DNA of 64,000 bases from Synechococcus sp. (lineage in GTDB: Bacteria > Cyanobacteriota > Cyanobacteriia > Thermostichales > PCC-7336), in the NCBI GenBank assembly GCA_051439605.1, contig JBFRWN010000082.1:28100-92099 (forward strand). The letters run 5' to 3'. Below, one piece after another: positions 1-64,000 of this stretch (the first letter of the stretch is position 1; every line of letters starts with the position of its first letter). Made by a program: the position numbers and the translations under genes. Under the pieces are notes generated by a model. The model was given only the letters and a program-made list of their open reading frames with translations, ran no database searches and was not told the origin of the DNA.

Positions 1-239
1 GTGCCAATGGTCAGCCCTTCAAACACCCCCGATGTAATTTCGCAGGTGTCGGATTCTTTGCGAGGGGTAACGATCTTGCTTTGACCGGGTCGACGGCGAT
101 CGAGATCCACTTGGATTTCATCAGCGGTAATCGGCACCCGTGGTGGGCATCCGTCGATAATCACCCCGACCGCACCGCCATGGGATTCGCCGTAGGTGGT
201 GATGCTAAAGAGCTGTCCAAAAGAATTACCGTTTGCCAT
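1..239 (-). CDS. aroC: Chorismate synthase, 5' part (runs off window start)
   Basis: Not in the ORF track. Manual translation from ATG at 239 gives [33 protein letters not shown]...[20 protein letters not shown], the AroC N-terminal signature. Confidence 0.96.
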
Positions 240-415
240 GCGATCTGTTGGTATGCGTGGGAATAGTGTCGACCGAAGAGCCTATTGTTAAGGCTGTGAG
301 AATCTTAGCTTAGCGGGGGATTAGGTTCGCTCTCAAGCAATTCAAGTTGCTGCGAGATTCATGCTTCTCTGAACGCTGATTGGCTACTTTCCAAAGGGGG
401 GAAATTCTTGGCACA

Positions 416-901
416 TTACTGGCGATCGCCCATCGCTCGGTTCCACAAAAAATGAGCAGGGCCCTTTTTTTGAATGGATGCTGCTAATTTCTCCAGCGCC
501 AATCTTTCTCTCGCCGAAAGTCCAAACAACTCGTACTTGCAATGCCACAGAAGGGTGGTCAGAGTCACAGCCGCGCAGGTACAGAGACCAAATCCGGCCA
601 CAGGATCGAAGATCAGAGAATATTTCAGCCCTGCCCACGTAAAAAACTCTAGCAGCCGACGAAGCTCGGTGCGTAACAACCATAGGGACGGTAGCCCTAA
701 ACAAATCCACAAGAGAGCGACAACACCCCAGCGGCACTGAAATTGCAACTTCAACAATCTCTCAGCTACGGGGGAGAGAACCGTTGTCTGGTGCCACTGA
801 TAAGAGTTCCGAGGGTCGATCGCACGAATTCCTTGATTGCAAGATGTGAGTTGCGATATGTACTGCCGTTCAACATAGATCGAGAGTTGCCGATCCCACA
901 C
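416..901 (-). CDS. Conserved cyanobacterial hypothetical membrane protein (start uncertain, probably downstream of 901)
   Basis: Two hydrophobic segments plus RWGVVALLW...FTWAGLKY...GPAHFLW pattern recalled from cyanobacterial hypotheticals; co-oriented with secF and aroC. Confidence 0.6.
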   Translation of the reverse strand: MWDRQLSIYVERQYISQLTSCNQGIRAIDPRNSYQWHQTTVLSPVAERLLKLQFQCRWGVVALLWICLGLPSLWLLRTELRRLLEFFTWAGLKYSLIFDPVAGFGLCTCAAVTLTTLLWHCKYELFGLSARERLALEKLAASIQKKGPAHFLWNRAMGDRQ

Positions 902-964
902 AGATCAACCAGCCAATCCCAAAATGCCCATTTCCTATGAAATGCGCATCACTCCTAAAAACCA

Positions 965-1909
965 TCAAATAACTCCATCTTCCGGTAGACCTTGCTGCAG
1001 CTTAGGGCTGGCATTGCTGGTGGGGTACTTTTCCCGCCACCAAGTCAATAGAGTACTGGCAATGAAAATGCTGGAGTAAGTGCCCCAAGCAAAACCAATC
1101 AAGAGGGCGAGAGAAAAGTAACGCAGCGTGGGGCCACCGAATAGGAAGATCGCCAACAGCGCCAGCATCGAGGTCAAAGAGGTATTGATGGAGCGGGCGA
1201 AGGTCTGGTTCACCGAGATGTTCACCACCTCCGGGAAACGGGTTTTGCGACTGAGCAGGCGACGGCTGTTTTCGCGGATGCGATCGTAAATCACCACGGT
1301 GTCATTCACCGAGAAACCAATAATGGTCAACATCGCCACCACAAATAGCTGGTTCACTTCCACCCCCAAAGCGATTCCCAAAATGGCAAAGATCCCAGCA
1401 GTAATCAGGATGTCGTGCATTAGGGCCACAATCGCGAAGATGGCGTAATCCACTTGAAAGCGGAAACTGACGTAAACCACGATCGCCGCAAACGCCACCA
1501 CAATGGCCAGCAAGCCAGTTTTCAAGAGGGTTTCCCCAATTGCGGGGCCAATGGTTTCCACCAAATCACGCCTGAAAGGGCCAACCTCTTGCATCAGCGT
1601 CTCTTCCAGTTCGAGGCGCTCACCCTCACTCAGGGGAGGAGTCCGAAGAATCGCCGTTTTCGAGGTGGTGCGATCCACCTGAATCACGCTACTGCCCAGC
1701 TCTTGGGAAGCCAAAACCTCCCGCAACTGAAAATCGGTTACTGGCTGCTCGAACTCTGCCTGCAGAAGGGTTCCCCCCGTAAAATCTAACCCTAACCGCA
1801 GCGGTGCTCCCGTTTGGGCAAAGCACATTGCCATCGCCACCAAGCCCGCCAAAATGCAAGCTGCAGAAATAGTAAACCAAGTCTTACTGCGACCAACGAC
1901 ATCAATCAT
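965..1909 (-). CDS. secF: Protein translocase subunit SecF
   Basis: LGLDFTGG, IGFSVNDTVVIYDRIRE and GTYSSIFIAS motifs; downstream of secD. Confidence 0.97.
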   Translation of the reverse strand: MIDVVGRSKTWFTISAACILAGLVAMAMCFAQTGAPLRLGLDFTGGTLLQAEFEQPVTDFQLREVLASQELGSSVIQVDRTTSKTAILRTPPLSEGERLELEETLMQEVGPFRRDLVETIGPAIGETLLKTGLLAIVVAFAAIVVYVSFRFQVDYAIFAIVALMHDILITAGIFAILGIALGVEVNQLFVVAMLTIIGFSVNDTVVIYDRIRENSRRLLSRKTRFPEVVNISVNQTFARSINTSLTSMLALLAIFLFGGPTLRYFSLALLIGFAWGTYSSIFIASTLLTWWREKYPTSNASPKLQQGLPEDGVI

Positions 1910-1930
1910 TTCTCAATTCCTATCTCGCCA

Positions 1931-3241
1931 TCAAGCCACAGATTTCACACCAAAAATTTCCGGCTTACGCAGGCCGCTACTGGACAGCAGCATTAACAAC
2001 AGCGTACGGGTACAGGTCAAAGCCGTGAAGAAGCTCACTAAAATGCCGATCGCCAGCGTCAGTGCAAATCCTTTTACCAGACCCGTTCCCAGCCAAAACA
2101 GGACGAGGCAAGCCAATAGCGTTGTGACATTACTATCTAAGATGCTAGCTAAAGCCCGACTAAAGCCCTCTTCAACGGACTTATACACGGACTTTCCACT
2201 ACGCAATTCTTCGCGGGTGCGCTCGAAAATCAATACGTTTGCATCCACAGCGATTCCAATACTGAGGATGAAACCCGCAATGCCCGGTAGGGTCAGTGTC
2301 ACGCCCAACAGCTGGAAAATGGCAAAGGTCACCAATGCATAAATCAGGAGTGCGACACTGGCCATCAACCCTGGTACGCGGTAGTAAACCAACATGTATC
2401 CAAAGGTTAGAACCAACCCCCCCAATCCTGCAATCAGACTGCGCTTGACGCTAGCCGCCCCCAGAGTCGCCCCAACGGTGCGATTCTCAATGACTTCCAC
2501 CGGAACGGGTAAAGCACCAGCCTCTAGTTTGGTGGCTAGGTCAGTGGCTTCATCCACCGAGAAGTTTCCGTTGATCACGGCCGCTCCACCGGTAATTCCC
2601 GTGCGAGCGAATTCGGCAGCGACCACTGGGGCACTGATCAAATTGCCGTCCAAGAATATCCCCAGAGCGCGACCCGTTCCCGCTATCTCCTGAGTGATTT
2701 CAGCAAACAAGGTAGCCCCCTCTGTATCAAAGGTAATAGCCACTTGCCAATCACCGCCTGCCCTTTGGGGGGCACTGGCCACCGCACTGCGCAGTTGGGC
2801 CCCTGTTAGCTCTGTCCGTTCAAACACCCTATCGACATCTTCCGGAGGCAGCAGGGGATTGCCGGTTTCCGGATCGCGGGGAACCACTTCCCCCAAAATC
2901 TGAGCGCGAAATTCTAGTTGAGCTGTATCTTGCAACACGTCTACCGCCCGGTCTGGGTCTTCTACGCCAGGTAATTGAATAAACAGGCGATCGTCACCGC
3001 TACGCTGCAGGACTGTTTCGGATACCCCAAACCCGTTAATGCGCTGTTCGAGGACAGACTCAAGTCCCTGCATCACCTGTGGGGTAATTTCCGGTACCTG
3101 TTCGGTGGGTTGTGCTTGCAAGGTCAGTTGGGTCCCCCCTTGAAGGTCTAACCCCAGCTGCACTGGTTTAGTGGCAACTATATAGATGGCAGCCGCCACC
3201 GCCAACACGATGCCAAAGATGCGGCCCGCTAGTTTTCCCAT
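1931..3241 (-). CDS. secD: Protein translocase subunit SecD
   Basis: LGLDLQGG, GIAVDANVLIFER and DSNVTTL motifs. Confidence 0.97.
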   Translation of the reverse strand: MGKLAGRIFGIVLAVAAAIYIVATKPVQLGLDLQGGTQLTLQAQPTEQVPEITPQVMQGLESVLEQRINGFGVSETVLQRSGDDRLFIQLPGVEDPDRAVDVLQDTAQLEFRAQILGEVVPRDPETGNPLLPPEDVDRVFERTELTGAQLRSAVASAPQRAGGDWQVAITFDTEGATLFAEITQEIAGTGRALGIFLDGNLISAPVVAAEFARTGITGGAAVINGNFSVDEATDLATKLEAGALPVPVEVIENRTVGATLGAASVKRSLIAGLGGLVLTFGYMLVYYRVPGLMASVALLIYALVTFAIFQLLGVTLTLPGIAGFILSIGIAVDANVLIFERTREELRSGKSVYKSVEEGFSRALASILDSNVTTLLACLVLFWLGTGLVKGFALTLAIGILVSFFTALTCTRTLLLMLLSSSGLRKPEIFGVKSVA

Positions 3242-3452
3242 ACTTTAGAACTGCTCGCAATCTCTCGATCGAGACGTCAAGCACGCTACTTTACGACATC
3301 AGTCATCATAGGCGATCGCCCGAAACCCTCAGGATTCTTTTTCCCAAGCTTCACACTCCTCATGCCCCACAGCAGAATCTCTCAGCAGGGTTACAGAAGA
3401 TGGAAATCAACTTGCTCCCATTAGCAGGTGGAACTGAGAAGCCCGTGCGGTT

Positions 3453-4163
3453 CTAAAGCATGAGCTGCGCTCGACCAAGACAGGTAACGGATGCAGGCGT
3501 AACATCAAATCGGTAGGGCAGGATCTCTACTCCCGCATTAGCTGCCAACCGCAACAACTCCCCGTAGGTAGAATCTTTTTCATCTCCGGGCGCAAATTCC
3601 GTACAATCGCCGCGATTGATAAAATACAGCATCACCGACCTCACTCCATCCCCTACAGTTTCCGTCAACTCTTGCAGGTGTTTCTGACCGCGCGCAGTCA
3701 CTGTATCTGGAAAAAGCGCCCTAGGACCATCACACCAAGTAGTGTTCTTGACTTCTACGTAGGCCACTGTCTCGTCAGGGTAGGTGAGCAAAAAATCAAT
3801 TTTGCTATTCTGTCTTCCGTAGGGGGACTCCCGTCGCATCTTGCTGAATCCTTGCAGCTCTGGGAACCAGCCATGTTCTAGACCGTGACCCACTATCCGA
3901 TTCGGAGCCGCTGTATTCACCCCCACCCAGACCTTGTCCACCCAGATGGCCTCCCAGGTATATTTCAACTTCCGCTTGGGGTTATCGTGGTAGCTCACTA
4001 AAACAGGTGATCCCAATTCGCACACCCCCGTCATGGGCCCTGTGTTCGGGCAGTGGGCAGTCACGATCTCTCCAGATTCCAGCTCAATGTCCGAGAGGAA
4101 TCGTTTGTATCGCTTGCGCAAAACACCAATTTGGGTGGAAGGCAACGGGTAAGGATGGTTCAC
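3453..4163 (-). CDS. sfsA: Sugar fermentation stimulation protein / nuclease SfsA
   Basis: RYKRFL, AHCPNTGPM, IDFLL, VEVKN and FPDTVTARGQKHL motifs. Confidence 0.95.
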   Translation of the reverse strand: MNHPYPLPSTQIGVLRKRYKRFLSDIELESGEIVTAHCPNTGPMTGVCELGSPVLVSYHDNPKRKLKYTWEAIWVDKVWVGVNTAAPNRIVGHGLEHGWFPELQGFSKMRRESPYGRQNSKIDFLLTYPDETVAYVEVKNTTWCDGPRALFPDTVTARGQKHLQELTETVGDGVRSVMLYFINRGDCTEFAPGDEKDSTYGELLRLAANAGVEILPYRFDVTPASVTCLGRAQLML

Positions 4164-4312
4164 GCTAAATCCAATAGCAAGGACAAGTCAACGGACAAAA
4201 AACTCAGCGAATATAAGGATGCGATAGGCAAAAGAGACACAAAAAACACATCTATATGGACAAGATTCGATAATGTAAGTGAGTCTAAGAGCTATTTCTG
4301 CTTGACTTTGCC

Positions 4313-5953
4313 ATGAAATTTGCGCTGCTTCAACTGAATCCGATCGTGGGGGATCTGGCCGGCAATGCGGCGTTGATTCAAGCGGCAGTCGAACAGGCTG
4401 CGATAGCAGGATCGGATTTTGCCGTGACATCAGAGCTAGCTCTCTTGGGCTATCCCCCCAGAGATTTGCTGCTGCGCCAAAGTTTTATCGATCGCGCCTC
4501 CAAAACGCTTGAGGAACTTGCCCAATCTCTGCCCCAAAATATTGTGGCAATTGTCGGCACTGTTGCCCCAAATGTCAGTCAGGTGGGACACCCTCTGCAC
4601 AATAGCGCCGCTTGGCTGGAAAACGGTCGCATTAAGCGGGTATTCCACAAGCGCCTGTTACCCACCTACGATGTATTTGACGAAGATCGCTACTTCGAAC
4701 CCACCAGCAAACTCAATCTGGTTAGCTTTCGTGGCTGCAAAATCGGCATTAGCATCTGTGAAGACATGTGGAACGATCGCGATTTCTGGCACCATCGCCG
4801 CTACGCAATCGATCCAGTAGAGGAAATGGCTCGAGCCGGTGCAGATCTACTGATTAATATGTCCGCGTCCCCATTCAGCATCGGGAAACAAAAACTGCGG
4901 GTGAACATGATGGCTGCCATGGCCCGCAAGCACCAATTACCGCTGCTTTATGTCAATCAGGTGGGGGGAAATGACGATCTAGTCTTTGACGGTGCCAGTT
5001 GCGCCTTCGATCGCCAGGGAATCGCGCTCGCTAGCGCTGCGGCTTTCGAACCAGACATCCTACTCACCGAGCCACTGGCCCCTCAATCGTCCACCCATAT
5101 CCAAACCCCTTGGCCCCAAAATCCAGAAGAAGAACTCTATCGGGCTTTAGTGTTGGGAACGAGAGACTACGTTCGCAAATGTGGGTTCACCCAGGTGGTA
5201 TTGGGTTTGTCTGGCGGTATCGATTCGGCGGTTACTGCGGCGATCGCGGCAGATTCGCTGGGTCCCGAAAACGTTCTGGGAGTTTTGATGCCCTCCCCCT
5301 ACAGCAGCCAGGGGAGCATCGATGATGCCCTGGAACTGGCCGAGAATTTAGGCATAGAAACTCACACCATCCCCATTTCTCCCATGATGAATGCGTTCGA
5401 GTCTGCCCTAAGCAAGCCATTTGCGGGGCTAGAGGCGGATGTTACAGAAGAAAACCTGCAGTCGCGCATTCGCGGCAATTTACTTATGGCCTTCTCCAAT
5501 AAATTGGGGCGTTTGTTACTGACAACCGGAAATAAGTCGGAGTTAGCTGTGGGTTATTGCACGATTTATGGAGACATGTCCGGTGGCTTAGCTGTCATCT
5601 CGGATGTCCCCAAAACCCAGGTTTACGCTCTGGCCCGCTGGATGAATCGGGATAGGACGATCGTGCCAGTCTCAACCATCGAAAAACCCCCCTCCGCCGA
5701 ACTCAAGCCCGATCAGCGGGATTCAGACAGCCTTCCCCCCTACGAAATTCTGGATGAAGTGCTGCGCCTCCATATAGAAGACCATCTGGATGTCAGCGAG
5801 ATTGCCGCCCGAGGCTTTAATGGGGCCATGGTCGATCGCGTCATAGCTTTGGTGAAAAGAGCTGAATTTAAACGTCATCAAGCTGCGCCGGGGCTGCGGG
5901 TAACCGATCGCGCCTTCGGGACAGGCTGGAGAATGGCGATCGCTCGTCGATAG
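4313..5953 (+). CDS. nadE: Glutamine-dependent NAD+ synthetase
   Basis: N-terminal nitrilase-like domain (ELALLGYPP, ICEDMW) and synthetase domain (GLSGGIDS, ENLQSRIRG, TGNKSE, PPSAEL). Confidence 0.97.
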   Translation: MKFALLQLNPIVGDLAGNAALIQAAVEQAAIAGSDFAVTSELALLGYPPRDLLLRQSFIDRASKTLEELAQSLPQNIVAIVGTVAPNVSQVGHPLHNSAAWLENGRIKRVFHKRLLPTYDVFDEDRYFEPTSKLNLVSFRGCKIGISICEDMWNDRDFWHHRRYAIDPVEEMARAGADLLINMSASPFSIGKQKLRVNMMAAMARKHQLPLLYVNQVGGNDDLVFDGASCAFDRQGIALASAAAFEPDILLTEPLAPQSSTHIQTPWPQNPEEELYRALVLGTRDYVRKCGFTQVVLGLSGGIDSAVTAAIAADSLGPENVLGVLMPSPYSSQGSIDDALELAENLGIETHTIPISPMMNAFESALSKPFAGLEADVTEENLQSRIRGNLLMAFSNKLGRLLLTTGNKSELAVGYCTIYGDMSGGLAVISDVPKTQVYALARWMNRDRTIVPVSTIEKPPSAELKPDQRDSDSLPPYEILDEVLRLHIEDHLDVSEIAARGFNGAMVDRVIALVKRAEFKRHQAAPGLRVTDRAFGTGWRMAIARR

Positions 5954-5984
5954 GGGGCGATCGAGGTAATATAGAAAAGCCTTA

Positions 5985-6058
5985 CGGGATGTAGCGCAGC
6001 TTGGTAGCGCATCTGCTTTGGGAGCAGAGGGTCGCAGGTTCGAATCCTGTCATCCCGA
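5985..6058 (+). tRNA. trnP: tRNA-Pro (anticodon TGG)
   Basis: CGGGATG...CATCCCG-A acceptor stem, anticodon arm TCTGC-TTTGGGA-GCAGA, T-loop GTTCGAATC; 74 nt, CCA not encoded. Confidence 0.97.
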
Positions 6059-6602
6059 TACCGAACGGACGTATCGACACCCATTGCAGCCTTTGTTGGA
6101 GGATGCACCTCTGCTGTTGACCGTATGCCATTGGAATTAACCGTTACGGGGTCAGCGCGGAGGGACCCAACGAACCAACCATTCAGCTCGTTGTTACAAG
6201 AACCTTGCAGAAGCATTCGCGATGGTACGTGACTGCTGATTTCTGCTATGGCGACCGTCAAGTCGCTGAGGAATTTCAGCCATCCCAATCCCTTGCCTGG
6301 TAGTGACATCTTTGTCCTCACGGAAATGTGATGAGATATATCTCCTGCAATAACACTGCGGAACAACTCAATGAATTTCTCTCGCAGGACAGCTAGCAAG
6401 ACTGGAAAGGGGTCTACAAGCGAAACTTTATTATTCGTTCGACTGATTTCCTCAATAGAAACACTTTTGAAATACCGCAAATAATTTCTCAAGTAACCAT
6501 TAATAGTGATGAGAAGTGCATAGAGAACATCCTGGTAGCTCGGAAAACTATGAAAGCGCGCAGATTGTTGTTTCAAGCTGTGAAATTTTTTTATCACCCT
6601 CT

Positions 6603-6608
6603 GGGTAA
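6603..6608 (+). promoter_or_regulatory. Putative SigF-type promoter element (GGGTAA) of the pilin gene
   Basis: GGGTAA about 50 bp upstream of the pilin start; cyanobacterial pilA promoters are SigF-dependent and carry this core. Confidence 0.55.
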
Positions 6609-6656
6609 TCTGACGTTGTCAGCAAAACAGCTGAGTAACGGACTGTAAAAGTAGGA

Positions 6657-7133
6657 ATGGTTATGAACTCTATTCTCCGCGCAAAATTGATGGGTCGCTC
6701 TTTGAAAGATGCTAAGGGCTTTACCCTGATCGAACTTTTGGTTGTAATCGTAATTGTCGGCGTTCTGTCTGGTGTTGCGGTTCCCACCTTCTTGAGCCAA
6801 ATTCGTCGCTCCCGCGCTGCTGAAGCTCAAAGCGGATTGGCTAGTGTCGGTACTGCTAGCGAAATCTACCGTTTTGATAACGGCGTTTATCCCGGTGCAG
6901 TTGGCGATATTGAAGCCTCCGGTGACTTGGAAATTACCTGGGCTAACTTGGCTCCCAACTATGGAATCGCCGCACAAACTGGTGGTGGATCTCAATCTGG
7001 CATCCTTTGGAGAGCTACCGGTAACGTAGCGCCTTACACCACTTCAGCTGGCGATGGAACCGCAGTAGTCTGCGACAAAGGGTTGGGCGATCAGTCAGGC
7101 AACTCTACTGTTAATGAGAACTGCAACATCTAA
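6657..7133 (+). CDS. pilA: Type IV pilin (major pilin-like)
   Basis: Basic leader then G|FTLIELLVVIVIVGVLSGVAVP prepilin cleavage/methylation motif; C-terminal Cys pair. Confidence 0.93.
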   Translation: MVMNSILRAKLMGRSLKDAKGFTLIELLVVIVIVGVLSGVAVPTFLSQIRRSRAAEAQSGLASVGTASEIYRFDNGVYPGAVGDIEASGDLEITWANLAPNYGIAAQTGGGSQSGILWRATGNVAPYTTSAGDGTAVVCDKGLGDQSGNSTVNENCNI

Positions 7134-7188
7134 ATTGAGATGTAGTTCAAACTGCAGCTACTCATCAGTTTGAAATTCAATAGTTGTC

Positions 7189-7230
7189 AATGTAGAAGAA
7201 GCGGATCGATCCTTCTTCTACATTTCTCTT
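7189..7230 (+). terminator. Stem-loop after pilA, probable intrinsic terminator
   Basis: Perfect 13-bp inverted repeat AATGTAGAAGAAG-N10-CTTCTTCTACATT followed by a pyrimidine-rich tract. Confidence 0.7.
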
Positions 7231-7344
7231 CTTGAGAGACACATTTTGTCGATAATTCCAATTAATAAATCAAAAAACATACAATAAGAACCTCCCTAGA
7301 AATCAACTCTAATAATTAGTCAGAAAATTTTGGGAGTAAATGTC

Positions 7345-8112
7345 ATGGTTCGTCAGAATTTCTCGTTTTTTTCAACATTATGTCGTTACCTATTTTCGCC
7401 GATTTCGGCAGGTTTTTTGTCGGGGTTAACAGCCATCTCTTTACAGTGGTTTGCCCTGCAATCCCCTCAGGCATCAGACAACCATATTGCAGAACAAGAG
7501 GATCCGCATTTAACCGCTCGGGTGGGAAGTAGCCTTGGCTATCGAGGATTAACAGCGTCCAACCTGTGGCTTTCGTTCATTCAATATTACGGTCACGAGG
7601 CCCGACAGGAAGTTGGCTACGCATATGTTTCCGATTTTTTTGAAAGCATTGTAGAAAGCGAACCGCGATTTGTAGATGCCTACTTCTTGGCTTCTTCTGC
7701 AGTAGCTATTCGGTCAGGCGAGCCAGATAATGCTGTCAACATACTTGAAAAAGGTCTGGCGACAGTCACGCCAGACTGGTATGGCGATGCTTACCGGATT
7801 CCCCATCAACTGGCCAGTCTCAATTTTCTATACTTAGGGGACGTGCAAAAGAGCCGAGAATATTACTATCAAGCCGCAGATTGGTACGAGGCAACCTACG
7901 CAGATTCCAGGCAAGGATGGAGGGCTTTAGGCAATAATATTGCGAACAATCCCCGCAGCAAGCTCGCGCAATTTAATGCCTGGATGCAGTCTTTTCAGGT
8001 GAACCCCGATCCCGAGATCCAAGATTACATCTTAGAAAAGTTAGGCGAACTTGGAGAAGTCAATAGACTTCCTGACGGAAGTATCCAAATTATTCCTCCT
8101 ACAGAAAGCTAA
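7345..8112 (+). CDS. Pilin-locus accessory protein with N-terminal TM segment and TPR-like helices
   Basis: Long ORF directly after pilA; WLSFIQYYG...EPRFVDAY...ILEKG pattern recalled from proteins encoded behind major pilins. Confidence 0.65.
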   Translation: MVRQNFSFFSTLCRYLFSPISAGFLSGLTAISLQWFALQSPQASDNHIAEQEDPHLTARVGSSLGYRGLTASNLWLSFIQYYGHEARQEVGYAYVSDFFESIVESEPRFVDAYFLASSAVAIRSGEPDNAVNILEKGLATVTPDWYGDAYRIPHQLASLNFLYLGDVQKSREYYYQAADWYEATYADSRQGWRALGNNIANNPRSKLAQFNAWMQSFQVNPDPEIQDYILEKLGELGEVNRLPDGSIQIIPPTES

Positions 8113-8153
8113 TCGGGAGAAACAGAGTACAAGCATCTGAAACAACGGCACGA

Positions 8154-8594
8154 TTAGTTCACGCTAAGAGGTAGCGATACTTTAGGCGCATGTCCCCAGA
8201 ATGCTTCTAGGTCATAAAACTCTCGCTCGGCTTCAAGCTGAACGTGAACGATCACATCTCCATAATCCATCAAAACCCATGTCGCCTCGTTAAGTCCCTC
8301 AAGTCGGAAAGGTTCCAAATTCAGCTGCTCTAGCAACGCCTCTTCAATCGCCCCTACAATCGCTTTCACCTGAGTTGTTGAATATCCCGTCACAACAACA
8401 AAGTAATCAGCAATTACCGAGACGGCACCCACATCCAAACAAACAATATCCCCCCCCTTTCGCTCGTCTGCAGCTTTTGCCGCAGTAAGGGCGATCGCAA
8501 AACTCTCCTTGTCCCGGATGGATGTCGAGTCGTAACCAAAGTCACGAATACTGTCGGCATCAACGCTGGGGGAAGCATCTAATGTATTCGTCAT
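8154..8594 (-). CDS. rsfS: Ribosome silencing factor (Iojap family)
   Basis: AADERKG, ADYFVVVTG, WVLMDYGDVIVH and FYDLEAFW motifs; ATG at 8594 chosen. Confidence 0.95.
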   Translation of the reverse strand: MTNTLDASPSVDADSIRDFGYDSTSIRDKESFAIALTAAKAADERKGGDIVCLDVGAVSVIADYFVVVTGYSTTQVKAIVGAIEEALLEQLNLEPFRLEGLNEATWVLMDYGDVIVHVQLEAEREFYDLEAFWGHAPKVSLPLSVN

Positions 8595-8614
8595 GGGGGA
8601 ATTGGGGTGTTTGT

Positions 8615-9235
8615 TTAGCAAGCGATGGTCTCCAGAGACGTGGGTAAGGGGGATTGGTCTGCGTGTTGTAAAAACCAATTGCGGGTCTGAATGGTTCTTG
8701 GGTGAATGGGACAGCCTTTCGCTATTAGATACTGTAGAGAATCATCACTCGTTGCCACAACCGCACTATAGAGATGTTGCTCGACCAAATTACGTAGATT
8801 CTTCAGTCTATCGGATTGACCGCGGCTGGGCTCCAGAGCATCGGCTAAAAAGACAACGCAGCTTAAGGTAGACATGCCAGCACCACCCAAGGTATGGCAG
8901 CGAATTGCATCCAAAATATCTGGGTCGGTGACCTTGAACCGATCGCGGGCCACGATTGCCCCCACATCCGCATGAATCAGATGGGGTTGAGCTTGCAAAA
9001 TAGGATCGAGGACTAGTCCCTCTGCGGTCGCTATACTGAGCAAGCGATCGCCTGAGTAGTACTTCGCGAGGTCGTGCAGCAATCCCGCGCAAGCAGCTTT
9101 TTCTGCATCAACGCCATATAATTGCGCCCAGCGACTAGCTGTCTGCTCGACCCCCAAGATGTGGCGCACTCTAGGGGGCGGAACGTTATTGGAAAGCCAG
9201 TTCAACACATGGGTGCGGAATGAAGACAAATACAT
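8615..9235 (-). CDS. yqeK: HD-domain symmetrical Ap4A hydrolase
   Basis: RVRHILGV, GLLHDLAK, IHADVGA, AIRCHTLG and LADALEP motifs; adjacent to rsfS. Confidence 0.9.
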   Translation of the reverse strand: MYLSSFRTHVLNWLSNNVPPPRVRHILGVEQTASRWAQLYGVDAEKAACAGLLHDLAKYYSGDRLLSIATAEGLVLDPILQAQPHLIHADVGAIVARDRFKVTDPDILDAIRCHTLGGAGMSTLSCVVFLADALEPSRGQSDRLKNLRNLVEQHLYSAVVATSDDSLQYLIAKGCPIHPRTIQTRNWFLQHADQSPLPTSLETIAC

Positions 9236-9905
9236 ATTTATTGGAAGTTAAAAGACCCAATCACTTAGTCCTTTTCTCCAGACTAGCCTTTGTTGTGTGA
9301 GATGAAAACTCGTTGAGCCACAACGAACAAGACCTATCTACCACCGACAAAGCCGCACGCCTACTGCAATACCAACATCTCTCGTAGGAGCCGAGCAGCG
9401 GCATAATCATAAGAAGCTACGAGAATACTGTCGCAAATCTGTAATGTACTTACCTTGCCTACAAGCTCGATCTCAGCAGCCCAAAATAAAGGGACAGTAG
9501 ACCCATTGCGGAACAATTGAGTTAGAGCTGATTCTCCATACTTGAGCCAGTCTGTCTGAGTTCAGTCTCAAACGTAAGCGTCTTTACAAAAAATCTTATC
9601 TAGTACTGTTTTTTCAGAGCTGCTGTACACAGCATCAACAATGACAACGCGACATCTCTGCCTCTATCGATTGCCCTAGGAAGCTTGACCGCACATCACA
9701 GTCAGGGAAAAAGGACATGACCATTTCGATTGCTAAATTATATAGATAACAATGGTTTCGACATGTGTCGGAGCTCGTAAACTTTGACTGAGAAGTCGAT
9801 TAAGAAATGTCACGAAGCGGGGTCTGGTACTCGCCTAATGCCTGACAATTGGCATCGGTATCCCTGTTATACTCTTCCTAAAATTGCCTTGAGGGTAGTC
9901 ATTAA

Positions 9906-10391
9906 ATGAGTGTTGTCACTAAATCTATTGTGAATGCGGACGCTGAAGCGCGTTATTTAAGCCCCGGCGAATTAGAGCGAATCAAGTCCTTCGTTGCTAG
10001 TGGTGAGCGTCGCCTGCGTGTTGCTCAAACATTGACCGAGAATCGCGAGCGCATTGTGAAGCAAGCGGGTGATAGGCTATTCCAGATGCGTCCCGACGTT
10101 GTTTCCCCCGGAGGTAATGCTTACGGTGAGGAAATGACCGCCACCTGTCTGCGCGATATGGACTACTATTTGCGCTTAGTCACCTACGGTGTAGTGTCTG
10201 GAGATGTTACCCCTATCGAAGAGATTGGTTTGATTGGCGTTAAAGAGATGTACAACGCTCTGGGAACCCCAATCCCTGCAATTGCAGAATCTGTAAACCA
10301 AATGAAGCAGGTGGCTACTAGTTTGCTATCCGGTGATGATGCAGTCGAAGCAGCTTATTATTTTGATTATGTCGTTGGTTCTATGACTTAG
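9906..10391 (+). CDS. apcA: Allophycocyanin alpha subunit
   Basis: [23 protein letters not shown]; chromophore Cys in TATCLRD. Confidence 0.98.
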
Positions 10392-10469
10392 TTATGGTTC
10401 GCTTCTGCTTCTAGATTCAATTAAGACTCTTTACAACAACTTGTTATTTGATTAGGAAACAACATCACC

Positions 10470-10958
10470 ATGCAAGATGCAATCACTTCAGTCATCAATA
10501 GCTATGACATGCAGGGCAAGTATTTGGACAGCGCAGCCATCAGTAAGCTGCAGTCCTTTTACACCACCGGTGAGCTGCGCGTGCGTGCCGCTGCAACCAT
10601 CTCTGCCAATGCTTCTGCAATCGTTCGCGATGCTACTGCTAAGGCGCTGCTATACTCCGACCTAACCCGTCCTGGCGGAAATATGTACACCACCCGTCGC
10701 TACGCTGCTTGCATTCGCGACCAAGACTACTACCTGCGTTACGCTACTTACGCAATGCTGGCTGGCGACACATCCATTCTGGACGAGCGCGTTTTGAACG
10801 GCCTGAAAGAGACCTACAACTCTCTGGGTGTGCCCATCGGTGCAACCGTCCAGGCAATTCAAGCCATGAAGGAAGTAACCGCTGCTTTGGTAGGTCCCGA
10901 CGCTGGCAAAGAAATGGGCGTATACTTCGACTACATTTGCTCTGGTCTGGGCTCCTAA
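10470..10958 (+). CDS. apcB: Allophycocyanin beta subunit
   Basis: [30 protein letters not shown]. Confidence 0.98.
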
Positions 10959-11129
10959 GTCTTACCCAGCTCAATCGCCCAACCTGTGGGCAGTTGTAGC
11001 AGACTGTATATTTAATTACTTGTCTAAAAAATCTATCGGGTCATGCGCTGTAGAACCTGAGGTTCATCTGCAGGTTTTTAAGTGGCTGACCCGTTTACCG
11101 ATTAATACCGATTGTTGGGGCTACTTGCC

Positions 11130-11333
11130 ATGCGGACGTTCAAAATTACAGCCTGTTTTCCAACGACAACCAACATTCGAACTCAGCGTCAGTTACAGAA
11201 CACCTATGTGACGAAGATGGTGAGTTACAACAACTGGTTTAAGGAACAACAGCGAATTCAGAAAGCTGGTGGCAAAATTATCAAAGTTGAGCTTGCAACC
11301 GGCATCAAGGGCCTGAACGTAGGGTTGTCCTAA
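11130..11333 (+). CDS. apcC: Phycobilisome core linker polypeptide
   Basis: MRTFKITAC...IRTQRQLQNTY...WFKEQQRIQKAGGKIIKVELATG; third gene of apcABC. Confidence 0.96.
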   Translation: MRTFKITACFPTTTNIRTQRQLQNTYVTKMVSYNNWFKEQQRIQKAGGKIIKVELATGIKGLNVGLS

Positions 11334-11549
11334 GAGCTAACCATCCTCTAAGCGTGGATTGCTCTTGATTTTTCCATTGGGTGGCTAATGCTTTGCAACT
11401 AGCCACTCGTATTGTGTTGGTGGAGTTCTGAATATTAAATCGCGTGATAAGAATGACATTTTTATAATCCGCCTTCAGGATGGCTGCGTTCATTCCCCAA
11501 TCCGGTTTATGGTGTTATGGCTGAATGTACGTGAACTGGATCGACGAAC

Positions 11550-12845
11550 GTGGCTTACAATCTGGGGTTACTCGGCCTGGGAACTGTGGGTACGGGAGTG
11601 GCCCAAATTCTTCAATCCCCCAGCCAACGGAATCCTTTGCTTAAGGAGCTTCGCATTGCAAAGGTTGGCGTCCGCTCTCCGAATAAGGTGCGCGATATTC
11701 AGCTACCTCAAGACATCTTGACTGACAATTTGGAAGAGATTGTCACAAATGAAAATATCGATCTAGTCGTAGAGCTATTGGGTGGGATTGAGCCAGCGCG
11801 AAGCCTGATTCTAAAGGCGATCGCCCACGGGAAACACGTGGTAACTGCAAATAAAGCTGCGATCGCCAGTCATGGTGAAGAGATCTTTGCTGCAGCCGAA
11901 TCTCAAGGGGTTTGTGTCTTTTTTGAAGCGGCAGTTGCGGGAGGCATTCCAATTTTGCAACCTCTGCAGCAATGTTTAGGGGCAAACGTTCTAGAGTCCA
12001 TTAGCGGCATTGTTAACGGTACAACAAACTTTATACTCGATCGCATGACCCAAAACGGGGCTGCATTTGAAGATGCGTTGGCAACGGCTCAGGAGTTGGG
12101 GTATGCCGAAGCCGATCCGACGGCTGATGTCGATGGGTTAGATGCAGCAGACAAGATTGCGATTTTAGCTAGCTTAGCCTTCAACCAGCGCGTCAACAGA
12201 AAGGAAGTGTTTTGCGAGGGAATTCGCCACATCACAGCTAGCGATATTTCCCATGCTCGCGATTGGGGCTTTGAAGTGAAACTGCTGGCAATCGCCAATC
12301 GGCTTGATGGAAGCAACGGTCAGTTGGATATTCGCGTGCACCCCACTCTGTTGCCGCACGCACACCCTCTGGCCAACGTGCACGATGCCAACAATGCTGT
12401 GTTAGTGCGTGGTAGCCCTTTGGGTGAGGTCATGTTTTATGGCCCGGGAGCTGGACGCGGACCAACAGCCAGTGCGGTGGTGTCGGATGTGATCAATGTG
12501 ATTGCTCGCTTGGAACTGGGGGGGAAGCATCCCAACCAGCTTTTCCTCTCTAGACCTCTGAGCACTGCGGAGGTGCGCAGTATCGAAGAGACGACTCTGC
12601 GGTTCTACACGCGTCTGCTAGCTCGGGATCGGGCTGGTGTTATTGGCGAGTTGGGTCAATGCTTCGGAAAATACGACGTTAGCTTAGAGCAAGTGGTACA
12701 GAAGGATGTCACTAACGACATAGCTGAGGTGGTCGTCTTGACGCATAACGTTGCGGAAAAGAATTTCCGACAGGCGATCGCCGCCATCGAACAGCTCGAT
12801 TCCATCCAGTCAGTACCCTCCACAATCAGAGTCCTACCAGGGTAG
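11550..12845 (+). CDS. hom: Homoserine dehydrogenase with C-terminal ACT domain
   Basis: GLGTVG, VVTANKA, EAAVAGGIP, NGTTNFIL and GYAEADPTADVDG motifs. Confidence 0.96.
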   Translation: MAYNLGLLGLGTVGTGVAQILQSPSQRNPLLKELRIAKVGVRSPNKVRDIQLPQDILTDNLEEIVTNENIDLVVELLGGIEPARSLILKAIAHGKHVVTANKAAIASHGEEIFAAAESQGVCVFFEAAVAGGIPILQPLQQCLGANVLESISGIVNGTTNFILDRMTQNGAAFEDALATAQELGYAEADPTADVDGLDAADKIAILASLAFNQRVNRKEVFCEGIRHITASDISHARDWGFEVKLLAIANRLDGSNGQLDIRVHPTLLPHAHPLANVHDANNAVLVRGSPLGEVMFYGPGAGRGPTASAVVSDVINVIARLELGGKHPNQLFLSRPLSTAEVRSIEETTLRFYTRLLARDRAGVIGELGQCFGKYDVSLEQVVQKDVTNDIAEVVVLTHNVAEKNFRQAIAAIEQLDSIQSVPSTIRVLPG

Positions 12846-12875
12846 AGGTTGAACGAAGCGGAAGGAATTAATCCT

Positions 12876-14180
12876 TCAAGATAGACGATTCCAGCACCGT
12901 CCATTGCTCCAGCAAGCAATAACCTGGCCCTTGATTTCTTGATTCCAGTAGGGGGTAGCTGTGGATAAGCTGTACGCAGACTGTCGATTTAGAGTCCAGG
13001 AGCGATCTGGGACGAAAATTGTACAATTGGCCGACTCGCCAATTGCGAGGGTAGGTGAAGGCAACCTTAGTATTGCAGCCGGCTTTTGAGACAGGACAGA
13101 CCATAACTCTACTGAAGAGATGCCCCCCTCCATCACCAGCCGTTGCCACAGCAGTGGCAAAGCCAGTTCCAAACCGATCGCTCCTGCTGGAGCTTCCGCA
13201 AAGGCGACGGTTTTCTCTTCAAAGGTGTAAGGGGTGTGATCGGTGGCAATTGCGGAGAGCGTACCATCTTGCACGGCATCAACAAGAGCTTGGCGATCGC
13301 TGTCGCTTCCCAACGGAACGTGGAGGTGAAGGGCGGGGTGATAGTGGTAGGTTTCGATGTCGCGATCGGCGAACAGTAGGTGCATCCAGGTGGTACTGGC
13401 GGTGATGGGTAAAGCGGTGCTCTGGGCCTGGCGCACAAGTGCGACACTGCGGGCTTGGCTGAGACGCATGAGGTGAACGGGGGTTTCCGTTAAGGCCACC
13501 AGTTCAATGATTTGGGCCACTGCAAGGGGTTCGGCCGCTGTACAGCTTCCCTTTACTCCAGCCCGAATCGACCATTGCCCCTCCAGCATGCCCCCGCCTG
13601 CCAGAGAGTTTGCCTGAGGCCATAGCAGAATGGGAATTTGCAGGGGATGGGCATATTCCAGCATTCGCCTCAGTAACGGTAGCGAGTCGATCGGGCGGTT
13701 ATCGCAGAAGGCGATCGCCCCTGAATCCACCAACTCAGCTAATTCTGTCAGGGACTCTCCACGGGTGCCGTGGGTTATGGCAGCAAATGGGAGCCAGTGG
13801 GGGGGGGCATTCGATGCCCGATGGTCCAGAATCGCTTGAATTGCGTCGGGGGTATCCACCACCGGGTCAGTGGTGGGCAGCAGTCCAACTTGCGTAAATC
13901 CTCCAGCTAGCGCCGCATTCGTGAGCGAATGCAGCGTTTCCCGCTGTTCAAAACCGGGTTCCCCCGATTGGGCGTATAGATCGATTAGACCTGGGCCCAT
14001 TACCCAACCTTGGGCATCCACTGGCTCCGCCCCATCGGGTATGGACTCTATTCGATCCTCAATCGCCTGCAACTTTCCCCGTTCGATCCAGACATCGCCC
14101 ACCCGGTTAGTCTTGCTAGCGGGATCGAGGATGCGAATCTGTTGAAATATATAAGAGCGATCGATGTCGAACATACTCAT
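12876..14180 (-). CDS. pyrC: Dihydroorotase-family protein, probably the inactive PyrC' type
   Basis: GEPGFEQRETL, AALAGGFT, IATDHTP and GAIGLE motifs; metal-binding His residues appear replaced. Confidence 0.85.
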   Translation of the reverse strand: MSMFDIDRSYIFQQIRILDPASKTNRVGDVWIERGKLQAIEDRIESIPDGAEPVDAQGWVMGPGLIDLYAQSGEPGFEQRETLHSLTNAALAGGFTQVGLLPTTDPVVDTPDAIQAILDHRASNAPPHWLPFAAITHGTRGESLTELAELVDSGAIAFCDNRPIDSLPLLRRMLEYAHPLQIPILLWPQANSLAGGGMLEGQWSIRAGVKGSCTAAEPLAVAQIIELVALTETPVHLMRLSQARSVALVRQAQSTALPITASTTWMHLLFADRDIETYHYHPALHLHVPLGSDSDRQALVDAVQDGTLSAIATDHTPYTFEEKTVAFAEAPAGAIGLELALPLLWQRLVMEGGISSVELWSVLSQKPAAILRLPSPTLAIGESANCTIFVPDRSWTLNRQSAYSLSTATPYWNQEIKGQVIACWSNGRCWNRLS

Positions 14181-14374
14181 CTAAATGACACACCCCTGAG
14201 CATCCCCACTGCTGGAGAGATAGGCTCAGTCAAGTCAAACGTAGCGACAAATTAATTGAGAGGGAACGATTTTGCAAAACCCGATCGACAACAGTCCCTA
14301 AAGACAATCAACCAACAACAGCTGCCTTGAACCAACTCCCTCTGAGGGGTGGGATGGGGATAAACATCTAAGCT

Positions 14375-14938
14375 TTAGCGCTGTCGGGCTAATAGCCGCT
14401 TGAACCCAGGAATAATCGCTAAAACTGTCAGCAGAAGCATATCGAGAGACAGCTCAAATAGGGCAAATTCCCGCCCAAAGTATTCTGGGTCCCAATAGCT
14501 GATAGGGCTATAAAATCGCAGATTCCAGTTGAGGGGAAACAACAGTAGCGGTCCATCGTTCACATGGGTGGATATATCTATCGCTGTATGGAGCAGACAT
14601 GCCATAAAAAAGTAGAAGCCCCAGCGGGAAAGACTTCCCACTCGATCGCGAGACGTCCACAAACAGCTGAGGGCAACGAGCAACACCAATGGGGAATGCA
14701 AAAAATTATGGAGCACAATCCAGAGGGGATCGTGGAAAAAAAGCCGATCGAACATCAACCGAAAAGACTCAGTCGCACTCATGCCTTGGTTGGTGTAGTG
14801 AATGTAACCACCAATTGAGAGAAGATAAAGAGGAATATCGGGGGCAATCGATCCCACTAAAAAGGCACCGGTCACTATAGGATGGCGGGCAAACTTCGCC
14901 ACGGCTGCACCGATCAAAAAGTGAGAAGGGGTATTCAT
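14375..14938 (-). CDS. Membrane-bound metal-dependent hydrolase (YdjM/DUF457-like)
   Basis: SH...APD...HS...H...D...H pattern, hydrophobic segments and LLFPL motif. Confidence 0.75.
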   Translation of the reverse strand: MNTPSHFLIGAAVAKFARHPIVTGAFLVGSIAPDIPLYLLSIGGYIHYTNQGMSATESFRLMFDRLFFHDPLWIVLHNFLHSPLVLLVALSCLWTSRDRVGSLSRWGFYFFMACLLHTAIDISTHVNDGPLLLFPLNWNLRFYSPISYWDPEYFGREFALFELSLDMLLLTVLAIIPGFKRLLARQR

Positions 14939-15181
14939 TCCTAACTTTGGATGCAATGTCCTTATCCTATCGATCCGCAGTGTTTTGGTATGACTCTCTT
15001 TGACAAGTGAACCGAGAGTTCTGACCCGAAGACTACTGCAGAGTGAGCTGTTTTCATCTCTGTTAGAACAGAAAGCTTAAGGGGCCTGGAGCGCTGAGAT
15101 GTCTCACGCGATTCAACGGTTGCGATGATTGTCCTGTAGGTTTGCCAGAATATTACAGAGAAGCACTTCAAGGGCATCGCC

Positions 15182-16057
15182 ATGGCAACTTTAGCCCAAC
15201 GCCGCTCGGAAAATGTCGCAGGTGAGTTCTATGTGGATAGCACTTGCATCGATTGCGATACCTGCCGCTGGATGGCTCCACAGGTGTTCGGTCGAGTGGG
15301 AGCGATGTCGGCGGTGGAGCATCAGCCCACAACTGAGTTGGAGAGAACCCAAGCCCTGCAAGCCTTGCTATCGTGTCCCACAGCCTCTATCGGAACCGTC
15401 ACTCCTCCAGCAGACATTCGCTCGGTCCAAGCCAGCTTCCCACTCAACATTGCCGCAAATGTTTATCACTGCGGCTATCACTCGGACCAGTCCTACGGCG
15501 CAAGCAGCTATCTGATTCAGCGTCCCGAAGGCAATATCTTAGTGGATTCCCCTCGCTTTACACCTCCGCTGGTGAAACAATTGGAGGCGATGGGTGGGAT
15601 TCGTTACCTCTACCTCACCCATCGCGATGATGTCGCTGACCATCGGAAGTTTCACGATCGCTTTGGGTGCGATCGCATCTTGCATCGGGATGATGTGACG
15701 CCATCCACCCAAGGGGTGGAAATTCAGCTTGAAGGCAGCGATCCCCATACCTTGGCGGATGATTTGCTAGTGATTCCTGCCCCCGGTCACACGCAGGGTC
15801 ACACTGTATTGCTGTACGGTCGGACTTTTCTATTCACTGGAGATCATCTTGCGTACTCCGCTCGGCTGGGCCACCTCACCGGTTTCCGTAACTATTGTTG
15901 GTACTCGTGGCCCGAACAGGTGAGATCGATGGAACTTCTCTCGCACTATTCTTTTGAATGGATTCTGCCGGGACACGGACGGCGGTATCATGCGCAACCA
16001 ACCAAGATGAAGCAACACCTGCAGGATTGCATTATCTGGATGAAATCGGTGGCTTAG
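15182..16057 (+). CDS. Metallo-beta-lactamase fold hydrolase with N-terminal ferredoxin domain
   Basis: CIDCDTC...CP cluster motif; THRDDVADH, PGHTQG, FTGDH and PGHG motifs. Confidence 0.88.
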   Translation: MATLAQRRSENVAGEFYVDSTCIDCDTCRWMAPQVFGRVGAMSAVEHQPTTELERTQALQALLSCPTASIGTVTPPADIRSVQASFPLNIAANVYHCGYHSDQSYGASSYLIQRPEGNILVDSPRFTPPLVKQLEAMGGIRYLYLTHRDDVADHRKFHDRFGCDRILHRDDVTPSTQGVEIQLEGSDPHTLADDLLVIPAPGHTQGHTVLLYGRTFLFTGDHLAYSARLGHLTGFRNYCWYSWPEQVRSMELLSHYSFEWILPGHGRRYHAQPTKMKQHLQDCIIWMKSVA

Positions 16058-16115
16058 TCAGAGGTTCGAAAGACTCCATCCCCCAGTTTTCCGTTGACGG
16101 TGCTAGCGGCTTGCT

Positions 16116-16859
16116 TCACTCAGGCGCTGCATCGGATGGTACTGGCTCAATTTGCATTGACTGGGTGTCTAAGTCCAATTTCAGTTGACCAAAGTATTCC
16201 CGCCGATCTTGGTCAATTATCTCTGATTCAGATGACTCTGAGTCTCCTGACCCTGACTCTCTGGACTCTGACTCTCCGGACTCAACTCGTTCTGACTCAC
16301 CTGGTACAGAAGCGGGGTTCGCTTCGCTGACTCGTAAAGGCGTGAGAGTAGCAGGCTGCCGCCACCCGTCATACAACACAATCGCCCCTGCATCGATCGC
16401 TGCGCGATCTCCGGTAATTTGCCATTTTGGCGACAGGATTTGCACTGGGCCAACCAAACTGGCCTTACCATCGCGCAACACCATGGCCTTTGCCAATACC
16501 TGTAGGTCGGTGGCTAACTGTACCTGCACCTCCCCTTCTAGCAAAAAGATTTCATTGCGGTGGTTGCCCTCCAATCTTTGGGCTTGAAACTGACGATTAC
16601 CCACTATCAGCGCAGCATTGCCAACTAAGATACTTTGGCCACTAATGTTGTTATAGCTGCCGCGATCTCCCTGCAATTCCACCCCCCCCTGGCGAACTAC
16701 AAAATTTCCTCGAGCTACGACTAAGGCTGAATTGTCGTCGTAATCGATCGTATCTGCCGCAATCGATACATCCCGCTGGGCGATCGTCGGACTCCCCAGC
16801 AGCCAGCAGCTAACAGCTAGCAGTCCCCCCCATCGTTTCCATCTCTGGGTTAACGTCAC
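16116..16859 (-). CDS. LptA/OstA-family protein
   Basis: Signal peptide, IAADTIDYD...VVARGNFVVRQG beta-jellyroll pattern; acidic Ser/Glu tail. Confidence 0.7.
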   Translation of the reverse strand: MTLTQRWKRWGGLLAVSCWLLGSPTIAQRDVSIAADTIDYDDNSALVVARGNFVVRQGGVELQGDRGSYNNISGQSILVGNAALIVGNRQFQAQRLEGNHRNEIFLLEGEVQVQLATDLQVLAKAMVLRDGKASLVGPVQILSPKWQITGDRAAIDAGAIVLYDGWRQPATLTPLRVSEANPASVPGESERVESGESESRESGSGDSESSESEIIDQDRREYFGQLKLDLDTQSMQIEPVPSDAAPE

Positions 16860-16922
16860 AGACCTTTCGCAAATAGCATTAGTTTGAGCTTAGCGCGACC
16901 ATTCAATTGCACAATAGATGTT

Positions 16923-17522
16923 ATGACTACACAGTTTGATTGGATCGACCTGCAAAAAGCTCTTCGCGGCACCAGTGTATATCTGGTGGGCATGATGGGG
17001 GCGGGCAAAACAACCATTGGCCGAGAACTGTCTTACCAGTTGGGCTATCGTTTCACCGACACAGACGCATTAATTGAGGCGGTAGCCCAGAAGTCCATTC
17101 CTGATATCTTTGCCCAACAGGGGGAGACAGAATTCCGCAATCTGGAATCTCAGGTTTTGCAGGAGCTAAGTCAGTATCCCCGGATGACAATCGCCACTGG
17201 AGGAGGAATTGTCTTACGCAAGACCAACTGGCGAGATCTGCGCAACGGTATTGTAGTGTGGCTAGATGTACCTCCGGAGATCTTGGTGGAACGGCTACAG
17301 GCAGACGATACCACGCGCCCGTTGCTGGCCACAGCCGATCCTGTGGCCACCCTGAATAAGCTGTTGGATCGGCGGCGTTCGCTCTATGCCCTGGCAGATA
17401 TCTGCGTTCGTTGCGAGCGACAAACCCCCGCAGAACTTTTACCCCAATTGGGCTATCAAATTCTTAAACAACTGCAGGTTAATCCCCCCGATTCGGCTAA
17501 GGTGCGTCCAGCAGAGTCCTAA
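16923..17522 (+). CDS. aroK: Shikimate kinase
   Basis: GMMGAGKTT, DTD, GETEFRNLE, ATGGG and RPLL motifs. Confidence 0.95.
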   Translation: MTTQFDWIDLQKALRGTSVYLVGMMGAGKTTIGRELSYQLGYRFTDTDALIEAVAQKSIPDIFAQQGETEFRNLESQVLQELSQYPRMTIATGGGIVLRKTNWRDLRNGIVVWLDVPPEILVERLQADDTTRPLLATADPVATLNKLLDRRRSLYALADICVRCERQTPAELLPQLGYQILKQLQVNPPDSAKVRPAES

Positions 17523-18261
17523 CCTCCGCGAGGCGATCTTGGTATTCCAACTGACTCGGGTTCAAAGTCACCGCTACCTCAAAACTTTGGGCAGCCCCCT
17601 GCAGGTCTCCACTGGCCAACAGCCGCAGCCCGTTGTTGTATTTCAGCACCGCCCGCTCCTGAAATACCTCGACAAATTCAGCGTAGATATTGGGATAATC
17701 TCGGCGAATGCGCTCGGCCTCCCGCTTAGAGGTGAAATTATCGGCAGAGGCGCGAAACTGTCGCAGCGCAATCCATCCTTCTATATCTTCAAAAAATTGC
17801 AGATTGCTGTCCCGTTGCAACTGGATCGCCTCTTGGGAATCTAGCGTGGCAGATAGATAATTCACCAGCCACTTGACCGTTTGACCCAGGCTACGGGCGC
17901 GAGCATATTCCCGGTTTTCAATGAACTGCCGTGCAAGATCCACCGGAACGGCACTTTGGAGATCTAAGGCGAGTTCCTTGCCCTCTTCCTTCAAACGAAC
18001 GTCCAACGCCTGTTCTGCAGCTGACGATCTGAGCTGATTTCTTAAGGACTCAGCCTCCTGAAGTGCATCCCCCACTGGCGTGAGGTCTTCGGCAGTCAGA
18101 GCATCATCCAGCTGCTGCACGATCGTATTCACCCGTCTCAATTCAGCAAAATCACCCGCCACTCTGGCGGCAGCTAAAAGCGTCACCGTTAAGGCACCCA
18201 CCGTTATCACCACCATGCCCGCCTGTTGAGGGGTTGGTTTCCAACGGTTCAGCAATTCCAT
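17497..18261 (-). CDS. Membrane-anchored helical protein with C-terminal TPR
   Basis: N-terminal TM segment; YNNGLRLLASGDLQGAAQSFEVAVTLNP is a TPR-type repeat. Confidence 0.7.
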   Translation of the reverse strand: MELLNRWKPTPQQAGMVVITVGALTVTLLAAARVAGDFAELRRVNTIVQQLDDALTAEDLTPVGDALQEAESLRNQLRSSAAEQALDVRLKEEGKELALDLQSAVPVDLARQFIENREYARARSLGQTVKWLVNYLSATLDSQEAIQLQRDSNLQFFEDIEGWIALRQFRASADNFTSKREAERIRRDYPNIYAEFVEVFQERAVLKYNNGLRLLASGDLQGAAQSFEVAVTLNPSQLEYQDRLAEVRTLLDAP

Positions 18262-18394
18262 CGTTCTGTGGGAAGGGCAATAGGCTAAGCTTAGCCCTGT
18301 GTGATGGCGATCGCGAATGTGGCTAGTGGGCCATCATCACCTGTCTCTACCCCCTCCTGTTTTGACTGTTCTGCATTTTTTTGGGGCCAAGCTT

Positions 18395-18853
18395 ATGACT
18401 TCGGAAGTTGTGACCGATGCTGCCTACGGCCTTATTCCTATTTGCCGCGATGCTACGGGTCTTCGCTTTCTGCTGATCTTGCACAGTAAAGGTCATTGGG
18501 GATTTCCAAAAGGGCATAAAGATCCTGGAGAAAGCGACCTCGAAGCAGCCTGCAGAGAATTCGTGGAAGAGACAGGGCTGAGCTCTTACGAGATAGTCGA
18601 CCCCGCAGTTGAATTTTCCGAATCGTATTCCTTCATCAAGAAATCGGGGAAGCGAGTCGAAAAAACGGTGAAGTATTTTTTAGCGATCGTGCCCTCAACC
18701 ACTGGAAAATGTCCTGCAGTTACGGTGCAGCCAGAAGAAGTTGCAGATTATCGTTGGTGTTTGGCATCAGAAGCCGAAGGCACTTTCACATTTAACGCCG
18801 TCCGTGGCGTACTCAAAGACTGCCTAGCCTACTTAGAGCACCATCCCCTGTGA
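18395..18853 (+). CDS. NUDIX hydrolase (asymmetric Ap4A hydrolase-like)
   Basis: HWGFPKGH...GESDLEAACREFVEETG Nudix box; KTVKYFLA. Confidence 0.9.
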   Translation: MTSEVVTDAAYGLIPICRDATGLRFLLILHSKGHWGFPKGHKDPGESDLEAACREFVEETGLSSYEIVDPAVEFSESYSFIKKSGKRVEKTVKYFLAIVPSTTGKCPAVTVQPEEVADYRWCLASEAEGTFTFNAVRGVLKDCLAYLEHHPL

Positions 18854-19168
18854 TCCTGGGTGGATCCACAGGCTGCCAGCAGCACCCATTATTTTGTGTT
18901 TTGACCCACCCAATAATCACTCCGATCGCGAATCCCTCACAATCTCGGTTGCCTTCTCCAAATAAAAGCGATAGCATTGTCGCAGAATTCACTAAATACA
19001 GTGAATTGAGCAACTGAATAGGTTTAAGAATGGGCTTGAGAGGGGTTGGTAATGCATCAGCACTCGCGTCTTCACCGTTAAGTCTTTCGAAGAGTCGTCA
19101 TCCCCCGATCCACGACCCACTGCTACAAGCCCCCAACACAATCCCTAATCGTAACCAGGAGTCCCGCT

Positions 19169-20275
19169 ATGCCCCGCAGCACCGGACAATCCACAAAAAA
19201 CACCTCCACCAGTAGTAACGAAGATGCTGCCAAGAAAAAAGCATTGGACGGAGTCCTGAGCCAAATAGAGCGCAACTTTGGTAAAGGTGCCATCATGCGT
19301 TTGGGGGAAGCCTCCCGCATGGAGGTAGCGAAGGTTTCCTCAGGGGCACTAACCTTAGATCTGGCCTTGGGGGGCGGTCTACCCAAAGGGCGCGTGATTG
19401 AAATTTATGGCCCCGAGTCTTCCGGTAAAACAACGCTAGCGCTGCATGCTGTTGCAGAAGTGCAGCGTCAGGGCGGAACCGCAGCAGTCGTCGATGCTGA
19501 ACATGCCCTCGACCCCATTTACGCTGCGGCGTTGGGGGTCAATGTCGATGAGTTGTTGGTGGCGCAACCAGATACAGGTGAGGCGGGTTTAGAAATTGTC
19601 GACCAGCTGGTGCGATCGGCGGCTGTTGACATTGTAGTAATTGACTCGGTGGCTGCCCTCGTCCCACGCGCCGAAATTGAGGGGGAAATGGGGGATGCCC
19701 ACGTGGGGCTGCAAGCCCGCCTCATGAGTCAAGCCCTGCGCAAAATCACTGGCAGCATTGCCAAAACTGGCTGCACGGTCGTTTTTCTCAATCAACTGCG
19801 CTCCAAGATCGGCGGTATGGGGTACGGACCGCAGGAAACCACAACGGGGGGTAATGCTCTCAAGTTCTATGCCTCTGTTCGCCTCGATATTCGTCGCATT
19901 CAAACCCTGAAAAAAGGGACTGAGGAATACGGTATCCGGGCTAGGGTGAAGGTGGCCAAAAACAAGGTTGCCCCTCCTTTTCGGCGAGCAGAATTTGATA
20001 TCTTGTTTGGCCAGGGTATCTCCAACCTGGGTTGTTTAATTGACCTCGCAGAAGAAGCCAAGCTAATTCAGCGGAAAGGCTCTTGGTACAGCTACCGCGA
20101 GGAAAATATTGCCCAGGGCCGAGATAACGCGATCGCCTATCTGGCCGACCACGAAGACGTCAAAGAAGCTTTGGAGCAACAGCTGAAATTAGAACTGGCC
20201 GCCGGGACAGAAGTTTCCGCAAACTCGGTCGCTCCCTCAACAAGTGATGCTAAGCCAACTGATGAAAAGGAATGA
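19169..20275 (+). CDS. recA: Recombinase A
   Basis: [39 protein letters not shown] upstream. Confidence 0.99.
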
Positions 20276-20396
20276 GTTGATGTTGATTGCCGGTTATAGT
20301 CTTTGACATTTTACGGCTTATGTGGATTGTAGTAGTGCCAGGAAAGTATTGAGGGGGAACCTCACAATAAAGGTAACCACCCAATCTGGAGGCCCC

Positions 20397-20762
20397 ATGA
20401 ACATGGTAGATGTTCCCACCCTCCTGACCATCATCTTTGTTCTGGTGGACGATTGGTATCAAGAGTTTGGCTATCTGTTTGTTCCACCGATGCCTGGCCC
20501 CAAAATCAGCTTCAGTGATAGCGAGATGTTGACCTTGCTGCTGGCAATGGATTACTTCCCTTATCCAGGGGAGAGTCAATTTCTCGGATTCATCCGGGCC
20601 AACTACTTGCACTTGTTTCCCAAGCTGCTGGACCAAAGTCAGTTTAATTGCCGTGCCCGCCGTCTAGAAGGGCTTCTGGAGGACTTACGACGCTTCTGGG
20701 TCCAACAGATGGGGTATCACTTTGAGCGGACGCTGGTGATGGATACCAAGCCTATTCCTTAG
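20397..20762 (+). pseudogene. Truncated IS982-family-like transposase (N-terminal third)
   Basis: IFVLVDDWY, FSDSEMLTL, LFPKLLDQSQFN.RARRL, ending at DTKPIP (first DDE Asp) then stop; SD GGAGG upstream. Confidence 0.8.
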
Positions 20763-20925
20763 GAAAAAGGTTTCAGGACTCTGTACTCACGTGGCTGCAA
20801 ACATGGACAGCCACACGCTGAGAATTCTAATGCGTCAGCGTTTTAGAATTGATGTACTCACCTTTGAGCAAACCCTCAACCAAACGGTTTAGAACTCACA
20901 TAAGACGCTTTATATTTTAGATTTG

Positions 20926-22476
20926 TCAATGCAGGAAATGGCGAATTCCGGTACAAACCATGGGAATACCTGCCGCATTTGCTGCATCCACTGACTCGCT
21001 ATCCCGAATACTGCCACCCGGCTGTATCACCGCCGCAATTCCCGCCGCCGCCGCATTGGTAACGCTATCCCCAAAAGGAAAGAACCCATCGCTAGCCAAC
21101 ACAGCCCCCTGTACGGCATCCCCCGCCTGCTCCAAAGCAATCTTGGCAGCACCAACTCGGTTCATTTGGCCAGCCCCAATGCCCAACGTTCGTCCATCCT
21201 TTGCCACCACGATCGCATTCGACTTGACGAACTTGCAGACCTTCCAAGCAAACGTGAGGTCGCGCAGTTGTTCGTCACTCGGCTGCGTTTTCGTCACCAC
21301 TGTCCAGCTGTCTGGGTCAGCTGGTTGCGAGTCCGCATCTTGGACTAGATAGCCGCCCGCGATCGCCCTCACTGTCTTCGCAGGACCACTAACCAAATCG
21401 GGCAGCACCAATACCCGCAAATTCTTTTTGCCTTGCAGGATCTTCGCAGCATCTTCATCGCAGCCAGGAGCCACCACGCATTCCAAGAAAATCTCCGTCA
21501 GCGCCTTTGCGGTCGGAGCATCAATGGGGCGATTCATGGCGACAATGCCGCCAAAAGCTGACACCGGATCGCCTGCCAGCGCTGCTCTGTAGGCTTCCTC
21601 TAGGCTGTCATCCAGTGCCATGCCGCAAGGATTGGTGTGTTTCAAAATTGCCACGCAAGCCTGCGGCTCGTTCGCGAACTCAGCGGCGATCGCTCTGGCT
21701 GCTTCTAGGTCCACCAAGTTGTTGTAGCTCAGATCCTTACCCTGCAATTTTTCAGCCCCCTGCCACCCGACAGGATTGCGGGTATCGCGGTACCATACCG
21801 CCTGTTGCTGGGGGTTCTCGCCATAGCGCAGTGTTTGTTGGGGGACCCCCTGAATCAGGAGGGGGGCATCCCGAAGTTCGGAGTCGCCCACTGTTTGACC
21901 AGCTAGATAGGTGGAAATAGCGAAATCGTAGCTGAGGACGCGATCGAAGGCAGCACGGGAGCATTGGAAGCGGAAAGACTCGCTGGCGCTACCGTTGGCG
22001 GCAATCTCTTCCAGATAGCTGCCGTACTGTTCGGGACTGGTCAGGATGGTGACGTGAGCGAAATTTTTTGCAGCTGCGCGCACCAAGGTGGGGCCGCCAA
22101 TATCGATCTGTTCGATCGCCTGCGCCAGGGTTGCCCCCTCCCTCGCCACCGTGGCTTCAAACGGATAGAGGTTGCAGGCCACGACTTCAATGGGGGGAAT
22201 ATTTTCTGCTTCTAGATCGGCGCGATCGGTCTCTAAAGAGGGGCGACCCAAGATGCCGCCGTGGACGCGGGGGTGCAGGGTTTTGACGCGACCCCCTAAA
22301 ATTTCGGGGGCACCGGTGTGGGCAGAAACTTTGGTTACGGGGATACCGGCATCCAGTAAAGTCTTGGCGGTGCCACCACTACTAATGATGTCGAATCCGT
22401 GGGTTTCAACCAGCGCTTTTGCCAATTCGACAATACCAGTTTTATCGGAAACGCTAAGGAGTGCTAGCCGTGCCAT
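20926..22476 (-). CDS. purH: Bifunctional AICAR transformylase / IMP cyclohydrolase
   Basis: LSVSDKTG, GRVKTLHP, IDIGGP, LRYGENP, KHTNPCG and ASDGFFPF motifs. Confidence 0.98.
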   Translation of the reverse strand: MARLALLSVSDKTGIVELAKALVETHGFDIISSGGTAKTLLDAGIPVTKVSAHTGAPEILGGRVKTLHPRVHGGILGRPSLETDRADLEAENIPPIEVVACNLYPFEATVAREGATLAQAIEQIDIGGPTLVRAAAKNFAHVTILTSPEQYGSYLEEIAANGSASESFRFQCSRAAFDRVLSYDFAISTYLAGQTVGDSELRDAPLLIQGVPQQTLRYGENPQQQAVWYRDTRNPVGWQGAEKLQGKDLSYNNLVDLEAARAIAAEFANEPQACVAILKHTNPCGMALDDSLEEAYRAALAGDPVSAFGGIVAMNRPIDAPTAKALTEIFLECVVAPGCDEDAAKILQGKKNLRVLVLPDLVSGPAKTVRAIAGGYLVQDADSQPADPDSWTVVTKTQPSDEQLRDLTFAWKVCKFVKSNAIVVAKDGRTLGIGAGQMNRVGAAKIALEQAGDAVQGAVLASDGFFPFGDSVTNAAAAGIAAVIQPGGSIRDSESVDAANAAGIPMVCTGIRHFLH

Positions 22477-22789
22477 GACGCCAGTAACCAGTGAGGGTGT
22501 AAAAGTGCCCTGCTATTGTGCGCCACGATTGGTCCGACCACAAGCATGGCCTCCTCACAAGCCAAAGTCTTTGTTTAGAGCCCTCAGCAATATTTTCCTG
22601 GCAAGTAGCCTGGGAATTCCCTATGGCTTTTTAAGTTAAAACTCATGTCCGATCTGGAAGAGACTTCTAGGATGTTGAACAAAGCCGTTCCCTAGTTTGT
22701 ACAGCAATAAGCTGCAAAACTGTTGTGATATCGCTGCTGGGGAAATCTTGGGACAGCCTGCATCAGCGGGCGATAAGTTTAAATGGCAA

Positions 22790-22846
22790 TTCAACAAGGT
22801 CTACTTCAACACCAGCTGATTTCAACACCAGCTGATTTCAACAAGG
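22790..22846. repeat. Short tandem repeat array: TTCAACA x4, including an exact 16-bp duplication
   Basis: TTCAACA at 22790, 22805, 22821 and 22837; TTCAACACCAGCTGAT repeated exactly twice. Confidence 0.9.
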
Positions 22847-22856
22847 ATGGTGAATT

Positions 22857-24314
22857 GTGGCAATTGACTACGACATTGTGATTATCGGTGGGGGGTCCGG
22901 TGGCTTAGTGGTTGCCAGCGCTGCTGCTCAACTCAAGGCCAAAGTTGCTCTAGTAGAAAAAGAGCGCGATCGTCTGGGGGGAGACTGTCTCTACTACGGC
23001 TGCGTCCCCAGTAAGTCCCTGATTCACGCGGGCGAAGTGGCCCATGCTGTCAAGACAGGGGATTTAGTCGGCGTCAACAGCAGCGAGCCCCACATCGAAT
23101 TTGCCCGTGCCACTGGTCACGTCCAAAGCGTGATTAAAACCATCGCCGTGCACGACTCCACTGAACGGTTTGAGAGCTTGGGGGTGGAGGTGATTTACGG
23201 CAGCGGAAAGTTTAAAGATCGAGACACCTTTGTCGTCAACGGCCACGAACTTAAATCCCGCACCTTTGTTATCTCTACTGGTTCTCACCCTGTAGCGCCT
23301 CCTGTTCCTGGTTTAGAGGAAGCTGGCTACCTAACTAACATCGAAGTGTTCTCGTTGGTCAACCGCCCTAAGTCTCTAGTGGTGGTTGGAGCTGGTCCCA
23401 TCGGGTGTGAGCTGGGGCAATCCTTTGCCAGATTGGGTTCCGAGGTGACTATCCTCTCCAGCCGCGACGTCATTATGCCAAAGGAAGACGTTGAGCTTGC
23501 CCAAGTGGTGCAAGATCGGATGGCGAAGGAAGGTATCAAAATCCTGAATCGCGCTCGCTTAGAAAAAGTAGAAGTCCACAACGGCAAAAAGATTGTTTAT
23601 GCCGGTGGTCACCGCATTGAAACAGACGAAATTTTAGTTTCAGCCGGCCGCAAGCCTAATGTAAACGGGTTGAATCTGAACGCGGCTGGTGTTCAGGTCG
23701 GTAAACAAGGGGTCGTAGTTAACGACCAACTACAAACCACCAACCCGAAGATCTATGCCTGCGGCGACGTGATTGGAGGCTATCTGTTCACCCACATGGC
23801 TGCCTACGAAGCCAGCGTCGTGATAACGAATATTCTGGCCCGCCCCTTCAGCCTCTTTTTGTCCCTCAAAGCTTTTAAAGCGACCTACTCTGTCGTGCCT
23901 TGGGCAACCTTCACCGATCCCGAACTGGCTCGGGTAGGGATGACTGAAGCGGAGGCCCGCCAGAAATATGGAGATGAGATCGTCGTAGTCACCCACCAAT
24001 ATGCGGATGTCGATCGCGCTTTAGCAGAGGGGGCTGGCTACGGCTTTGCCAAAGTGATTTGCACCCCTAAAGGCAAGATTTTAGGTGCCCATATTGTGGG
24101 TAAATCTGCTGGAGAATTGATTCACGAATACGTCATGGCAGTTACCTACGGTTTAGACATTAACAAGGTGAGCGGGATGATTCACGTCTATCCCACTCTG
24201 TCGGAAATCAACGCCAAAGTTGCCCTGCAAGTGAAGAAGATGAGCTACGCCAAAAATACCGGCCTGCAGAACTTCTTAAAGAAATACTTTGCCTTTCGCC
24301 GCTCCATCGCCTAA
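22857..24314 (+). CDS. Pyridine nucleotide-disulfide oxidoreductase (LpdA/MerA-like family)
   Basis: GGGSGG FAD motif, GGDCLYYGCVPSK redox pair, GAGPIG and YACGD; no MerA C-terminal Cys-Cys. Confidence 0.9.
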   Translation: MAIDYDIVIIGGGSGGLVVASAAAQLKAKVALVEKERDRLGGDCLYYGCVPSKSLIHAGEVAHAVKTGDLVGVNSSEPHIEFARATGHVQSVIKTIAVHDSTERFESLGVEVIYGSGKFKDRDTFVVNGHELKSRTFVISTGSHPVAPPVPGLEEAGYLTNIEVFSLVNRPKSLVVVGAGPIGCELGQSFARLGSEVTILSSRDVIMPKEDVELAQVVQDRMAKEGIKILNRARLEKVEVHNGKKIVYAGGHRIETDEILVSAGRKPNVNGLNLNAAGVQVGKQGVVVNDQLQTTNPKIYACGDVIGGYLFTHMAAYEASVVITNILARPFSLFLSLKAFKATYSVVPWATFTDPELARVGMTEAEARQKYGDEIVVVTHQYADVDRALAEGAGYGFAKVICTPKGKILGAHIVGKSAGELIHEYVMAVTYGLDINKVSGMIHVYPTLSEINAKVALQVKKMSYAKNTGLQNFLKKYFAFRRSIA

Positions 24315-24358
24315 ATCGAGCAATCTAGATCGGACAATCATTTTGCAAGTATCGGGTA

Positions 24359-25279
24359 TTGGAAGTTTTGATTCACTCGGAATTGGGGGATCGTATTACG
24401 CAATCGGTGGCGATCGGCATCATGGGGGGCAGCGGTCTTTACCAAATGGCGGAGTTGAAAGACGCGGAAGAGGTCTCCATCTCTACTCCCTTCGGAGACC
24501 CGTCAGACAGCTTTCGTATCGGCAGCCTCAATGGTGTAAGGGTGGCGTTTCTCGCTCGACACGGCCGTACCCACAGCCTCTTACCCACCGAAATCCCCTT
24601 TCGGGCCAATATCTACGCCCTCAAAACCTTGGGCGTGAAGTACTTGGTGTCTGCCTCCGCTGTAGGCTCTCTCCAGGCAGAAGTCGCACCGCTGGATATG
24701 GCGATCCCCGACCAGTTCATCGATCGCACCCGCCATCGAGACGATACCTTTTTCGGGGACGGAATTGTGGGTCACATCAGCTTTGCAAATCCAGTGTGCA
24801 GCCAGCTCGCCGATGTCCTCGCTGCATCTGCCAAAGCCGCTGCTCCCGAAACCATCCGGGTGCATCGCGGAGGCACCTACGTTTGTATCGAAGGTCCAGC
24901 ATTTTCCACCTTGGCTGAATCGTTGCTGTATAAGAGCTGGAATGCAGATGTCATTGGTATGACGAATTTAACCGAGGCAAAGCTGGCCCGCGAGGCAGAA
25001 ATCGCCTACGCCACCCTGGCACTGGTAACCGACTACGACTGCTGGCAAACCGATCGGGAAGCCGTTTCTGTCGAGATGGTGATTGACAATTTGCACAAGA
25101 ACGCGGCTCACGCTCAAACAGTGCTGCGGGAGGTGGTGCAGCGGTTGGGAGATAACCCCTTTGTGTCCGAGGCTCACGATGCACTTAAATTTTCGATTTT
25201 GACAGATTTATCAACGGTCAATGCGGAGCATCTGGCCAGGTTAGATGCCATTTTGGGGAAGTATTCGCCTGCAGCATAG
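24359..25279 (+). CDS. mtnP: S-methyl-5'-thioadenosine phosphorylase (start uncertain)
   Basis: [36 protein letters not shown] and TDYDCW motifs. Confidence 0.95.
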
Positions 25280-25398
25280 ATTCGATCTGGAGATCGATGG
25301 ACTTGTCATGCCTCCCAAAAATTCAAACAAAAAAACTGCAGCTAAGTTGGCTCTACTGCAGTTCGTTCCTTCAATTGAGGTGGAGCAAATGGAATTGC

Positions 25399-26517
25399 TT
25401 AGCGCACAAGATTTTCCTTGCCAGACATTAATTTGGCGCTAATCACCTTGTCCTGCAGAGTAATGCTGCGCAAATCTTCAACTCCTTCGGTTACGTAACC
25501 GAACGTTGCAAAGTTACCATCCAGCAGATTCAAGCCTGCCGGAGTCAGCTCCGGCTCGGCCAAAAAGATGAAGAACTGAGAAGAGGCACTGTTTACGTCA
25601 CCCTCGTAGGTGGCCAATGCCAGAGTGCCTTCTGCGTAGAACGGAATCATAGGTTCGGCCCCCACAACCCCCATATCGTCAAAGGTCATCTCGTAGAACG
25701 GCTCTTCTTCTCCACGGGCACGAATCTCTAGAGGGATAATGCGCTTCTCGCCGGTAGCGGGATCGACATAGCCATCGGATTCACCGGGGGGATTCCCCAA
25801 CTGCACCAGGAAAAAGTCCTCAACGCGATCGAAGCTCAACCCGTCGTAAAAGCCTTTATCCACCAAGTCCGCAATATTACCAGCGGAAAGGGGAGCGTTA
25901 TACCCATCTAATGTCATCAGAAAGCGGCCAGCGGTGGTATTGAATTCTACGTCTGCCCGACCCAACAGTCTGGGCAAACCGTCGTATTCGCTGGGAATTT
26001 CGAACGGGAATCCGCTGACAAAGTCTTCTTCAAACGAAGTCAGACGGGCGATCGCCGCTGCCGCTTTCTCTTTCGACAGGTCACGATTGTCAGCATCGAG
26101 GGCTTCTTCCAAGGACTCAATTGACTGATGTAAGGCTTCTAAATCCGCTTTTGCTTCCGCCAACTGCCCCTCTGGTACAGCCTCAAGAATACGCGCTTCC
26201 TGACGATCGAGGCGGCGGTTAGCCTTACTGGAATGACCCTTCGCACTCTTAAGGCTGCGGACTTTATTAATATCTTCTTGCGCCTCCGAAAGTTCGTCAT
26301 CTGCGTAGCGCACATCAAGTTGCTCGAAGGGCAACCCCATGCGCAGCAAACGCGAACCGTCGGAGATCGCGTTGCCCTGCGGCAAAGCCTGGGCTGGAAG
26401 CGACTGTCCCCCCAGGATAGAAACCCCAACGATCATAACCGCGACCAAGCCGGTCACGATATAATTTTTGATCTCAGAGATCCAGCGGGATCGGATAAGA
26501 TTGCGAGCGCCCATCAT
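25399..26517 (-). CDS. Cyclophilin-type PPIase, CYP38/TLP40-like thylakoid lumen protein
   Basis: ALPQGNAISDG..LLR helical domain followed by LPRLLGRA, DGYNAPLSAGN, IPLEI and SQFF...GLNLLDG motifs. Confidence 0.9.
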   Translation of the reverse strand: MMGARNLIRSRWISEIKNYIVTGLVAVMIVGVSILGGQSLPAQALPQGNAISDGSRLLRMGLPFEQLDVRYADDELSEAQEDINKVRSLKSAKGHSSKANRRLDRQEARILEAVPEGQLAEAKADLEALHQSIESLEEALDADNRDLSKEKAAAAIARLTSFEEDFVSGFPFEIPSEYDGLPRLLGRADVEFNTTAGRFLMTLDGYNAPLSAGNIADLVDKGFYDGLSFDRVEDFFLVQLGNPPGESDGYVDPATGEKRIIPLEIRARGEEEPFYEMTFDDMGVVGAEPMIPFYAEGTLALATYEGDVNSASSQFFIFLAEPELTPAGLNLLDGNFATFGYVTEGVEDLRSITLQDKVISAKLMSGKENLVR

Positions 26518-26770
26518 AACTGATTTAAAAATTGCCAGCCGTTGCGGCTGTCTACATTCTTTAGAGTAACCCGACCCGCGAACTGGCAATTTACTCTTTT
26601 GCCAAAGACAGTTATAGCTGTCGCCATTTCAGTCAAATCCGACAACGTTACGCCTAGTCAGGACTTTGGATAGCTGAAATGTCCTAAGCGACTTGACGGT
26701 TGCCATACAGATCGGAAGAAAGGCGGAAGACTAGTGTAAATTGTGGGTGGTTTGACCTCTGCTGGCCCCT

Positions 26771-27955
26771 ATGAAACCTATTATCCTGCTCGGCTCCACC
26801 GGTTCAATTGGCACTCAAACGTTGGACTTGGTGGCCCAAAATCCCGAACGTTTTCGGGTGGTTGGCCTGAGTGCCCATAACAATATCGATTTGTTAGCAG
26901 AGCAGGTACGGCAGTTTAAACCGGAGATTGTCGCCACCTCCAATTCCAACAAATTCAACGAACTCAAAGCGGTCCTGTCTGGCTGCGAGCCTGCCCCCAA
27001 AGTTGTTGCAGGGAACGAAGGTGTCTGCGAAGTAGCGGCCTACGGAGACGCAGAGCTGGTGGTCACCGGTATCGTGGGCTGTGCCGGGTTGCTGCCCACC
27101 CTGGCAGCGATTGGTGCAGGAAAAGATATTGCCTTAGCGAATAAAGAGACATTGGTGGCCGGCGGTCCCGTCGTACTGCCCGAGGTTAAAAAGCACGGTA
27201 CCAAGCTGATCCCAGTTGACTCAGAACATTCTGCCATCTTTCAATGCCTGCAGGGGGTGCCGGAAGGGGGACTACGTCGCATTATTCTGACGGCCTCTGG
27301 GGGGGCTTTCCGAGATTTACCGATCGAGCAGTTGGCCTCTGTGAAACTGGCGGATGCCCTCAAACATCCCAATTGGGTCATGGGCCGAAAAATCACAATT
27401 GACTCAGCCACTTTAATGAACAAAGGGCTAGAAGTCATTGAAGCCCATTGGCTATTTGGCCAGCTGGACTACAACAACATCGACATCGTTGTCCATCCCC
27501 AAAGCATCATCCACTCGGCGATCGAGCTGCAGGACACCTCTATCATTGCCCAATTGGGTTGGCCCGATATGCACCTACCTATTCTGTATGGCATTAGCTG
27601 GCCCGATCGCATTTATACCAACTGGAAGCCCCTCGATCTGGTAGAAGTTGCCACCCTGACTTTCAAGGCCCCCGACCACCGTAAGTATCCCTGCATGCAG
27701 TTGGCCTACGCCGCCGGACGTACCGCTGGAACCATGCCGGCAGTCCTCAATGCAGCCAACGAAGCAGCGGTGGCTCTCTTCCTGGAAGAAAAAATTGGGT
27801 ATCTCGATATCGCTCGTCTGCTTGAAGCCACCTGTGCAAAACACGATGCGATCGCCGAGCCAACTCTAGACGACATCCTGCAGGTGGATGATTGGGCCAG
27901 GGTAACGGTGGAGGAGCAGGCAGCCCAGCTGGGCACAAAGGTTGTTGCCTGCTAA
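26771..27955 (+). CDS. dxr: 1-deoxy-D-xylulose 5-phosphate reductoisomerase
   Basis: [37 protein letters not shown] and NAANE motifs. Confidence 0.98.
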
Positions 27956-28101
27956 GACCTCTGAGGCTTGTCAATCCCATTTTTTTATTGGCTCAACAGG
28001 CTGTGCGATCGAGCAATTCAATAGGAATTTTTACGCAAAGGTGCCACTTCTAAATCGATCCCCTACAATGGTCGCAAAGGGGTATTAAGTATATATACGT
28101 T

Positions 28102-28389
28102 GTGGCTTCGAGCATGGAAACTTCCTATCGTTCTACTGATAACCTGTCGGATCGCGAGCTACAGGTAGTTGAGCTGATCGCCACAGGACTGACCAATCAA
28201 GACATTGCAAAACAGCTCGAAATCAGCAAGCGTACGGTTGACAACCACATCAGCAATATTTTGGAGAAGACCCGTACTGCCAATCGCGTAGCGCTTGTTC
28301 GATGGGCTTTGCAATGGGGCAAAGTTTGTTTGGATGATGTCAACTGCTGCTCGTTAGATCCGGGTGAAATGCAGTCCCAGTCTGCATAA
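28102..28389 (+). CDS. pedR: Small LuxR-type redox-responsive regulator PedR
   Basis: LSDRELQV...SKRTVDNHISNIL HTH plus the C-terminal RWALQWGKVCLDDVNCC triple-Cys signature. Confidence 0.88.
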   Translation: MASSMETSYRSTDNLSDRELQVVELIATGLTNQDIAKQLEISKRTVDNHISNILEKTRTANRVALVRWALQWGKVCLDDVNCCSLDPGEMQSQSA

Positions 28390-28635
28390 TCTGGATAACG
28401 CTTAAAGCTGACGGTAGTGCTGCCACTATCCAACACCCTTTGGTTCAATGTTAGAACACGTCCTCCCCAGACCAGTCACACCGCGATTGAGCAAAATTGG
28501 TTCCACAGCATACTGGTATCAAGAGTCAGCGTCATCGCCTCGCCCTCAAATGCTTGGATTTCAAGACTTGTCTACACCACTAAACCCCTTAGCTGACACT
28601 CTCGTTACTCAAGCTCAGCCGACGTTCATGGCAGC

Positions 28636-29487
28636 CTAAGCATGTGCTCGTTTGGTTTTCCACTCAAACCAGGCATCCGGGCTGATCTGGTTCATCAGCT
28701 GATCGATCGTAGAAAGCACGAATATGTTGTAATAGCCGCGCAGCTTCAAGACGACGGATTGAGGTGCCCACCTCAGCGATACGGCATAGCCAGGTTCGTT
28801 GTAAACCATATGGTGCCAGTATCCACTGGGCATAAATAGCGTTTCTCCTGGCTCGATCTCGACGCGATATCCTACAGCGTCTTTCAGCTTAGGATAGCGT
28901 TCGAAGTCAGGCTGGTGGACATCAATATAACTTCGGCAGGTGAACGGATATCGGTAGATGTTTCGGCCCTGGTCGAAGGGATATAACGTAATCGTCTTTC
29001 TACCGTAGAGAGCCGTATGGAAGACATGAGCCATATCAATATCAAAGTGCATTTGGGTGGCAGCGCCCTGGCACCCAAAAAACATAAAAACAAAATTCTT
29101 TGACACCCCATCAACTAATGGGGGTAGGGTAATGTCTTTAACAAGTTCTGGAATTTCTGTGCGAATGTTGTAAAGAAACATTCGCAAGTCTCGAGAGTTG
29201 TTTAGCACCTCATTAAGATAATCTTTGAAGGGAATTTTTTCCACATTCGACATATACCCTTTGCCAGCCTTCACAAAGCTAGAATCGTAAACCTTAACTA
29301 GCTTGTCGCCATAATTTGACTTGAAGAACTCAGGAGTCCACTTCCGTAAAGCCACCCATTCAGCAGCAATATCTTTGATAATGACTGGAAGTTTCGGGTT
29401 GAGATAATTGGCTTCAAACTCTGAACGAGTAATGGAATCAACCCGGGGGACTGGACAAAGATGAAGCTCAGACATAGTGCGCCGCAT
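28636..29487 (-). CDS. JmjC / cupin_8 Fe(II)-2OG oxygenase
   Basis: WVALRKWT, TQMHFD (HxD), GRKTITLY and PGETLFMPSGYWHHM (distal His). Confidence 0.88.
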   Translation of the reverse strand: MRRTMSELHLCPVPRVDSITRSEFEANYLNPKLPVIIKDIAAEWVALRKWTPEFFKSNYGDKLVKVYDSSFVKAGKGYMSNVEKIPFKDYLNEVLNNSRDLRMFLYNIRTEIPELVKDITLPPLVDGVSKNFVFMFFGCQGAATQMHFDIDMAHVFHTALYGRKTITLYPFDQGRNIYRYPFTCRSYIDVHQPDFERYPKLKDAVGYRVEIEPGETLFMPSGYWHHMVYNEPGYAVSLRWAPQSVVLKLRGYYNIFVLSTIDQLMNQISPDAWFEWKTKRAHA

Positions 29488-29497
29488 ATACAGTGGA

Positions 29498-30310
29498 CTA
29501 GACGCGAGAAAGAAATTCGCTGTAAGTATGGAGGATTTCCTCCCGTTCCCAATGAAGGAAATGACCAGCATTTCTGATCATCTTGTATTCACAGTTGGGG
29601 ATATGACTGGACGCTTCTTTTATATCGTCCTTGTCTAGAATGGGATCGTATTCTCCACTCACAATCAGCGTCGAAGCCTTAATTTTTCGCAGATCGATAT
29701 AGTTATCAATATCTTTTGTCTGGCTAACAAACTCGCAGTGCTCATAAAATGATTTATACTGTTCCCAACTCATTTTTTGAAACTGATTGATGATTTGGCT
29801 TTTATGAGATTCTGAAATATTCTGGCCAAAACGCTCAATCATCAAAAGTGCAATTTTTGACGTCTGATTATCTTTGAATAGCTGTTGCCCCTCGCGGATG
29901 ACGTCCAAGATGGCCTGTGTTGGCTTGGCCCCAAAGCTGCCGAGGATCATCTTATCTACACGGTCGGGATAGCGTGCGGCATAAGCGGCTCCAATAATGG
30001 TTCCCCATGAAGCCGCTGCGATGATGACCGCCTTATTTGGGCTGACCTTTGAAATTACGGCGTGCAAAACTTGAACTTGCTCGTCGAATGTTACTCCTTG
30101 AGAGCCTTCTAGAATGAGAGAACGCCCCTGCCCCGGCATATCAAATACAACAATGGAGTAATCCGCAACAAAATGGCTGATGAAAGAGCGCCACGAGGCC
30201 ATTGTCTGCTTTGCCCCGCTAATGCATATGATAATCTGCTCGGCATTTCCGTACATTCTGCAAGGTACAAGAAATCTGCCGAGCTCAATTTCAAACTTCG
30301 CCTTTTTCAT
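29498..30310 (-). CDS. Alpha/beta hydrolase, RhlA/PhaG-like acyltransferase
   Basis: SGAKQTMASW, VVFDMPGQGRS, AASWG nucleophile elbow, GEYD and GHFLHWE; collinear by eye with recalled Pseudomonas RhlA/PhaG motifs. Confidence 0.75.
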   Translation of the reverse strand: MKKAKFEIELGRFLVPCRMYGNAEQIIICISGAKQTMASWRSFISHFVADYSIVVFDMPGQGRSLILEGSQGVTFDEQVQVLHAVISKVSPNKAVIIAAASWGTIIGAAYAARYPDRVDKMILGSFGAKPTQAILDVIREGQQLFKDNQTSKIALLMIERFGQNISESHKSQIINQFQKMSWEQYKSFYEHCEFVSQTKDIDNYIDLRKIKASTLIVSGEYDPILDKDDIKEASSHIPNCEYKMIRNAGHFLHWEREEILHTYSEFLSRV

Positions 30311-30760
30311 GCTGCAGTCACCTTGAACAAACCTCTCATAAACTCCGTCTATTAATCCAGCAATATAAGCTGTAAACAACAACCCAAACTCTACATGGAT
30401 TTCCGGCTGTAAAATGCACGCTAGATTGGTGATGATTTGGTAAGAGTACTCAAAATGGCTTCCAAGCTCTTATTCAGCTTGGCATGATGAGTGCAACAGG
30501 AAGATGCAAACTCTACCAAATCCCCCGAGCTATGTTCAGTGTACGAAGACAACTTACCCTCTCATTAAGTTATTGATGCTACTAGGGCACAGATTTAAAA
30601 GAACTCCCGTATTACAGGAAGTCTTTTTGAGGCGGTTTGAGGAGTAATAGGCTAGCACGGAGCAAGAGCTCATTTGGATGGGTGATGGTACATCGTATAC
30701 GTAGCTGAACCGGAATCCGAGCTCGCTAACACCTTACAATAGAAGGCTAGCTAGAGAACT

Positions 30761-31534
30761 TCAGGCAGCGGAAGGACAAGGGGTGGGATAAGCAGACGGC
30801 TGGGCGTCGATAATATAGCCGTCTTCCATATTGATAACGCGATCGGCAAACTGAGAAATACGGGAGTCGTGGGTAACCACCAACACGGTACAACCAGCCT
30901 CTTTGGCCAGTCGCTGCAGAAGTTCGACCGCGTTATGTCCGCTCACAGAGTCTAGCGAGGCGGTGGGTTCATCCGCCATAATCAACTCTGGATTCCCTAC
31001 TAAAGCACGGGCGATCGCCACCCGCTGCTTTTGTCCCCCTGACAAATCAGCCGGCCGGTAGCGAGCCTTATCTGCCAAACCCACCAAATCGAGTTGTTCT
31101 AGGGCCATTTTCTGTGCGCGAGCCCCTTTAACATTGGCCAAGTTTAGTGCCACTTCTACGTTCTCAGCAATGGTGAGGGTAGGAAATAGGTTGAACCCTT
31201 GAAAAACGAAGCCAATGTGGGAGCGTCGAAAGCGACCGAGCTGTTTTCGGGACATGTGGGTAATGTTTTGCCCCAAAAGATGCACATCCCCTTCAGTGGG
31301 GGTCAATATACCTGCCAGGATCGAGAGCAGGGTTGTTTTCCCCGACCCCGAAGGCCCCATCAGGAAATGCACCTCTCCTAAAGCAATCGATATATTAATA
31401 TTCCTCAACACGGGTACTGCTCGGGTACCAGAGCCGTAGGTCATACTCACGCCCCGTGCGGAAATGGCGGCCTGGGGCCTGCGCCGTGCATGGGATGTAG
31501 GGGCAAGAATAGGAAGAGTTTGCAATGTCGTCAT
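30761..31534 (-). CDS. ABC transporter ATP-binding protein (DevA/LolD/MacB-like), stand-alone
   Basis: GPSGSGKTT, LSGGQKQRVAIARAL, DEPTASLD and VTHD motifs. Confidence 0.92.
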   Translation of the reverse strand: MTTLQTLPILAPTSHARRRPQAAISARGVSMTYGSGTRAVPVLRNINISIALGEVHFLMGPSGSGKTTLLSILAGILTPTEGDVHLLGQNITHMSRKQLGRFRRSHIGFVFQGFNLFPTLTIAENVEVALNLANVKGARAQKMALEQLDLVGLADKARYRPADLSGGQKQRVAIARALVGNPELIMADEPTASLDSVSGHNAVELLQRLAKEAGCTVLVVTHDSRISQFADRVINMEDGYIIDAQPSAYPTPCPSAA

Positions 31535-32212
31535 CCGATTACAACAGGACAATCATCCAAACGGGATGTCACTTATTGATACACAACTTTACATGATTAT
31601 CGTTGATAAAGCTGTTCTTGGTGGTGAATGATTCGCCCAAAGGGGGAAGCAACACGGAGTTTTCAAACCAACCGAGAAAAAATAAACGCTGATGGTGTGA
31701 GGAGAGAGCAGCGTCAAATAAGGAATTTATTAAATCCAAGAGTAAAGCGCTAATCCACAAAGAATGTGAAAAAAATCTGAGATTTTCGAGTGTTTACTAT
31801 GAGGAAGCATGTGGCAGAGTAGCGATCCAATCATTCATAAGCGTTTTACACGTCTTCAATTGTTAAAAGTTCTGCCTCTGACTTTCACTGTGGGAAACCT
31901 CCTTGTTTGCGTCAGTCACTATGCAGTTAGGGAGATCGCTGCATAAAGCCTTAATTGTTGGAGATACCTGTAAGTGAAGCCTGAAAGCAATATGAGCAAA
32001 CTCTCATCAATTTTGCGGGTCACCCTGACCCCTACTGCTCTGATTTCTCAGATTCATGAGCCTGAATAGCAATAGCTGAATGATGTTTTAGCCGTCATGC
32101 TAGCACTCGCCCAGCTCAGTGACGGGCTATCCGTCGATTGCAGTTCAACCCCATGCTTTACAACCTTGTAAGCCATACAGCATCGAGGAGAAATGCCTAG
32201 GAGGGTACCGGA

Positions 32213-32413
32213 GTGGCAAATTTTAAACATTTGGCAATCGATTTAACGATCGCGGCGATCGTGACTGCTGTCATAGGATGGTCTGCCACCTCTTCCCGTC
32301 CACAGCCCCTCAATCAGCCTGCAAGCAATCCTTCCAGAATGGCCCAACCCAACGCCGTGCAGATTGTAAGCGCCGCGGTAGATGCCTCAATATCTGCAAG
32401 ACAACGGCAGTAA
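32213..32413 (+). CDS. Small hypothetical secreted or membrane-anchored protein
   Basis: GTG start behind AGGAGG/GGAG; hydrophobic N-terminus followed by a Pro/Gln/Ser-rich region. Confidence 0.45.
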   Translation: MANFKHLAIDLTIAAIVTAVIGWSATSSRPQPLNQPASNPSRMAQPNAVQIVSAAVDASISARQRQ

Positions 32414-32472
32414 TGCTGAAGACCCGCCCATCCTGCGTTATCACCAACCATCCACACCACTTAACATTCCAG

Positions 32473-33525
32473 CTAGAGGCTGGAGCCGCGATATTGCGCT
32501 TTACGTTGGATTTCGTAATAGCCCTTCAGTTGAGGGATCGCGTCGATCCGTCCAATGACAATGATGGTGTCACTCCCAAACAGGGTCAGGGATGAGTCGG
32601 GGCGAGTAATAATCGTCCCATCCGCTCGCCGCACTGCCACTGCAATAAACCGCCCCTTTGCCTGGAGCTCGATATCGCCCAGAGTACGACCAACCAAAGG
32701 AGAATTGGCGGGAATCGGCAGTTCATCAATCCGGGCATCCAACTGGGCCAGCTCTTCATTGAGAAAGCTTGTCCCCTCAGCTCCAGAAAGCACATCTTCC
32801 GAGGCTGGATGGGTAATGGTGTGGGCCATCCGCAGTGCTCCGATGGCGGCTGGCATCACAACCCGGTTAGCTCCTGCCAATTTTAATTTCTGTTCGGTGG
32901 TGGGGGCGGTGCCGCGAGCTACGATCGTTAGGTTGGGGTTCAGACCTCTAGCCGTCAAGGTGATGAAGACATTGTTCGCGTCATCCGGCAGCACGGTAGC
33001 CAGAACCTTAGCCTTTTCCACCCCGGCAGATTTGAGAATATCCTCGTCGGAGGCACTGCCGCAGCGGGCCCAGTAGGCTAGTTCTCGGGCCTGGGCGACG
33101 CGATCGGGGTCAATGTCGATCGCCACAAATGGATGGCGATCCTCGGCCAATTTGGCGGCTAAAATCTCCCCTACATGGCCAAAACCACAAATGATTGTGT
33201 GGTTCTCCAAATTATCTATTTCTCGGTCCATCCGCCTAACCTGTAGAGCCCGATTAATTTCCCCCTCCGCCAACAGTTGCACCGAGCCTGTAACAATGTA
33301 GGCCGCTGACCAAAATCCCGCCAGAATCACCCCAATGGTGAACAATCGCATTTTGGGGCTGAGGGGTTGAACCTCTCCGTATCCCACCCCAAAAATGGTG
33401 ATCACTGTCATGTAGGTGGCATCCAACGGCTTCCAACCGGCCGCAACGTAGCCAGAAATTGCCACTACGTTGGTAACGGCGAAAAAGATAGCTCCAGTCA
33501 GAATGCGTTTAAAAGACCGTTGCAC
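32473..33525 (-). CDS. Potassium channel protein (2TM pore + RCK_N/RCK_C)
   Basis: TIFGVGYGE filter, ICGFGHVG TrkA-N motif, C-terminal TrkA-C. Confidence 0.9.
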   Translation of the reverse strand: MQRSFKRILTGAIFFAVTNVVAISGYVAAGWKPLDATYMTVITIFGVGYGEVQPLSPKMRLFTIGVILAGFWSAAYIVTGSVQLLAEGEINRALQVRRMDREIDNLENHTIICGFGHVGEILAAKLAEDRHPFVAIDIDPDRVAQARELAYWARCGSASDEDILKSAGVEKAKVLATVLPDDANNVFITLTARGLNPNLTIVARGTAPTTEQKLKLAGANRVVMPAAIGALRMAHTITHPASEDVLSGAEGTSFLNEELAQLDARIDELPIPANSPLVGRTLGDIELQAKGRFIAVAVRRADGTIITRPDSSLTLFGSDTIIVIGRIDAIPQLKGYYEIQRKAQYRGSSL

Positions 33526-34319
33526 GTTTCTCAGGAAAGATGAGGTTGGATAAACGCTAAACTGTCCTGGATCCCCACGATGCTCGGCAGTTTCAATTGG
33601 CTACCTAGCAAGAATCGGACAAAATTTAGCCTGGAACAGTGTGCACCTGCAAGCCTGACAGATTGGTTTCATCGCCACCAAAACCAACGCGTCAGTAATG
33701 TTCGTTGTTCCTGGTAGCGTGCGAAATATATCGTGGGCAGGCCGATATAAACCCACCTTAGATTCATAGAGGACACAGATTTGTAGCTTACACTGCCGAT
33801 CTCTGGTGGGTTCAAGACGGGAGAGCGATCGTCGGGATCGACAGATTATTGCAATCTCTAGGATAACGAACCAATATCTACCCTATGCCCTGGGAGATTG
33901 CTTAAGTTCAGTTCAGGACGCGATTCCAAGCCCACCAAGGATCAGAATCAACCGACGCCTGATGGCATTGAGGAACAATTTCGCATCCTATAGCCCTGTT
34001 TTGGCTTCCACCCAATAGCGACTTTCTCTTTCCAGGAATACAATTGTGTCACCCTCCGACGCTTCGTGGAGGAAAGATCTCATCCAATCGGGTGTAAAGC
34101 TCATCTCCTTTATAATTCTTGCAGTTACTCGCTCAGCGGACAGTGCTCGTTAGTCCAACCCTATGATGATTCGTACTAAATTTTGACTGAAAGGAATAAA
34201 TCCAGGCCGCTTGTCAAATCAATCGTTTTAATAGAAGAATATCTAATAGAATTGATATAAAATAATTATCTATTGACTTAGATTATTTGTGGCTTATGAA
34301 TAAATTACGATTCCAGTTC

Positions 34320-35696
34320 CTACTTAATTGTAAACTCTTGTGAAGAAGAAACTTTATCGAACGGTTTAGCAGGAAGAGGCTGATTGTTAAAGCTAGGATG
34401 CCGAGCATCAATTTGATGAGCTTTTTTGACGATTGAGTTAAAGCGAAGGTTGGTAAGTTCTAATTCTCTAAAAATTTTCTGTGGGTCAAAAAGATGGGTT
34501 TTTGGCAGCTTTTTGCCCATTTCTTTGAGGACTAAACCGACAGGTACATTAATCTCGTCCTGGAGTCTGAGGTAGTGGGCAAAGACTGGAGCGAAAGCAC
34601 TAATAATCGAGCCTATTCCGCTTCGAGGTTGATACCAACCGATATAATATAATCCCTTATAGTCATCAAGGAAAGAGTCTCCATAGCATTGGACTACCGA
34701 GCCTTGAACTCGTTGAAGTTCTGGGGGTAAAAATGGATAAGCAACATAGTAACCAGTGGCACAAACGATCAGATCGAATTCTTCATGGCTTCCATCAAGA
34801 AATTCCACTGACCATCCATCTAAACTACGTATGCCTGGTTTGGGAATAATGCGACCGTGTTTGATGTAGTAAGGAACTTCATTATTGATAGTGGGGTGTT
34901 TTTCAAAAATTCGATGCTTAGGTTGGGGAAGTCCGTAACTTTCGTGCTTTCCAAAAGTGAAGCGGATTAGTAGGTAAGTCATTAGACGTTGATACCAGTC
35001 TGGACTCCTCCCCTTTTTGCTTAAATCGGCCACAGGAATACCCGCAAAGGTTTTAGGAATAAACCAAACCGACTCTCGCATACTTAAGACACATTTAGCT
35101 CCCACGCGAGCAGCTTCCGCAGCTATGTCACAGGCTGAATTTCCTCCACCGATTACTAGAACTCTTTTACCAAGAAGTTGTTCGGGTCGTTTATAATCTT
35201 TAGAATGGATGATTTTCCCATTGAATTCACCCTGAAAATCAGGAAAACGCTTACACCAGTGATGACCATTACACATCACTACACCTTTATAAATACGTTG
35301 TTCTTGGTTGGCGAAGGTTACTTCCCAGAGATTCTTTTCCACTGGTCGCACATAGGTGACTTTGCGGTTGAGTTCAATAGGTTCCCACAAATCAAAGCGA
35401 TCGGCAAAAGCATTAATATAATCCCACATATTCTTCCGACTAGGGAAGTCGGGATAATCTTCTGGCATGGAAAAATTTGTAAACTGAGTAACCTTACGGG
35501 AGGAGATAATATGAGCAGTTTCGTAAACTCCATGATACCAATTTCCACCTATTTCATCGCTGGCATCAACTTGATCATAGAGAATACCGGCTTCTTTAAG
35601 AGCCTGAGCTATACCTAGTCCGACAAAACCAGCCCCGATAATGAGTTGCTTGTGGGCTGTTACCCGTATCTTTTGATTGTTAACAGAGTTACTCAT
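34320..35696 (-). CDS. Flavin-containing monooxygenase (class B)
   Basis: GAGFVG, FNGKIIHSKDY (FMO fingerprint), GGGNSA and ATGY motifs. Confidence 0.92.
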   Translation of the reverse strand: MSNSVNNQKIRVTAHKQLIIGAGFVGLGIAQALKEAGILYDQVDASDEIGGNWYHGVYETAHIISSRKVTQFTNFSMPEDYPDFPSRKNMWDYINAFADRFDLWEPIELNRKVTYVRPVEKNLWEVTFANQEQRIYKGVVMCNGHHWCKRFPDFQGEFNGKIIHSKDYKRPEQLLGKRVLVIGGGNSACDIAAEAARVGAKCVLSMRESVWFIPKTFAGIPVADLSKKGRSPDWYQRLMTYLLIRFTFGKHESYGLPQPKHRIFEKHPTINNEVPYYIKHGRIIPKPGIRSLDGWSVEFLDGSHEEFDLIVCATGYYVAYPFLPPELQRVQGSVVQCYGDSFLDDYKGLYYIGWYQPRSGIGSIISAFAPVFAHYLRLQDEINVPVGLVLKEMGKKLPKTHLFDPQKIFRELELTNLRFNSIVKKAHQIDARHPSFNNQPLPAKPFDKVSSSQEFTIK

Positions 35697-35708
35697 TTAG
35701 ATTGACTT

Positions 35709-36512
35709 TTAATTTACTAAAAATCGGTTACTCACCCAGTTAAACAATCTGGGGAAATATTGCTTGAGAATGTGAATCCTATTGGCCATCTTGTCGGGAA
35801 ATACGTGAAGTTGATTACGCATAATTCCTTTAATGGTTTTTTCCATGACTTTCGCTGGGTCAGTTGCCAAATGTTCAGGGAAATCTTCCATTCCTTGAGC
35901 TAGTGTTCCATAACGTTCCGACTGAAGAATTGGTGTACGACTAAAAAAAGGATAAACGGCTGTAACTTTGACATTATAGGGTTTTACTTCATTCCAAAGT
36001 CCTTCACTAAAACCACGCAAGCCAAATTTGCTTGTAGAGTAGTGAGTCATCCCCGCAGGAGCGATCCAACCTGCTAGAGAAGAAATATTAACAATGTGTC
36101 CTTGGTTACGCTCAATCATATCGGCGACAAAAAGAGAACTTAACCGCATTGGGGCTAATAAATTGACCTGCATCAACTGTTCCCATTTATCGGGAGGAAC
36201 TTCGTCCATACGACCAAATAATCCTATACCGGCATTGTTAATCAAGATATCAATAGGTATGTCTAATGCTTTTACTTTAAGGTAGACAATCTCGCATCCT
36301 TCGCGATGAGAAAGATCGCTCTCAATACAAGCAATGATTTCTCCTGTAGTCACTTCACTTTTGATTTGAGAAGCGCGTTTATCTAGGATAGCTAGATCGA
36401 TGTCGGTAAGAATTAGACGACCACCAGCTTGTAATAATTGGCGAGTGAGTTCTTGACCAAAGCCTCCTGCTGCACCAGTAAGGACTATTACAGCTTGATT
36501 GAAATCAGTCAT
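35709..36512 (-). CDS. Short-chain dehydrogenase/reductase
   Basis: TGAAGGFG, NNAG and YSTSK motifs. Confidence 0.92.
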   Translation of the reverse strand: MTDFNQAVIVLTGAAGGFGQELTRQLLQAGGRLILTDIDLAILDKRASQIKSEVTTGEIIACIESDLSHREGCEIVYLKVKALDIPIDILINNAGIGLFGRMDEVPPDKWEQLMQVNLLAPMRLSSLFVADMIERNQGHIVNISSLAGWIAPAGMTHYSTSKFGLRGFSEGLWNEVKPYNVKVTAVYPFFSRTPILQSERYGTLAQGMEDFPEHLATDPAKVMEKTIKGIMRNQLHVFPDKMANRIHILKQYFPRLFNWVSNRFLVN

Positions 36513-36561
36513 TGTTACTAAATTTTGTGATTGTCTCTTTGATTGCTTATTTGCCTATCCA

Positions 36562-37530
36562 TTAAATCTTAGGAGACTGAAGCACTGCCCATAGCAATAG
36601 AAACCAGGGCACTTTAATATTAGGTATCAACCAGAGATGTTTTCTTAGTGATAAAAAAGTAAAAGGAATCAGAAATCGAAGGGAACGTAAAGAATCAGGG
36701 CGAGTGCCATTTTGGTCGACAAGATTATATTTTTCAGCAAGTTCAGCAACAATCTGAACTTTGCCCGTATATTTCATTATATTTGGCTCAGTAGAAAGAG
36801 CCGCAATAACTCTACCTGTTAGTAATGGAGTTTCCCAGTTGAAACCATCAGAAAAGCTTTTCTTGGCATCGCTTTCATTCATTTGCTGAGCAAAATTAGT
36901 CATATGCTCTGTTGCTACAATTCCTGGCCAAAGAGAAATAGAAGCAACGTTATCTGGTCTTAACTCGGAGGCCATATCTGCCACCAATCGATCGCAAGCT
37001 GCTTTTCCTGCGCCATAAGCCGCACCAAAGATATAAGACATACCGCCCCAGGAAGAGATGGTAAAAATAATTCCCCGTTTCTGTTTAGTCATCATGCGAG
37101 CAGCATAGACGCTGGTAATATAGTGACTCCGAAGACCAACATTATTAACCGCATCCCAAAGAGTAGGTTCAGATTGCCAAAAGGGCTTACCATAGGCATT
37201 TCCAATTGCCTGTACTCCTGAAAAAACATTGTTAACTAACAAGTCAAGCTGTCCATTTTGTTCATCCTGAATACGATTAAAGAGTAAACGTACTTTCTCG
37301 TCATCGCTATGGTCTACTTGAACTGGAATACACTTACCACCCGCTTCTTCAACAGCCAATTGGGTTTCCTGTAGACTACCTGAAACTTTATCACTCACGT
37401 TAGAACGATTCAGACTACGACCGGTAATATAAACAGTTGCACCAGCCTCACCCAAGCCCATGGCAATTCCCTTTCCAATACCCCGCGTCGCCCCCGTTAC
37501 TAATGCTACTTTTTCCTTAAGGTCTGACAT
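36562..37530 (-). CDS. Short-chain dehydrogenase/reductase (DHRS1-like)
   Basis: TGATRGIG, VGLRSHY, YGAGKAA and SLWPG motifs. Confidence 0.9.
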   Translation of the reverse strand: MSDLKEKVALVTGATRGIGKGIAMGLGEAGATVYITGRSLNRSNVSDKVSGSLQETQLAVEEAGGKCIPVQVDHSDDEKVRLLFNRIQDEQNGQLDLLVNNVFSGVQAIGNAYGKPFWQSEPTLWDAVNNVGLRSHYITSVYAARMMTKQKRGIIFTISSWGGMSYIFGAAYGAGKAACDRLVADMASELRPDNVASISLWPGIVATEHMTNFAQQMNESDAKKSFSDGFNWETPLLTGRVIAALSTEPNIMKYTGKVQIVAELAEKYNLVDQNGTRPDSLRSLRFLIPFTFLSLRKHLWLIPNIKVPWFLLLWAVLQSPKI

Positions 37531-37611
37531 AATTGCTTGAGGATGCCTATCGAGTACAGTTTACACTGATGTTTGATGTAAGACTATTTGACTATACAAA
37601 AGCATTTTGAA

Positions 37612-38838
37612 ATGTCTCAACTCAACTTATTAGAAATTTCTTTGTTCTTGAGGGTAGCCTCCATACTCTTAAGTATGTTGGGATTCTTTCTCAGTCTTTG
37701 GATAGTTATTCCTGCTCCTACTTTCGCTTTACTTCCTCTTGGAGTGGGTGCGCCAGAAGTTAGCCCTTGGTTATTTATCATGAATGCGAGCGCGCTTCTG
37801 CTAACCGTTATGGTTTACAAAAGTTGGTTGTCTACTCTGATTATCATCTGTAGTTTACTCGGGCTAATCTTGAGTCTACTGCCTGCGATCCAGTTACCCG
37901 CTGCCAATAGGAGATTTACCGCCGAGATAGAAACAGTTTTAGGTGCAGACTATTTACAAGCTGTTCCTCAAGCTTTACGAACCCAAATACGTCCCAAGCC
38001 ATTTGCGATCGTAGATGTTTTTCGGGGCATTCCGATCGAAGAGGAGATTCGCATTGAAAGAGGTATTATCTTTGCTAGTCCCGATCGAGTCGATCTCAAA
38101 CTAAACGTTTATCGACCTCTGCCTCAAGGAAAATATCCAGCCCTTATGATAGTCTACGGCGGAGCTTGGAGACAAGGCAATCCTGATGCCCATGATAAAT
38201 TTAGTGCTTACATGGCAGCCCAAGGATACTCGGTGATAGCAATTGATTATCGCCACGCACCCAAGTATAAGTTTCCCGCTCAGCTTGAGGATGTAGAAGT
38301 CGCTTTGCAGTATATTCGAGATCGTGCAGATGACTTTGAAGTTGATATCGAAAAGATTGCGATCGTGGGTCGCTCGGCAGGGGGTCATCTAGCTTCTCTG
38401 GCTGCCTATCGGCAAAATGCTTTTCCTTTTCGAGCGGTGGTGAGCTACTATGGGCCGGTTAATTTGACAGAGGGATACTACGATCCACCTGTCCCTAATC
38501 CCATCGATACCCAAACCGTACTGAAAAACTTTTTAGGAGGAACTCCCGAAGAACTCCCCGACCTTTATCGACAAGCATCTCCCATCAACTATTCTAGATC
38601 TAATCTTCCTCCTTCTCTACTAGTATATGCAGGTCGCGATCACCTAGTGCAGGCGAAGTTCGGACGACAGCTATACAAGAAGCTAAAGTCAGTCGACAAT
38701 CTTGCTGTTTGGCTAGAAATTCCTTGGGCGGAACACGCCTTTGATACAGTTTTTTCTGGAATTAGCAATCAACTGGCTTTATATTACACTGAACGCTTTT
38801 TGGCATGGGCTTTAAAATCTTCTAATATGCCACTATAA
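37612..38838 (+). CDS. Membrane-anchored esterase/lipase (HSL-like alpha/beta hydrolase)
   Basis: Three N-terminal TM segments; YGGAW, DYRHAP, GRSAG and D...HAF catalytic motifs. Confidence 0.88.
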   Translation: MSQLNLLEISLFLRVASILLSMLGFFLSLWIVIPAPTFALLPLGVGAPEVSPWLFIMNASALLLTVMVYKSWLSTLIIICSLLGLILSLLPAIQLPAANRRFTAEIETVLGADYLQAVPQALRTQIRPKPFAIVDVFRGIPIEEEIRIERGIIFASPDRVDLKLNVYRPLPQGKYPALMIVYGGAWRQGNPDAHDKFSAYMAAQGYSVIAIDYRHAPKYKFPAQLEDVEVALQYIRDRADDFEVDIEKIAIVGRSAGGHLASLAAYRQNAFPFRAVVSYYGPVNLTEGYYDPPVPNPIDTQTVLKNFLGGTPEELPDLYRQASPINYSRSNLPPSLLVYAGRDHLVQAKFGRQLYKKLKSVDNLAVWLEIPWAEHAFDTVFSGISNQLALYYTERFLAWALKSSNMPL

Positions 38839-39242
38839 ATCTTATGCTAGGACGGTTGAGAGTAACGATCCTAAAGACTCTTTGATGATGAGATTTACCG
38901 TTGAAATTCTTCTTTAAGAAGACCGCTACAAGCTATTTGCTTCAGCACAGAATCTATCAAACCTAACTGTCGATAACCCGGTAGTTCTAAACAGAAAAGG
39001 ATCTGAATCTTATCCGCGTAGGGACCTAGGGCTCCTTCAGGGGATCTTTTGAGGCTGCAACCTATATTCCAAATGAGATTTTAGCCGATTTTTCAAATCT
39101 AAATGATTCTAGCAAGACATAGTTGATTTAAGACTTTACACAGGATTGCAGCAACACTCGACAGACGGTCCATTCGCAAACTGCCTGACTGATATGTAGA
39201 TCGTTTGTCGACTTATTCAGAGTCCCCCCATTTGTCTAACGT

Positions 39243-40007
39243 TTAGAGTGAAGGTAAACGAATGACAGTGCGCGAGGACGCTTGATAAAGGGCGTTAAGG
39301 TCGATCTCTGTCACGTCCTCAGCCACTTTATCTAGCACCAGCTGACCCCCCCTCAATCCCAAAATGCGATCGCTGTAGTCCCTGGCTAACGAGGCTTGGT
39401 GCAAGTTACAGAGCACCGTCATCCCCTCCCGGTCGCAAAGGGAGCGCAATAGTTCTAGTACGAGGCGGGCAGATTCGGGGTCCAAGCTGGATATGGGCTC
39501 ATCCGCCAAAATGATGCGGGCTTTTTGTGTCAGGGCGCGGGCGATCGCCACCCGCTGTTGTTGACCTCCCGAGAGGCGATCGGCCCTTTGAAAGGCTACC
39601 TCCAGCAGTTTTACCCGCTCTAATGCCGCGAGGGCATCCCGCTTGAGGGATTGCGGAAACTGGTTGGTTAGACAGCGCCACAAAGGTAATTCCGGCAGGC
39701 GACCGGCAAGGCAGTTCTCAAGAGCGGTACGGCGGCGTACTAGGTTGAACTGCTGAGCTACCAAGGCCATTTGCCTGCGGCTATCCCGGAGTTGCTGGGG
39801 AGAAACTTGGGTCAAATCGCGATCGCCGAACCAAACCGAGCCACTGTCAGACTTGAGTAACCCCAACAAACAGCGCATCAGGGTTGTCTTACCCGCACCG
39901 CTAGGTCCCAAAACGGCGGTGAAGGTGCGCGGCGCGATTGCAAAGCTCACCTCCTGCAACACCGGGCGATCTCCATACAGTTTGCTCAACCCCATCACTT
40001 TCAGCAT
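39243..40007 (-). CDS. phnC: Phosphonate/phosphite-type ABC transporter ATPase
   Basis: GPSGAGKTT, QQFNLVRR.TALENCLAGRL, LSGGQQQRVAIARAL, DEPISSLDP and CNLHQ motifs. Confidence 0.9.
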   Translation of the reverse strand: MLKVMGLSKLYGDRPVLQEVSFAIAPRTFTAVLGPSGAGKTTLMRCLLGLLKSDSGSVWFGDRDLTQVSPQQLRDSRRQMALVAQQFNLVRRRTALENCLAGRLPELPLWRCLTNQFPQSLKRDALAALERVKLLEVAFQRADRLSGGQQQRVAIARALTQKARIILADEPISSLDPESARLVLELLRSLCDREGMTVLCNLHQASLARDYSDRILGLRGGQLVLDKVAEDVTEIDLNALYQASSRTVIRLPSL

Positions 40008-40067
40008 GGCCTAATGCCTTTCTCCTGTTTCAGCCAACAGCCCTAGGTCCCACAATGACTACCCGAC

Positions 40068-40937
40068 TTATTTCAAACGGTGACGCAGCCAAGCACTGAC
40101 CCCATCGATCGCCGTCACCATGCCTAGGATGAGCAGGAGCAAGGTGGTCAAGCGGCCAAAGTCCAGTAGCTTGAGGCTGACGGACAGTTCGTAGCCAATC
40201 CCCCCAGCCCCGACAATCCCTAAAATGACAGAGGAGCGCACGTTCACTTCCCATAAGTACAAGCTAATTCCCACTAAGGTGGGAATTGCCTCAGGTAAGA
40301 CCGCAAATGCAATCGTGCGCCAGCGATCGGTACCGGTAGCTTCCATGGCCTCCAGCGGTTCTGCGGGCAAGGTCTCTATGGCTTCTGCATACAGCTTGGC
40401 CATCGAACCCGTGGTGTGACACATCACCCCCAAAACTCCGGCAAACGGCCCCAGCCCCACAACCGAGACAAAGAAGAGGGCAAAAATCGCCGTATCGATT
40501 CCCCGCAGCAGATTGAGGACGCTTCGAATGGGCCCCGCCAGCCAAGGGGCGGGGGTGATATTGCGGGCCACCACTAGCGACAGCGGCAGAGCCAAGGTAA
40601 CCGCCACCAGCGTGCCTACAATCGCAATCGCCAGCGTTTCCCAGGTGGCCATCAAGAAGGAGGGCAACTCCGTCCAGTCGGGGGGCCATAGCTCGGAAAG
40701 CCAGCGGGTGAGGCGGGGAATCCCCTCCACAAACTCACTGATGGACACTTCTGCCTGGCGGGCACTGGCTATCAATATGGCAAGCAGGAGAGCCGTCCAA
40801 AATCCCTGGCGCAAAAGGCGACCCACCCCACCATTGCGCCGCTGCTCTGCCGCCAAAATTGCATCGAGGCGATCGTCCAGCGGGCGATCGGGTAGTGGGG
40901 ATGTAGGAGGGGCAAAGGGCGGGAGCCTGAGGGTCAC
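40068..40937 (-). CDS. phnE: Phosphonate/phosphite-type ABC transporter permease
   Basis: ETLAIA, VGLGPFAGVLG, AKLYAEAIE and EVNVRSSVILGIVGAGGIG motifs; GTGA overlap with the upstream gene. Confidence 0.92.
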   Translation of the reverse strand: MTLRLPPFAPPTSPLPDRPLDDRLDAILAAEQRRNGGVGRLLRQGFWTALLLAILIASARQAEVSISEFVEGIPRLTRWLSELWPPDWTELPSFLMATWETLAIAIVGTLVAVTLALPLSLVVARNITPAPWLAGPIRSVLNLLRGIDTAIFALFFVSVVGLGPFAGVLGVMCHTTGSMAKLYAEAIETLPAEPLEAMEATGTDRWRTIAFAVLPEAIPTLVGISLYLWEVNVRSSVILGIVGAGGIGYELSVSLKLLDFGRLTTLLLLILGMVTAIDGVSAWLRHRLK

Positions 40938-41923
40938 TGTAACTTACCTAGGCTGGTGCCGGCATCGCGGATGGGTTGGTAGTTACTGCCATCGGAGGCC
41001 ACAAACCCGGTGTAGTTAGGGGGCAATAACGTCTCTGCCTCTTCCGTCGAAATGCTCACCAGTGCCTCTTGCAGTGCTGTTTTGATCTCGTCGGGAAGTC
41101 CCCCGCGCACCACGATCGGGTCGTTGGGCAATGGAGCTGACTGCCAGACGATCTTGAGATCGTCCCGTTCGATACGTCCGGTGCTGTCTAACACGTCCAG
41201 ATTGCGATCGTAGTCTGAGGCAATATCTACTTGGTCGCTGAGCACGGCGATCGCCTGGGCGGCGTGACTGGCCCCTTCGTTGTAGTCAAAAGTAGATTTG
41301 GGATCCACCTCAAGGCGCAGAAATTCAGCGCTGGGGATCAACCATCCTGAGGTAGACCCGACATCCGCCAGACTGAGTTTGAGCGGTTCCTCTCCAGTTT
41401 CGCTGAGGGAAATGGCTTCTTCAATCGAGTCAAAAGGGGCGTCTGCCTTCGCCATCAGAACCGAGAAATAAATCGGCTGTTCGTTATATTTCACTGTGGC
41501 GATCGCCTCTAGGGAAGGTTCGTTGTGTTCCGCGAGCACGTATCCCCAAGGCCCCAACCAAGCCACATCCAGCGTACCGGAGCGCAGAGCCTCGGAAATC
41601 CCAATCCAATCTTCGGTGACCACAACTTTGGCCTCTACACCAGCGGCAGCAGCAATTTCTTCAAACAGCGGCTCAAACTGAGCCCGAGTTTCGTTGGGGG
41701 TGGGGAAATAGGGACCAACGCCAAACTCTAACACTTCCAGCTCTTCTTCTTTCTGGGAATCGGCAGCTAGAGTACTGCTGTCAGGAGCCTGAGTGGTTGG
41801 GGAACCACTGCAACCCACCAGGACTACCGCCGCCACGAGTCCGGTGGCAATCCTCCCCCAAGCAGAAGAAGGTTTAGAGTTTGCCAAATTTAGTTGAAAC
41901 ATATGCACCTTACGTTCGTTCAC
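40934..41923 (-). CDS. phnD: PhnD/PtxB/HtxB-family substrate-binding lipoprotein (HtxB-like)
   Basis: Lipobox VLVGC; WLGPWGYVL, ATVKY, STSGWLIP, SDYDR and LPND motifs. Confidence 0.88.
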   Translation of the reverse strand: MNERKVHMFQLNLANSKPSSAWGRIATGLVAAVVLVGCSGSPTTQAPDSSTLAADSQKEEELEVLEFGVGPYFPTPNETRAQFEPLFEEIAAAAGVEAKVVVTEDWIGISEALRSGTLDVAWLGPWGYVLAEHNEPSLEAIATVKYNEQPIYFSVLMAKADAPFDSIEEAISLSETGEEPLKLSLADVGSTSGWLIPSAEFLRLEVDPKSTFDYNEGASHAAQAIAVLSDQVDIASDYDRNLDVLDSTGRIERDDLKIVWQSAPLPNDPIVVRGGLPDEIKTALQEALVSISTEEAETLLPPNYTGFVASDGSNYQPIRDAGTSLGKLQ

Positions 41924-42031
41924 ATGATGAAACAGCGATCGCGCGCAACTCCAATTCCGGATCGCTAAGCCTTCCAGCCAACCCCTACAATCTGCATCGT
42001 CTGTCTCCTAACAGAGCGCGGCAGGAATTCC

Positions 42032-42943
42032 CTAAACGGCAGAGGCAGCGCTAAACGGGGGGGCTGGTAGCCGCTGACGCACAGCCTGTTCCTGCGGCGG
42101 CAGGATTTCCGCACAAGTGGTCCAAACCCCCGAACGCAAGCTATCGCAAAACTCTTCTGGCAACCCCTCAGCTCGCATTGCTGCAATTGCCGCCGAGGTG
42201 TCGTAGTCCATGGCCACAAACTTGGGCTGTGGAGCTTCCGCCCCTGCCGGAAACTCCAACAGGGCGAAGTAGACGTGGGGTTGACCGTCGTGGGGAGGGC
42301 GCCCCAGGACCCCTACATTGCACCAGAAGCCATTGCCCACTTTGCGCGTCCAGGGCAAACCGGAATGGGTGGCGCAAATTCCCTGTACCCCAAATTCATG
42401 CAGCCACCATTCAATCCGGGCATTCTCCGTTTCCGTTTCCCAGACAAACTCGTTCACCTGTTCGGGGCTGCCGTGGCACAGCAGGATCTTTGCCGATCGC
42501 CATTGAATTTCAATCAGTTGGGGCAGTTGTTTCAACCAGGTGCGATTGGCTGCAGAGGTGTTGGCCACCGTGTAGTCGTAGCTAATTTGAGCAAACTCCC
42601 GATCTCGGGGGTTAGTATAACCGCAGCCGCAATCCCGCTCGCCATATCCTACGGCTCGATCGTAATTCCCCTGCAGGACGATGGTGCCCGAGTCCCGCAG
42701 CAGGTCAATGGTGCGATCGGGAAAAGCCCCAAAGCCCCCCATGTCTCCCAAACAGAAACGGTGGCTAACTAAAGAGGTCTCGCTCAAAAATTGCTGTACG
42801 GCCATAAAGTTGCTGTAGGGTCCACCACAGAGGGCAATCGAAGTAGTGTCTTCTGGAATCGTCACCAGCAGCTTGCGCACCACCTCCGGCTGAGTCGGTA
42901 AAGTGCAAAGCTCGGTCGCAAATTGGTCAGTTGAGTTGGTCAT
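42032..42943 (-). CDS. Calcineurin-like metallophosphoesterase, GGPYSN variant
   Basis: CLGD, QGNYD, CHGSP, THSG and NVG motifs plus a DCGCGY insert; ATGA overlap with the arsS stop. Confidence 0.85.
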   Translation of the reverse strand: MTNSTDQFATELCTLPTQPEVVRKLLVTIPEDTTSIALCGGPYSNFMAVQQFLSETSLVSHRFCLGDMGGFGAFPDRTIDLLRDSGTIVLQGNYDRAVGYGERDCGCGYTNPRDREFAQISYDYTVANTSAANRTWLKQLPQLIEIQWRSAKILLCHGSPEQVNEFVWETETENARIEWWLHEFGVQGICATHSGLPWTRKVGNGFWCNVGVLGRPPHDGQPHVYFALLEFPAGAEAPQPKFVAMDYDTSAAIAAMRAEGLPEEFCDSLRSGVWTTCAEILPPQEQAVRQRLPAPPFSAASAV

Positions 42944-44031
42944 GCTTCCGTTGCCCCTCCACAAGAACTACCTGCCCCTGCCGTACAGCCAAAACAATGG
43001 CGGTCGGTGACAATCTGCCGTTCGGCAAACTGCTGCGGGTCAAAGTCACGAACGGTGGTGCGATCGCCATTTGACAACTGTGCCTCTAAATCCAGCATTT
43101 GGTTGAAATCGCAATCGAAAATCCGGCCATCCCAGCCAATCGACGCTGTATTGCGGCACATCAGGCCATCCACAGTGCCGGAATTAAAGGAATTCACCAA
43201 CAGCTCCATGTACCCCTGCAAATTGCCCGTTTCTTCCAGCCATTCCAGAAATCGGGAGATGGGCATGTTGTTGAGGGCAATTAAGCGATCGAAGGTCACT
43301 CCGTGATTTCGCTCTAAACCGCGTTTCCATTCGCGTTCTGCCTGCTGCTGGTCGGTGAATAAAAAGGCCCCCACCGGATTGGTCATGAGAGTCAGCCGTC
43401 TGTGGGGATTCCCCTGACCGTAGCCCACTTCATTCAGGCGTTTCAGCGCCTGAATGGATTTTTCGTAGGTGCCATCCCCCCTCTGTTTATCGGTGTTTCG
43501 CTTGCGGTAGTGGGGTAGCGAGCAAACAATTTCGACGTTGCGTTCTGCCAACCACTCGGGCAAGTCTTGCATCCCCGGCAGCAGCAATACGGTTAGATTG
43601 CAGCGATCGATGACATGCTTGCCGCGCTTCGCACATTCATTCACCAAATAACGGAAATGGGGGTTCATCTCTGGTGCCCCCCCCGTGATGTCCACTGTGT
43701 GAGCAGAGGTACGATCGAGGGCGGCCAAGCAAGCGTCCACCGTAGTCCGATCCATGTTTTCGCGGGTGCGATCGGGACCGGCGTCCACGTGGCAGTGGCG
43801 GCAAGTCATATTACACAGCTTGCCGATATTGATTTGAAAGATCTCTAGTTGGGTGGGGGTGAGGGGAAACCGATCGCAACTCTGCAACGCCGCCTGAAAA
43901 TCATCCACCTGTTTTGCCCTGGAGAGATCGAGCCTCTGCAAGTCATGCAATTGCCGTTCGGGGGATGCCAAGGGCGATCGTCTTCTCTGTAAAGAAAGAG
44001 TGCGCTTCGAAGTGCTCGTTTGCTGGGCCAT
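42940..44031 (-). CDS. arsS: Arsenosugar biosynthesis radical SAM protein (ArsS/DUF3641 family)
   Basis: CNMTCRHC cluster motif, DITGGAPE, NMPISRF, MCRN, DCDFNQML and C-terminal HCFGCTAGAGSSCGG. Confidence 0.9.
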   Translation of the reverse strand: MAQQTSTSKRTLSLQRRRSPLASPERQLHDLQRLDLSRAKQVDDFQAALQSCDRFPLTPTQLEIFQINIGKLCNMTCRHCHVDAGPDRTRENMDRTTVDACLAALDRTSAHTVDITGGAPEMNPHFRYLVNECAKRGKHVIDRCNLTVLLLPGMQDLPEWLAERNVEIVCSLPHYRKRNTDKQRGDGTYEKSIQALKRLNEVGYGQGNPHRRLTLMTNPVGAFLFTDQQQAEREWKRGLERNHGVTFDRLIALNNMPISRFLEWLEETGNLQGYMELLVNSFNSGTVDGLMCRNTASIGWDGRIFDCDFNQMLDLEAQLSNGDRTTVRDFDPQQFAERQIVTDRHCFGCTAGAGSSCGGATEA

Positions 44032-44187
44032 ATCAATGGTTGTTTTGTCGAAGATGAGCGAATGATGTTTTCCTAAAACGGGTTGGATACCTGGTGGAAC
44101 TGCCTGCTAGAAGCTGAGTCTTTCAATTATGTCGCTCTCCCATACCAACCTCTCCTGTGCAAATCTCTCCAGCTCGCCAGGGCAGGT

Positions 44188-44520
44188 CTACATCGTCAGC
44201 TGATTGACGCGATCGAGCATCTGCAAGCCGTGAATTAAGGAGGCCCCTCCGCGAATGGCGGTGGCCACATGCACCGCCTCGGTCATTTCCTCTAAATCCG
44301 ATCCTTGCTGCAAGGACTCCTTTGTATAAGCCTCGATGCAGTAGGGACATTGCACGGCGTGAGAAACCGCCAGTGCAATCAGAGCTTTTTCTCGCTTCGT
44401 CAAGGCAGCCTCCTCAAACACAGCCCCGTAATACCCAAAAAATTTCTCGGCCAGCTCGGGGTTACCTTCGCCAATTTGGCTGAAATTGGGGAGATGTTCG
44501 GCCTTGTAGTAATCGTTCAT
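44188..44520 (-). CDS. AhpD/CMD-family CxxC protein (arsenosugar-cluster peroxidase-like protein)
   Basis: KFFGYYGAVF, LTKREKALIALAV, AVQCPYCI and AIRGGASLIHG; directly upstream of arsS. Confidence 0.88.
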   Translation of the reverse strand: MNDYYKAEHLPNFSQIGEGNPELAEKFFGYYGAVFEEAALTKREKALIALAVSHAVQCPYCIEAYTKESLQQGSDLEEMTEAVHVATAIRGGASLIHGLQMLDRVNQLTM

Positions 44521-44655
44521 AGCAACGTAACGATGCGAAGATGTTGGGCAATGTAGGGTCAATCGGTACCGGTGGCGATCGCAAAAGGTCGAGGAACCAA
44601 CCAGAATCACAACAGCACTGATAACCAGTTGTACACAACACGTCCATAGCTGTCT

Positions 44656-44700
44656 AAGCTACACCACACTTTGGTCTCAGGCCTGAGACGTTCCTGAGAG
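44656..44700 (-). promoter_or_regulatory. Candidate promoter/operator of the ahpD-arsS-phn unit
   Basis: Perfect 16-bp palindrome GTCTCAGGCCTGAGAC (44674-44689), CCTGAGA repeated 11 bp apart, and a -10-like TAGCTT on the minus strand (44661-44656). Confidence 0.45.
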
Positions 44701-44839
44701 TTTTCCAATCAATCCGCCACCCCCACAACAAGAATCACCCCCACCTAGTTAAAGGTAGAGGCGATCGAATAGAGCGACCTCGCTGCATTGGTTGCTAAAC
44801 GGTAGAGTTTGCAGAGCTAACTACTTTGCTCTAAAGACC

Positions 44840-47800
44840 TTACGGACAGGTTCTCACCCCCGACGTCCCCGCCACCGGCGAAAAGCCTGGGATATTAATA
44901 GTATTCAAGCTGTCGTTGTTGTCTGCACTCAAATCCGGAAGGGAAGTGAACCCAACGATTTCGACTGCTTGGGTAAAGCTCACGATGCTCAAGTCAAAGC
45001 TCGATGGGTCAGGAGTATTGCTGGTGTTACCAGATAAATCGATACAAATGTTGCCGCCATTACTTTCATTGAAGTAGAAACTACTGGAGTTGGACGCCAC
45101 AGTCACGATGTTATTTGAAACTGTTGCGCCAACATACGAATATCCATCGGAGCTGACCTGCACACCACTCGAATATTCATTGGTGGTTACGGTATTGCCA
45201 GTAATGAGAGTGTTGAGCAGGTATGTGTATCCACCTCCGGAAGTATTTCCTCCCTCTATCAAAATACCGTCAGAGTATTCCATGGTGGTCGTAATTGTAT
45301 TGCCCGTAATGACCGTGTTCTCAATAGTGGCCAAGCCATAGTTACTGCTCGCATACACACCTATTCCTGGCGACCCGTTACCGTTGGTGGTCACGGTGTT
45401 ACCGGCGATTGTCGTATTGTTTATCGATGCGGAAGCGTAGAAGTCTGATGTAGCCGCGACTTGTATACCGGGGGCGTCGACACCGTTAGTAGTTACGCTG
45501 TTGCCAGAAATCGTTGTGTTGTTGATTTCTACGAAAGCGTAGCCTGCATCGGCCACAACTTGAAGACCGGCAGAGTAACCACCGTTAGTCGTGACCGTAT
45601 TGCCCGTAATGACTGTGTCTTCGATGCTGGTCGAACCATAATAGATGTCTGCAAAAACTCCTATTCCTAGCGATCCGTAACCGTTGGTCGTCACGGTGTT
45701 ACCAGAGATTCTTGTATCGTTTATCGCCGTGGAAGCGAAGTAGGTGTTGGTTACAACTTCAATACCGGCGGAATAGTTTCCATTGGTAGTAACAGTGTTG
45801 CCAGAAATCGTGGTTTCATTAATATCGATAGAACCGGTATAAGCTCCATACGCTTCCACTTCGATACCCGAAACAGCTGTACTATCAGTTGTTACCTCGT
45901 TGCCCGAAATATTGGTTTTGCTTACTATCACATTGGAGTCATAGGCGGCAAAAAACTCAGCCGCAATACCCGCAGAAGTATATGTAGGCTCAACGTAGGC
46001 TCCACCCCCCCCTCCCTCAGTCAAGGTAATGGTATTGCCCGAAATAGTGCTGTTGGTGACGGTAATTTCAGCATCATAGTTGCCCGATCCCCTCAATAAG
46101 ATTCCATCTGCATAGATGCCAGAACCCTGAATGGAATTTCTGGAAATATCGGTCTCCCGCAAAACCATCTGCCCCTCGCCACTCAACAGGTTAATGGCGA
46201 TGCCAGCAGAAGAGCTCTGGCCGCTCGAAATACTATTGTTAATAATTGTCGTGCCATCTAAGGTCAATGACGCGGAATTTAAAGAGGTCTCTTCCGCCCC
46301 GCTCAAGATAGAGCCATTCAACTCAACGCCAGTTGCGTCCTCTACACCATTCGTTGAAATCGTATTGCCGGTAATGGTGGTTTGTCTGACTGTCACCTCG
46401 GTGGAACCAGCCGTACCCTCATAAGGTCTAGCGGATGCAATGATTTGAATGCCAACGCTGCTCTCGTTATCCTTACTGGTAATCGTGTTTCCGCTGATAG
46501 TTGTTCCAGTGACTGTGCTCGCACTTCTGTTGCTACCCGTGGGATTGATGGCAATAGCAGTGTTCCCAATACCGGTAAACCGATTGAGTCCGTTACCAGA
46601 GACCGAATTTCCCGTAACGGTCAGATTGTTGATATTAACCGAGCCACCATCTATGGCATACGCTGCTGTTGCAATACCAGCACCCGTTCCGCCACTAGCA
46701 GAAATGGTGTTTCCAGACACGGTCAGGTTATTAATGCTGGCCGAACCACCGCCATAGGCAGCCGCCGTTGTTACTATTCCAGAGCTATATCCACCACCAA
46801 CAGAAAGGGTATTTCCAGAAATGATGGCTCCGTTCAAGTCTGCATTCGTTTGAGAAATCTCGATACCAGCACTTCCAAAGAAGGGGTTACTCGTCAGCGA
46901 GAGGGTATTGTCAGTAATTTCGGCATTGGCGATCGCGTTATTTAGCTGAATGCCAGTGGCGTCAACCGTGTTGATTTTGTTGTTGGTGATGGTAAAGTCA
47001 CTTACCCCCTGCGCCAGCACCCCTGGATCGCCGGGGGAAGGTTGAGGGTCGATCTGCACATCCAGTTGAGGTTGGATATCAAACCCGGACAACACCGTTT
47101 GATTGCCCATGGTGACAGTCCCCACCACCAAAGGAAAATCACCATTGCCCGAAGTTGGCAACAATACATCTGACAGCGTTACGTCGCCAAGACCAGCAAC
47201 TTGCGCATCAATGAACTGCTGCGGTCCAGCAGATAATACCCGGACACCATCGGGGATGGTAAAGGCCGGAATGATGTCATTGCCTAGGGCGACAAACACG
47301 ATGTCGTTACCTTCCCCAGCTGTGGCATCCAGACCCTCCTGCACTGTGGCAAACGGATCTTCAACAGAGCCATCGCTGTTGCCCCCTGCGGTTACGTGGG
47401 TAAAGAACCACGGCTCACCGGTGTCGGGGTTGAGGGCAGGACCAGACGCCACCACCGTTTCCACATCCCGCTGGTGGTCCACCACCACGCTATCGATGCG
47501 GGCAACTGGGTCATCCAATCTGGCAAACACATCTCCAGCGGCGGCGATCGCCTCCCGTTCTTCTGCCGTAGGGGCGATCGCTTTAGGATCGGGCAGATGA
47601 GCGGTGACCCCAAAAAATACCCGCGTACCGAACACGTCATCCCCCTGCACCCCCACCCCAAACTCCATTCCTTCCACCGGAGTCAGGGCCAATCGACCGC
47701 GACCGCCAACCGCGCTGACGTCATCGCCACCCAAGTAATACAAACCGCCAAATAGTTCTAGATTGCCGTGGTCGTTCCAGCGGAAAATACTGCCTCCCGC

Positions 47801-48448
47801 CTCAACGTCAAAGCCCCCCAGCGCGACTTCACTCTCTTCCCAGATTGTGTTTTCAGCGGTGAGCTGCAGCGATCGCCCCTGAAATTCCGTATTGGTAATG
47901 CTAAAACCCGTTTCAAAGCGATCCGTCTGCTGCTTGGTGTCGCCAACCGGAATGTATCCGTTCGCGCGAATATCGAACTGCCCCAATCGTTCAAATCCAA
48001 AGCCAATTTGAGGAAAGACGCTTTCCCCGGTATCTCGGACATCTAGGGAAACATATCCCCCTAAAATGCGATCTCGTTCTTCGCTGAAATTGCGATAGCC
48101 AAAGAGTAAGTTTCCCCCCACTCGACTTTCATCATCAAAATCTATACGTAGCTTGGGATAGAGATAAAAGGTCGATCTGCCTGGTTGTTGCAGAATGGGA
48201 AAAAATGCATCGCCGGAAATAAACGCATCCGTTCCGCCGCTCTCAGAATCGAAGTTGCCTCGGAAGCGCGGACGTAACCTCAGCAATTCTGCAGATGTTT
48301 CCACCGTAAGGGTTTCGGCCTCTACAGGGCCCTCTTCCCGAGATTCATCGGTAATATCTTGGGCCAGACCAGACGTAAAAAACAGCGGTAAGTTCAGCAT
48401 TAACGTCAGGGCAAATGCTGGTGCAGTTTTCAGAATAGATCTGGTCAT
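44840..48448 (-). CDS. Large surface protein: N-terminal inverse-autotransporter-like beta-barrel plus right-handed parallel beta-helix repeats
   Basis: Signal peptide; amphipathic beta strands (GGNLLFGYR, FDIRANGYIPVG, GFDVEAG); DGSVEDPFATVQ; many ISGNTVTTN...SxGI repeats. Confidence 0.85.
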   Translation of the reverse strand: MTRSILKTAPAFALTLMLNLPLFFTSGLAQDITDESREEGPVEAETLTVETSAELLRLRPRFRGNFDSESGGTDAFISGDAFFPILQQPGRSTFYLYPKLRIDFDDESRVGGNLLFGYRNFSEERDRILGGYVSLDVRDTGESVFPQIGFGFERLGQFDIRANGYIPVGDTKQQTDRFETGFSITNTEFQGRSLQLTAENTIWEESEVALGGFDVEAGGSIFRWNDHGNLELFGGLYYLGGDDVSAVGGRGRLALTPVEGMEFGVGVQGDDVFGTRVFFGVTAHLPDPKAIAPTAEEREAIAAAGDVFARLDDPVARIDSVVVDHQRDVETVVASGPALNPDTGEPWFFTHVTAGGNSDGSVEDPFATVQEGLDATAGEGNDIVFVALGNDIIPAFTIPDGVRVLSAGPQQFIDAQVAGLGDVTLSDVLLPTSGNGDFPLVVGTVTMGNQTVLSGFDIQPQLDVQIDPQPSPGDPGVLAQGVSDFTITNNKINTVDATGIQLNNAIANAEITDNTLSLTSNPFFGSAGIEISQTNADLNGAIISGNTLSVGGGYSSGIVTTAAAYGGGSASINNLTVSGNTISASGGTGAGIATAAYAIDGGSVNINNLTVTGNSVSGNGLNRFTGIGNTAIAINPTGSNRSASTVTGTTISGNTITSKDNESSVGIQIIASARPYEGTAGSTEVTVRQTTITGNTISTNGVEDATGVELNGSILSGAEETSLNSASLTLDGTTIINNSISSGQSSSAGIAINLLSGEGQMVLRETDISRNSIQGSGIYADGILLRGSGNYDAEITVTNSTISGNTITLTEGGGGGAYVEPTYTSAGIAAEFFAAYDSNVIVSKTNISGNEVTTDSTAVSGIEVEAYGAYTGSIDINETTISGNTVTTNGNYSAGIEVVTNTYFASTAINDTRISGNTVTTNGYGSLGIGVFADIYYGSTSIEDTVITGNTVTTNGGYSAGLQVVADAGYAFVEINNTTISGNSVTTNGVDAPGIQVAATSDFYASASINNTTIAGNTVTTNGNGSPGIGVYASSNYGLATIENTVITGNTITTTMEYSDGILIEGGNTSGGGYTYLLNTLITGNTVTTNEYSSGVQVSSDGYSYVGATVSNNIVTVASNSSSFYFNESNGGNICIDLSGNTSNTPDPSSFDLSIVSFTQAVEIVGFTSLPDLSADNNDSLNTINIPGFSPVAGTSGVRTCP

Positions 48449-48869
48449 GATGGGACTCCTCACTCATGCCCGAGACTATCGAAGATGGCACTCTCTCCAG
48501 AGTTTTATTGCCAAGAAGTTAACAGTTTTTACGAACACTTTAAGTCACCTTAAAGGTTCGATATTTTATCAGCTGATTATTCCTTGTTTATACTTAGGAA
48601 CCCAGAATTGTTTTTACCAGTATCAATATAGAGATCGGTTCATATTTGTGCTGCATTAGCGTTCAAGACGATCGCGTCAGTCCCTCCAAACTTTGTTTCG
48701 TCAAGCATACGATCGCTGGTTTTTGCTCGTATCACTAACGCTGTTGTCATCTCTGTTACTACAGCACGGACGGGCGCTAAGGGAATCGCTCTATGCCAAT
48801 GGCAGAAGCAGCAGCTTAGGCTACCATCGCACGTAATGTCTTGACCTCCCCACCATCGGAGAATCCCCA

Positions 48870-50765
48870 GTGAAGCTCGGCACCGAATTTATCCAATTGC
48901 CCCTTCGCTTTGATGTGGAGCGGTTAACCTCAGAAATCGCAGCCTTCACAGAAGCAGATTGGCGCGAACATCCCAGCCGCTACGAGGGAAACAGTGCCAT
49001 CCCTCTGATTTCAGCGTTTGGGGAAGGGAACGACGATCTACAGGGGCCCATGCTGCCCACCCCCTATCTCAAGCGCTGTCCCTACATTCAACAGGTGCTG
49101 GCTAGTTTCAACACCGTCATCGGCCGATCGCGTCTCATGCGACTGGCTCCCCGCCATTCGGTGCCCCGTCACTACGATTCAAACTACTACTGGTTTAATC
49201 GCACCCGCGTTCATATCCCTATCCTGACCGACCCCGATGTCAAGTTTGTCTGCAATGAAAAATCCGTCCATATGGTGGCTGGAGAAGCCTGGACATTTGA
49301 CAATTGGCAGATGCACGAGGTGATTCACTCCAGCGATCGCCCCCGTATTCATCTGGTGTTTGACACTTGCGGTAGCGCAGATTTTTGGCGGGTAGTGGAA
49401 GAGTCGCATCAATTGAGACAGCAATCAACTCCAGACTCTACCAAGCCGCTCCGTTCTTACTTTGTACGTTTTGACCCTAAGCAATCCCCCCAATTCCCTC
49501 TAGAGCGGGCGGAACTCCCTCCCGTCATGTCCCCAGCGGAAGTTGACATCGCCCTGTTAGACACGATCCAAGATCTCGACATAGAGGAGGTGCCCCCTGA
49601 GCAGTATCGCCCCTTCATCCAGTTGCTGCATGCCCACCGCTACAACTGGCGATCGCTGTGGACCACTTACGGCATTAATCAGGAAGGATATTCCCACTAC
49701 CAACAACTGCTCAAACAGACCCTCTCCCAAGCAAAAGACATCGGACAAGGGCTCACCTTCGCCAGCAATCATTCTTCGGTCATTGTGGCCCTAGAAACTC
49801 GGCTGGCTGCCAGCCTCCAAGCCAGCACTCCCGCTCCTACCATCCCTTCCTCCTTCAACATCCCCCGTACTCCCCCTCCCCTCCCGAAGCAGCTACAAGT
49901 AACCTTTCACCAGCCCGTCTTCATTGTGGCCGCCCCCCGCTCGGGCTCCACCCTGCTGTTTGAAACCCTCAGCCAATCTAAGGTGCTGTGGACAGTAGGG
50001 GGAGAAAGCCACCATCAATTTGAGTCCATACAAGCCCTCCATCCATCCTTTCGAGGCTACGCATCCAACCGACTGACCTCAGCAGACGCCACCTCTGAGG
50101 TATCCCAGCAATTGCTGGCTAACTTCGCGCGATCGCTGCAAAACCATGCTGGCACTCCGCTAACAAGCCTCTCCGATCCCCCAGTGGCAATTCGCCTGTT
50201 GGAAAAAACCCCAAAAAACTCGCTGCGCATTCCTTTCCTACAAAAGGTTTTCCCTCAAGCGCGGTTTATTTTCCTGCACCGCAACCCCGCCGCCAACATC
50301 AGCAGCATCATCAGCGCCTGGGAATCCGGTCGCTTCGTCACCTATCCCCACTTACCCGATTGGCACGGGATGCCTTGGTCCCTCATCTTGCCCCCCCAAT
50401 GGCGAGAGTTAGAGGACGCATCTCTAGCCGAGATTGCCGCCTTCCAATGGCGCAGTGCCAATCAGACGATATTGGAAGATTTACAGCAACTGCCCTCAGA
50501 ACAATGGTGTGCGGTGTCCTACGAGCAATTTCTCGCAAACCCCGAAGCGGAAACCGAACGTCTCTGTACCTTTGCCTCGATTCCCTTTGGCCGCAACCTC
50601 AAACGGCGCACCTCTAACGCCCTGCCCCATTCCCGCTTTACCCTCAGCTCTCCCCACCCCAACAAATGGCAGAGACACGAAATTGAATTGGCCCCTATCT
50701 TGCCTCAGATGCACTTGCTCGCGGAGCAACTGCGATCGCTCGTGCCCAAAGCGGTAGGTGTTTAA
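48870..50765 (+). CDS. Fusion of Asp/Asn beta-hydroxylase domain and sulfotransferase domain
   Basis: RSRLMRL...HYD...RVHIPI...FDNWQMHEV...RIHLVFD (2OG oxygenase) and FIVAAPRSGSTLL, EKTPKN, HRNP (PAPS-dependent sulfotransferase). Confidence 0.88.
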   Translation: MKLGTEFIQLPLRFDVERLTSEIAAFTEADWREHPSRYEGNSAIPLISAFGEGNDDLQGPMLPTPYLKRCPYIQQVLASFNTVIGRSRLMRLAPRHSVPRHYDSNYYWFNRTRVHIPILTDPDVKFVCNEKSVHMVAGEAWTFDNWQMHEVIHSSDRPRIHLVFDTCGSADFWRVVEESHQLRQQSTPDSTKPLRSYFVRFDPKQSPQFPLERAELPPVMSPAEVDIALLDTIQDLDIEEVPPEQYRPFIQLLHAHRYNWRSLWTTYGINQEGYSHYQQLLKQTLSQAKDIGQGLTFASNHSSVIVALETRLAASLQASTPAPTIPSSFNIPRTPPPLPKQLQVTFHQPVFIVAAPRSGSTLLFETLSQSKVLWTVGGESHHQFESIQALHPSFRGYASNRLTSADATSEVSQQLLANFARSLQNHAGTPLTSLSDPPVAIRLLEKTPKNSLRIPFLQKVFPQARFIFLHRNPAANISSIISAWESGRFVTYPHLPDWHGMPWSLILPPQWRELEDASLAEIAAFQWRSANQTILEDLQQLPSEQWCAVSYEQFLANPEAETERLCTFASIPFGRNLKRRTSNALPHSRFTLSSPHPNKWQRHEIELAPILPQMHLLAEQLRSLVPKAVGV

Positions 50766-50824
50766 CTGACGTTTGCAAGCCGACTGCTTTGACGAGCTGA
50801 AAGCGATGGCAACCAACAAGCTGC

Positions 50825-52180
50825 TTAGGATAGTTCAGCCACCCATCCATCACTGTAGCTATTCACATCCGCGGGTAGAGCGACTGTAAAACAAGACCCC
50901 TGCTTGATGACGCTAGTGGCTTTTATCGAGCCACCGTGTTGTTGGGCAATAGTTTGGGCGATCGCCAACCCCAACCCCGATCCGGTATGACGATAAGTAC
51001 GGGCAGCTTCAGCCCTCCAGAAGCGCTGAAAGATGAACTTGAGTTGTTCGGGGGGAATGCCTATCCCCGTATCGATAATCCGGGTAACCACCCAGCGTGC
51101 CGCAGGCTCCACCTCAACGCGAATTGTTCCCCCTCCAGAGGTATATTGCAGTGCATTCTCGATCAAATTGCCAAACAATCGCCGTAATTGCATGGAGTTA
51201 CCGACAATAGTCGTCTGATGCCCCTCGATCCGATCGAATTGCAGGTGGATCCCCTGTTGCCTGGCCACATCCCCATAGTTCGAGACTAAATCCTCTAGCA
51301 ACTTATCCAGCAGGATCGAATGGCGATCGCTCGTTGCGATCTCACTCCCCGCATCTGCACGGGCCAGCAACAGCAAGTCTTCTGTTAAGCAGGTCATTTG
51401 TTCGGTGGCGCTGGACAAAACCTGCAGTTTTTTGATGTCGGCAGGATGAACCCGCTCTGGATGCTCCTGCATCAACTCCACAAACCCTTGGATCACAGTT
51501 AAGGGGGTGCGCAACTCGTGGGATGCATCAGCGGTAAATTGACGCAGCTGATTAAAACTCTGTTTGACAGGAATCAGGGCTCGATCGGTCAGCCACAAAC
51601 TGCTGATACCTATACACCCTAACGCCAGCGAGCCCCCTAGACTCAACCCCCAGAGCAACTGCTTTTTGGCCACAAACACATCTTCCATCGATTGGCTGGC
51701 TCGAACATAACCCTCCAATATCGGGACTGATGAATAGGGACTGTCGCTAAACACCGAGATGGAGTAAGCGCGGATGGGATAGCCCCTATCCCCTGAATAA
51801 AGGGTCTGTGCCCCTAATTTAGGAGGACGTGCAATCGTAATGGTTCCCTTGCTAGCAAGCAAACGACTGTTTAAATCGAACCATTCCAGACTTTGGCGAT
51901 CGCGATTGAAGATATCGCGCCACGGCACTTCAGCCACACTGTCTAAGAACTCGCCGCCATACGCCTGCAAATCTGTATGGGTTGGCGTGGCGGCTTGAGC
52001 GAGAGTCAGCAATCGTTTGTCCAGCTGTTGGTAGAGACTGCTGACAACAAATCCGTACACCCCCGCCCCAAACCCTGCCAGCGATGCCGCCATCACGGTC
52101 AAATAGGTCAGTAACAGCCGTAGTCGCAATCGATGAAACAGTCGGTTGTTACGCCTGCTTGAGTCGATATCCCATCCCAT
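50825..52180 (-). CDS. Sensor histidine kinase (start uncertain)
   Basis: Two TM segments, ADASHELRTP H-box, NLIENALQY, DTGIGI and GSGLGLAI. Confidence 0.93.
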   Translation of the reverse strand: MGWDIDSSRRNNRLFHRLRLRLLLTYLTVMAASLAGFGAGVYGFVVSSLYQQLDKRLLTLAQAATPTHTDLQAYGGEFLDSVAEVPWRDIFNRDRQSLEWFDLNSRLLASKGTITIARPPKLGAQTLYSGDRGYPIRAYSISVFSDSPYSSVPILEGYVRASQSMEDVFVAKKQLLWGLSLGGSLALGCIGISSLWLTDRALIPVKQSFNQLRQFTADASHELRTPLTVIQGFVELMQEHPERVHPADIKKLQVLSSATEQMTCLTEDLLLLARADAGSEIATSDRHSILLDKLLEDLVSNYGDVARQQGIHLQFDRIEGHQTTIVGNSMQLRRLFGNLIENALQYTSGGGTIRVEVEPAARWVVTRIIDTGIGIPPEQLKFIFQRFWRAEAARTYRHTGSGLGLAIAQTIAQQHGGSIKATSVIKQGSCFTVALPADVNSYSDGWVAELS

Positions 52181-52823
52181 ATACGGTCTCGATCGGGTCA
52201 GTTTTGGCACCTGCTTGTCTTAATTTATGGCGCAGACGCTTGACGTGAAATTTAACAGCCTCTTCTTCAGGGGGCTCCTCGAACGGCCAAAGACGATCGA
52301 GCAGCGCGCTGCGACTGAAGATCCGATCGCCGTTGCGCATGAACAGTTCTAGCAGACAATATTCCTTAGGGGTCAAACTCAAGGGTTGGCGATCGTAGGT
52401 CGCTTGAGCCGAATTGGGATCGAGTCGGAGTAATCCTCGTTCCAGGATCGGGGGCTGAGAAACATTTCCCCGGCGCAGCAATGCCCGAATCCGAGCCGTC
52501 AATTCTCGAAACTTGAATGGTTTAACCACATAGTCGTCGGCCCCAGAATCTAGTCCTAGCACCCGATCCTGAGTGGCATCGCGGGCGGTCAACATCAAAA
52601 TGGGTGTCTGAAACCCTTGTTGTCGCAGCCTGCGACATAGAGTGATGCCGTCAATTTTGGGCAGCATCACATCCAGAAGGACGAGGTCGTATTCGAATGC
52701 TTCTATCATGTCCCGACCCATTTGTCCGTCATGGGCAACATCGACGATGAAATGATGCTCGGTCAAGCTTTCGCTCAACAGCTCGGTAATCCTCACATCG
52801 TCTTCAACCAGTAAGAGCTTCAT
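52149..52823 (-). CDS. OmpR-family response regulator
   Basis: VEDD, LDVMLP, LTAR, GADDYVVKPF and IETVYGMGY motifs. Confidence 0.95.
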   Translation of the reverse strand: MKLLLVEDDVRITELLSESLTEHHFIVDVAHDGQMGRDMIEAFEYDLVLLDVMLPKIDGITLCRRLRQQGFQTPILMLTARDATQDRVLGLDSGADDYVVKPFKFRELTARIRALLRRGNVSQPPILERGLLRLDPNSAQATYDRQPLSLTPKEYCLLELFMRNGDRIFSRSALLDRLWPFEEPPEEEAVKFHVKRLRHKLRQAGAKTDPIETVYGMGYRLKQA

Positions 52824-53011
52824 ACATCTACTGCCAGAGAGACTCGACTATTCTGACGTCATGGTGTTTTATGCAATGCTTCGCCCCCATGGGCTAGCCC
52901 CTAAGCTTAAGGCATAGGAGCCATCAAGCTTGTTGAGATTGCGGATAGCGCCCCTAGAGGGGAACCAATGCAGCGATCCTAACTGAAAGAGCCACAGTAA
53001 CTGCGTCTATA

Positions 53012-53039
53012 GGGAAACTCAGGCATAGGATGCCTGAGT
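53012..53039 (-). terminator. Stem-loop downstream of the acidic secreted protein gene
   Basis: Perfect 10-bp stem ACTCAGGCAT-N3-ATGCCTGAGT (53017-53039) with a short T run on the minus strand. Confidence 0.55.
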
Positions 53040-53124
53040 GAAGGCGCTAGCCTCAACCTACTCGGTCGATGTTGGCCCCAAAGAATCTCGCTTCATCGCA
53101 TCGGGAAAGAGCGGAGAAAAGACC

Positions 53125-53865
53125 CTATGATAAGAGTTCTTGGATCTCCTCAAGCTGGCGAGAGAGTTCAGGATCTTGGCGAATCTGGGCCACGATTGTG
53201 CTGAATTCGCTGGGGTCGTATCCCGCATCAACGATCGCTTGCTCTTGCATTTGCAGAGTCTCCTCCGTCACCGCCTCAACCTCTGCAGATGCTTGTTCGA
53301 ACTGCTGGGTTTCTTCAGGGGAAATGTTTGCATCCGCCTGCCCATCTGGGAATTGACTTGCTTGGGCGATCTCGACGTATCTTTCTTCGCTCAGTCCCGA
53401 CTCGACAATTGCCTCACCGACTTTTTCGCGAGCTTCGGTGGCGATCTCGTCAAGGTCGTTAATCGTTTCTGCAATCTGTTGCAGTTCTTCTTCAGACAGC
53501 TCGTTTACACTAGCGACCCCTTCTTCTGTCCCGGCTTCAACCTCACCTGACTCAACGTCTGCGATAGTCGGCTCAGTTGTTTCGGGTGAAGCCGGTGCTT
53601 CGGCTGATTCAACGCCATCAGAGGCGGATGTTTCCACATCGCCGCTGATTTCAGAACTCTCCCCATCGAGCAGAGGGGCTTGAGCGGAAGGGTCCAACTC
53701 TATTTCGGATGAGGCAGAATCGGGTGCTAATGCATCCTCCACGATAGAATCGGTCTCCTCAACCATAGGAGGATCAGTAGTGGGATCTTCTTGTGCATGC
53801 AGCACCGTGAAGCCAAAGACGAGGAACGATAACGCTGCGCTACCTACGAGTAATTGCTTCAACAT
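53125..53865 (-). CDS. Acidic secreted protein, DUF4168-like helical repeats
   Basis: Signal peptide ending LHAQ; AIVESGLSEERYVEI and AIVDAGYDPSEFSTIVAQIRQDPEL repeats. Confidence 0.75.
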   Translation of the reverse strand: MLKQLLVGSAALSFLVFGFTVLHAQEDPTTDPPMVEETDSIVEDALAPDSASSEIELDPSAQAPLLDGESSEISGDVETSASDGVESAEAPASPETTEPTIADVESGEVEAGTEEGVASVNELSEEELQQIAETINDLDEIATEAREKVGEAIVESGLSEERYVEIAQASQFPDGQADANISPEETQQFEQASAEVEAVTEETLQMQEQAIVDAGYDPSEFSTIVAQIRQDPELSRQLEEIQELLS

Positions 53866-54191
53866 AACGAGTCACTTGAAAAACTACTTGAAATCGAATA
53901 GCCGAAAAACATATCGCGACCTTCGATACCCTGCAGCTTTTGCGCTGCATCGGCTTCAGTGTAGGAACTCAATGGGAGGAAATCGGGAGAGGGCATGAAA
54001 ATCCAAAACTAAGCACAAAAACATTTGATGAATCCCCCGCGAAAGAGCAGTCTCTCTTTCCCGCCAAGCATCCCGCCAACCATTTGCCAGCGTGGGCCAA
54101 AACCCTTGGGGTAATCTGGATTCAACGGTGTAGTTTTGCCGTCTGCAACAGTTTTGAACTCTGTGGCATCGATCTGTGTGGTGTGGAAGTT

Positions 54192-55967
54192 ATGAAGAAA
54201 CCGATTTTAAGTGTCCGAAATTTGCAAGTGGCATTTCGCTCAGACGATCGCCTCACCACTGCCATCCATCGCCTAGATTTCGATCTGTTCCCCGGTCAGA
54301 CATTGGGCATCGTAGGCGAGTCTGGTTCGGGCAAAACTGTCACCTCCTTAGCCGTGATGGGGCTACTACCAGCAACCACCGCACAAGTCTCTGGCCAAGT
54401 ACTCCTTCGCGAGGAACCCGAGAGCGATCGCACCACTGACCTGTTGCAGCTTTCCCCCAAACAAATTCGCGCCTACCGGGGCAATCGCATTGCTATGGTG
54501 TTTCAAGAGCCCACCAGCGCTCTGAACCCCGTTTACACCTGTGGATTTCAAGTCATCGAAACGATCTTGGCCAATGAAAAAGTCAGTCGTGTCGAAGCCC
54601 GCCAACGAACGATCGATCTGTTTCGGGAGGTGCAGTTACCCGATCCGGAACGCATGCTGGATCGCTATCCCCACCAGCTGTCTGGAGGGCAAATGCAGCG
54701 GGTAACCATCGCAATCGCCCTCTCCTGCAACCCCGAAATCTTAATTGCAGACGAGCCCACTACCGCTCTGGATGTGACGGTGCAAGCGGAGATATTGCGC
54801 CTGATGAAGACGCTGCAACAGCGACGCAATATGGCGATTATTTTCATCACCCACGACTTGGGGGTGATTGCTGAAATAGCGGATGACGTCGTGGTGATGT
54901 ATCGCGGTCAGCGGGTGGAAACCGGATCCGTCAGCTCTATTTTCGAGCAACCGCAGAGTCCCTACACGAAAGGTCTGCTCACCTGCCGACCTCCGCTGGA
55001 ACGCCGCATGAAAGTATTGCCCACCACCGCCGATTTCATGCAGGTAACGAAGAATGCAGATGGCACGCTTAACATCCAAGAGAAACAAGCCAGCTCGGTG
55101 CGGCAGGCCCTATTAAATGCTGCGATGACTCCGGCAGAAGCAGAAACGCGCCTAGCGCGGCTACAGGGACAAAAACCCCTGTTGCAGGTGCAGCATCTGA
55201 AAACCTACTTCCCGGTGCGCCAGGGACTGTTCGGCCAGCAAACCGGCGTGGTTAAGGCAGTCGATGATGTCAGCTTCGATCTGTTCCCAGGAGAAACCTT
55301 GGGGTTGGTCGGGGAGTCTGGTTGCGGTAAATCCACCCTCGGACGGTCAATCTTGCAGCTCATTCGTCCCACCAGCGGTACGGTGCTTTACGACGGCGAT
55401 GACCTGGTACAGCTGTCCTCACGACGACTGCGTTCGCTGCGGCGCGAACTCCAAATTATCTTTCAAGACCCGTTTAGTTCCCTCGACCCCCGCCTGACGG
55501 TGGGGGCATCCGTCATGGAACCGATGGTGCTGCACGGTATTGGTCGCAATCGGGCTGACAGAAAAACGAAAGCGGCGGAGTTATTGGAAAAAGTGGGCAT
55601 GGAAGGGGACATGCTCAACCGCATGCCCCACGAGTTTTCTGGAGGACAGCGACAAAGGGTGTGTATCGCCCGCGCCTTGGCCTCTGCCCCAAAACTGATT
55701 ATTTGCGACGAGTCGGTGTCCGCCTTAGATGTGTCGGTCCAGGCGCAGGTGCTGAATTTGCTCAAGGATTTACAGTCAGAATTTGACCTGAGCTATCTAT
55801 TTATTTCCCACGATCTAAGTGTCGTGAAGTTCATTAGCGATCGCATCGTAGTGATGAATCGAGGCCGAATCGAGGAAATTGCACCAGCAGAGGAGTTATA
55901 TGCCAACCCCACCAAGGAATACACGCGATCGCTAATTTCCGCCATTCCAGGGGTCAAAGCCGCTTAG
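54192..55967 (+). CDS. Dipeptide/oligopeptide-type ABC transporter ATP-binding protein with two fused NBDs
   Basis: GESGSGKT and GESGCGKS Walker A motifs; YPHQLSGG and [11 protein letters not shown] signatures. Confidence 0.93.
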
Positions 55968-56146
55968 GATATGTGTCCTCATCTTCTGAACATCTCCTAG
56001 AATAAGCACTGTTTTTCTGACGCACCGATCGAGGGAACTGATTCACATATTCTTTGGCTGTACCTCTTGTGCCAGTCCCTTGAACAATGGCGATCGTATT
56101 ACCCGAAATAGTGTAGAGACATGAACGATAATTGCTCAACGTCAGG

Positions 56147-56881
56147 CTATGCCACTCGCCTCATGCCTGCAGCGTCTGGGTTAAAGCTGGGATTAAACCG
56201 AGTGTCGCAATTGTAGACTGCTTCAACCAAATTGGCAGTTTTCAGACCGGTGTACGATTCGCTGTCCTGTTCCAAGATGGCTTCTCGCAAATCTGCCCGA
56301 CTGAGATTTGCCCCTTGCAACTCCACCATCACCAAAATGGCTCCCCGCAGATCTGCGCGTTCAAGCACACTATTAGCCAGATTGGTTTCAAATAAATTAG
56401 CCCCCCTTAAATTTGCGCGGCTCAAGTCAGCATCTTTAAAAATTGCTCGCCGCAAATCTGCTCGCCCTAAGGTGGCCCCCTTCAAGTCGGCACCATCCAA
56501 TCGCGATTCAGAAAGATTGGCCTCCGACAAATTAGTCCCCCACAGGGCTGCCCCTTTCAGATTGGTTGCGTGGCAATTTGCCCCCAACAGTTCTGCTCCG
56601 CTTAAACTGCCACCAAATAAGTTGGCATAGCTCAAATTTGCCCCTGTCAAATCAGCCCCATTAAGTGTAGACGCTGACAGATTAGCCTGTATTAAGCTGA
56701 CATTCACCAAACAAGCGCGGTTCAGATTGGCTCCGGACAAGTTAGCACCATCCAACCGAGCCCCAGACAAATCAACTCTGGGTAGATTGGAATCAGCGAG
56801 CTCAACCCCGCGGAAATCCCTTTCCCCCGCAGCATAAGCTTCCAGCAGATCGGCAACAGTGGAAACGCTCAACCTCGTCAT
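56147..56881 (-). CDS. Pentapeptide repeat protein
   Basis: YAAGERDF N-cap and tandem A(N/D)Lxx repeats. Confidence 0.95.
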   Translation of the reverse strand: MTRLSVSTVADLLEAYAAGERDFRGVELADSNLPRVDLSGARLDGANLSGANLNRACLVNVSLIQANLSASTLNGADLTGANLSYANLFGGSLSGAELLGANCHATNLKGAALWGTNLSEANLSESRLDGADLKGATLGRADLRRAIFKDADLSRANLRGANLFETNLANSVLERADLRGAILVMVELQGANLSRADLREAILEQDSESYTGLKTANLVEAVYNCDTRFNPSFNPDAAGMRRVA

Positions 56882-57492
56882 CCTCTCCGTAACTTGAAGA
56901 TAGGCAGCTGCCAGCTCGAAATTACTTCTCTTTGTAAAGCTAACCTAACGATAGAAGCTTTCCCCATTCACCCATAGATAAATGCAATTAACGCAGACTT
57001 ACATGGCAATTTTCTCTGTATTTACCACTAACCCCCACAAAAACAATTAACCAAAAAGGTTCTCGCATACCTTGTCAGCTTGCTGCAGGGACAAACAGCC
57101 CGGCGTCTGTCGGGACAGTGGTAGATTGTGGGTTTTGCCCATATGAGCTTGTGTGGCAGCCTCTCAAGGATGCGTTCTCATGACGAGTCTTTGAGTCGCT
57201 TGAGCAACTAGGCCAAGCCAAACTTTCATTGACAGGCTGTATCTATAAACTTGGGCAGGTAAGAATTTGGTCCTATGCGACGGCCAAAGGGGTTACCAAT
57301 GTAGATTTGCTCAAGCAGTTGTGATTGGAATTTCCCAACCACACCGTCAAACTCATGGGATGGGACTCTTTATTAAGGTTCCGCATTGGTTTGGCAAGCA
57401 CCCAGGTGCTTGGCTTCCTCTGAGTAGACTCATTTTTTTCTCTCCAAAGATAAAGCGAGTAGGATTAACCTCAAAGCTCCATCGAATCGGCC

Positions 57493-57795
57493 ATGCATCT
57501 GTCCCCTCAAGAGAAAGACAAGCTTCTAATTTATTTGGCTGCTCAATTGGCGCGCGAGCGGCGTGAACGTGGAATCAAACTGAATTACCCTGAAGCTGTG
57601 GCCCTCCTGAGTTCCGAAGTCTTGGAAGGGGCAAGAGAGGGTAAGTCGGTGGCCACTCTAATGAGTGATGGACTGAAAGTCCTGTCCTATGAGGACGTCA
57701 TGCCTGGAGTACCAGAAATGATCCCCGAGATTCAGGTGGAGGCAACCTTTCCAGACGGTACAAAACTAGTCACCCTGCACCATCCCATTCGTTAG
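57493..57795 (+). CDS. ureA: Urease gamma subunit
   Basis: [18 protein letters not shown] and [19 protein letters not shown]. Confidence 0.98.
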
Positions 57796-58094
57796 AGGGG
57801 CAAACAAAGCTCTCATTAGGAATCTAGGCTGACACAGGAGCGGTTAATCGCGGAAAGACAGGTGAAGATTTCAATTTCCGTAGATGGTCAGGAATATTTC
57901 CCTAGGAATATCTATTTATGGATATGTGCTTAACATTCTTGCCTAGCGGGACTAAACTCCTGAAAGCCCCAAACACTCGTTGCCAATACCAGCTAAAATG
58001 CGGGATCGCAGAGCTACTCATGCCAATCGAGCCTCCTCCGATGTTTCAGATGCGATGAGTGGCTGTGGTCTGCCAACTTGCTCGGCATTTTTTT

Positions 58095-59057
58095 GTGAAC
58101 TGGACTGCCCCCTCTTCTCTTTCCCAACTGCAACTCGCAACCCAGCGAGGGGAATTTTTGTTGACCGCTGAAGTGGCTCCCCCAAAAGGGGGGGATCCCC
58201 GCCACATGCTGGCGCAAGCATCCACACTGCGAGATCGCGTCCATGCGGTGAATGTCACGGACTCAAGCCGTGCTATGGCCCGCATGAGCCCCTTAGCAGC
58301 GGCGACCTTGCTCGAATCCATAGGGTTAGAGTCCGTTATGCAGTTGGCCTGTCGCGATCGCAATCTAATTGCCCTTCAAGGGGATTTGATGGGTGCCGCC
58401 GCATTGGGCATCCGCAATGTATTGGCATTAACGGGCGACCCTGTAAAGCTGGGAGACTGCAAGCAAGCCCGACAAGTATCCGATTTAGAAGCCGTTCGCC
58501 TGCTCAAGCTAATTCGTAATTTAAAGACAGGCACCGATGCAAACGAAAAGCCCCTACCAGATGGAGCCGTGAAGCTTTTTGCCGGAGCCGCCGTCGATCC
58601 GCAGCATCCCAATCTCAGCAGCTTGCAAAAGCGGTTCGCATGCAAGGTCCAGAATGGAGCAGACTTTTTTCAAAGTCAGATGATCACCGACTTCGATCGC
58701 TTTGAAACCTTTATGGACAAAGTGGCGCGCCCTCTAGGGAAGCCAATCTTGGCTGGTATTTTTCTGTTAAAGTCCGCTAAGAATGCCCGCTTCATTAATA
58801 AGCACTTGCCTGGGGTTAAGATCCTCGACAGCACAATCGCTCGTCTTGAAGGTGCCGCCGATCCACTATCAGAAGGTATTGATATTGCAGCAGAGCAGGT
58901 GAAAATCGCCCGTGAGTTATGCGAAGGCGTACACTTAATGGCGGTTAAGGCCGAACACGTAATTCCTGAAATCCTCGATCGGGCTGGAATTCTTCCGCTA
59001 TCTAGAGGGGAAGGCGAGCGGGGAGTATTAGCTTCAGCCGGGAATATTCAGGTATAA
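58095..59057 (+). CDS. metF: Methylenetetrahydrofolate reductase
   Basis: AEVAPPKG, VNVTD, QLACRDRN, LTGDP and FFQSQ motifs. Confidence 0.9.
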   Translation: MNWTAPSSLSQLQLATQRGEFLLTAEVAPPKGGDPRHMLAQASTLRDRVHAVNVTDSSRAMARMSPLAAATLLESIGLESVMQLACRDRNLIALQGDLMGAAALGIRNVLALTGDPVKLGDCKQARQVSDLEAVRLLKLIRNLKTGTDANEKPLPDGAVKLFAGAAVDPQHPNLSSLQKRFACKVQNGADFFQSQMITDFDRFETFMDKVARPLGKPILAGIFLLKSAKNARFINKHLPGVKILDSTIARLEGAADPLSEGIDIAAEQVKIARELCEGVHLMAVKAEHVIPEILDRAGILPLSRGEGERGVLASAGNIQV

Positions 59058-59229
59058 ATGCCGTAATATTAGTTCGGTTGGATGCACAAAAATAGCAAAT
59101 TTGTCAATAGGTGAATTGCGCAAATATTTTGCTTGACACCCCTACCATAAAACTTTAGGAAATATTAAAATCTGTGGAAGCTTGTCAACCGACAGCACTA
59201 ACCGACTTTACCCATTCAGGGAGCCAAAT

Positions 59230-59802
59230 ATGACTGCAGCTGCCGAGCGTGCTACCCCCACCATGACCCACAAGGGCTTTCTTCTCTGGTTCACCGGTCT
59301 ATCTGGTTCTGGTAAATCTACAATCTCTGTGCCTGTCGCCAAGGCCCTCAGAAAAGCAGGTTGCAAGGTTGAGGTACTGGATGGTGATGTTGTCCGGATG
59401 AACCTCAGCAAAGGTCTAGGCTTCAGCAAGGAGGATCGCGACACAAACATTCGTCGAATTGGTTTTGTGGGTGGAATGCTGTCCCGTAACGGCGTGATCT
59501 CTCTGACTGCTGCAATTTCCCCTTATCGTGCTACCCGCGAATCTATCCGCGAGCAAACCGTTAACTTCATTGAAGTTTTTGTGGATTGTCCCGTTGAAGT
59601 TTGTGCTCAACGAGATGTGAAAGGTCTATACGAAAAAGCATATAGAGGCGAGATCGCTAACTTCACCGGTGTCTCAGATCCCTACGAACCTCCCGTTAAC
59701 CCTGAAATCGTTCTCAAAACCCACGAGGAGTCGATTGAGGAGTCTGTGAAGAAAGTCATGACCTATCTAGTAGAGCATGACTATATTTCTCGCATGCCTT
59801 AA
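59230..59802 (+). CDS. cysC: Adenylyl-sulfate kinase
   Basis: WFTGLSGSGKST, LDGD, RDVKGLY and FTGVSDPYE motifs. Confidence 0.97.
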   Translation: MTAAAERATPTMTHKGFLLWFTGLSGSGKSTISVPVAKALRKAGCKVEVLDGDVVRMNLSKGLGFSKEDRDTNIRRIGFVGGMLSRNGVISLTAAISPYRATRESIREQTVNFIEVFVDCPVEVCAQRDVKGLYEKAYRGEIANFTGVSDPYEPPVNPEIVLKTHEESIEESVKKVMTYLVEHDYISRMP

Positions 59803-59859
59803 TCGTCCTATTTCTCAAGAGGGCTAGCTCTCCATTTCACTATTACAGTCTCATCTTGC

Positions 59860-59883
59860 CCTGCTAAACAGCAGGCTTTTTTT
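59860..59883 (+). terminator. Intrinsic terminator after cysC
   Basis: CCTGCT-AAAC-AGCAGG followed by C and seven T. Confidence 0.75.
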
Positions 59884-60051
59884 ATGCAGGAGCCTGTTTG
59901 CTACCAGCGGTTGAAGAGCCAACTATCGAGTAGCTAAGAATAATTCAATCCATCCCCGTTTTCAAACTTGATTCAGCTGTATAAATAGGACTAATTCTGA
60001 GTCTGGAACAACCTAACAAAAACTGATGTAGGAGAAAACCTGAGACTGTTT

Positions 60052-60927
60052 TTAATTTCCCTGCTGTAGAAAATCACCAAAGTTCAAAATTGCGCTTTGG
60101 TTGCTTACAACCGTCTTGACATTGTCGGGTAAATTGCGGACGTACTCTAGCTGAATCACATCGGGGTTTTCCTTAATGGCTTGGCCCTTCAGCTCAATTG
60201 CCTCTGCCTCTCCTTCTGCCTCAACGACCACTCGTTGGGCAATCAACTTAGCCTGCTCGACGCGATAAACCTCCCGCTGTTTCTCCTGTTCGGCAATCTG
60301 TTTAGCTTCAATCGCCGATTGAAACTCGCGAGAAAACTCCACGTTACGCAGTAAAAGGCTCTGCAAAACCAGCCCCTCTTTCTTCATCACCTCTTCCAGC
60401 TCTGCCTGAATTCGATCTTGGATTTCGGCCCGCTGTTCCGAATAGACGCCAATAGCCGAGTACCGCGCAATGACGTTTCTTACCACCGCCTGGGACGCAG
60501 GACGGATAATTTTGCCTAAATAGTTGGGGCCCACATTTTGATGGACGAGGGCAACGCTATCGGGCTGTAACCGAAAACGAACAGAGATATCGAGATCCAC
60601 CCGTTGGCCATCTGCGGTTAAAGCGGTGAGTGAGTCGGCAATCCTTTGGCTACGTTCTTCATTTTGCGAGGTCATGTTGTAGGTTTGCGTGCGGACATCG
60701 TACAGCACGGGAAACTCAAGTGCTGGGACCAACAGGTGGATGCCTTCCCTGCGGGGGGTAAGTTCCGTCCCCAACAGGCGATTAAAGATAACGGCTTCGT
60801 ATCCTGGCTGAACGATCAGCAGACAGCGGGGAATAACCAGCAAAGCAAATAAAAGAATAATGAGCCAGGGAAAGAGATTGAATTGGGGTGCTTGAATATT
60901 TTTGCCAGGAGAATAGGGGGGGCGCAT
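60052..60927 (-). CDS. Prohibitin / SPFH (band 7) family protein
   Basis: N-terminal TM, YDVR, LTADGQ, AIEAKQIAEQE and EAEGEAEA motifs. Confidence 0.92.
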   Translation of the reverse strand: MRPPYSPGKNIQAPQFNLFPWLIILLFALLVIPRCLLIVQPGYEAVIFNRLLGTELTPRREGIHLLVPALEFPVLYDVRTQTYNMTSQNEERSQRIADSLTALTADGQRVDLDISVRFRLQPDSVALVHQNVGPNYLGKIIRPASQAVVRNVIARYSAIGVYSEQRAEIQDRIQAELEEVMKKEGLVLQSLLLRNVEFSREFQSAIEAKQIAEQEKQREVYRVEQAKLIAQRVVVEAEGEAEAIELKGQAIKENPDVIQLEYVRNLPDNVKTVVSNQSAILNFGDFLQQGN

Positions 60928-61009
60928 GCAGTTCTACTAATTCCTCTACGAAATTCATAGTAGCTGCAGGTGATGGGTAGATTGTAGGCTGAGGCAAGAT
61001 TTTGAGGGT

Positions 61010-61396
61010 TTACGAAGGAGAATCGCAGTCCAGCAAGGTCATGAAGAAACGTTGTAGGCGATCGCACCGTTCCCCCAAGCTCACCTGCAACTGTCGCTGT
61101 TTTTCCCCAGTTTTCAAGACGTTCAGGCGCATCAGGCCCGATCCTAAAATTTGAATTTCCTTGAAAATTTCCGTGTTGTAGTGCTGTAGCTGTTGTCGAT
61201 GTTGCAACGATAGAGTCGCCAGCATAGCTTGAAATTGAGTTTGGAGATCAGTGTGCACAGCGATCGCGACTTGAGTCTCAGTCTGAGTTATGGCAGCTTT
61301 CAACTTCGAAGCTTGCTGTTGCATACCTAAATACTGGGTGGAAATTGATTTAGGAAGGGAGAACATCTGCATTGTTGTATGGCTAGCGTTTCCCAA
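61010..61396 (-). CDS. Hypothetical protein, PatD-like (start uncertain)
   Basis: QHYNTEIFKEIQIL...LGERCDRLQRF resembles the recalled PatD C-terminal pattern. Confidence 0.5.
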   Translation of the reverse strand: MGNASHTTMQMFSLPKSISTQYLGMQQQASKLKAAITQTETQVAIAVHTDLQTQFQAMLATLSLQHRQQLQHYNTEIFKEIQILGSGLMRLNVLKTGEKQRQLQVSLGERCDRLQRFFMTLLDCDSPS

Positions 61397-61463
61397 TCTG
61401 ACTCTTTTTCAGGATTGACGGTCGCTATAAAGCGCATTCACTGAGTTCTTGGGGAGCGGGCCA

Positions 61464-61787
61464 TCAGTTCTCCAAGTACTGCTCCTCTAGCACCATCTCC
61501 ATGCGCAATCTGCGAGAAATTGAGATAGCATGCTGAGGGTTCCATTGATGGGTAGCAATCGACGCTAGAACTGGATGCAGCCATAAACAATTAGCATCCT
61601 TGATGAACATGTCGCTATTCGGATATTGCTCTTGGAAAGCGTCTATAAAACCTGAGTCTGCAGAAATTTCATCCCAGAAAGTCTGCGCATTGCCTCCGAG
61701 CGCTGCGGCAAGTTGGGCGGCGTCCACAAACTCGCCACGGGTTCGGATATCGTGTTTCTCTAGAAGGTGTTGAAAGATGTCCATCAA
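61464..61787 (-). CDS. Small hypothetical protein, KilA-N-like
   Basis: IR...FVDAAQLAAALG and WLHPVLA...W.P..AI match KilA-N spacing; SD GAGG upstream. Confidence 0.55.
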   Translation of the reverse strand: MMDIFQHLLEKHDIRTRGEFVDAAQLAAALGGNAQTFWDEISADSGFIDAFQEQYPNSDMFIKDANCLWLHPVLASIATHQWNPQHAISISRRLRMEMVLEEQYLEN

Positions 61788-61949
61788 ATAGCCTCAACAG
61801 TTTGCAGATCGGTTCTAAGACTTGCCAAGTCCAATTCATTCATCTCTGGCGATCGCCATCGCCCCTTTATACTGTCACTGAGATGTTGGCGCCACCCTTT
61901 AGCTCGATAAGAAAGCAGAGTGAGGGGCGCTTCAGCCCATCCACAAGAC

Positions 61950-62450
61950 CTATTTTCTAGATCCCACCATCGACTTCGGAGTCAATAGCTCCTGCAACAA
62001 CCCGGCTCCCAACCGCAACCGTCCTGCCGGAAACTCAACAATCGCTACCCCAGCCTTCTTCATTTGAATGCAGCCGCTCGCCTGCCCCCACACAGCTAGC
62101 TCAACCCAGGCCCCTAAATCGGGCTGATGCCCTACCACCGCGATCGCGTTAATACCCTGCTTTTGCGATCGCCACCAGGTTTCTAACTCGTTAAAATCTC
62201 CCCCGGGAGCCAGTGCCTCAAATGTGTCCACCACAGGTGCCAAACCTGTCTGCCGAAGAATCTCGGCCGTTTGCTGCGCCCTGACAAGCGGACTGGACAG
62301 CACAACATCCCAACAAACACCGCGAGCTTGTAACCATTCAGCAATCTGTTTCGTGCGCTCCTGACCTTTGGGGGTGAGAGGACGGTCGATATCCGGCAAT
62401 CCTGCTGCGCGCTCCACGGCAATTCCATGTCGCACAAACATCAACTGCAT
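61950..62450 (-). CDS. sixA: Phosphohistidine phosphatase SixA
   Basis: RHGIA, RPLTPKG, SSPLVRAQQTA, VGHQP and MKKAG motifs. Confidence 0.93.
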   Translation of the reverse strand: MQLMFVRHGIAVERAAGLPDIDRPLTPKGQERTKQIAEWLQARGVCWDVVLSSPLVRAQQTAEILRQTGLAPVVDTFEALAPGGDFNELETWWRSQKQGINAIAVVGHQPDLGAWVELAVWGQASGCIQMKKAGVAIVEFPAGRLRLGAGLLQELLTPKSMVGSRK

Positions 62451-63266
62451 CGAAAGTTCGCTCCACTATGCCATCAGTTCAAGTGTAAAGGCTGCATATA
62501 CAGTGTTGCTTTTAAGCACCGATAGCGTCGCAAATTGAGCAAGGAACACGGGGCAAATCTATCCGAGCCTGACTGTTGGCCGCTAGGAATTGCTCGAATA
62601 AGTCAGCGTCTAAATTTCCCCCCCAAGTTAAAAACAATCGCTCGTAGCAAAGGAAAGCCGAAGAGCAGCCTACCGAGCTTGAACGAACAGACGTCTATGG
62701 TCATATTTAATACGTTTAGTTAATGAGAGCTGGAAAATAAATATCTTTGATCTGCAGTCAATCACTAAGAACCGACCCAACAACTGCTCCATACCGCAGC
62801 CTATTTCTGCATAGTTTAAGTTGTGGATAAGTTGGGGTTTAAATTGGCGATCTTTCGTTGTGGATGCAATTCATTTCAAGGAATCTAGTAAGCAAGCAAA
62901 CGAACTGCTTCCCACAGCGTTGACTCTTCAGGAGTACTTTTTCAATGAAACTCAGATATCGCGGTACTCAATTCCAGACATTTTCCCAAGCCGTAACCAC
63001 CGAATCCACCGACCTAATAGCTAACTTTCATGGCAGCTCTTTTCCAGTCCAGCGTGCCGTTCATCAAATCTCTACGCCATCCTTCAATCCTCTGTTCTTA
63101 GGCAGAAAAGCTTACTAATCTTTGTCCATGGTCATCACCTATATCGCGCTTTTCCTAAAGGTATTCAAGACAGTGCTGCTGTGCAAAAAATGCTGCGATA
63201 AGAAACCATGGTGAATTCGCTTTTCAAACTTTATCAGTAGAAATTGTAAATTTCCAGCAGGAGTTC

Positions 63267-63611
63267 ATGATGCATCCCTCCCAAACTCAGCAGATCGCGA
63301 TCGCTCAACTCACCGAAACTATTCGTAACCTTCAACAGCAACTGGCCGAAGTCAGCCAACGTTTGGAATTTGTGGAAGGGATCGCAAAGGTTCCTTCAAG
63401 CAGCGAAGATACTTATACAGAAGGGCATCCTGTCTTCTTGGGCAGACAATACCAGAAGTCTGATTTGGAGCTAGAACGCAGCGAAAGCGATCGCGACGGC
63501 CACTTCTTAGGCAATAGCTACACTGTTGCCAACACAAAAGTTGAAATGAAAAATGATGGCACAAAGCGTCGATTCTTAGGACGCGAGTTTGATGGCCAAG
63601 AACTGAAATAA
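63267..63611 (+). CDS. Hypothetical protein with coiled coil and three FLG(R/N)x(Y/F) repeats (DUF4278-like)
   Basis: SD AGGAG; VFLGRQY, HFLGNSY and RFLGREF repeats. Confidence 0.6.
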   Translation: MMHPSQTQQIAIAQLTETIRNLQQQLAEVSQRLEFVEGIAKVPSSSEDTYTEGHPVFLGRQYQKSDLELERSESDRDGHFLGNSYTVANTKVEMKNDGTKRRFLGREFDGQELK

Positions 63612-63676
63612 GGTTTCAAAATTACCCTTTCCATAAAATTAATTGGAGGTGGAAGATGTCTTCCCGCCTCCTTTTG

Positions 63677-63873
63677 TATAGCAGCCGAACAGGTAGTCAG
63701 GACAATTTTCTGAAGGCATTGTCTACAGCTTCCCAAAGGGTTTCAAAATGGTGTAGCGTTTTGCGGAGATAGTGTTTCAGACGTGCCCAGAATTTCTCAA
63801 TCTTGTTGAGGTCTGGGGAATAGGGCGGCAGAAACAGCAACTTACATCCTGCCTGCTCAATCAGCTCCTGAAT
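63677..63873 (-). mobile_element. IS630-family element, 3' end of transposase and terminal sequence
   Basis: Manual translation IQELIEQAGCKLLFLPPYSPDLNKIEKFWARLK...FRKLS* (stop at 63697-63699); ends at TATA 63677-63680, consistent with a TA target. Confidence 0.88.
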
Positions 63874-64000
63874 ACCTGAGTTCGACGTAAGCCAGGTCTT
63901 CTGAAAGCCCCAAAATAGAAGGCAGAGTAAAGGTTAGAAAGAATCCTCAGATGGAATTGGAGCAGCTGTTTTGGGATGTCGATGATTTTTGCCAGAGCTT
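63874..64000 (+). mobile_element. IS982-family element, left end and transposase start (runs off window)
   Basis: Begins ACCTGAGTTCGACGTAAG; ATG at 63951 gives MELEQLFWDVDDFCQS, a typical IS982 transposase N-terminus. Confidence 0.8.

Follow-up and report, generated by a model that had tools for sequence, protein, structure and literature searches.

A Car1-like gene and an HtxB-clade importer joined to arsS in Synechococcus suggest a route of dimethylarsenate salvage

Introduction

Arsenosugar synthesis is usually seen as a by-product of the detoxification of arsenic that leaks into the cell via phosphate transporters, and arsM mutants are said to make arsenosugars from DMA still. For cyanobacteria, an ArsM-ArsS pathway has been described (Cheng et al. 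2021). The substrate reported for the ArsS family is DMA(III), which is adenosylated to DDMAA (PMC13598754). A different arsenic enzyme is Car1 of Rufibacter tibetensis (Shen et al. 2024). Reported as a reductase of arsenate with a metallophosphoesterase fold, it has two essential cysteines, which are numbered Cys74 and Cys76 (PMC12124457).

Among importers, the closest described system is HtxBCDE of Pseudomonas stutzeri (5me4; PMC5700983, PMC6629693). In the binding pocket of HtxB, F158 and N128 block a third oxygen, while in PtxB a His and a Ser bond the third oxygen (PMC5700983). PhnD-family importers have already been suspected of carrying arsenic compounds. This applies to the "phosphonate" ABC transporter of the Streptomyces arseno-organic (bisenarsan) cluster (PMC4943196), and to the phnD of SAR11, which is reported to be induced 2-fold by DMA, a compound found at 0.6-8 nM in the North Atlantic (PMC6426599). 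In neither case is ArsS or a Car1-like gene part of the system.

The operon presented here is best read as a variant of the known ArsS arsenosugar pathway, with the joining of an importer and a Car1-like gene to arsS as the new element. It shares a full-length ArsS above the family cut-off and a TIGR04169 partner with the ArsM-ArsS pathway. It differs in that neither ArsM nor TIGR04282 was found, and in that the importer and the Car1-like gene stand where a source of DMA would be needed.

Results

The window, a stretch of 64,000 nt that was analysed as a whole, comes from Synechococcus sp. (GCA_051439605.1, contig JBFRWN010000082.1, positions 28,100-92,099), the genome of which is a draft of 143 contigs with 99.98% completeness. 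A preliminary description, made from the letters alone, had noticed six co-oriented and tightly packed genes, and this layout is real. All six ORFs are on the minus strand, ATGA at 42940-42943 joins arsS and the third gene, GTGA at 40934-40937 joins the genes of the binding protein and the permease, and the gaps, given as below 160 bp, measure 156, 108-129 and 60 bp. We infer that a single transcript covers the six-gene block.

The first gene (44188..44520, minus strand, 110 aa) encodes a CxxC protein of the AhpD/CMD family, which matches TIGR04169 ("arsenosugar biosynthesis-associated peroxidase-like protein") with 173.1 bits against a cut-off of 120. The CxxC motif is CPYC at residues 58-61, and the AhpD domain known from fusions with ArsM (NF041537) is matched weakly (E 1e-5). 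The arsS gene (42940..44031, minus strand, 363 aa) is present in a single copy in the genome, and its radical SAM product scores 419.3 bits against the TIGR04167 cut-off of 300. The CX3CX2C motif (C73/C77/C80) and the C-terminal cysteines C292, C307, C346, C349 and C357 are invariant in 22 of 22 aligned rows, and the Cys-rich C-terminal domain (DUF3641) is recognised by PF12345 with E 3e-51. The protein is 68% identical to an ArsS from an arsM cluster; a sequence search for a solved ArsS structure found none.

The third gene (42032..42943, minus strand, 303 aa) had been assigned the role of an esterase. The metallophosphoesterase fold is confirmed (the PF00149 score is 20.9 bits, below the cut-off of 21.5), but the protein lacks an intact five-motif two-metal centre of active calcineurin-like phosphoesterases: DxH is replaced by GPY (GGPYSN), the last His is gone (THSG), and the His of GNH is missing. 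An esterase is thus no longer the better reading of this protein, in which the metal motifs of a hydrolase are lost and a Car1-type CxC is kept. C105 and C107 of this motif, together with C64 and C277, are invariant in 120 of 120 homologs. The profile match to a homolog from an ars operon has a probability of 99.7 (E 3.5e-27), and in the alignment with this ars-operon protein, from Paraclostridium, C105/C107 fall on its Cys74/Cys76, the same numbers as those of the essential pair of Car1. Three of four distant plasmid homologs are located inside ars operons with arsR, arsC, acr3 or arsM, and the remaining one is found among arsenosugar-associated genes. A protein atlas places the third gene in generic metallophosphoesterase clusters only.

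The product of the third gene is thus like Car1 in the fold, the GD and GNYD motifs and the CxC (aligned through an ars-operon homolog). It is unlike Car1 in lacking DxH and the last His, in having gained a C-terminal WxxC, and in its association with importers and ArsS rather than with ArsR and efflux pumps. DxH and GHTH or GHSH are intact in all four aligned ars-operon proteins, but not in the third gene, and the loss from importer-linked reductases of metal-site residues that ars-operon homologs keep suggests another substrate. Judging from its sequence, we predict that the third gene product is an As(V) reductase rather than a hydrolase. The preliminary description had given As(V) reduction to the CxxC protein; if the Car1-like protein is the reductase, the CxxC protein is more likely a thiol redox relay.

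The importer consists of a substrate-binding lipoprotein of the HtxB clade (40934..41902, alternative GTG start at 41923, minus strand, 322 aa, lipobox LVGC at residues 28-31), a PhnE-type permease (40068..40937, minus strand, 289 aa; TIGR01097, 272.8 against 216.7) and a PhnC-type ATPase (39243..40007, minus strand, 254 aa; TIGR02315, 280.7 against 266.1). The binding protein passes TIGR01098 and stays below the PhnD equivalog TIGR03431 (168.9 against 261.1). Its best solved relative is HtxB (5me4, E 6e-59, about 40% identity), with a Foldseek TM of 0.81-0.84. In common with HtxBCDE, it has the fold, the W52 cap (here W99), the D206-R178 pair (D261/R233) and the Y97/T129/S130 oxygen site. The differences are three swaps in the pocket (F158 to His213, N128 to Ser183 and M18 to Tyr), a single permease gene, and the lack of htxA and ptxD at the locus. 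In a set of 120 homologs, the kept W52, R178 and D206 and the three swapped residues do not vary at all. The pocket thus regains the His and the Ser, and should accommodate an oxyanion of three or four oxygens no less well than DMA with its two. The W/S/H/R pocket set is found again in two Ciceribacter relatives, the genes of which have ptxD or a PhyH dioxygenase as a neighbour. In a tree of 29 binding proteins, branches among the proteobacterial rows are long and the Roseomonas protein does not group with the cyanobacterial clade, so that we do not claim an order of events.

The genes that would normally be expected as partners, arsM, htxA and ptxD, are not in the window, as the preliminary description had stated, and the genome search agrees. 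ArsM of three types was not found with queries that included the sugar type and the type of the relatives, and the best NF008823 (ArsM) score in the genome, 64 bits against 263, belongs to a MenG/UbiE. HtxA had no match, PtxD only matches of 28-32%, PhnZ was not found, and PhnJ was absent from a search that detected the E. coli positive control. TIGR04282 was not found either, so that later steps of arsenosugar synthesis may be incomplete. TIGR04283 (on contig C65), DUF547, TVP38 and MerA-like genes are located elsewhere in the genome, the gene of the MerA-like flavoprotein at 22857-24314 of the window.

A direct repeat, TCTCAG-N5-TCTCAG, with an 11-bp period (44683..44699, minus strand) lies 179 bp upstream of the first gene and is a candidate site for an OmpR-family regulator. 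When this genome is left out of the matrix, the site still ranks third in it. The repeat stands before all 4 reductase-ABC operons and before 17 of the 30 reductase-symporter loci (background 10/3183), and at 19 bits or more also before 6 of 13 arsS genes outside the training set (background 2/3142). In one genome (G264), it is found before both of two unlinked operons. As a peroxiredoxin-thioredoxin run has it upstream too, the regulon may be one of general stress. Between the operon and an upstream gene for a 1207-aa protein there is a hairpin of 14 pairs with a T-rich tail (44733..44766, minus strand), a possible terminator for which the evidence is weak, as terminator-like sites number 7 in the region and 7.0 on average after shuffling. 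A scan for sigma-70 promoters and terminators gave results at or below chance. A crude search for Pho boxes, with a consensus and one mismatch per half, found no match upstream or in two gaps, and 151 sites genome-wide.

The distribution was surveyed in 401 cyanobacterial genomes; evidence from outside the cyanobacteria comes from a few plasmids. ArsS is present in 321 of the 401 genomes and sugar-type ArsM in 144, and at least 177 of the 321 ArsS-bearing cyanobacteria are without sugar-type ArsM. The absence of arsM, which was part of the framing of the preliminary description, is therefore common. The ABC importer occurs in 19 of the 401 genomes, and most ArsS-positive, ArsM-negative cyanobacteria are without it. 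ArsS is found in 18 of 18 importer genomes, which means little on its own at an ArsS background of 80%. Close copies of the reductase flank the ABC genes in 9 of 9 cases and are missing from the other 9 of the 18 importer genomes, and 7 of the 18 importer loci have no arsenic-type neighbour. In the reductase family f28, an unrelated sodium:solute symporter is encoded directly downstream in 27 of 30 fetched loci, and the other three end at a contig edge. Wherever the contig allowed a look, the reductase gene thus accompanies an importer, either the HtxB-clade ABC system or the sodium symporter. A search of this genome and five others for the symporter, run without positive control, gave no match. 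Mutual exclusion of the importer and ArsM was considered but is not supported: 5 of the 18 importer genomes and 10 of the 39 reductase genomes contain sugar-type ArsM, compared to the 144 of 401 overall.

The preliminary description had allowed for a linkage unique to this strain, but the gene-neighbourhood survey found the same order in four more genomes (G635, G587, G432 and G581). The five full operons are all from one taxonomic order, and hence not independent. Of 30 genomes of this order, 7 have the importer, and these are also the 7 that have the reductase; each of them carries ArsS. Both are missing from all 22 genomes without ArsS. The eighth ArsS genome, G510, has neither, and carries an ArsM-like gene; such a gene is also present in the operon-bearing G635. 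An independent link is found in G083, where the gene just before that of the binding protein encodes an ArsS of a different clade. On a Roseomonas plasmid, the same importer and reductase are combined with genes for TIGR04282, DUF547 and ArsS-like radical SAM proteins. The radical SAM proteins of this plasmid and of a related locus (L022) align with ArsS over the N-terminal domain only and were not accepted as ArsS. Single-protein scans returned four close loci on genome contigs and two on metagenome contigs, and a search of 50% representatives gave 44 matches at 1e-30, a small family. The binding protein of the "phosphonate transporter" on plasmid pAQ7 of Picosynechococcus PCC 7002 is 69% identical.

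Discussion

We favour the interpretation that the operon salvages dimethylarsenate by import, reduction and ArsS adenosylation, in a cell without a found ArsM, because ArsS needs DMA(III) and no ArsM was detected in a genome that is 99.98% complete. We put the probability of this reading at roughly 0.55. The Car1-type CxC, the constant company of an importer, the joint occurrence in the order, the upstream repeat in common with arsS operons, the links in G083 and Roseomonas and the reports on DMA in the sea and in SAR11 speak for it as well. Dimethylarsenate made by other microbes would be imported by the HtxB-clade ABC system, and the Car1-like protein would reduce it to dimethylarsenite via C105/C107. 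ArsS would then add an adenosyl radical to dimethylarsenite, yielding DDMAA, the first arsenosugar intermediate. The CxxC protein would probably re-reduce the cysteines, perhaps with electrons from the MerA-like flavoprotein. The proposal of the preliminary description that salvage bypasses ArsM thus stands as the best-supported reading, with gene roles that need changing. The broader generalisation, that an importer (ABC or sodium symporter) and a Car1-like reductase, co-regulated with arsS, form a dedicated system for dimethylarsenate uptake and reduction, is more tentative, and we would not give it even odds. The fit of the pocket to three or four oxygens, the pocket residues in common with phosphorus-linked relatives, the co-presence of ArsM, the frequency of arsS without arsM and the lone importer loci are points against salvage.

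An alternative is that arsenate or monomethylarsenate is imported and reduced, and that either ArsS uses a less methylated As(III) species or an unrecognised methyltransferase feeds it. His213, Ser183 and Asp261/Arg233 would together suffice to bind three or four oxygens, arsenate is the substrate described for Car1, with ArsL there is already a radical SAM enzyme that acts on trivalent arsenic, and importer and ArsM are found together in 5 or 6 of 18 genomes. We nevertheless regard this alternative as unlikely: Acr3 was not found in the genome, which would make the deliberate production of arsenite risky, the reported ArsS substrate is DMA(III), and the lost metal-site residues of the importer-linked reductases suggest a substrate other than that of the ars-operon enzymes. 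That the module recycles a larger organoarsenical, such as an arsenosugar fragment or a DDMAA-type riboside, or another oxyanion, for example one of selenium, and that the Cys protein reduces the oxide, appears improbable. Related loci, including L022, also contain a kinase-like gene and further radical SAM enzymes, a sodium:solute symporter might accept larger solutes, and some family names bear "(seleno)" labels. However, a pocket of the HtxB type offers very little room and every capping residue is retained, ArsS makes ribosides and needs none, and a selenate-type binding protein is already encoded by a separate gene on contig C124.

A reduced phosphorus compound (phosphite, hypophosphite or methylphosphonate), imported for nutrition or for radical C-P bond formation, was the other proposal of the preliminary description. 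It has become weak, and we consider it quite doubtful. HtxB is the closest solved structure, with W52 and D206-R178 kept, plasmid relatives stand beside htxA-like, ptxD or phnA genes, and PhnJ is encoded elsewhere in 9 of the 18 importer genomes. We retain the proposal because the same pocket residues occur in the relatives that are linked to ptxD or PhyH. Against it, the Synechococcus genome is without PtxD, HtxA, PhnJ and PhnZ, its three PhyH genes lie within a glycosyltransferase/sulfotransferase cluster, PtxD occurs in only 1 of 18 importer genomes, and no phosphorus-oxidation gene was found near the importer in any of the 18 loci. Moreover, the crude search found no Pho-box-like repeat upstream, and the partner gene, from an ars-operon family, swaps between two unrelated importers. 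Chance adjacency of transporter and arsS, with the two working apart, seems very improbable. Genome co-presence is expected with ArsS so widespread, and lone importer loci and the shared origin of the full operons would fit, but a start/stop overlap couples arsS and the reductase gene, there are independent fusions in G083 and Roseomonas, unlinked operons carry the common upstream repeat, and presence and absence go together in the 30 genomes of the order.

If salvage is correct, the operon would provide a high-affinity transporter and a reductase for a methylated arsenical, and the marine methylarsenic cycle would gain a consumer. We can now name two candidate DMA transporters and one candidate DMA(V) reductase, and salvage is a possible answer for part of the gap between ArsS and ArsM in cyanobacteria. 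Some cyanobacterial "phosphonate transporter" annotations, including that of pAQ7, may not serve phosphorus. A dedicated importer and reductase, co-regulated with arsS, would mean that the arsenosugar products are wanted, and that many cyanobacteria take up arsenic deliberately, from the detoxification waste of other microbes, for arsenosugars or arsenolipids.

Gene order and conservation of the operon

Six co-oriented minus-strand genes lie where they were first described: a 110-aa CxxC protein (44520-44188; TIGR04169, 173 against 120 bits), arsS (44031-42940; TIGR04167, 419 against 300 bits), a 303-aa metallophosphoesterase-fold protein (MPE; 42943-42032), a binding lipoprotein (41902-40934), phnE (40937-40068) and phnC (40007-39243). 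The ATGA and GTGA overlaps were re-found in the sequence, and the gaps are 156, 108-129 and 60 bp. phnE and phnC passed their own family models; the binding protein passed only the broad TIGR01098 model and failed the PhnD model (169 against 261 bits). Among proteins of solved structure it is nearest to HtxB (E 6e-59; TM 0.81-0.84 for a structure model of pLDDT 89.5), which bears out the description of the importer as HtxB-like. The host is a cyanobacterium; further DNA runs with at least half of the window, besides a possible source, are marine-sediment metagenomes from two studies.

The binding-protein clade occurs in 19 of 401 sampled cyanobacterial genomes, host counted. A survey of the linkage between arsS and the importer, as the preliminary description had proposed, found the block repeated at four of the 18 other importer loci (genomes G635, G587, G432 and G581). 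The six-gene arrangement is real and conserved. MPE lies directly upstream of the importer at four further loci, two without adjacent phnC, and divergently after phnC at one; a second-clade arsS (40% identity) directly precedes the binding protein at one, an ArsR/SmtB gene is the neighbour at one, and seven have none of these. In the order (30 genomes), MPE and importer co-occur in the same seven genomes, all ArsS-positive, and neither is found in the 22 without ArsS; the remaining ArsS-positive genome, G510, has neither of the two and carries an ArsM-like gene. As the genomes are kin, this distribution is a pattern, not a test.

Beyond the cyanobacteria, on a Roseomonas plasmid, the arsenosugar-accessory genes TIGR04282 and DUF547, two radical SAM genes, a binding protein (43%), phnE, phnC and MPE form one run; one of the two radical SAM proteins is ArsS-like, in its N-terminal half only. 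Both radical SAM genes of this locus (L037:1844-14902, NZ_CP061178.1) were classed as non-ArsS, with none on the plasmid above the ArsS cut-off. A Coleofasciculus operon of the same ABC kind (L022:8296-15340) encloses a non-ArsS radical SAM enzyme of 276-295 aa; its other members are a porin of the phosphate type, a gene resembling APH/choline kinases and a sulfurtransferase in opposite orientation. On PCC 7002 plasmid pAQ7 (L041:9860-12603; binding protein 69%), in a laboratory strain, the transporter stands alone. NCBIfam lists an 'Rv1680 family SBP-like protein' as well as an 'Rv1681 family radical SAM protein'; the latter is the best model, under cut-off, for ArsS-like enzymes adjoining MPE, which hints, going by the family names, that mycobacteria may have a comparable pairing of binding protein and radical SAM enzyme.

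Just downstream of the operon, a block at 34320-38838 (flavin monooxygenase, two short-chain dehydrogenases, lipase; GC 40-44% versus 51%) is probably a separate acquisition. A secreted 1207-aa beta-helix repeat protein is encoded at 44840-48463 and an aspartyl beta-hydroxylase/sulfotransferase fusion at 48870-50765.

ArsS in the absence of ArsM

The host assembly (4.9 Mb, 143 contigs) is 99.98% complete, and the searches for arsM, ptxD and htxA recovered none of them. For ArsM, the best NF008823 match was a MenG/UbiE (64 of 263 bits), and sugar-type ArsM queries (protein and profile) and ArsM-like proteins of two congeners found no ArsM. The preliminary description stressed arsS without arsM. 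This holds for the host but is not unusual: ArsS is present in 321 of the 401 genomes and ArsM in 144, a count of the sugar type only, so arsS without sugar-type arsM is common among cyanobacteria. In the small-genome family f19, ArsS occurs in 39/40 genomes, and sugar-type ArsM and the HtxB-clade importer in 0/40.

Profile searches of the host for PhnJ, PhnZ, Acr3 and TIGR04282 were empty. Genes of the arsS-cluster type are dispersed (TIGR04283 on contig C65, DUF547 on C141, two TVP38 on C120), and three PhyH genes lie within an unrelated glycosyltransferase/sulfotransferase cluster. Away from the operon, a MerA-like PRK06370 flavoprotein (22857-24314), 42% to its counterpart in an arsM-arsS cluster, is followed by a gene judged by eye to be methylthioadenosine-phosphorylase-like; the pair (22857-25279) could possibly supply an electron donor and a nucleoside-processing step.

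MPE as a predicted Car1-like reductase

MPE had been proposed to process the product as an esterase. This is not supported: in its calcineurin-like fold, DxH has become GPY, GNH has become GNY and the final His has been lost, whereas C64, C105, C107 and C277 are invariant across the best 120 of 4533 homologs (E 1e-10 or better). Of 23 plasmid homologs, four were opened; three are in ars operons beside arsR, arsC, acr3 or arsM, and one belongs to the Roseomonas locus. According to PMC12124457, genes of this ars-operon kind are similar to Car1, an As(V) reductase of Rufibacter tibetensis in which Cys74 and Cys76 are essential. In the alignment with a Paraclostridium ars-operon protein (probability 99.7, E 3.5e-27 against the MPE profile), C105/C107 fall opposite a CxC at positions 74 and 76 of that protein. 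MPE is a predicted Car1-like reductase, by way of the Paraclostridium homolog. The ars-operon homologs retain DxH, whereas the importer-linked subfamily has lost it, from which we infer a changed substrate, possibly a methylated one. In several relatives (L132-L138) there is also a second pair of metallophosphoesterases, more distantly related, that has a CxC (CECSY/CDCSY) and an upstream GTPase-like gene; the MPE query found no such pair in the host.

Across the 18 importer genomes, each of the nine close MPE copies adjoins the ABC genes. In family f28, MPE occurs in 42/151 genomes, and among the best 30 of 43 matches a sodium:solute symporter is right downstream in 27, the other three ending at a contig edge. 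A single enzyme is thus partnered by either of two unrelated importers. A Marinobacter plasmid carries a relative of the f28 symporter (43%) next to the ArsS-like radical SAM sequence. In two genomes from another class of the phylum, MPE instead follows an ArsS-like radical SAM gene, with a porin gene downstream in one and no adjoining inner-membrane importer seen in either; there (L033:9129-12610, L034:9445-11140) MPE overlaps the stop of that gene, which is 31% to the Roseomonas one. The L022-type radical SAM gene (70%) immediately precedes the MPE-symporter genes in 3/30 loci: L139, L140, L145 (L172, L173).

A shared upstream repeat

The upstream-region alignment places TCTCAG-N5-T(C/T)TCAG 179 bp before the first operon gene. 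The pattern precedes 4/4 MPE-ABC operons, 17/30 MPE-symporter loci and 2/15 other importers, against 10/3183 upstream windows in the host; it was derived from nine regions, of which six match and are not independent. Under a matrix of 22 sites trained without the host, the window's repeat ranks third in the host genome, and scores of at least 19 bits precede 6/13 arsS genes outside training, compared with 2/3142 background windows. In G264, the repeat precedes both the MPE-symporter operon and an unlinked arsS-TVP38 operon, from which an OmpR-family pair diverges. Comparable pairs, or kinases, are found close to three further loci, and the host has a 74% ortholog of the G264 regulator (best model NblR, below cut-off). 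We infer that the repeat is a candidate site for this OmpR-family regulator. Since the host's top site precedes a peroxiredoxin-thioredoxin run, the regulon may exceed arsenic. That run (C128:38218-41354) comprises peroxiredoxin-like, thioredoxin and flavin-oxidoreductase genes, from which an ArsR-family gene diverges; in G038 a comparable redox run precedes the importer (L076). PMC4010505 reports that arsenic did not induce Synechocystis arsM, a result compatible with non-ArsR control.

Ligand and pathway

The module likely serves arsenic metabolism in one way or another. The most likely reading, at roughly 55%, is that the HtxB-clade importer would take up DMA(V), the MPE CxC would reduce it to DMA(III), and ArsS would adenosylate this to DDMAA, with the CxxC protein, whose family occurs fused to ArsM elsewhere, as electron relay. 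The proposed salvage bypassing methylation is retained as the leading reading; reduction, earlier ascribed to the CxxC protein, would pass to MPE C105/C107. A Synechocystis arsM mutant reportedly still makes arsenosugars from DMA(V). The ArsS reaction from DMA(III) to DDMAA is described in PMC13598754, and DMA(V) concentrations of 0.6-8 nM are given for the North Atlantic in PMC6426599.

Compared with the residue roles given for HtxB (PMC5700983, PMC6629693), the pocket retains the W52 cap, the paired D206 and R178, and Y97, T129 and S130 of the oxygen site, and has F158 changed to His, N128 to Ser and M18 to Tyr, all invariant in 120 homologs. F158 and N128 are described there as two of three pocket-shrinking residues that bar a third oxygen, and their replacement probably admits a ligand larger than hypophosphite. 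A methyl group and an oxygen at the third position would look alike in sequence. Arsenate or MMA is an unlikely alternative to DMA(V); a larger organoarsenical or a selenium oxyanion is less likely still. Two Ciceribacter proteins adjoining ptxD or a PhyH gene share the same W, S, H and R, so the pocket alone gives no pointer to arsenic. The suggested reduced-phosphorus import nevertheless seems improbable: one of the 18 other importer genomes encodes PtxD, and in the host the HtxA search gave zero matches and PtxD only dehydrogenases at 28-32%. All 18 genomes encode ArsS, and nine have PhnJ elsewhere. That importer and arsS are chance neighbours, as the seven loci without the linkage might suggest, is very improbable.

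ArsS, HtxB and Car1 are individually known. Searches of open-licence papers, which miss the main ArsS and Car1 papers, did not turn up their union, the two-importer swap or the shared repeat. Partial precedents are a 'phosphonate' ABC in a Streptomyces arseno-organic cluster and a SAR11 phnD induced by DMA (PMC6426599). Sugar-type ArsM occurs in five of the 18 other importer genomes, one more having an ArsM-like gene, and in 10 of 39 f28 MPE genomes (partial in two, none in 27); in some genomes, the module of importer and MPE is a supplement to ArsM, not a replacement.
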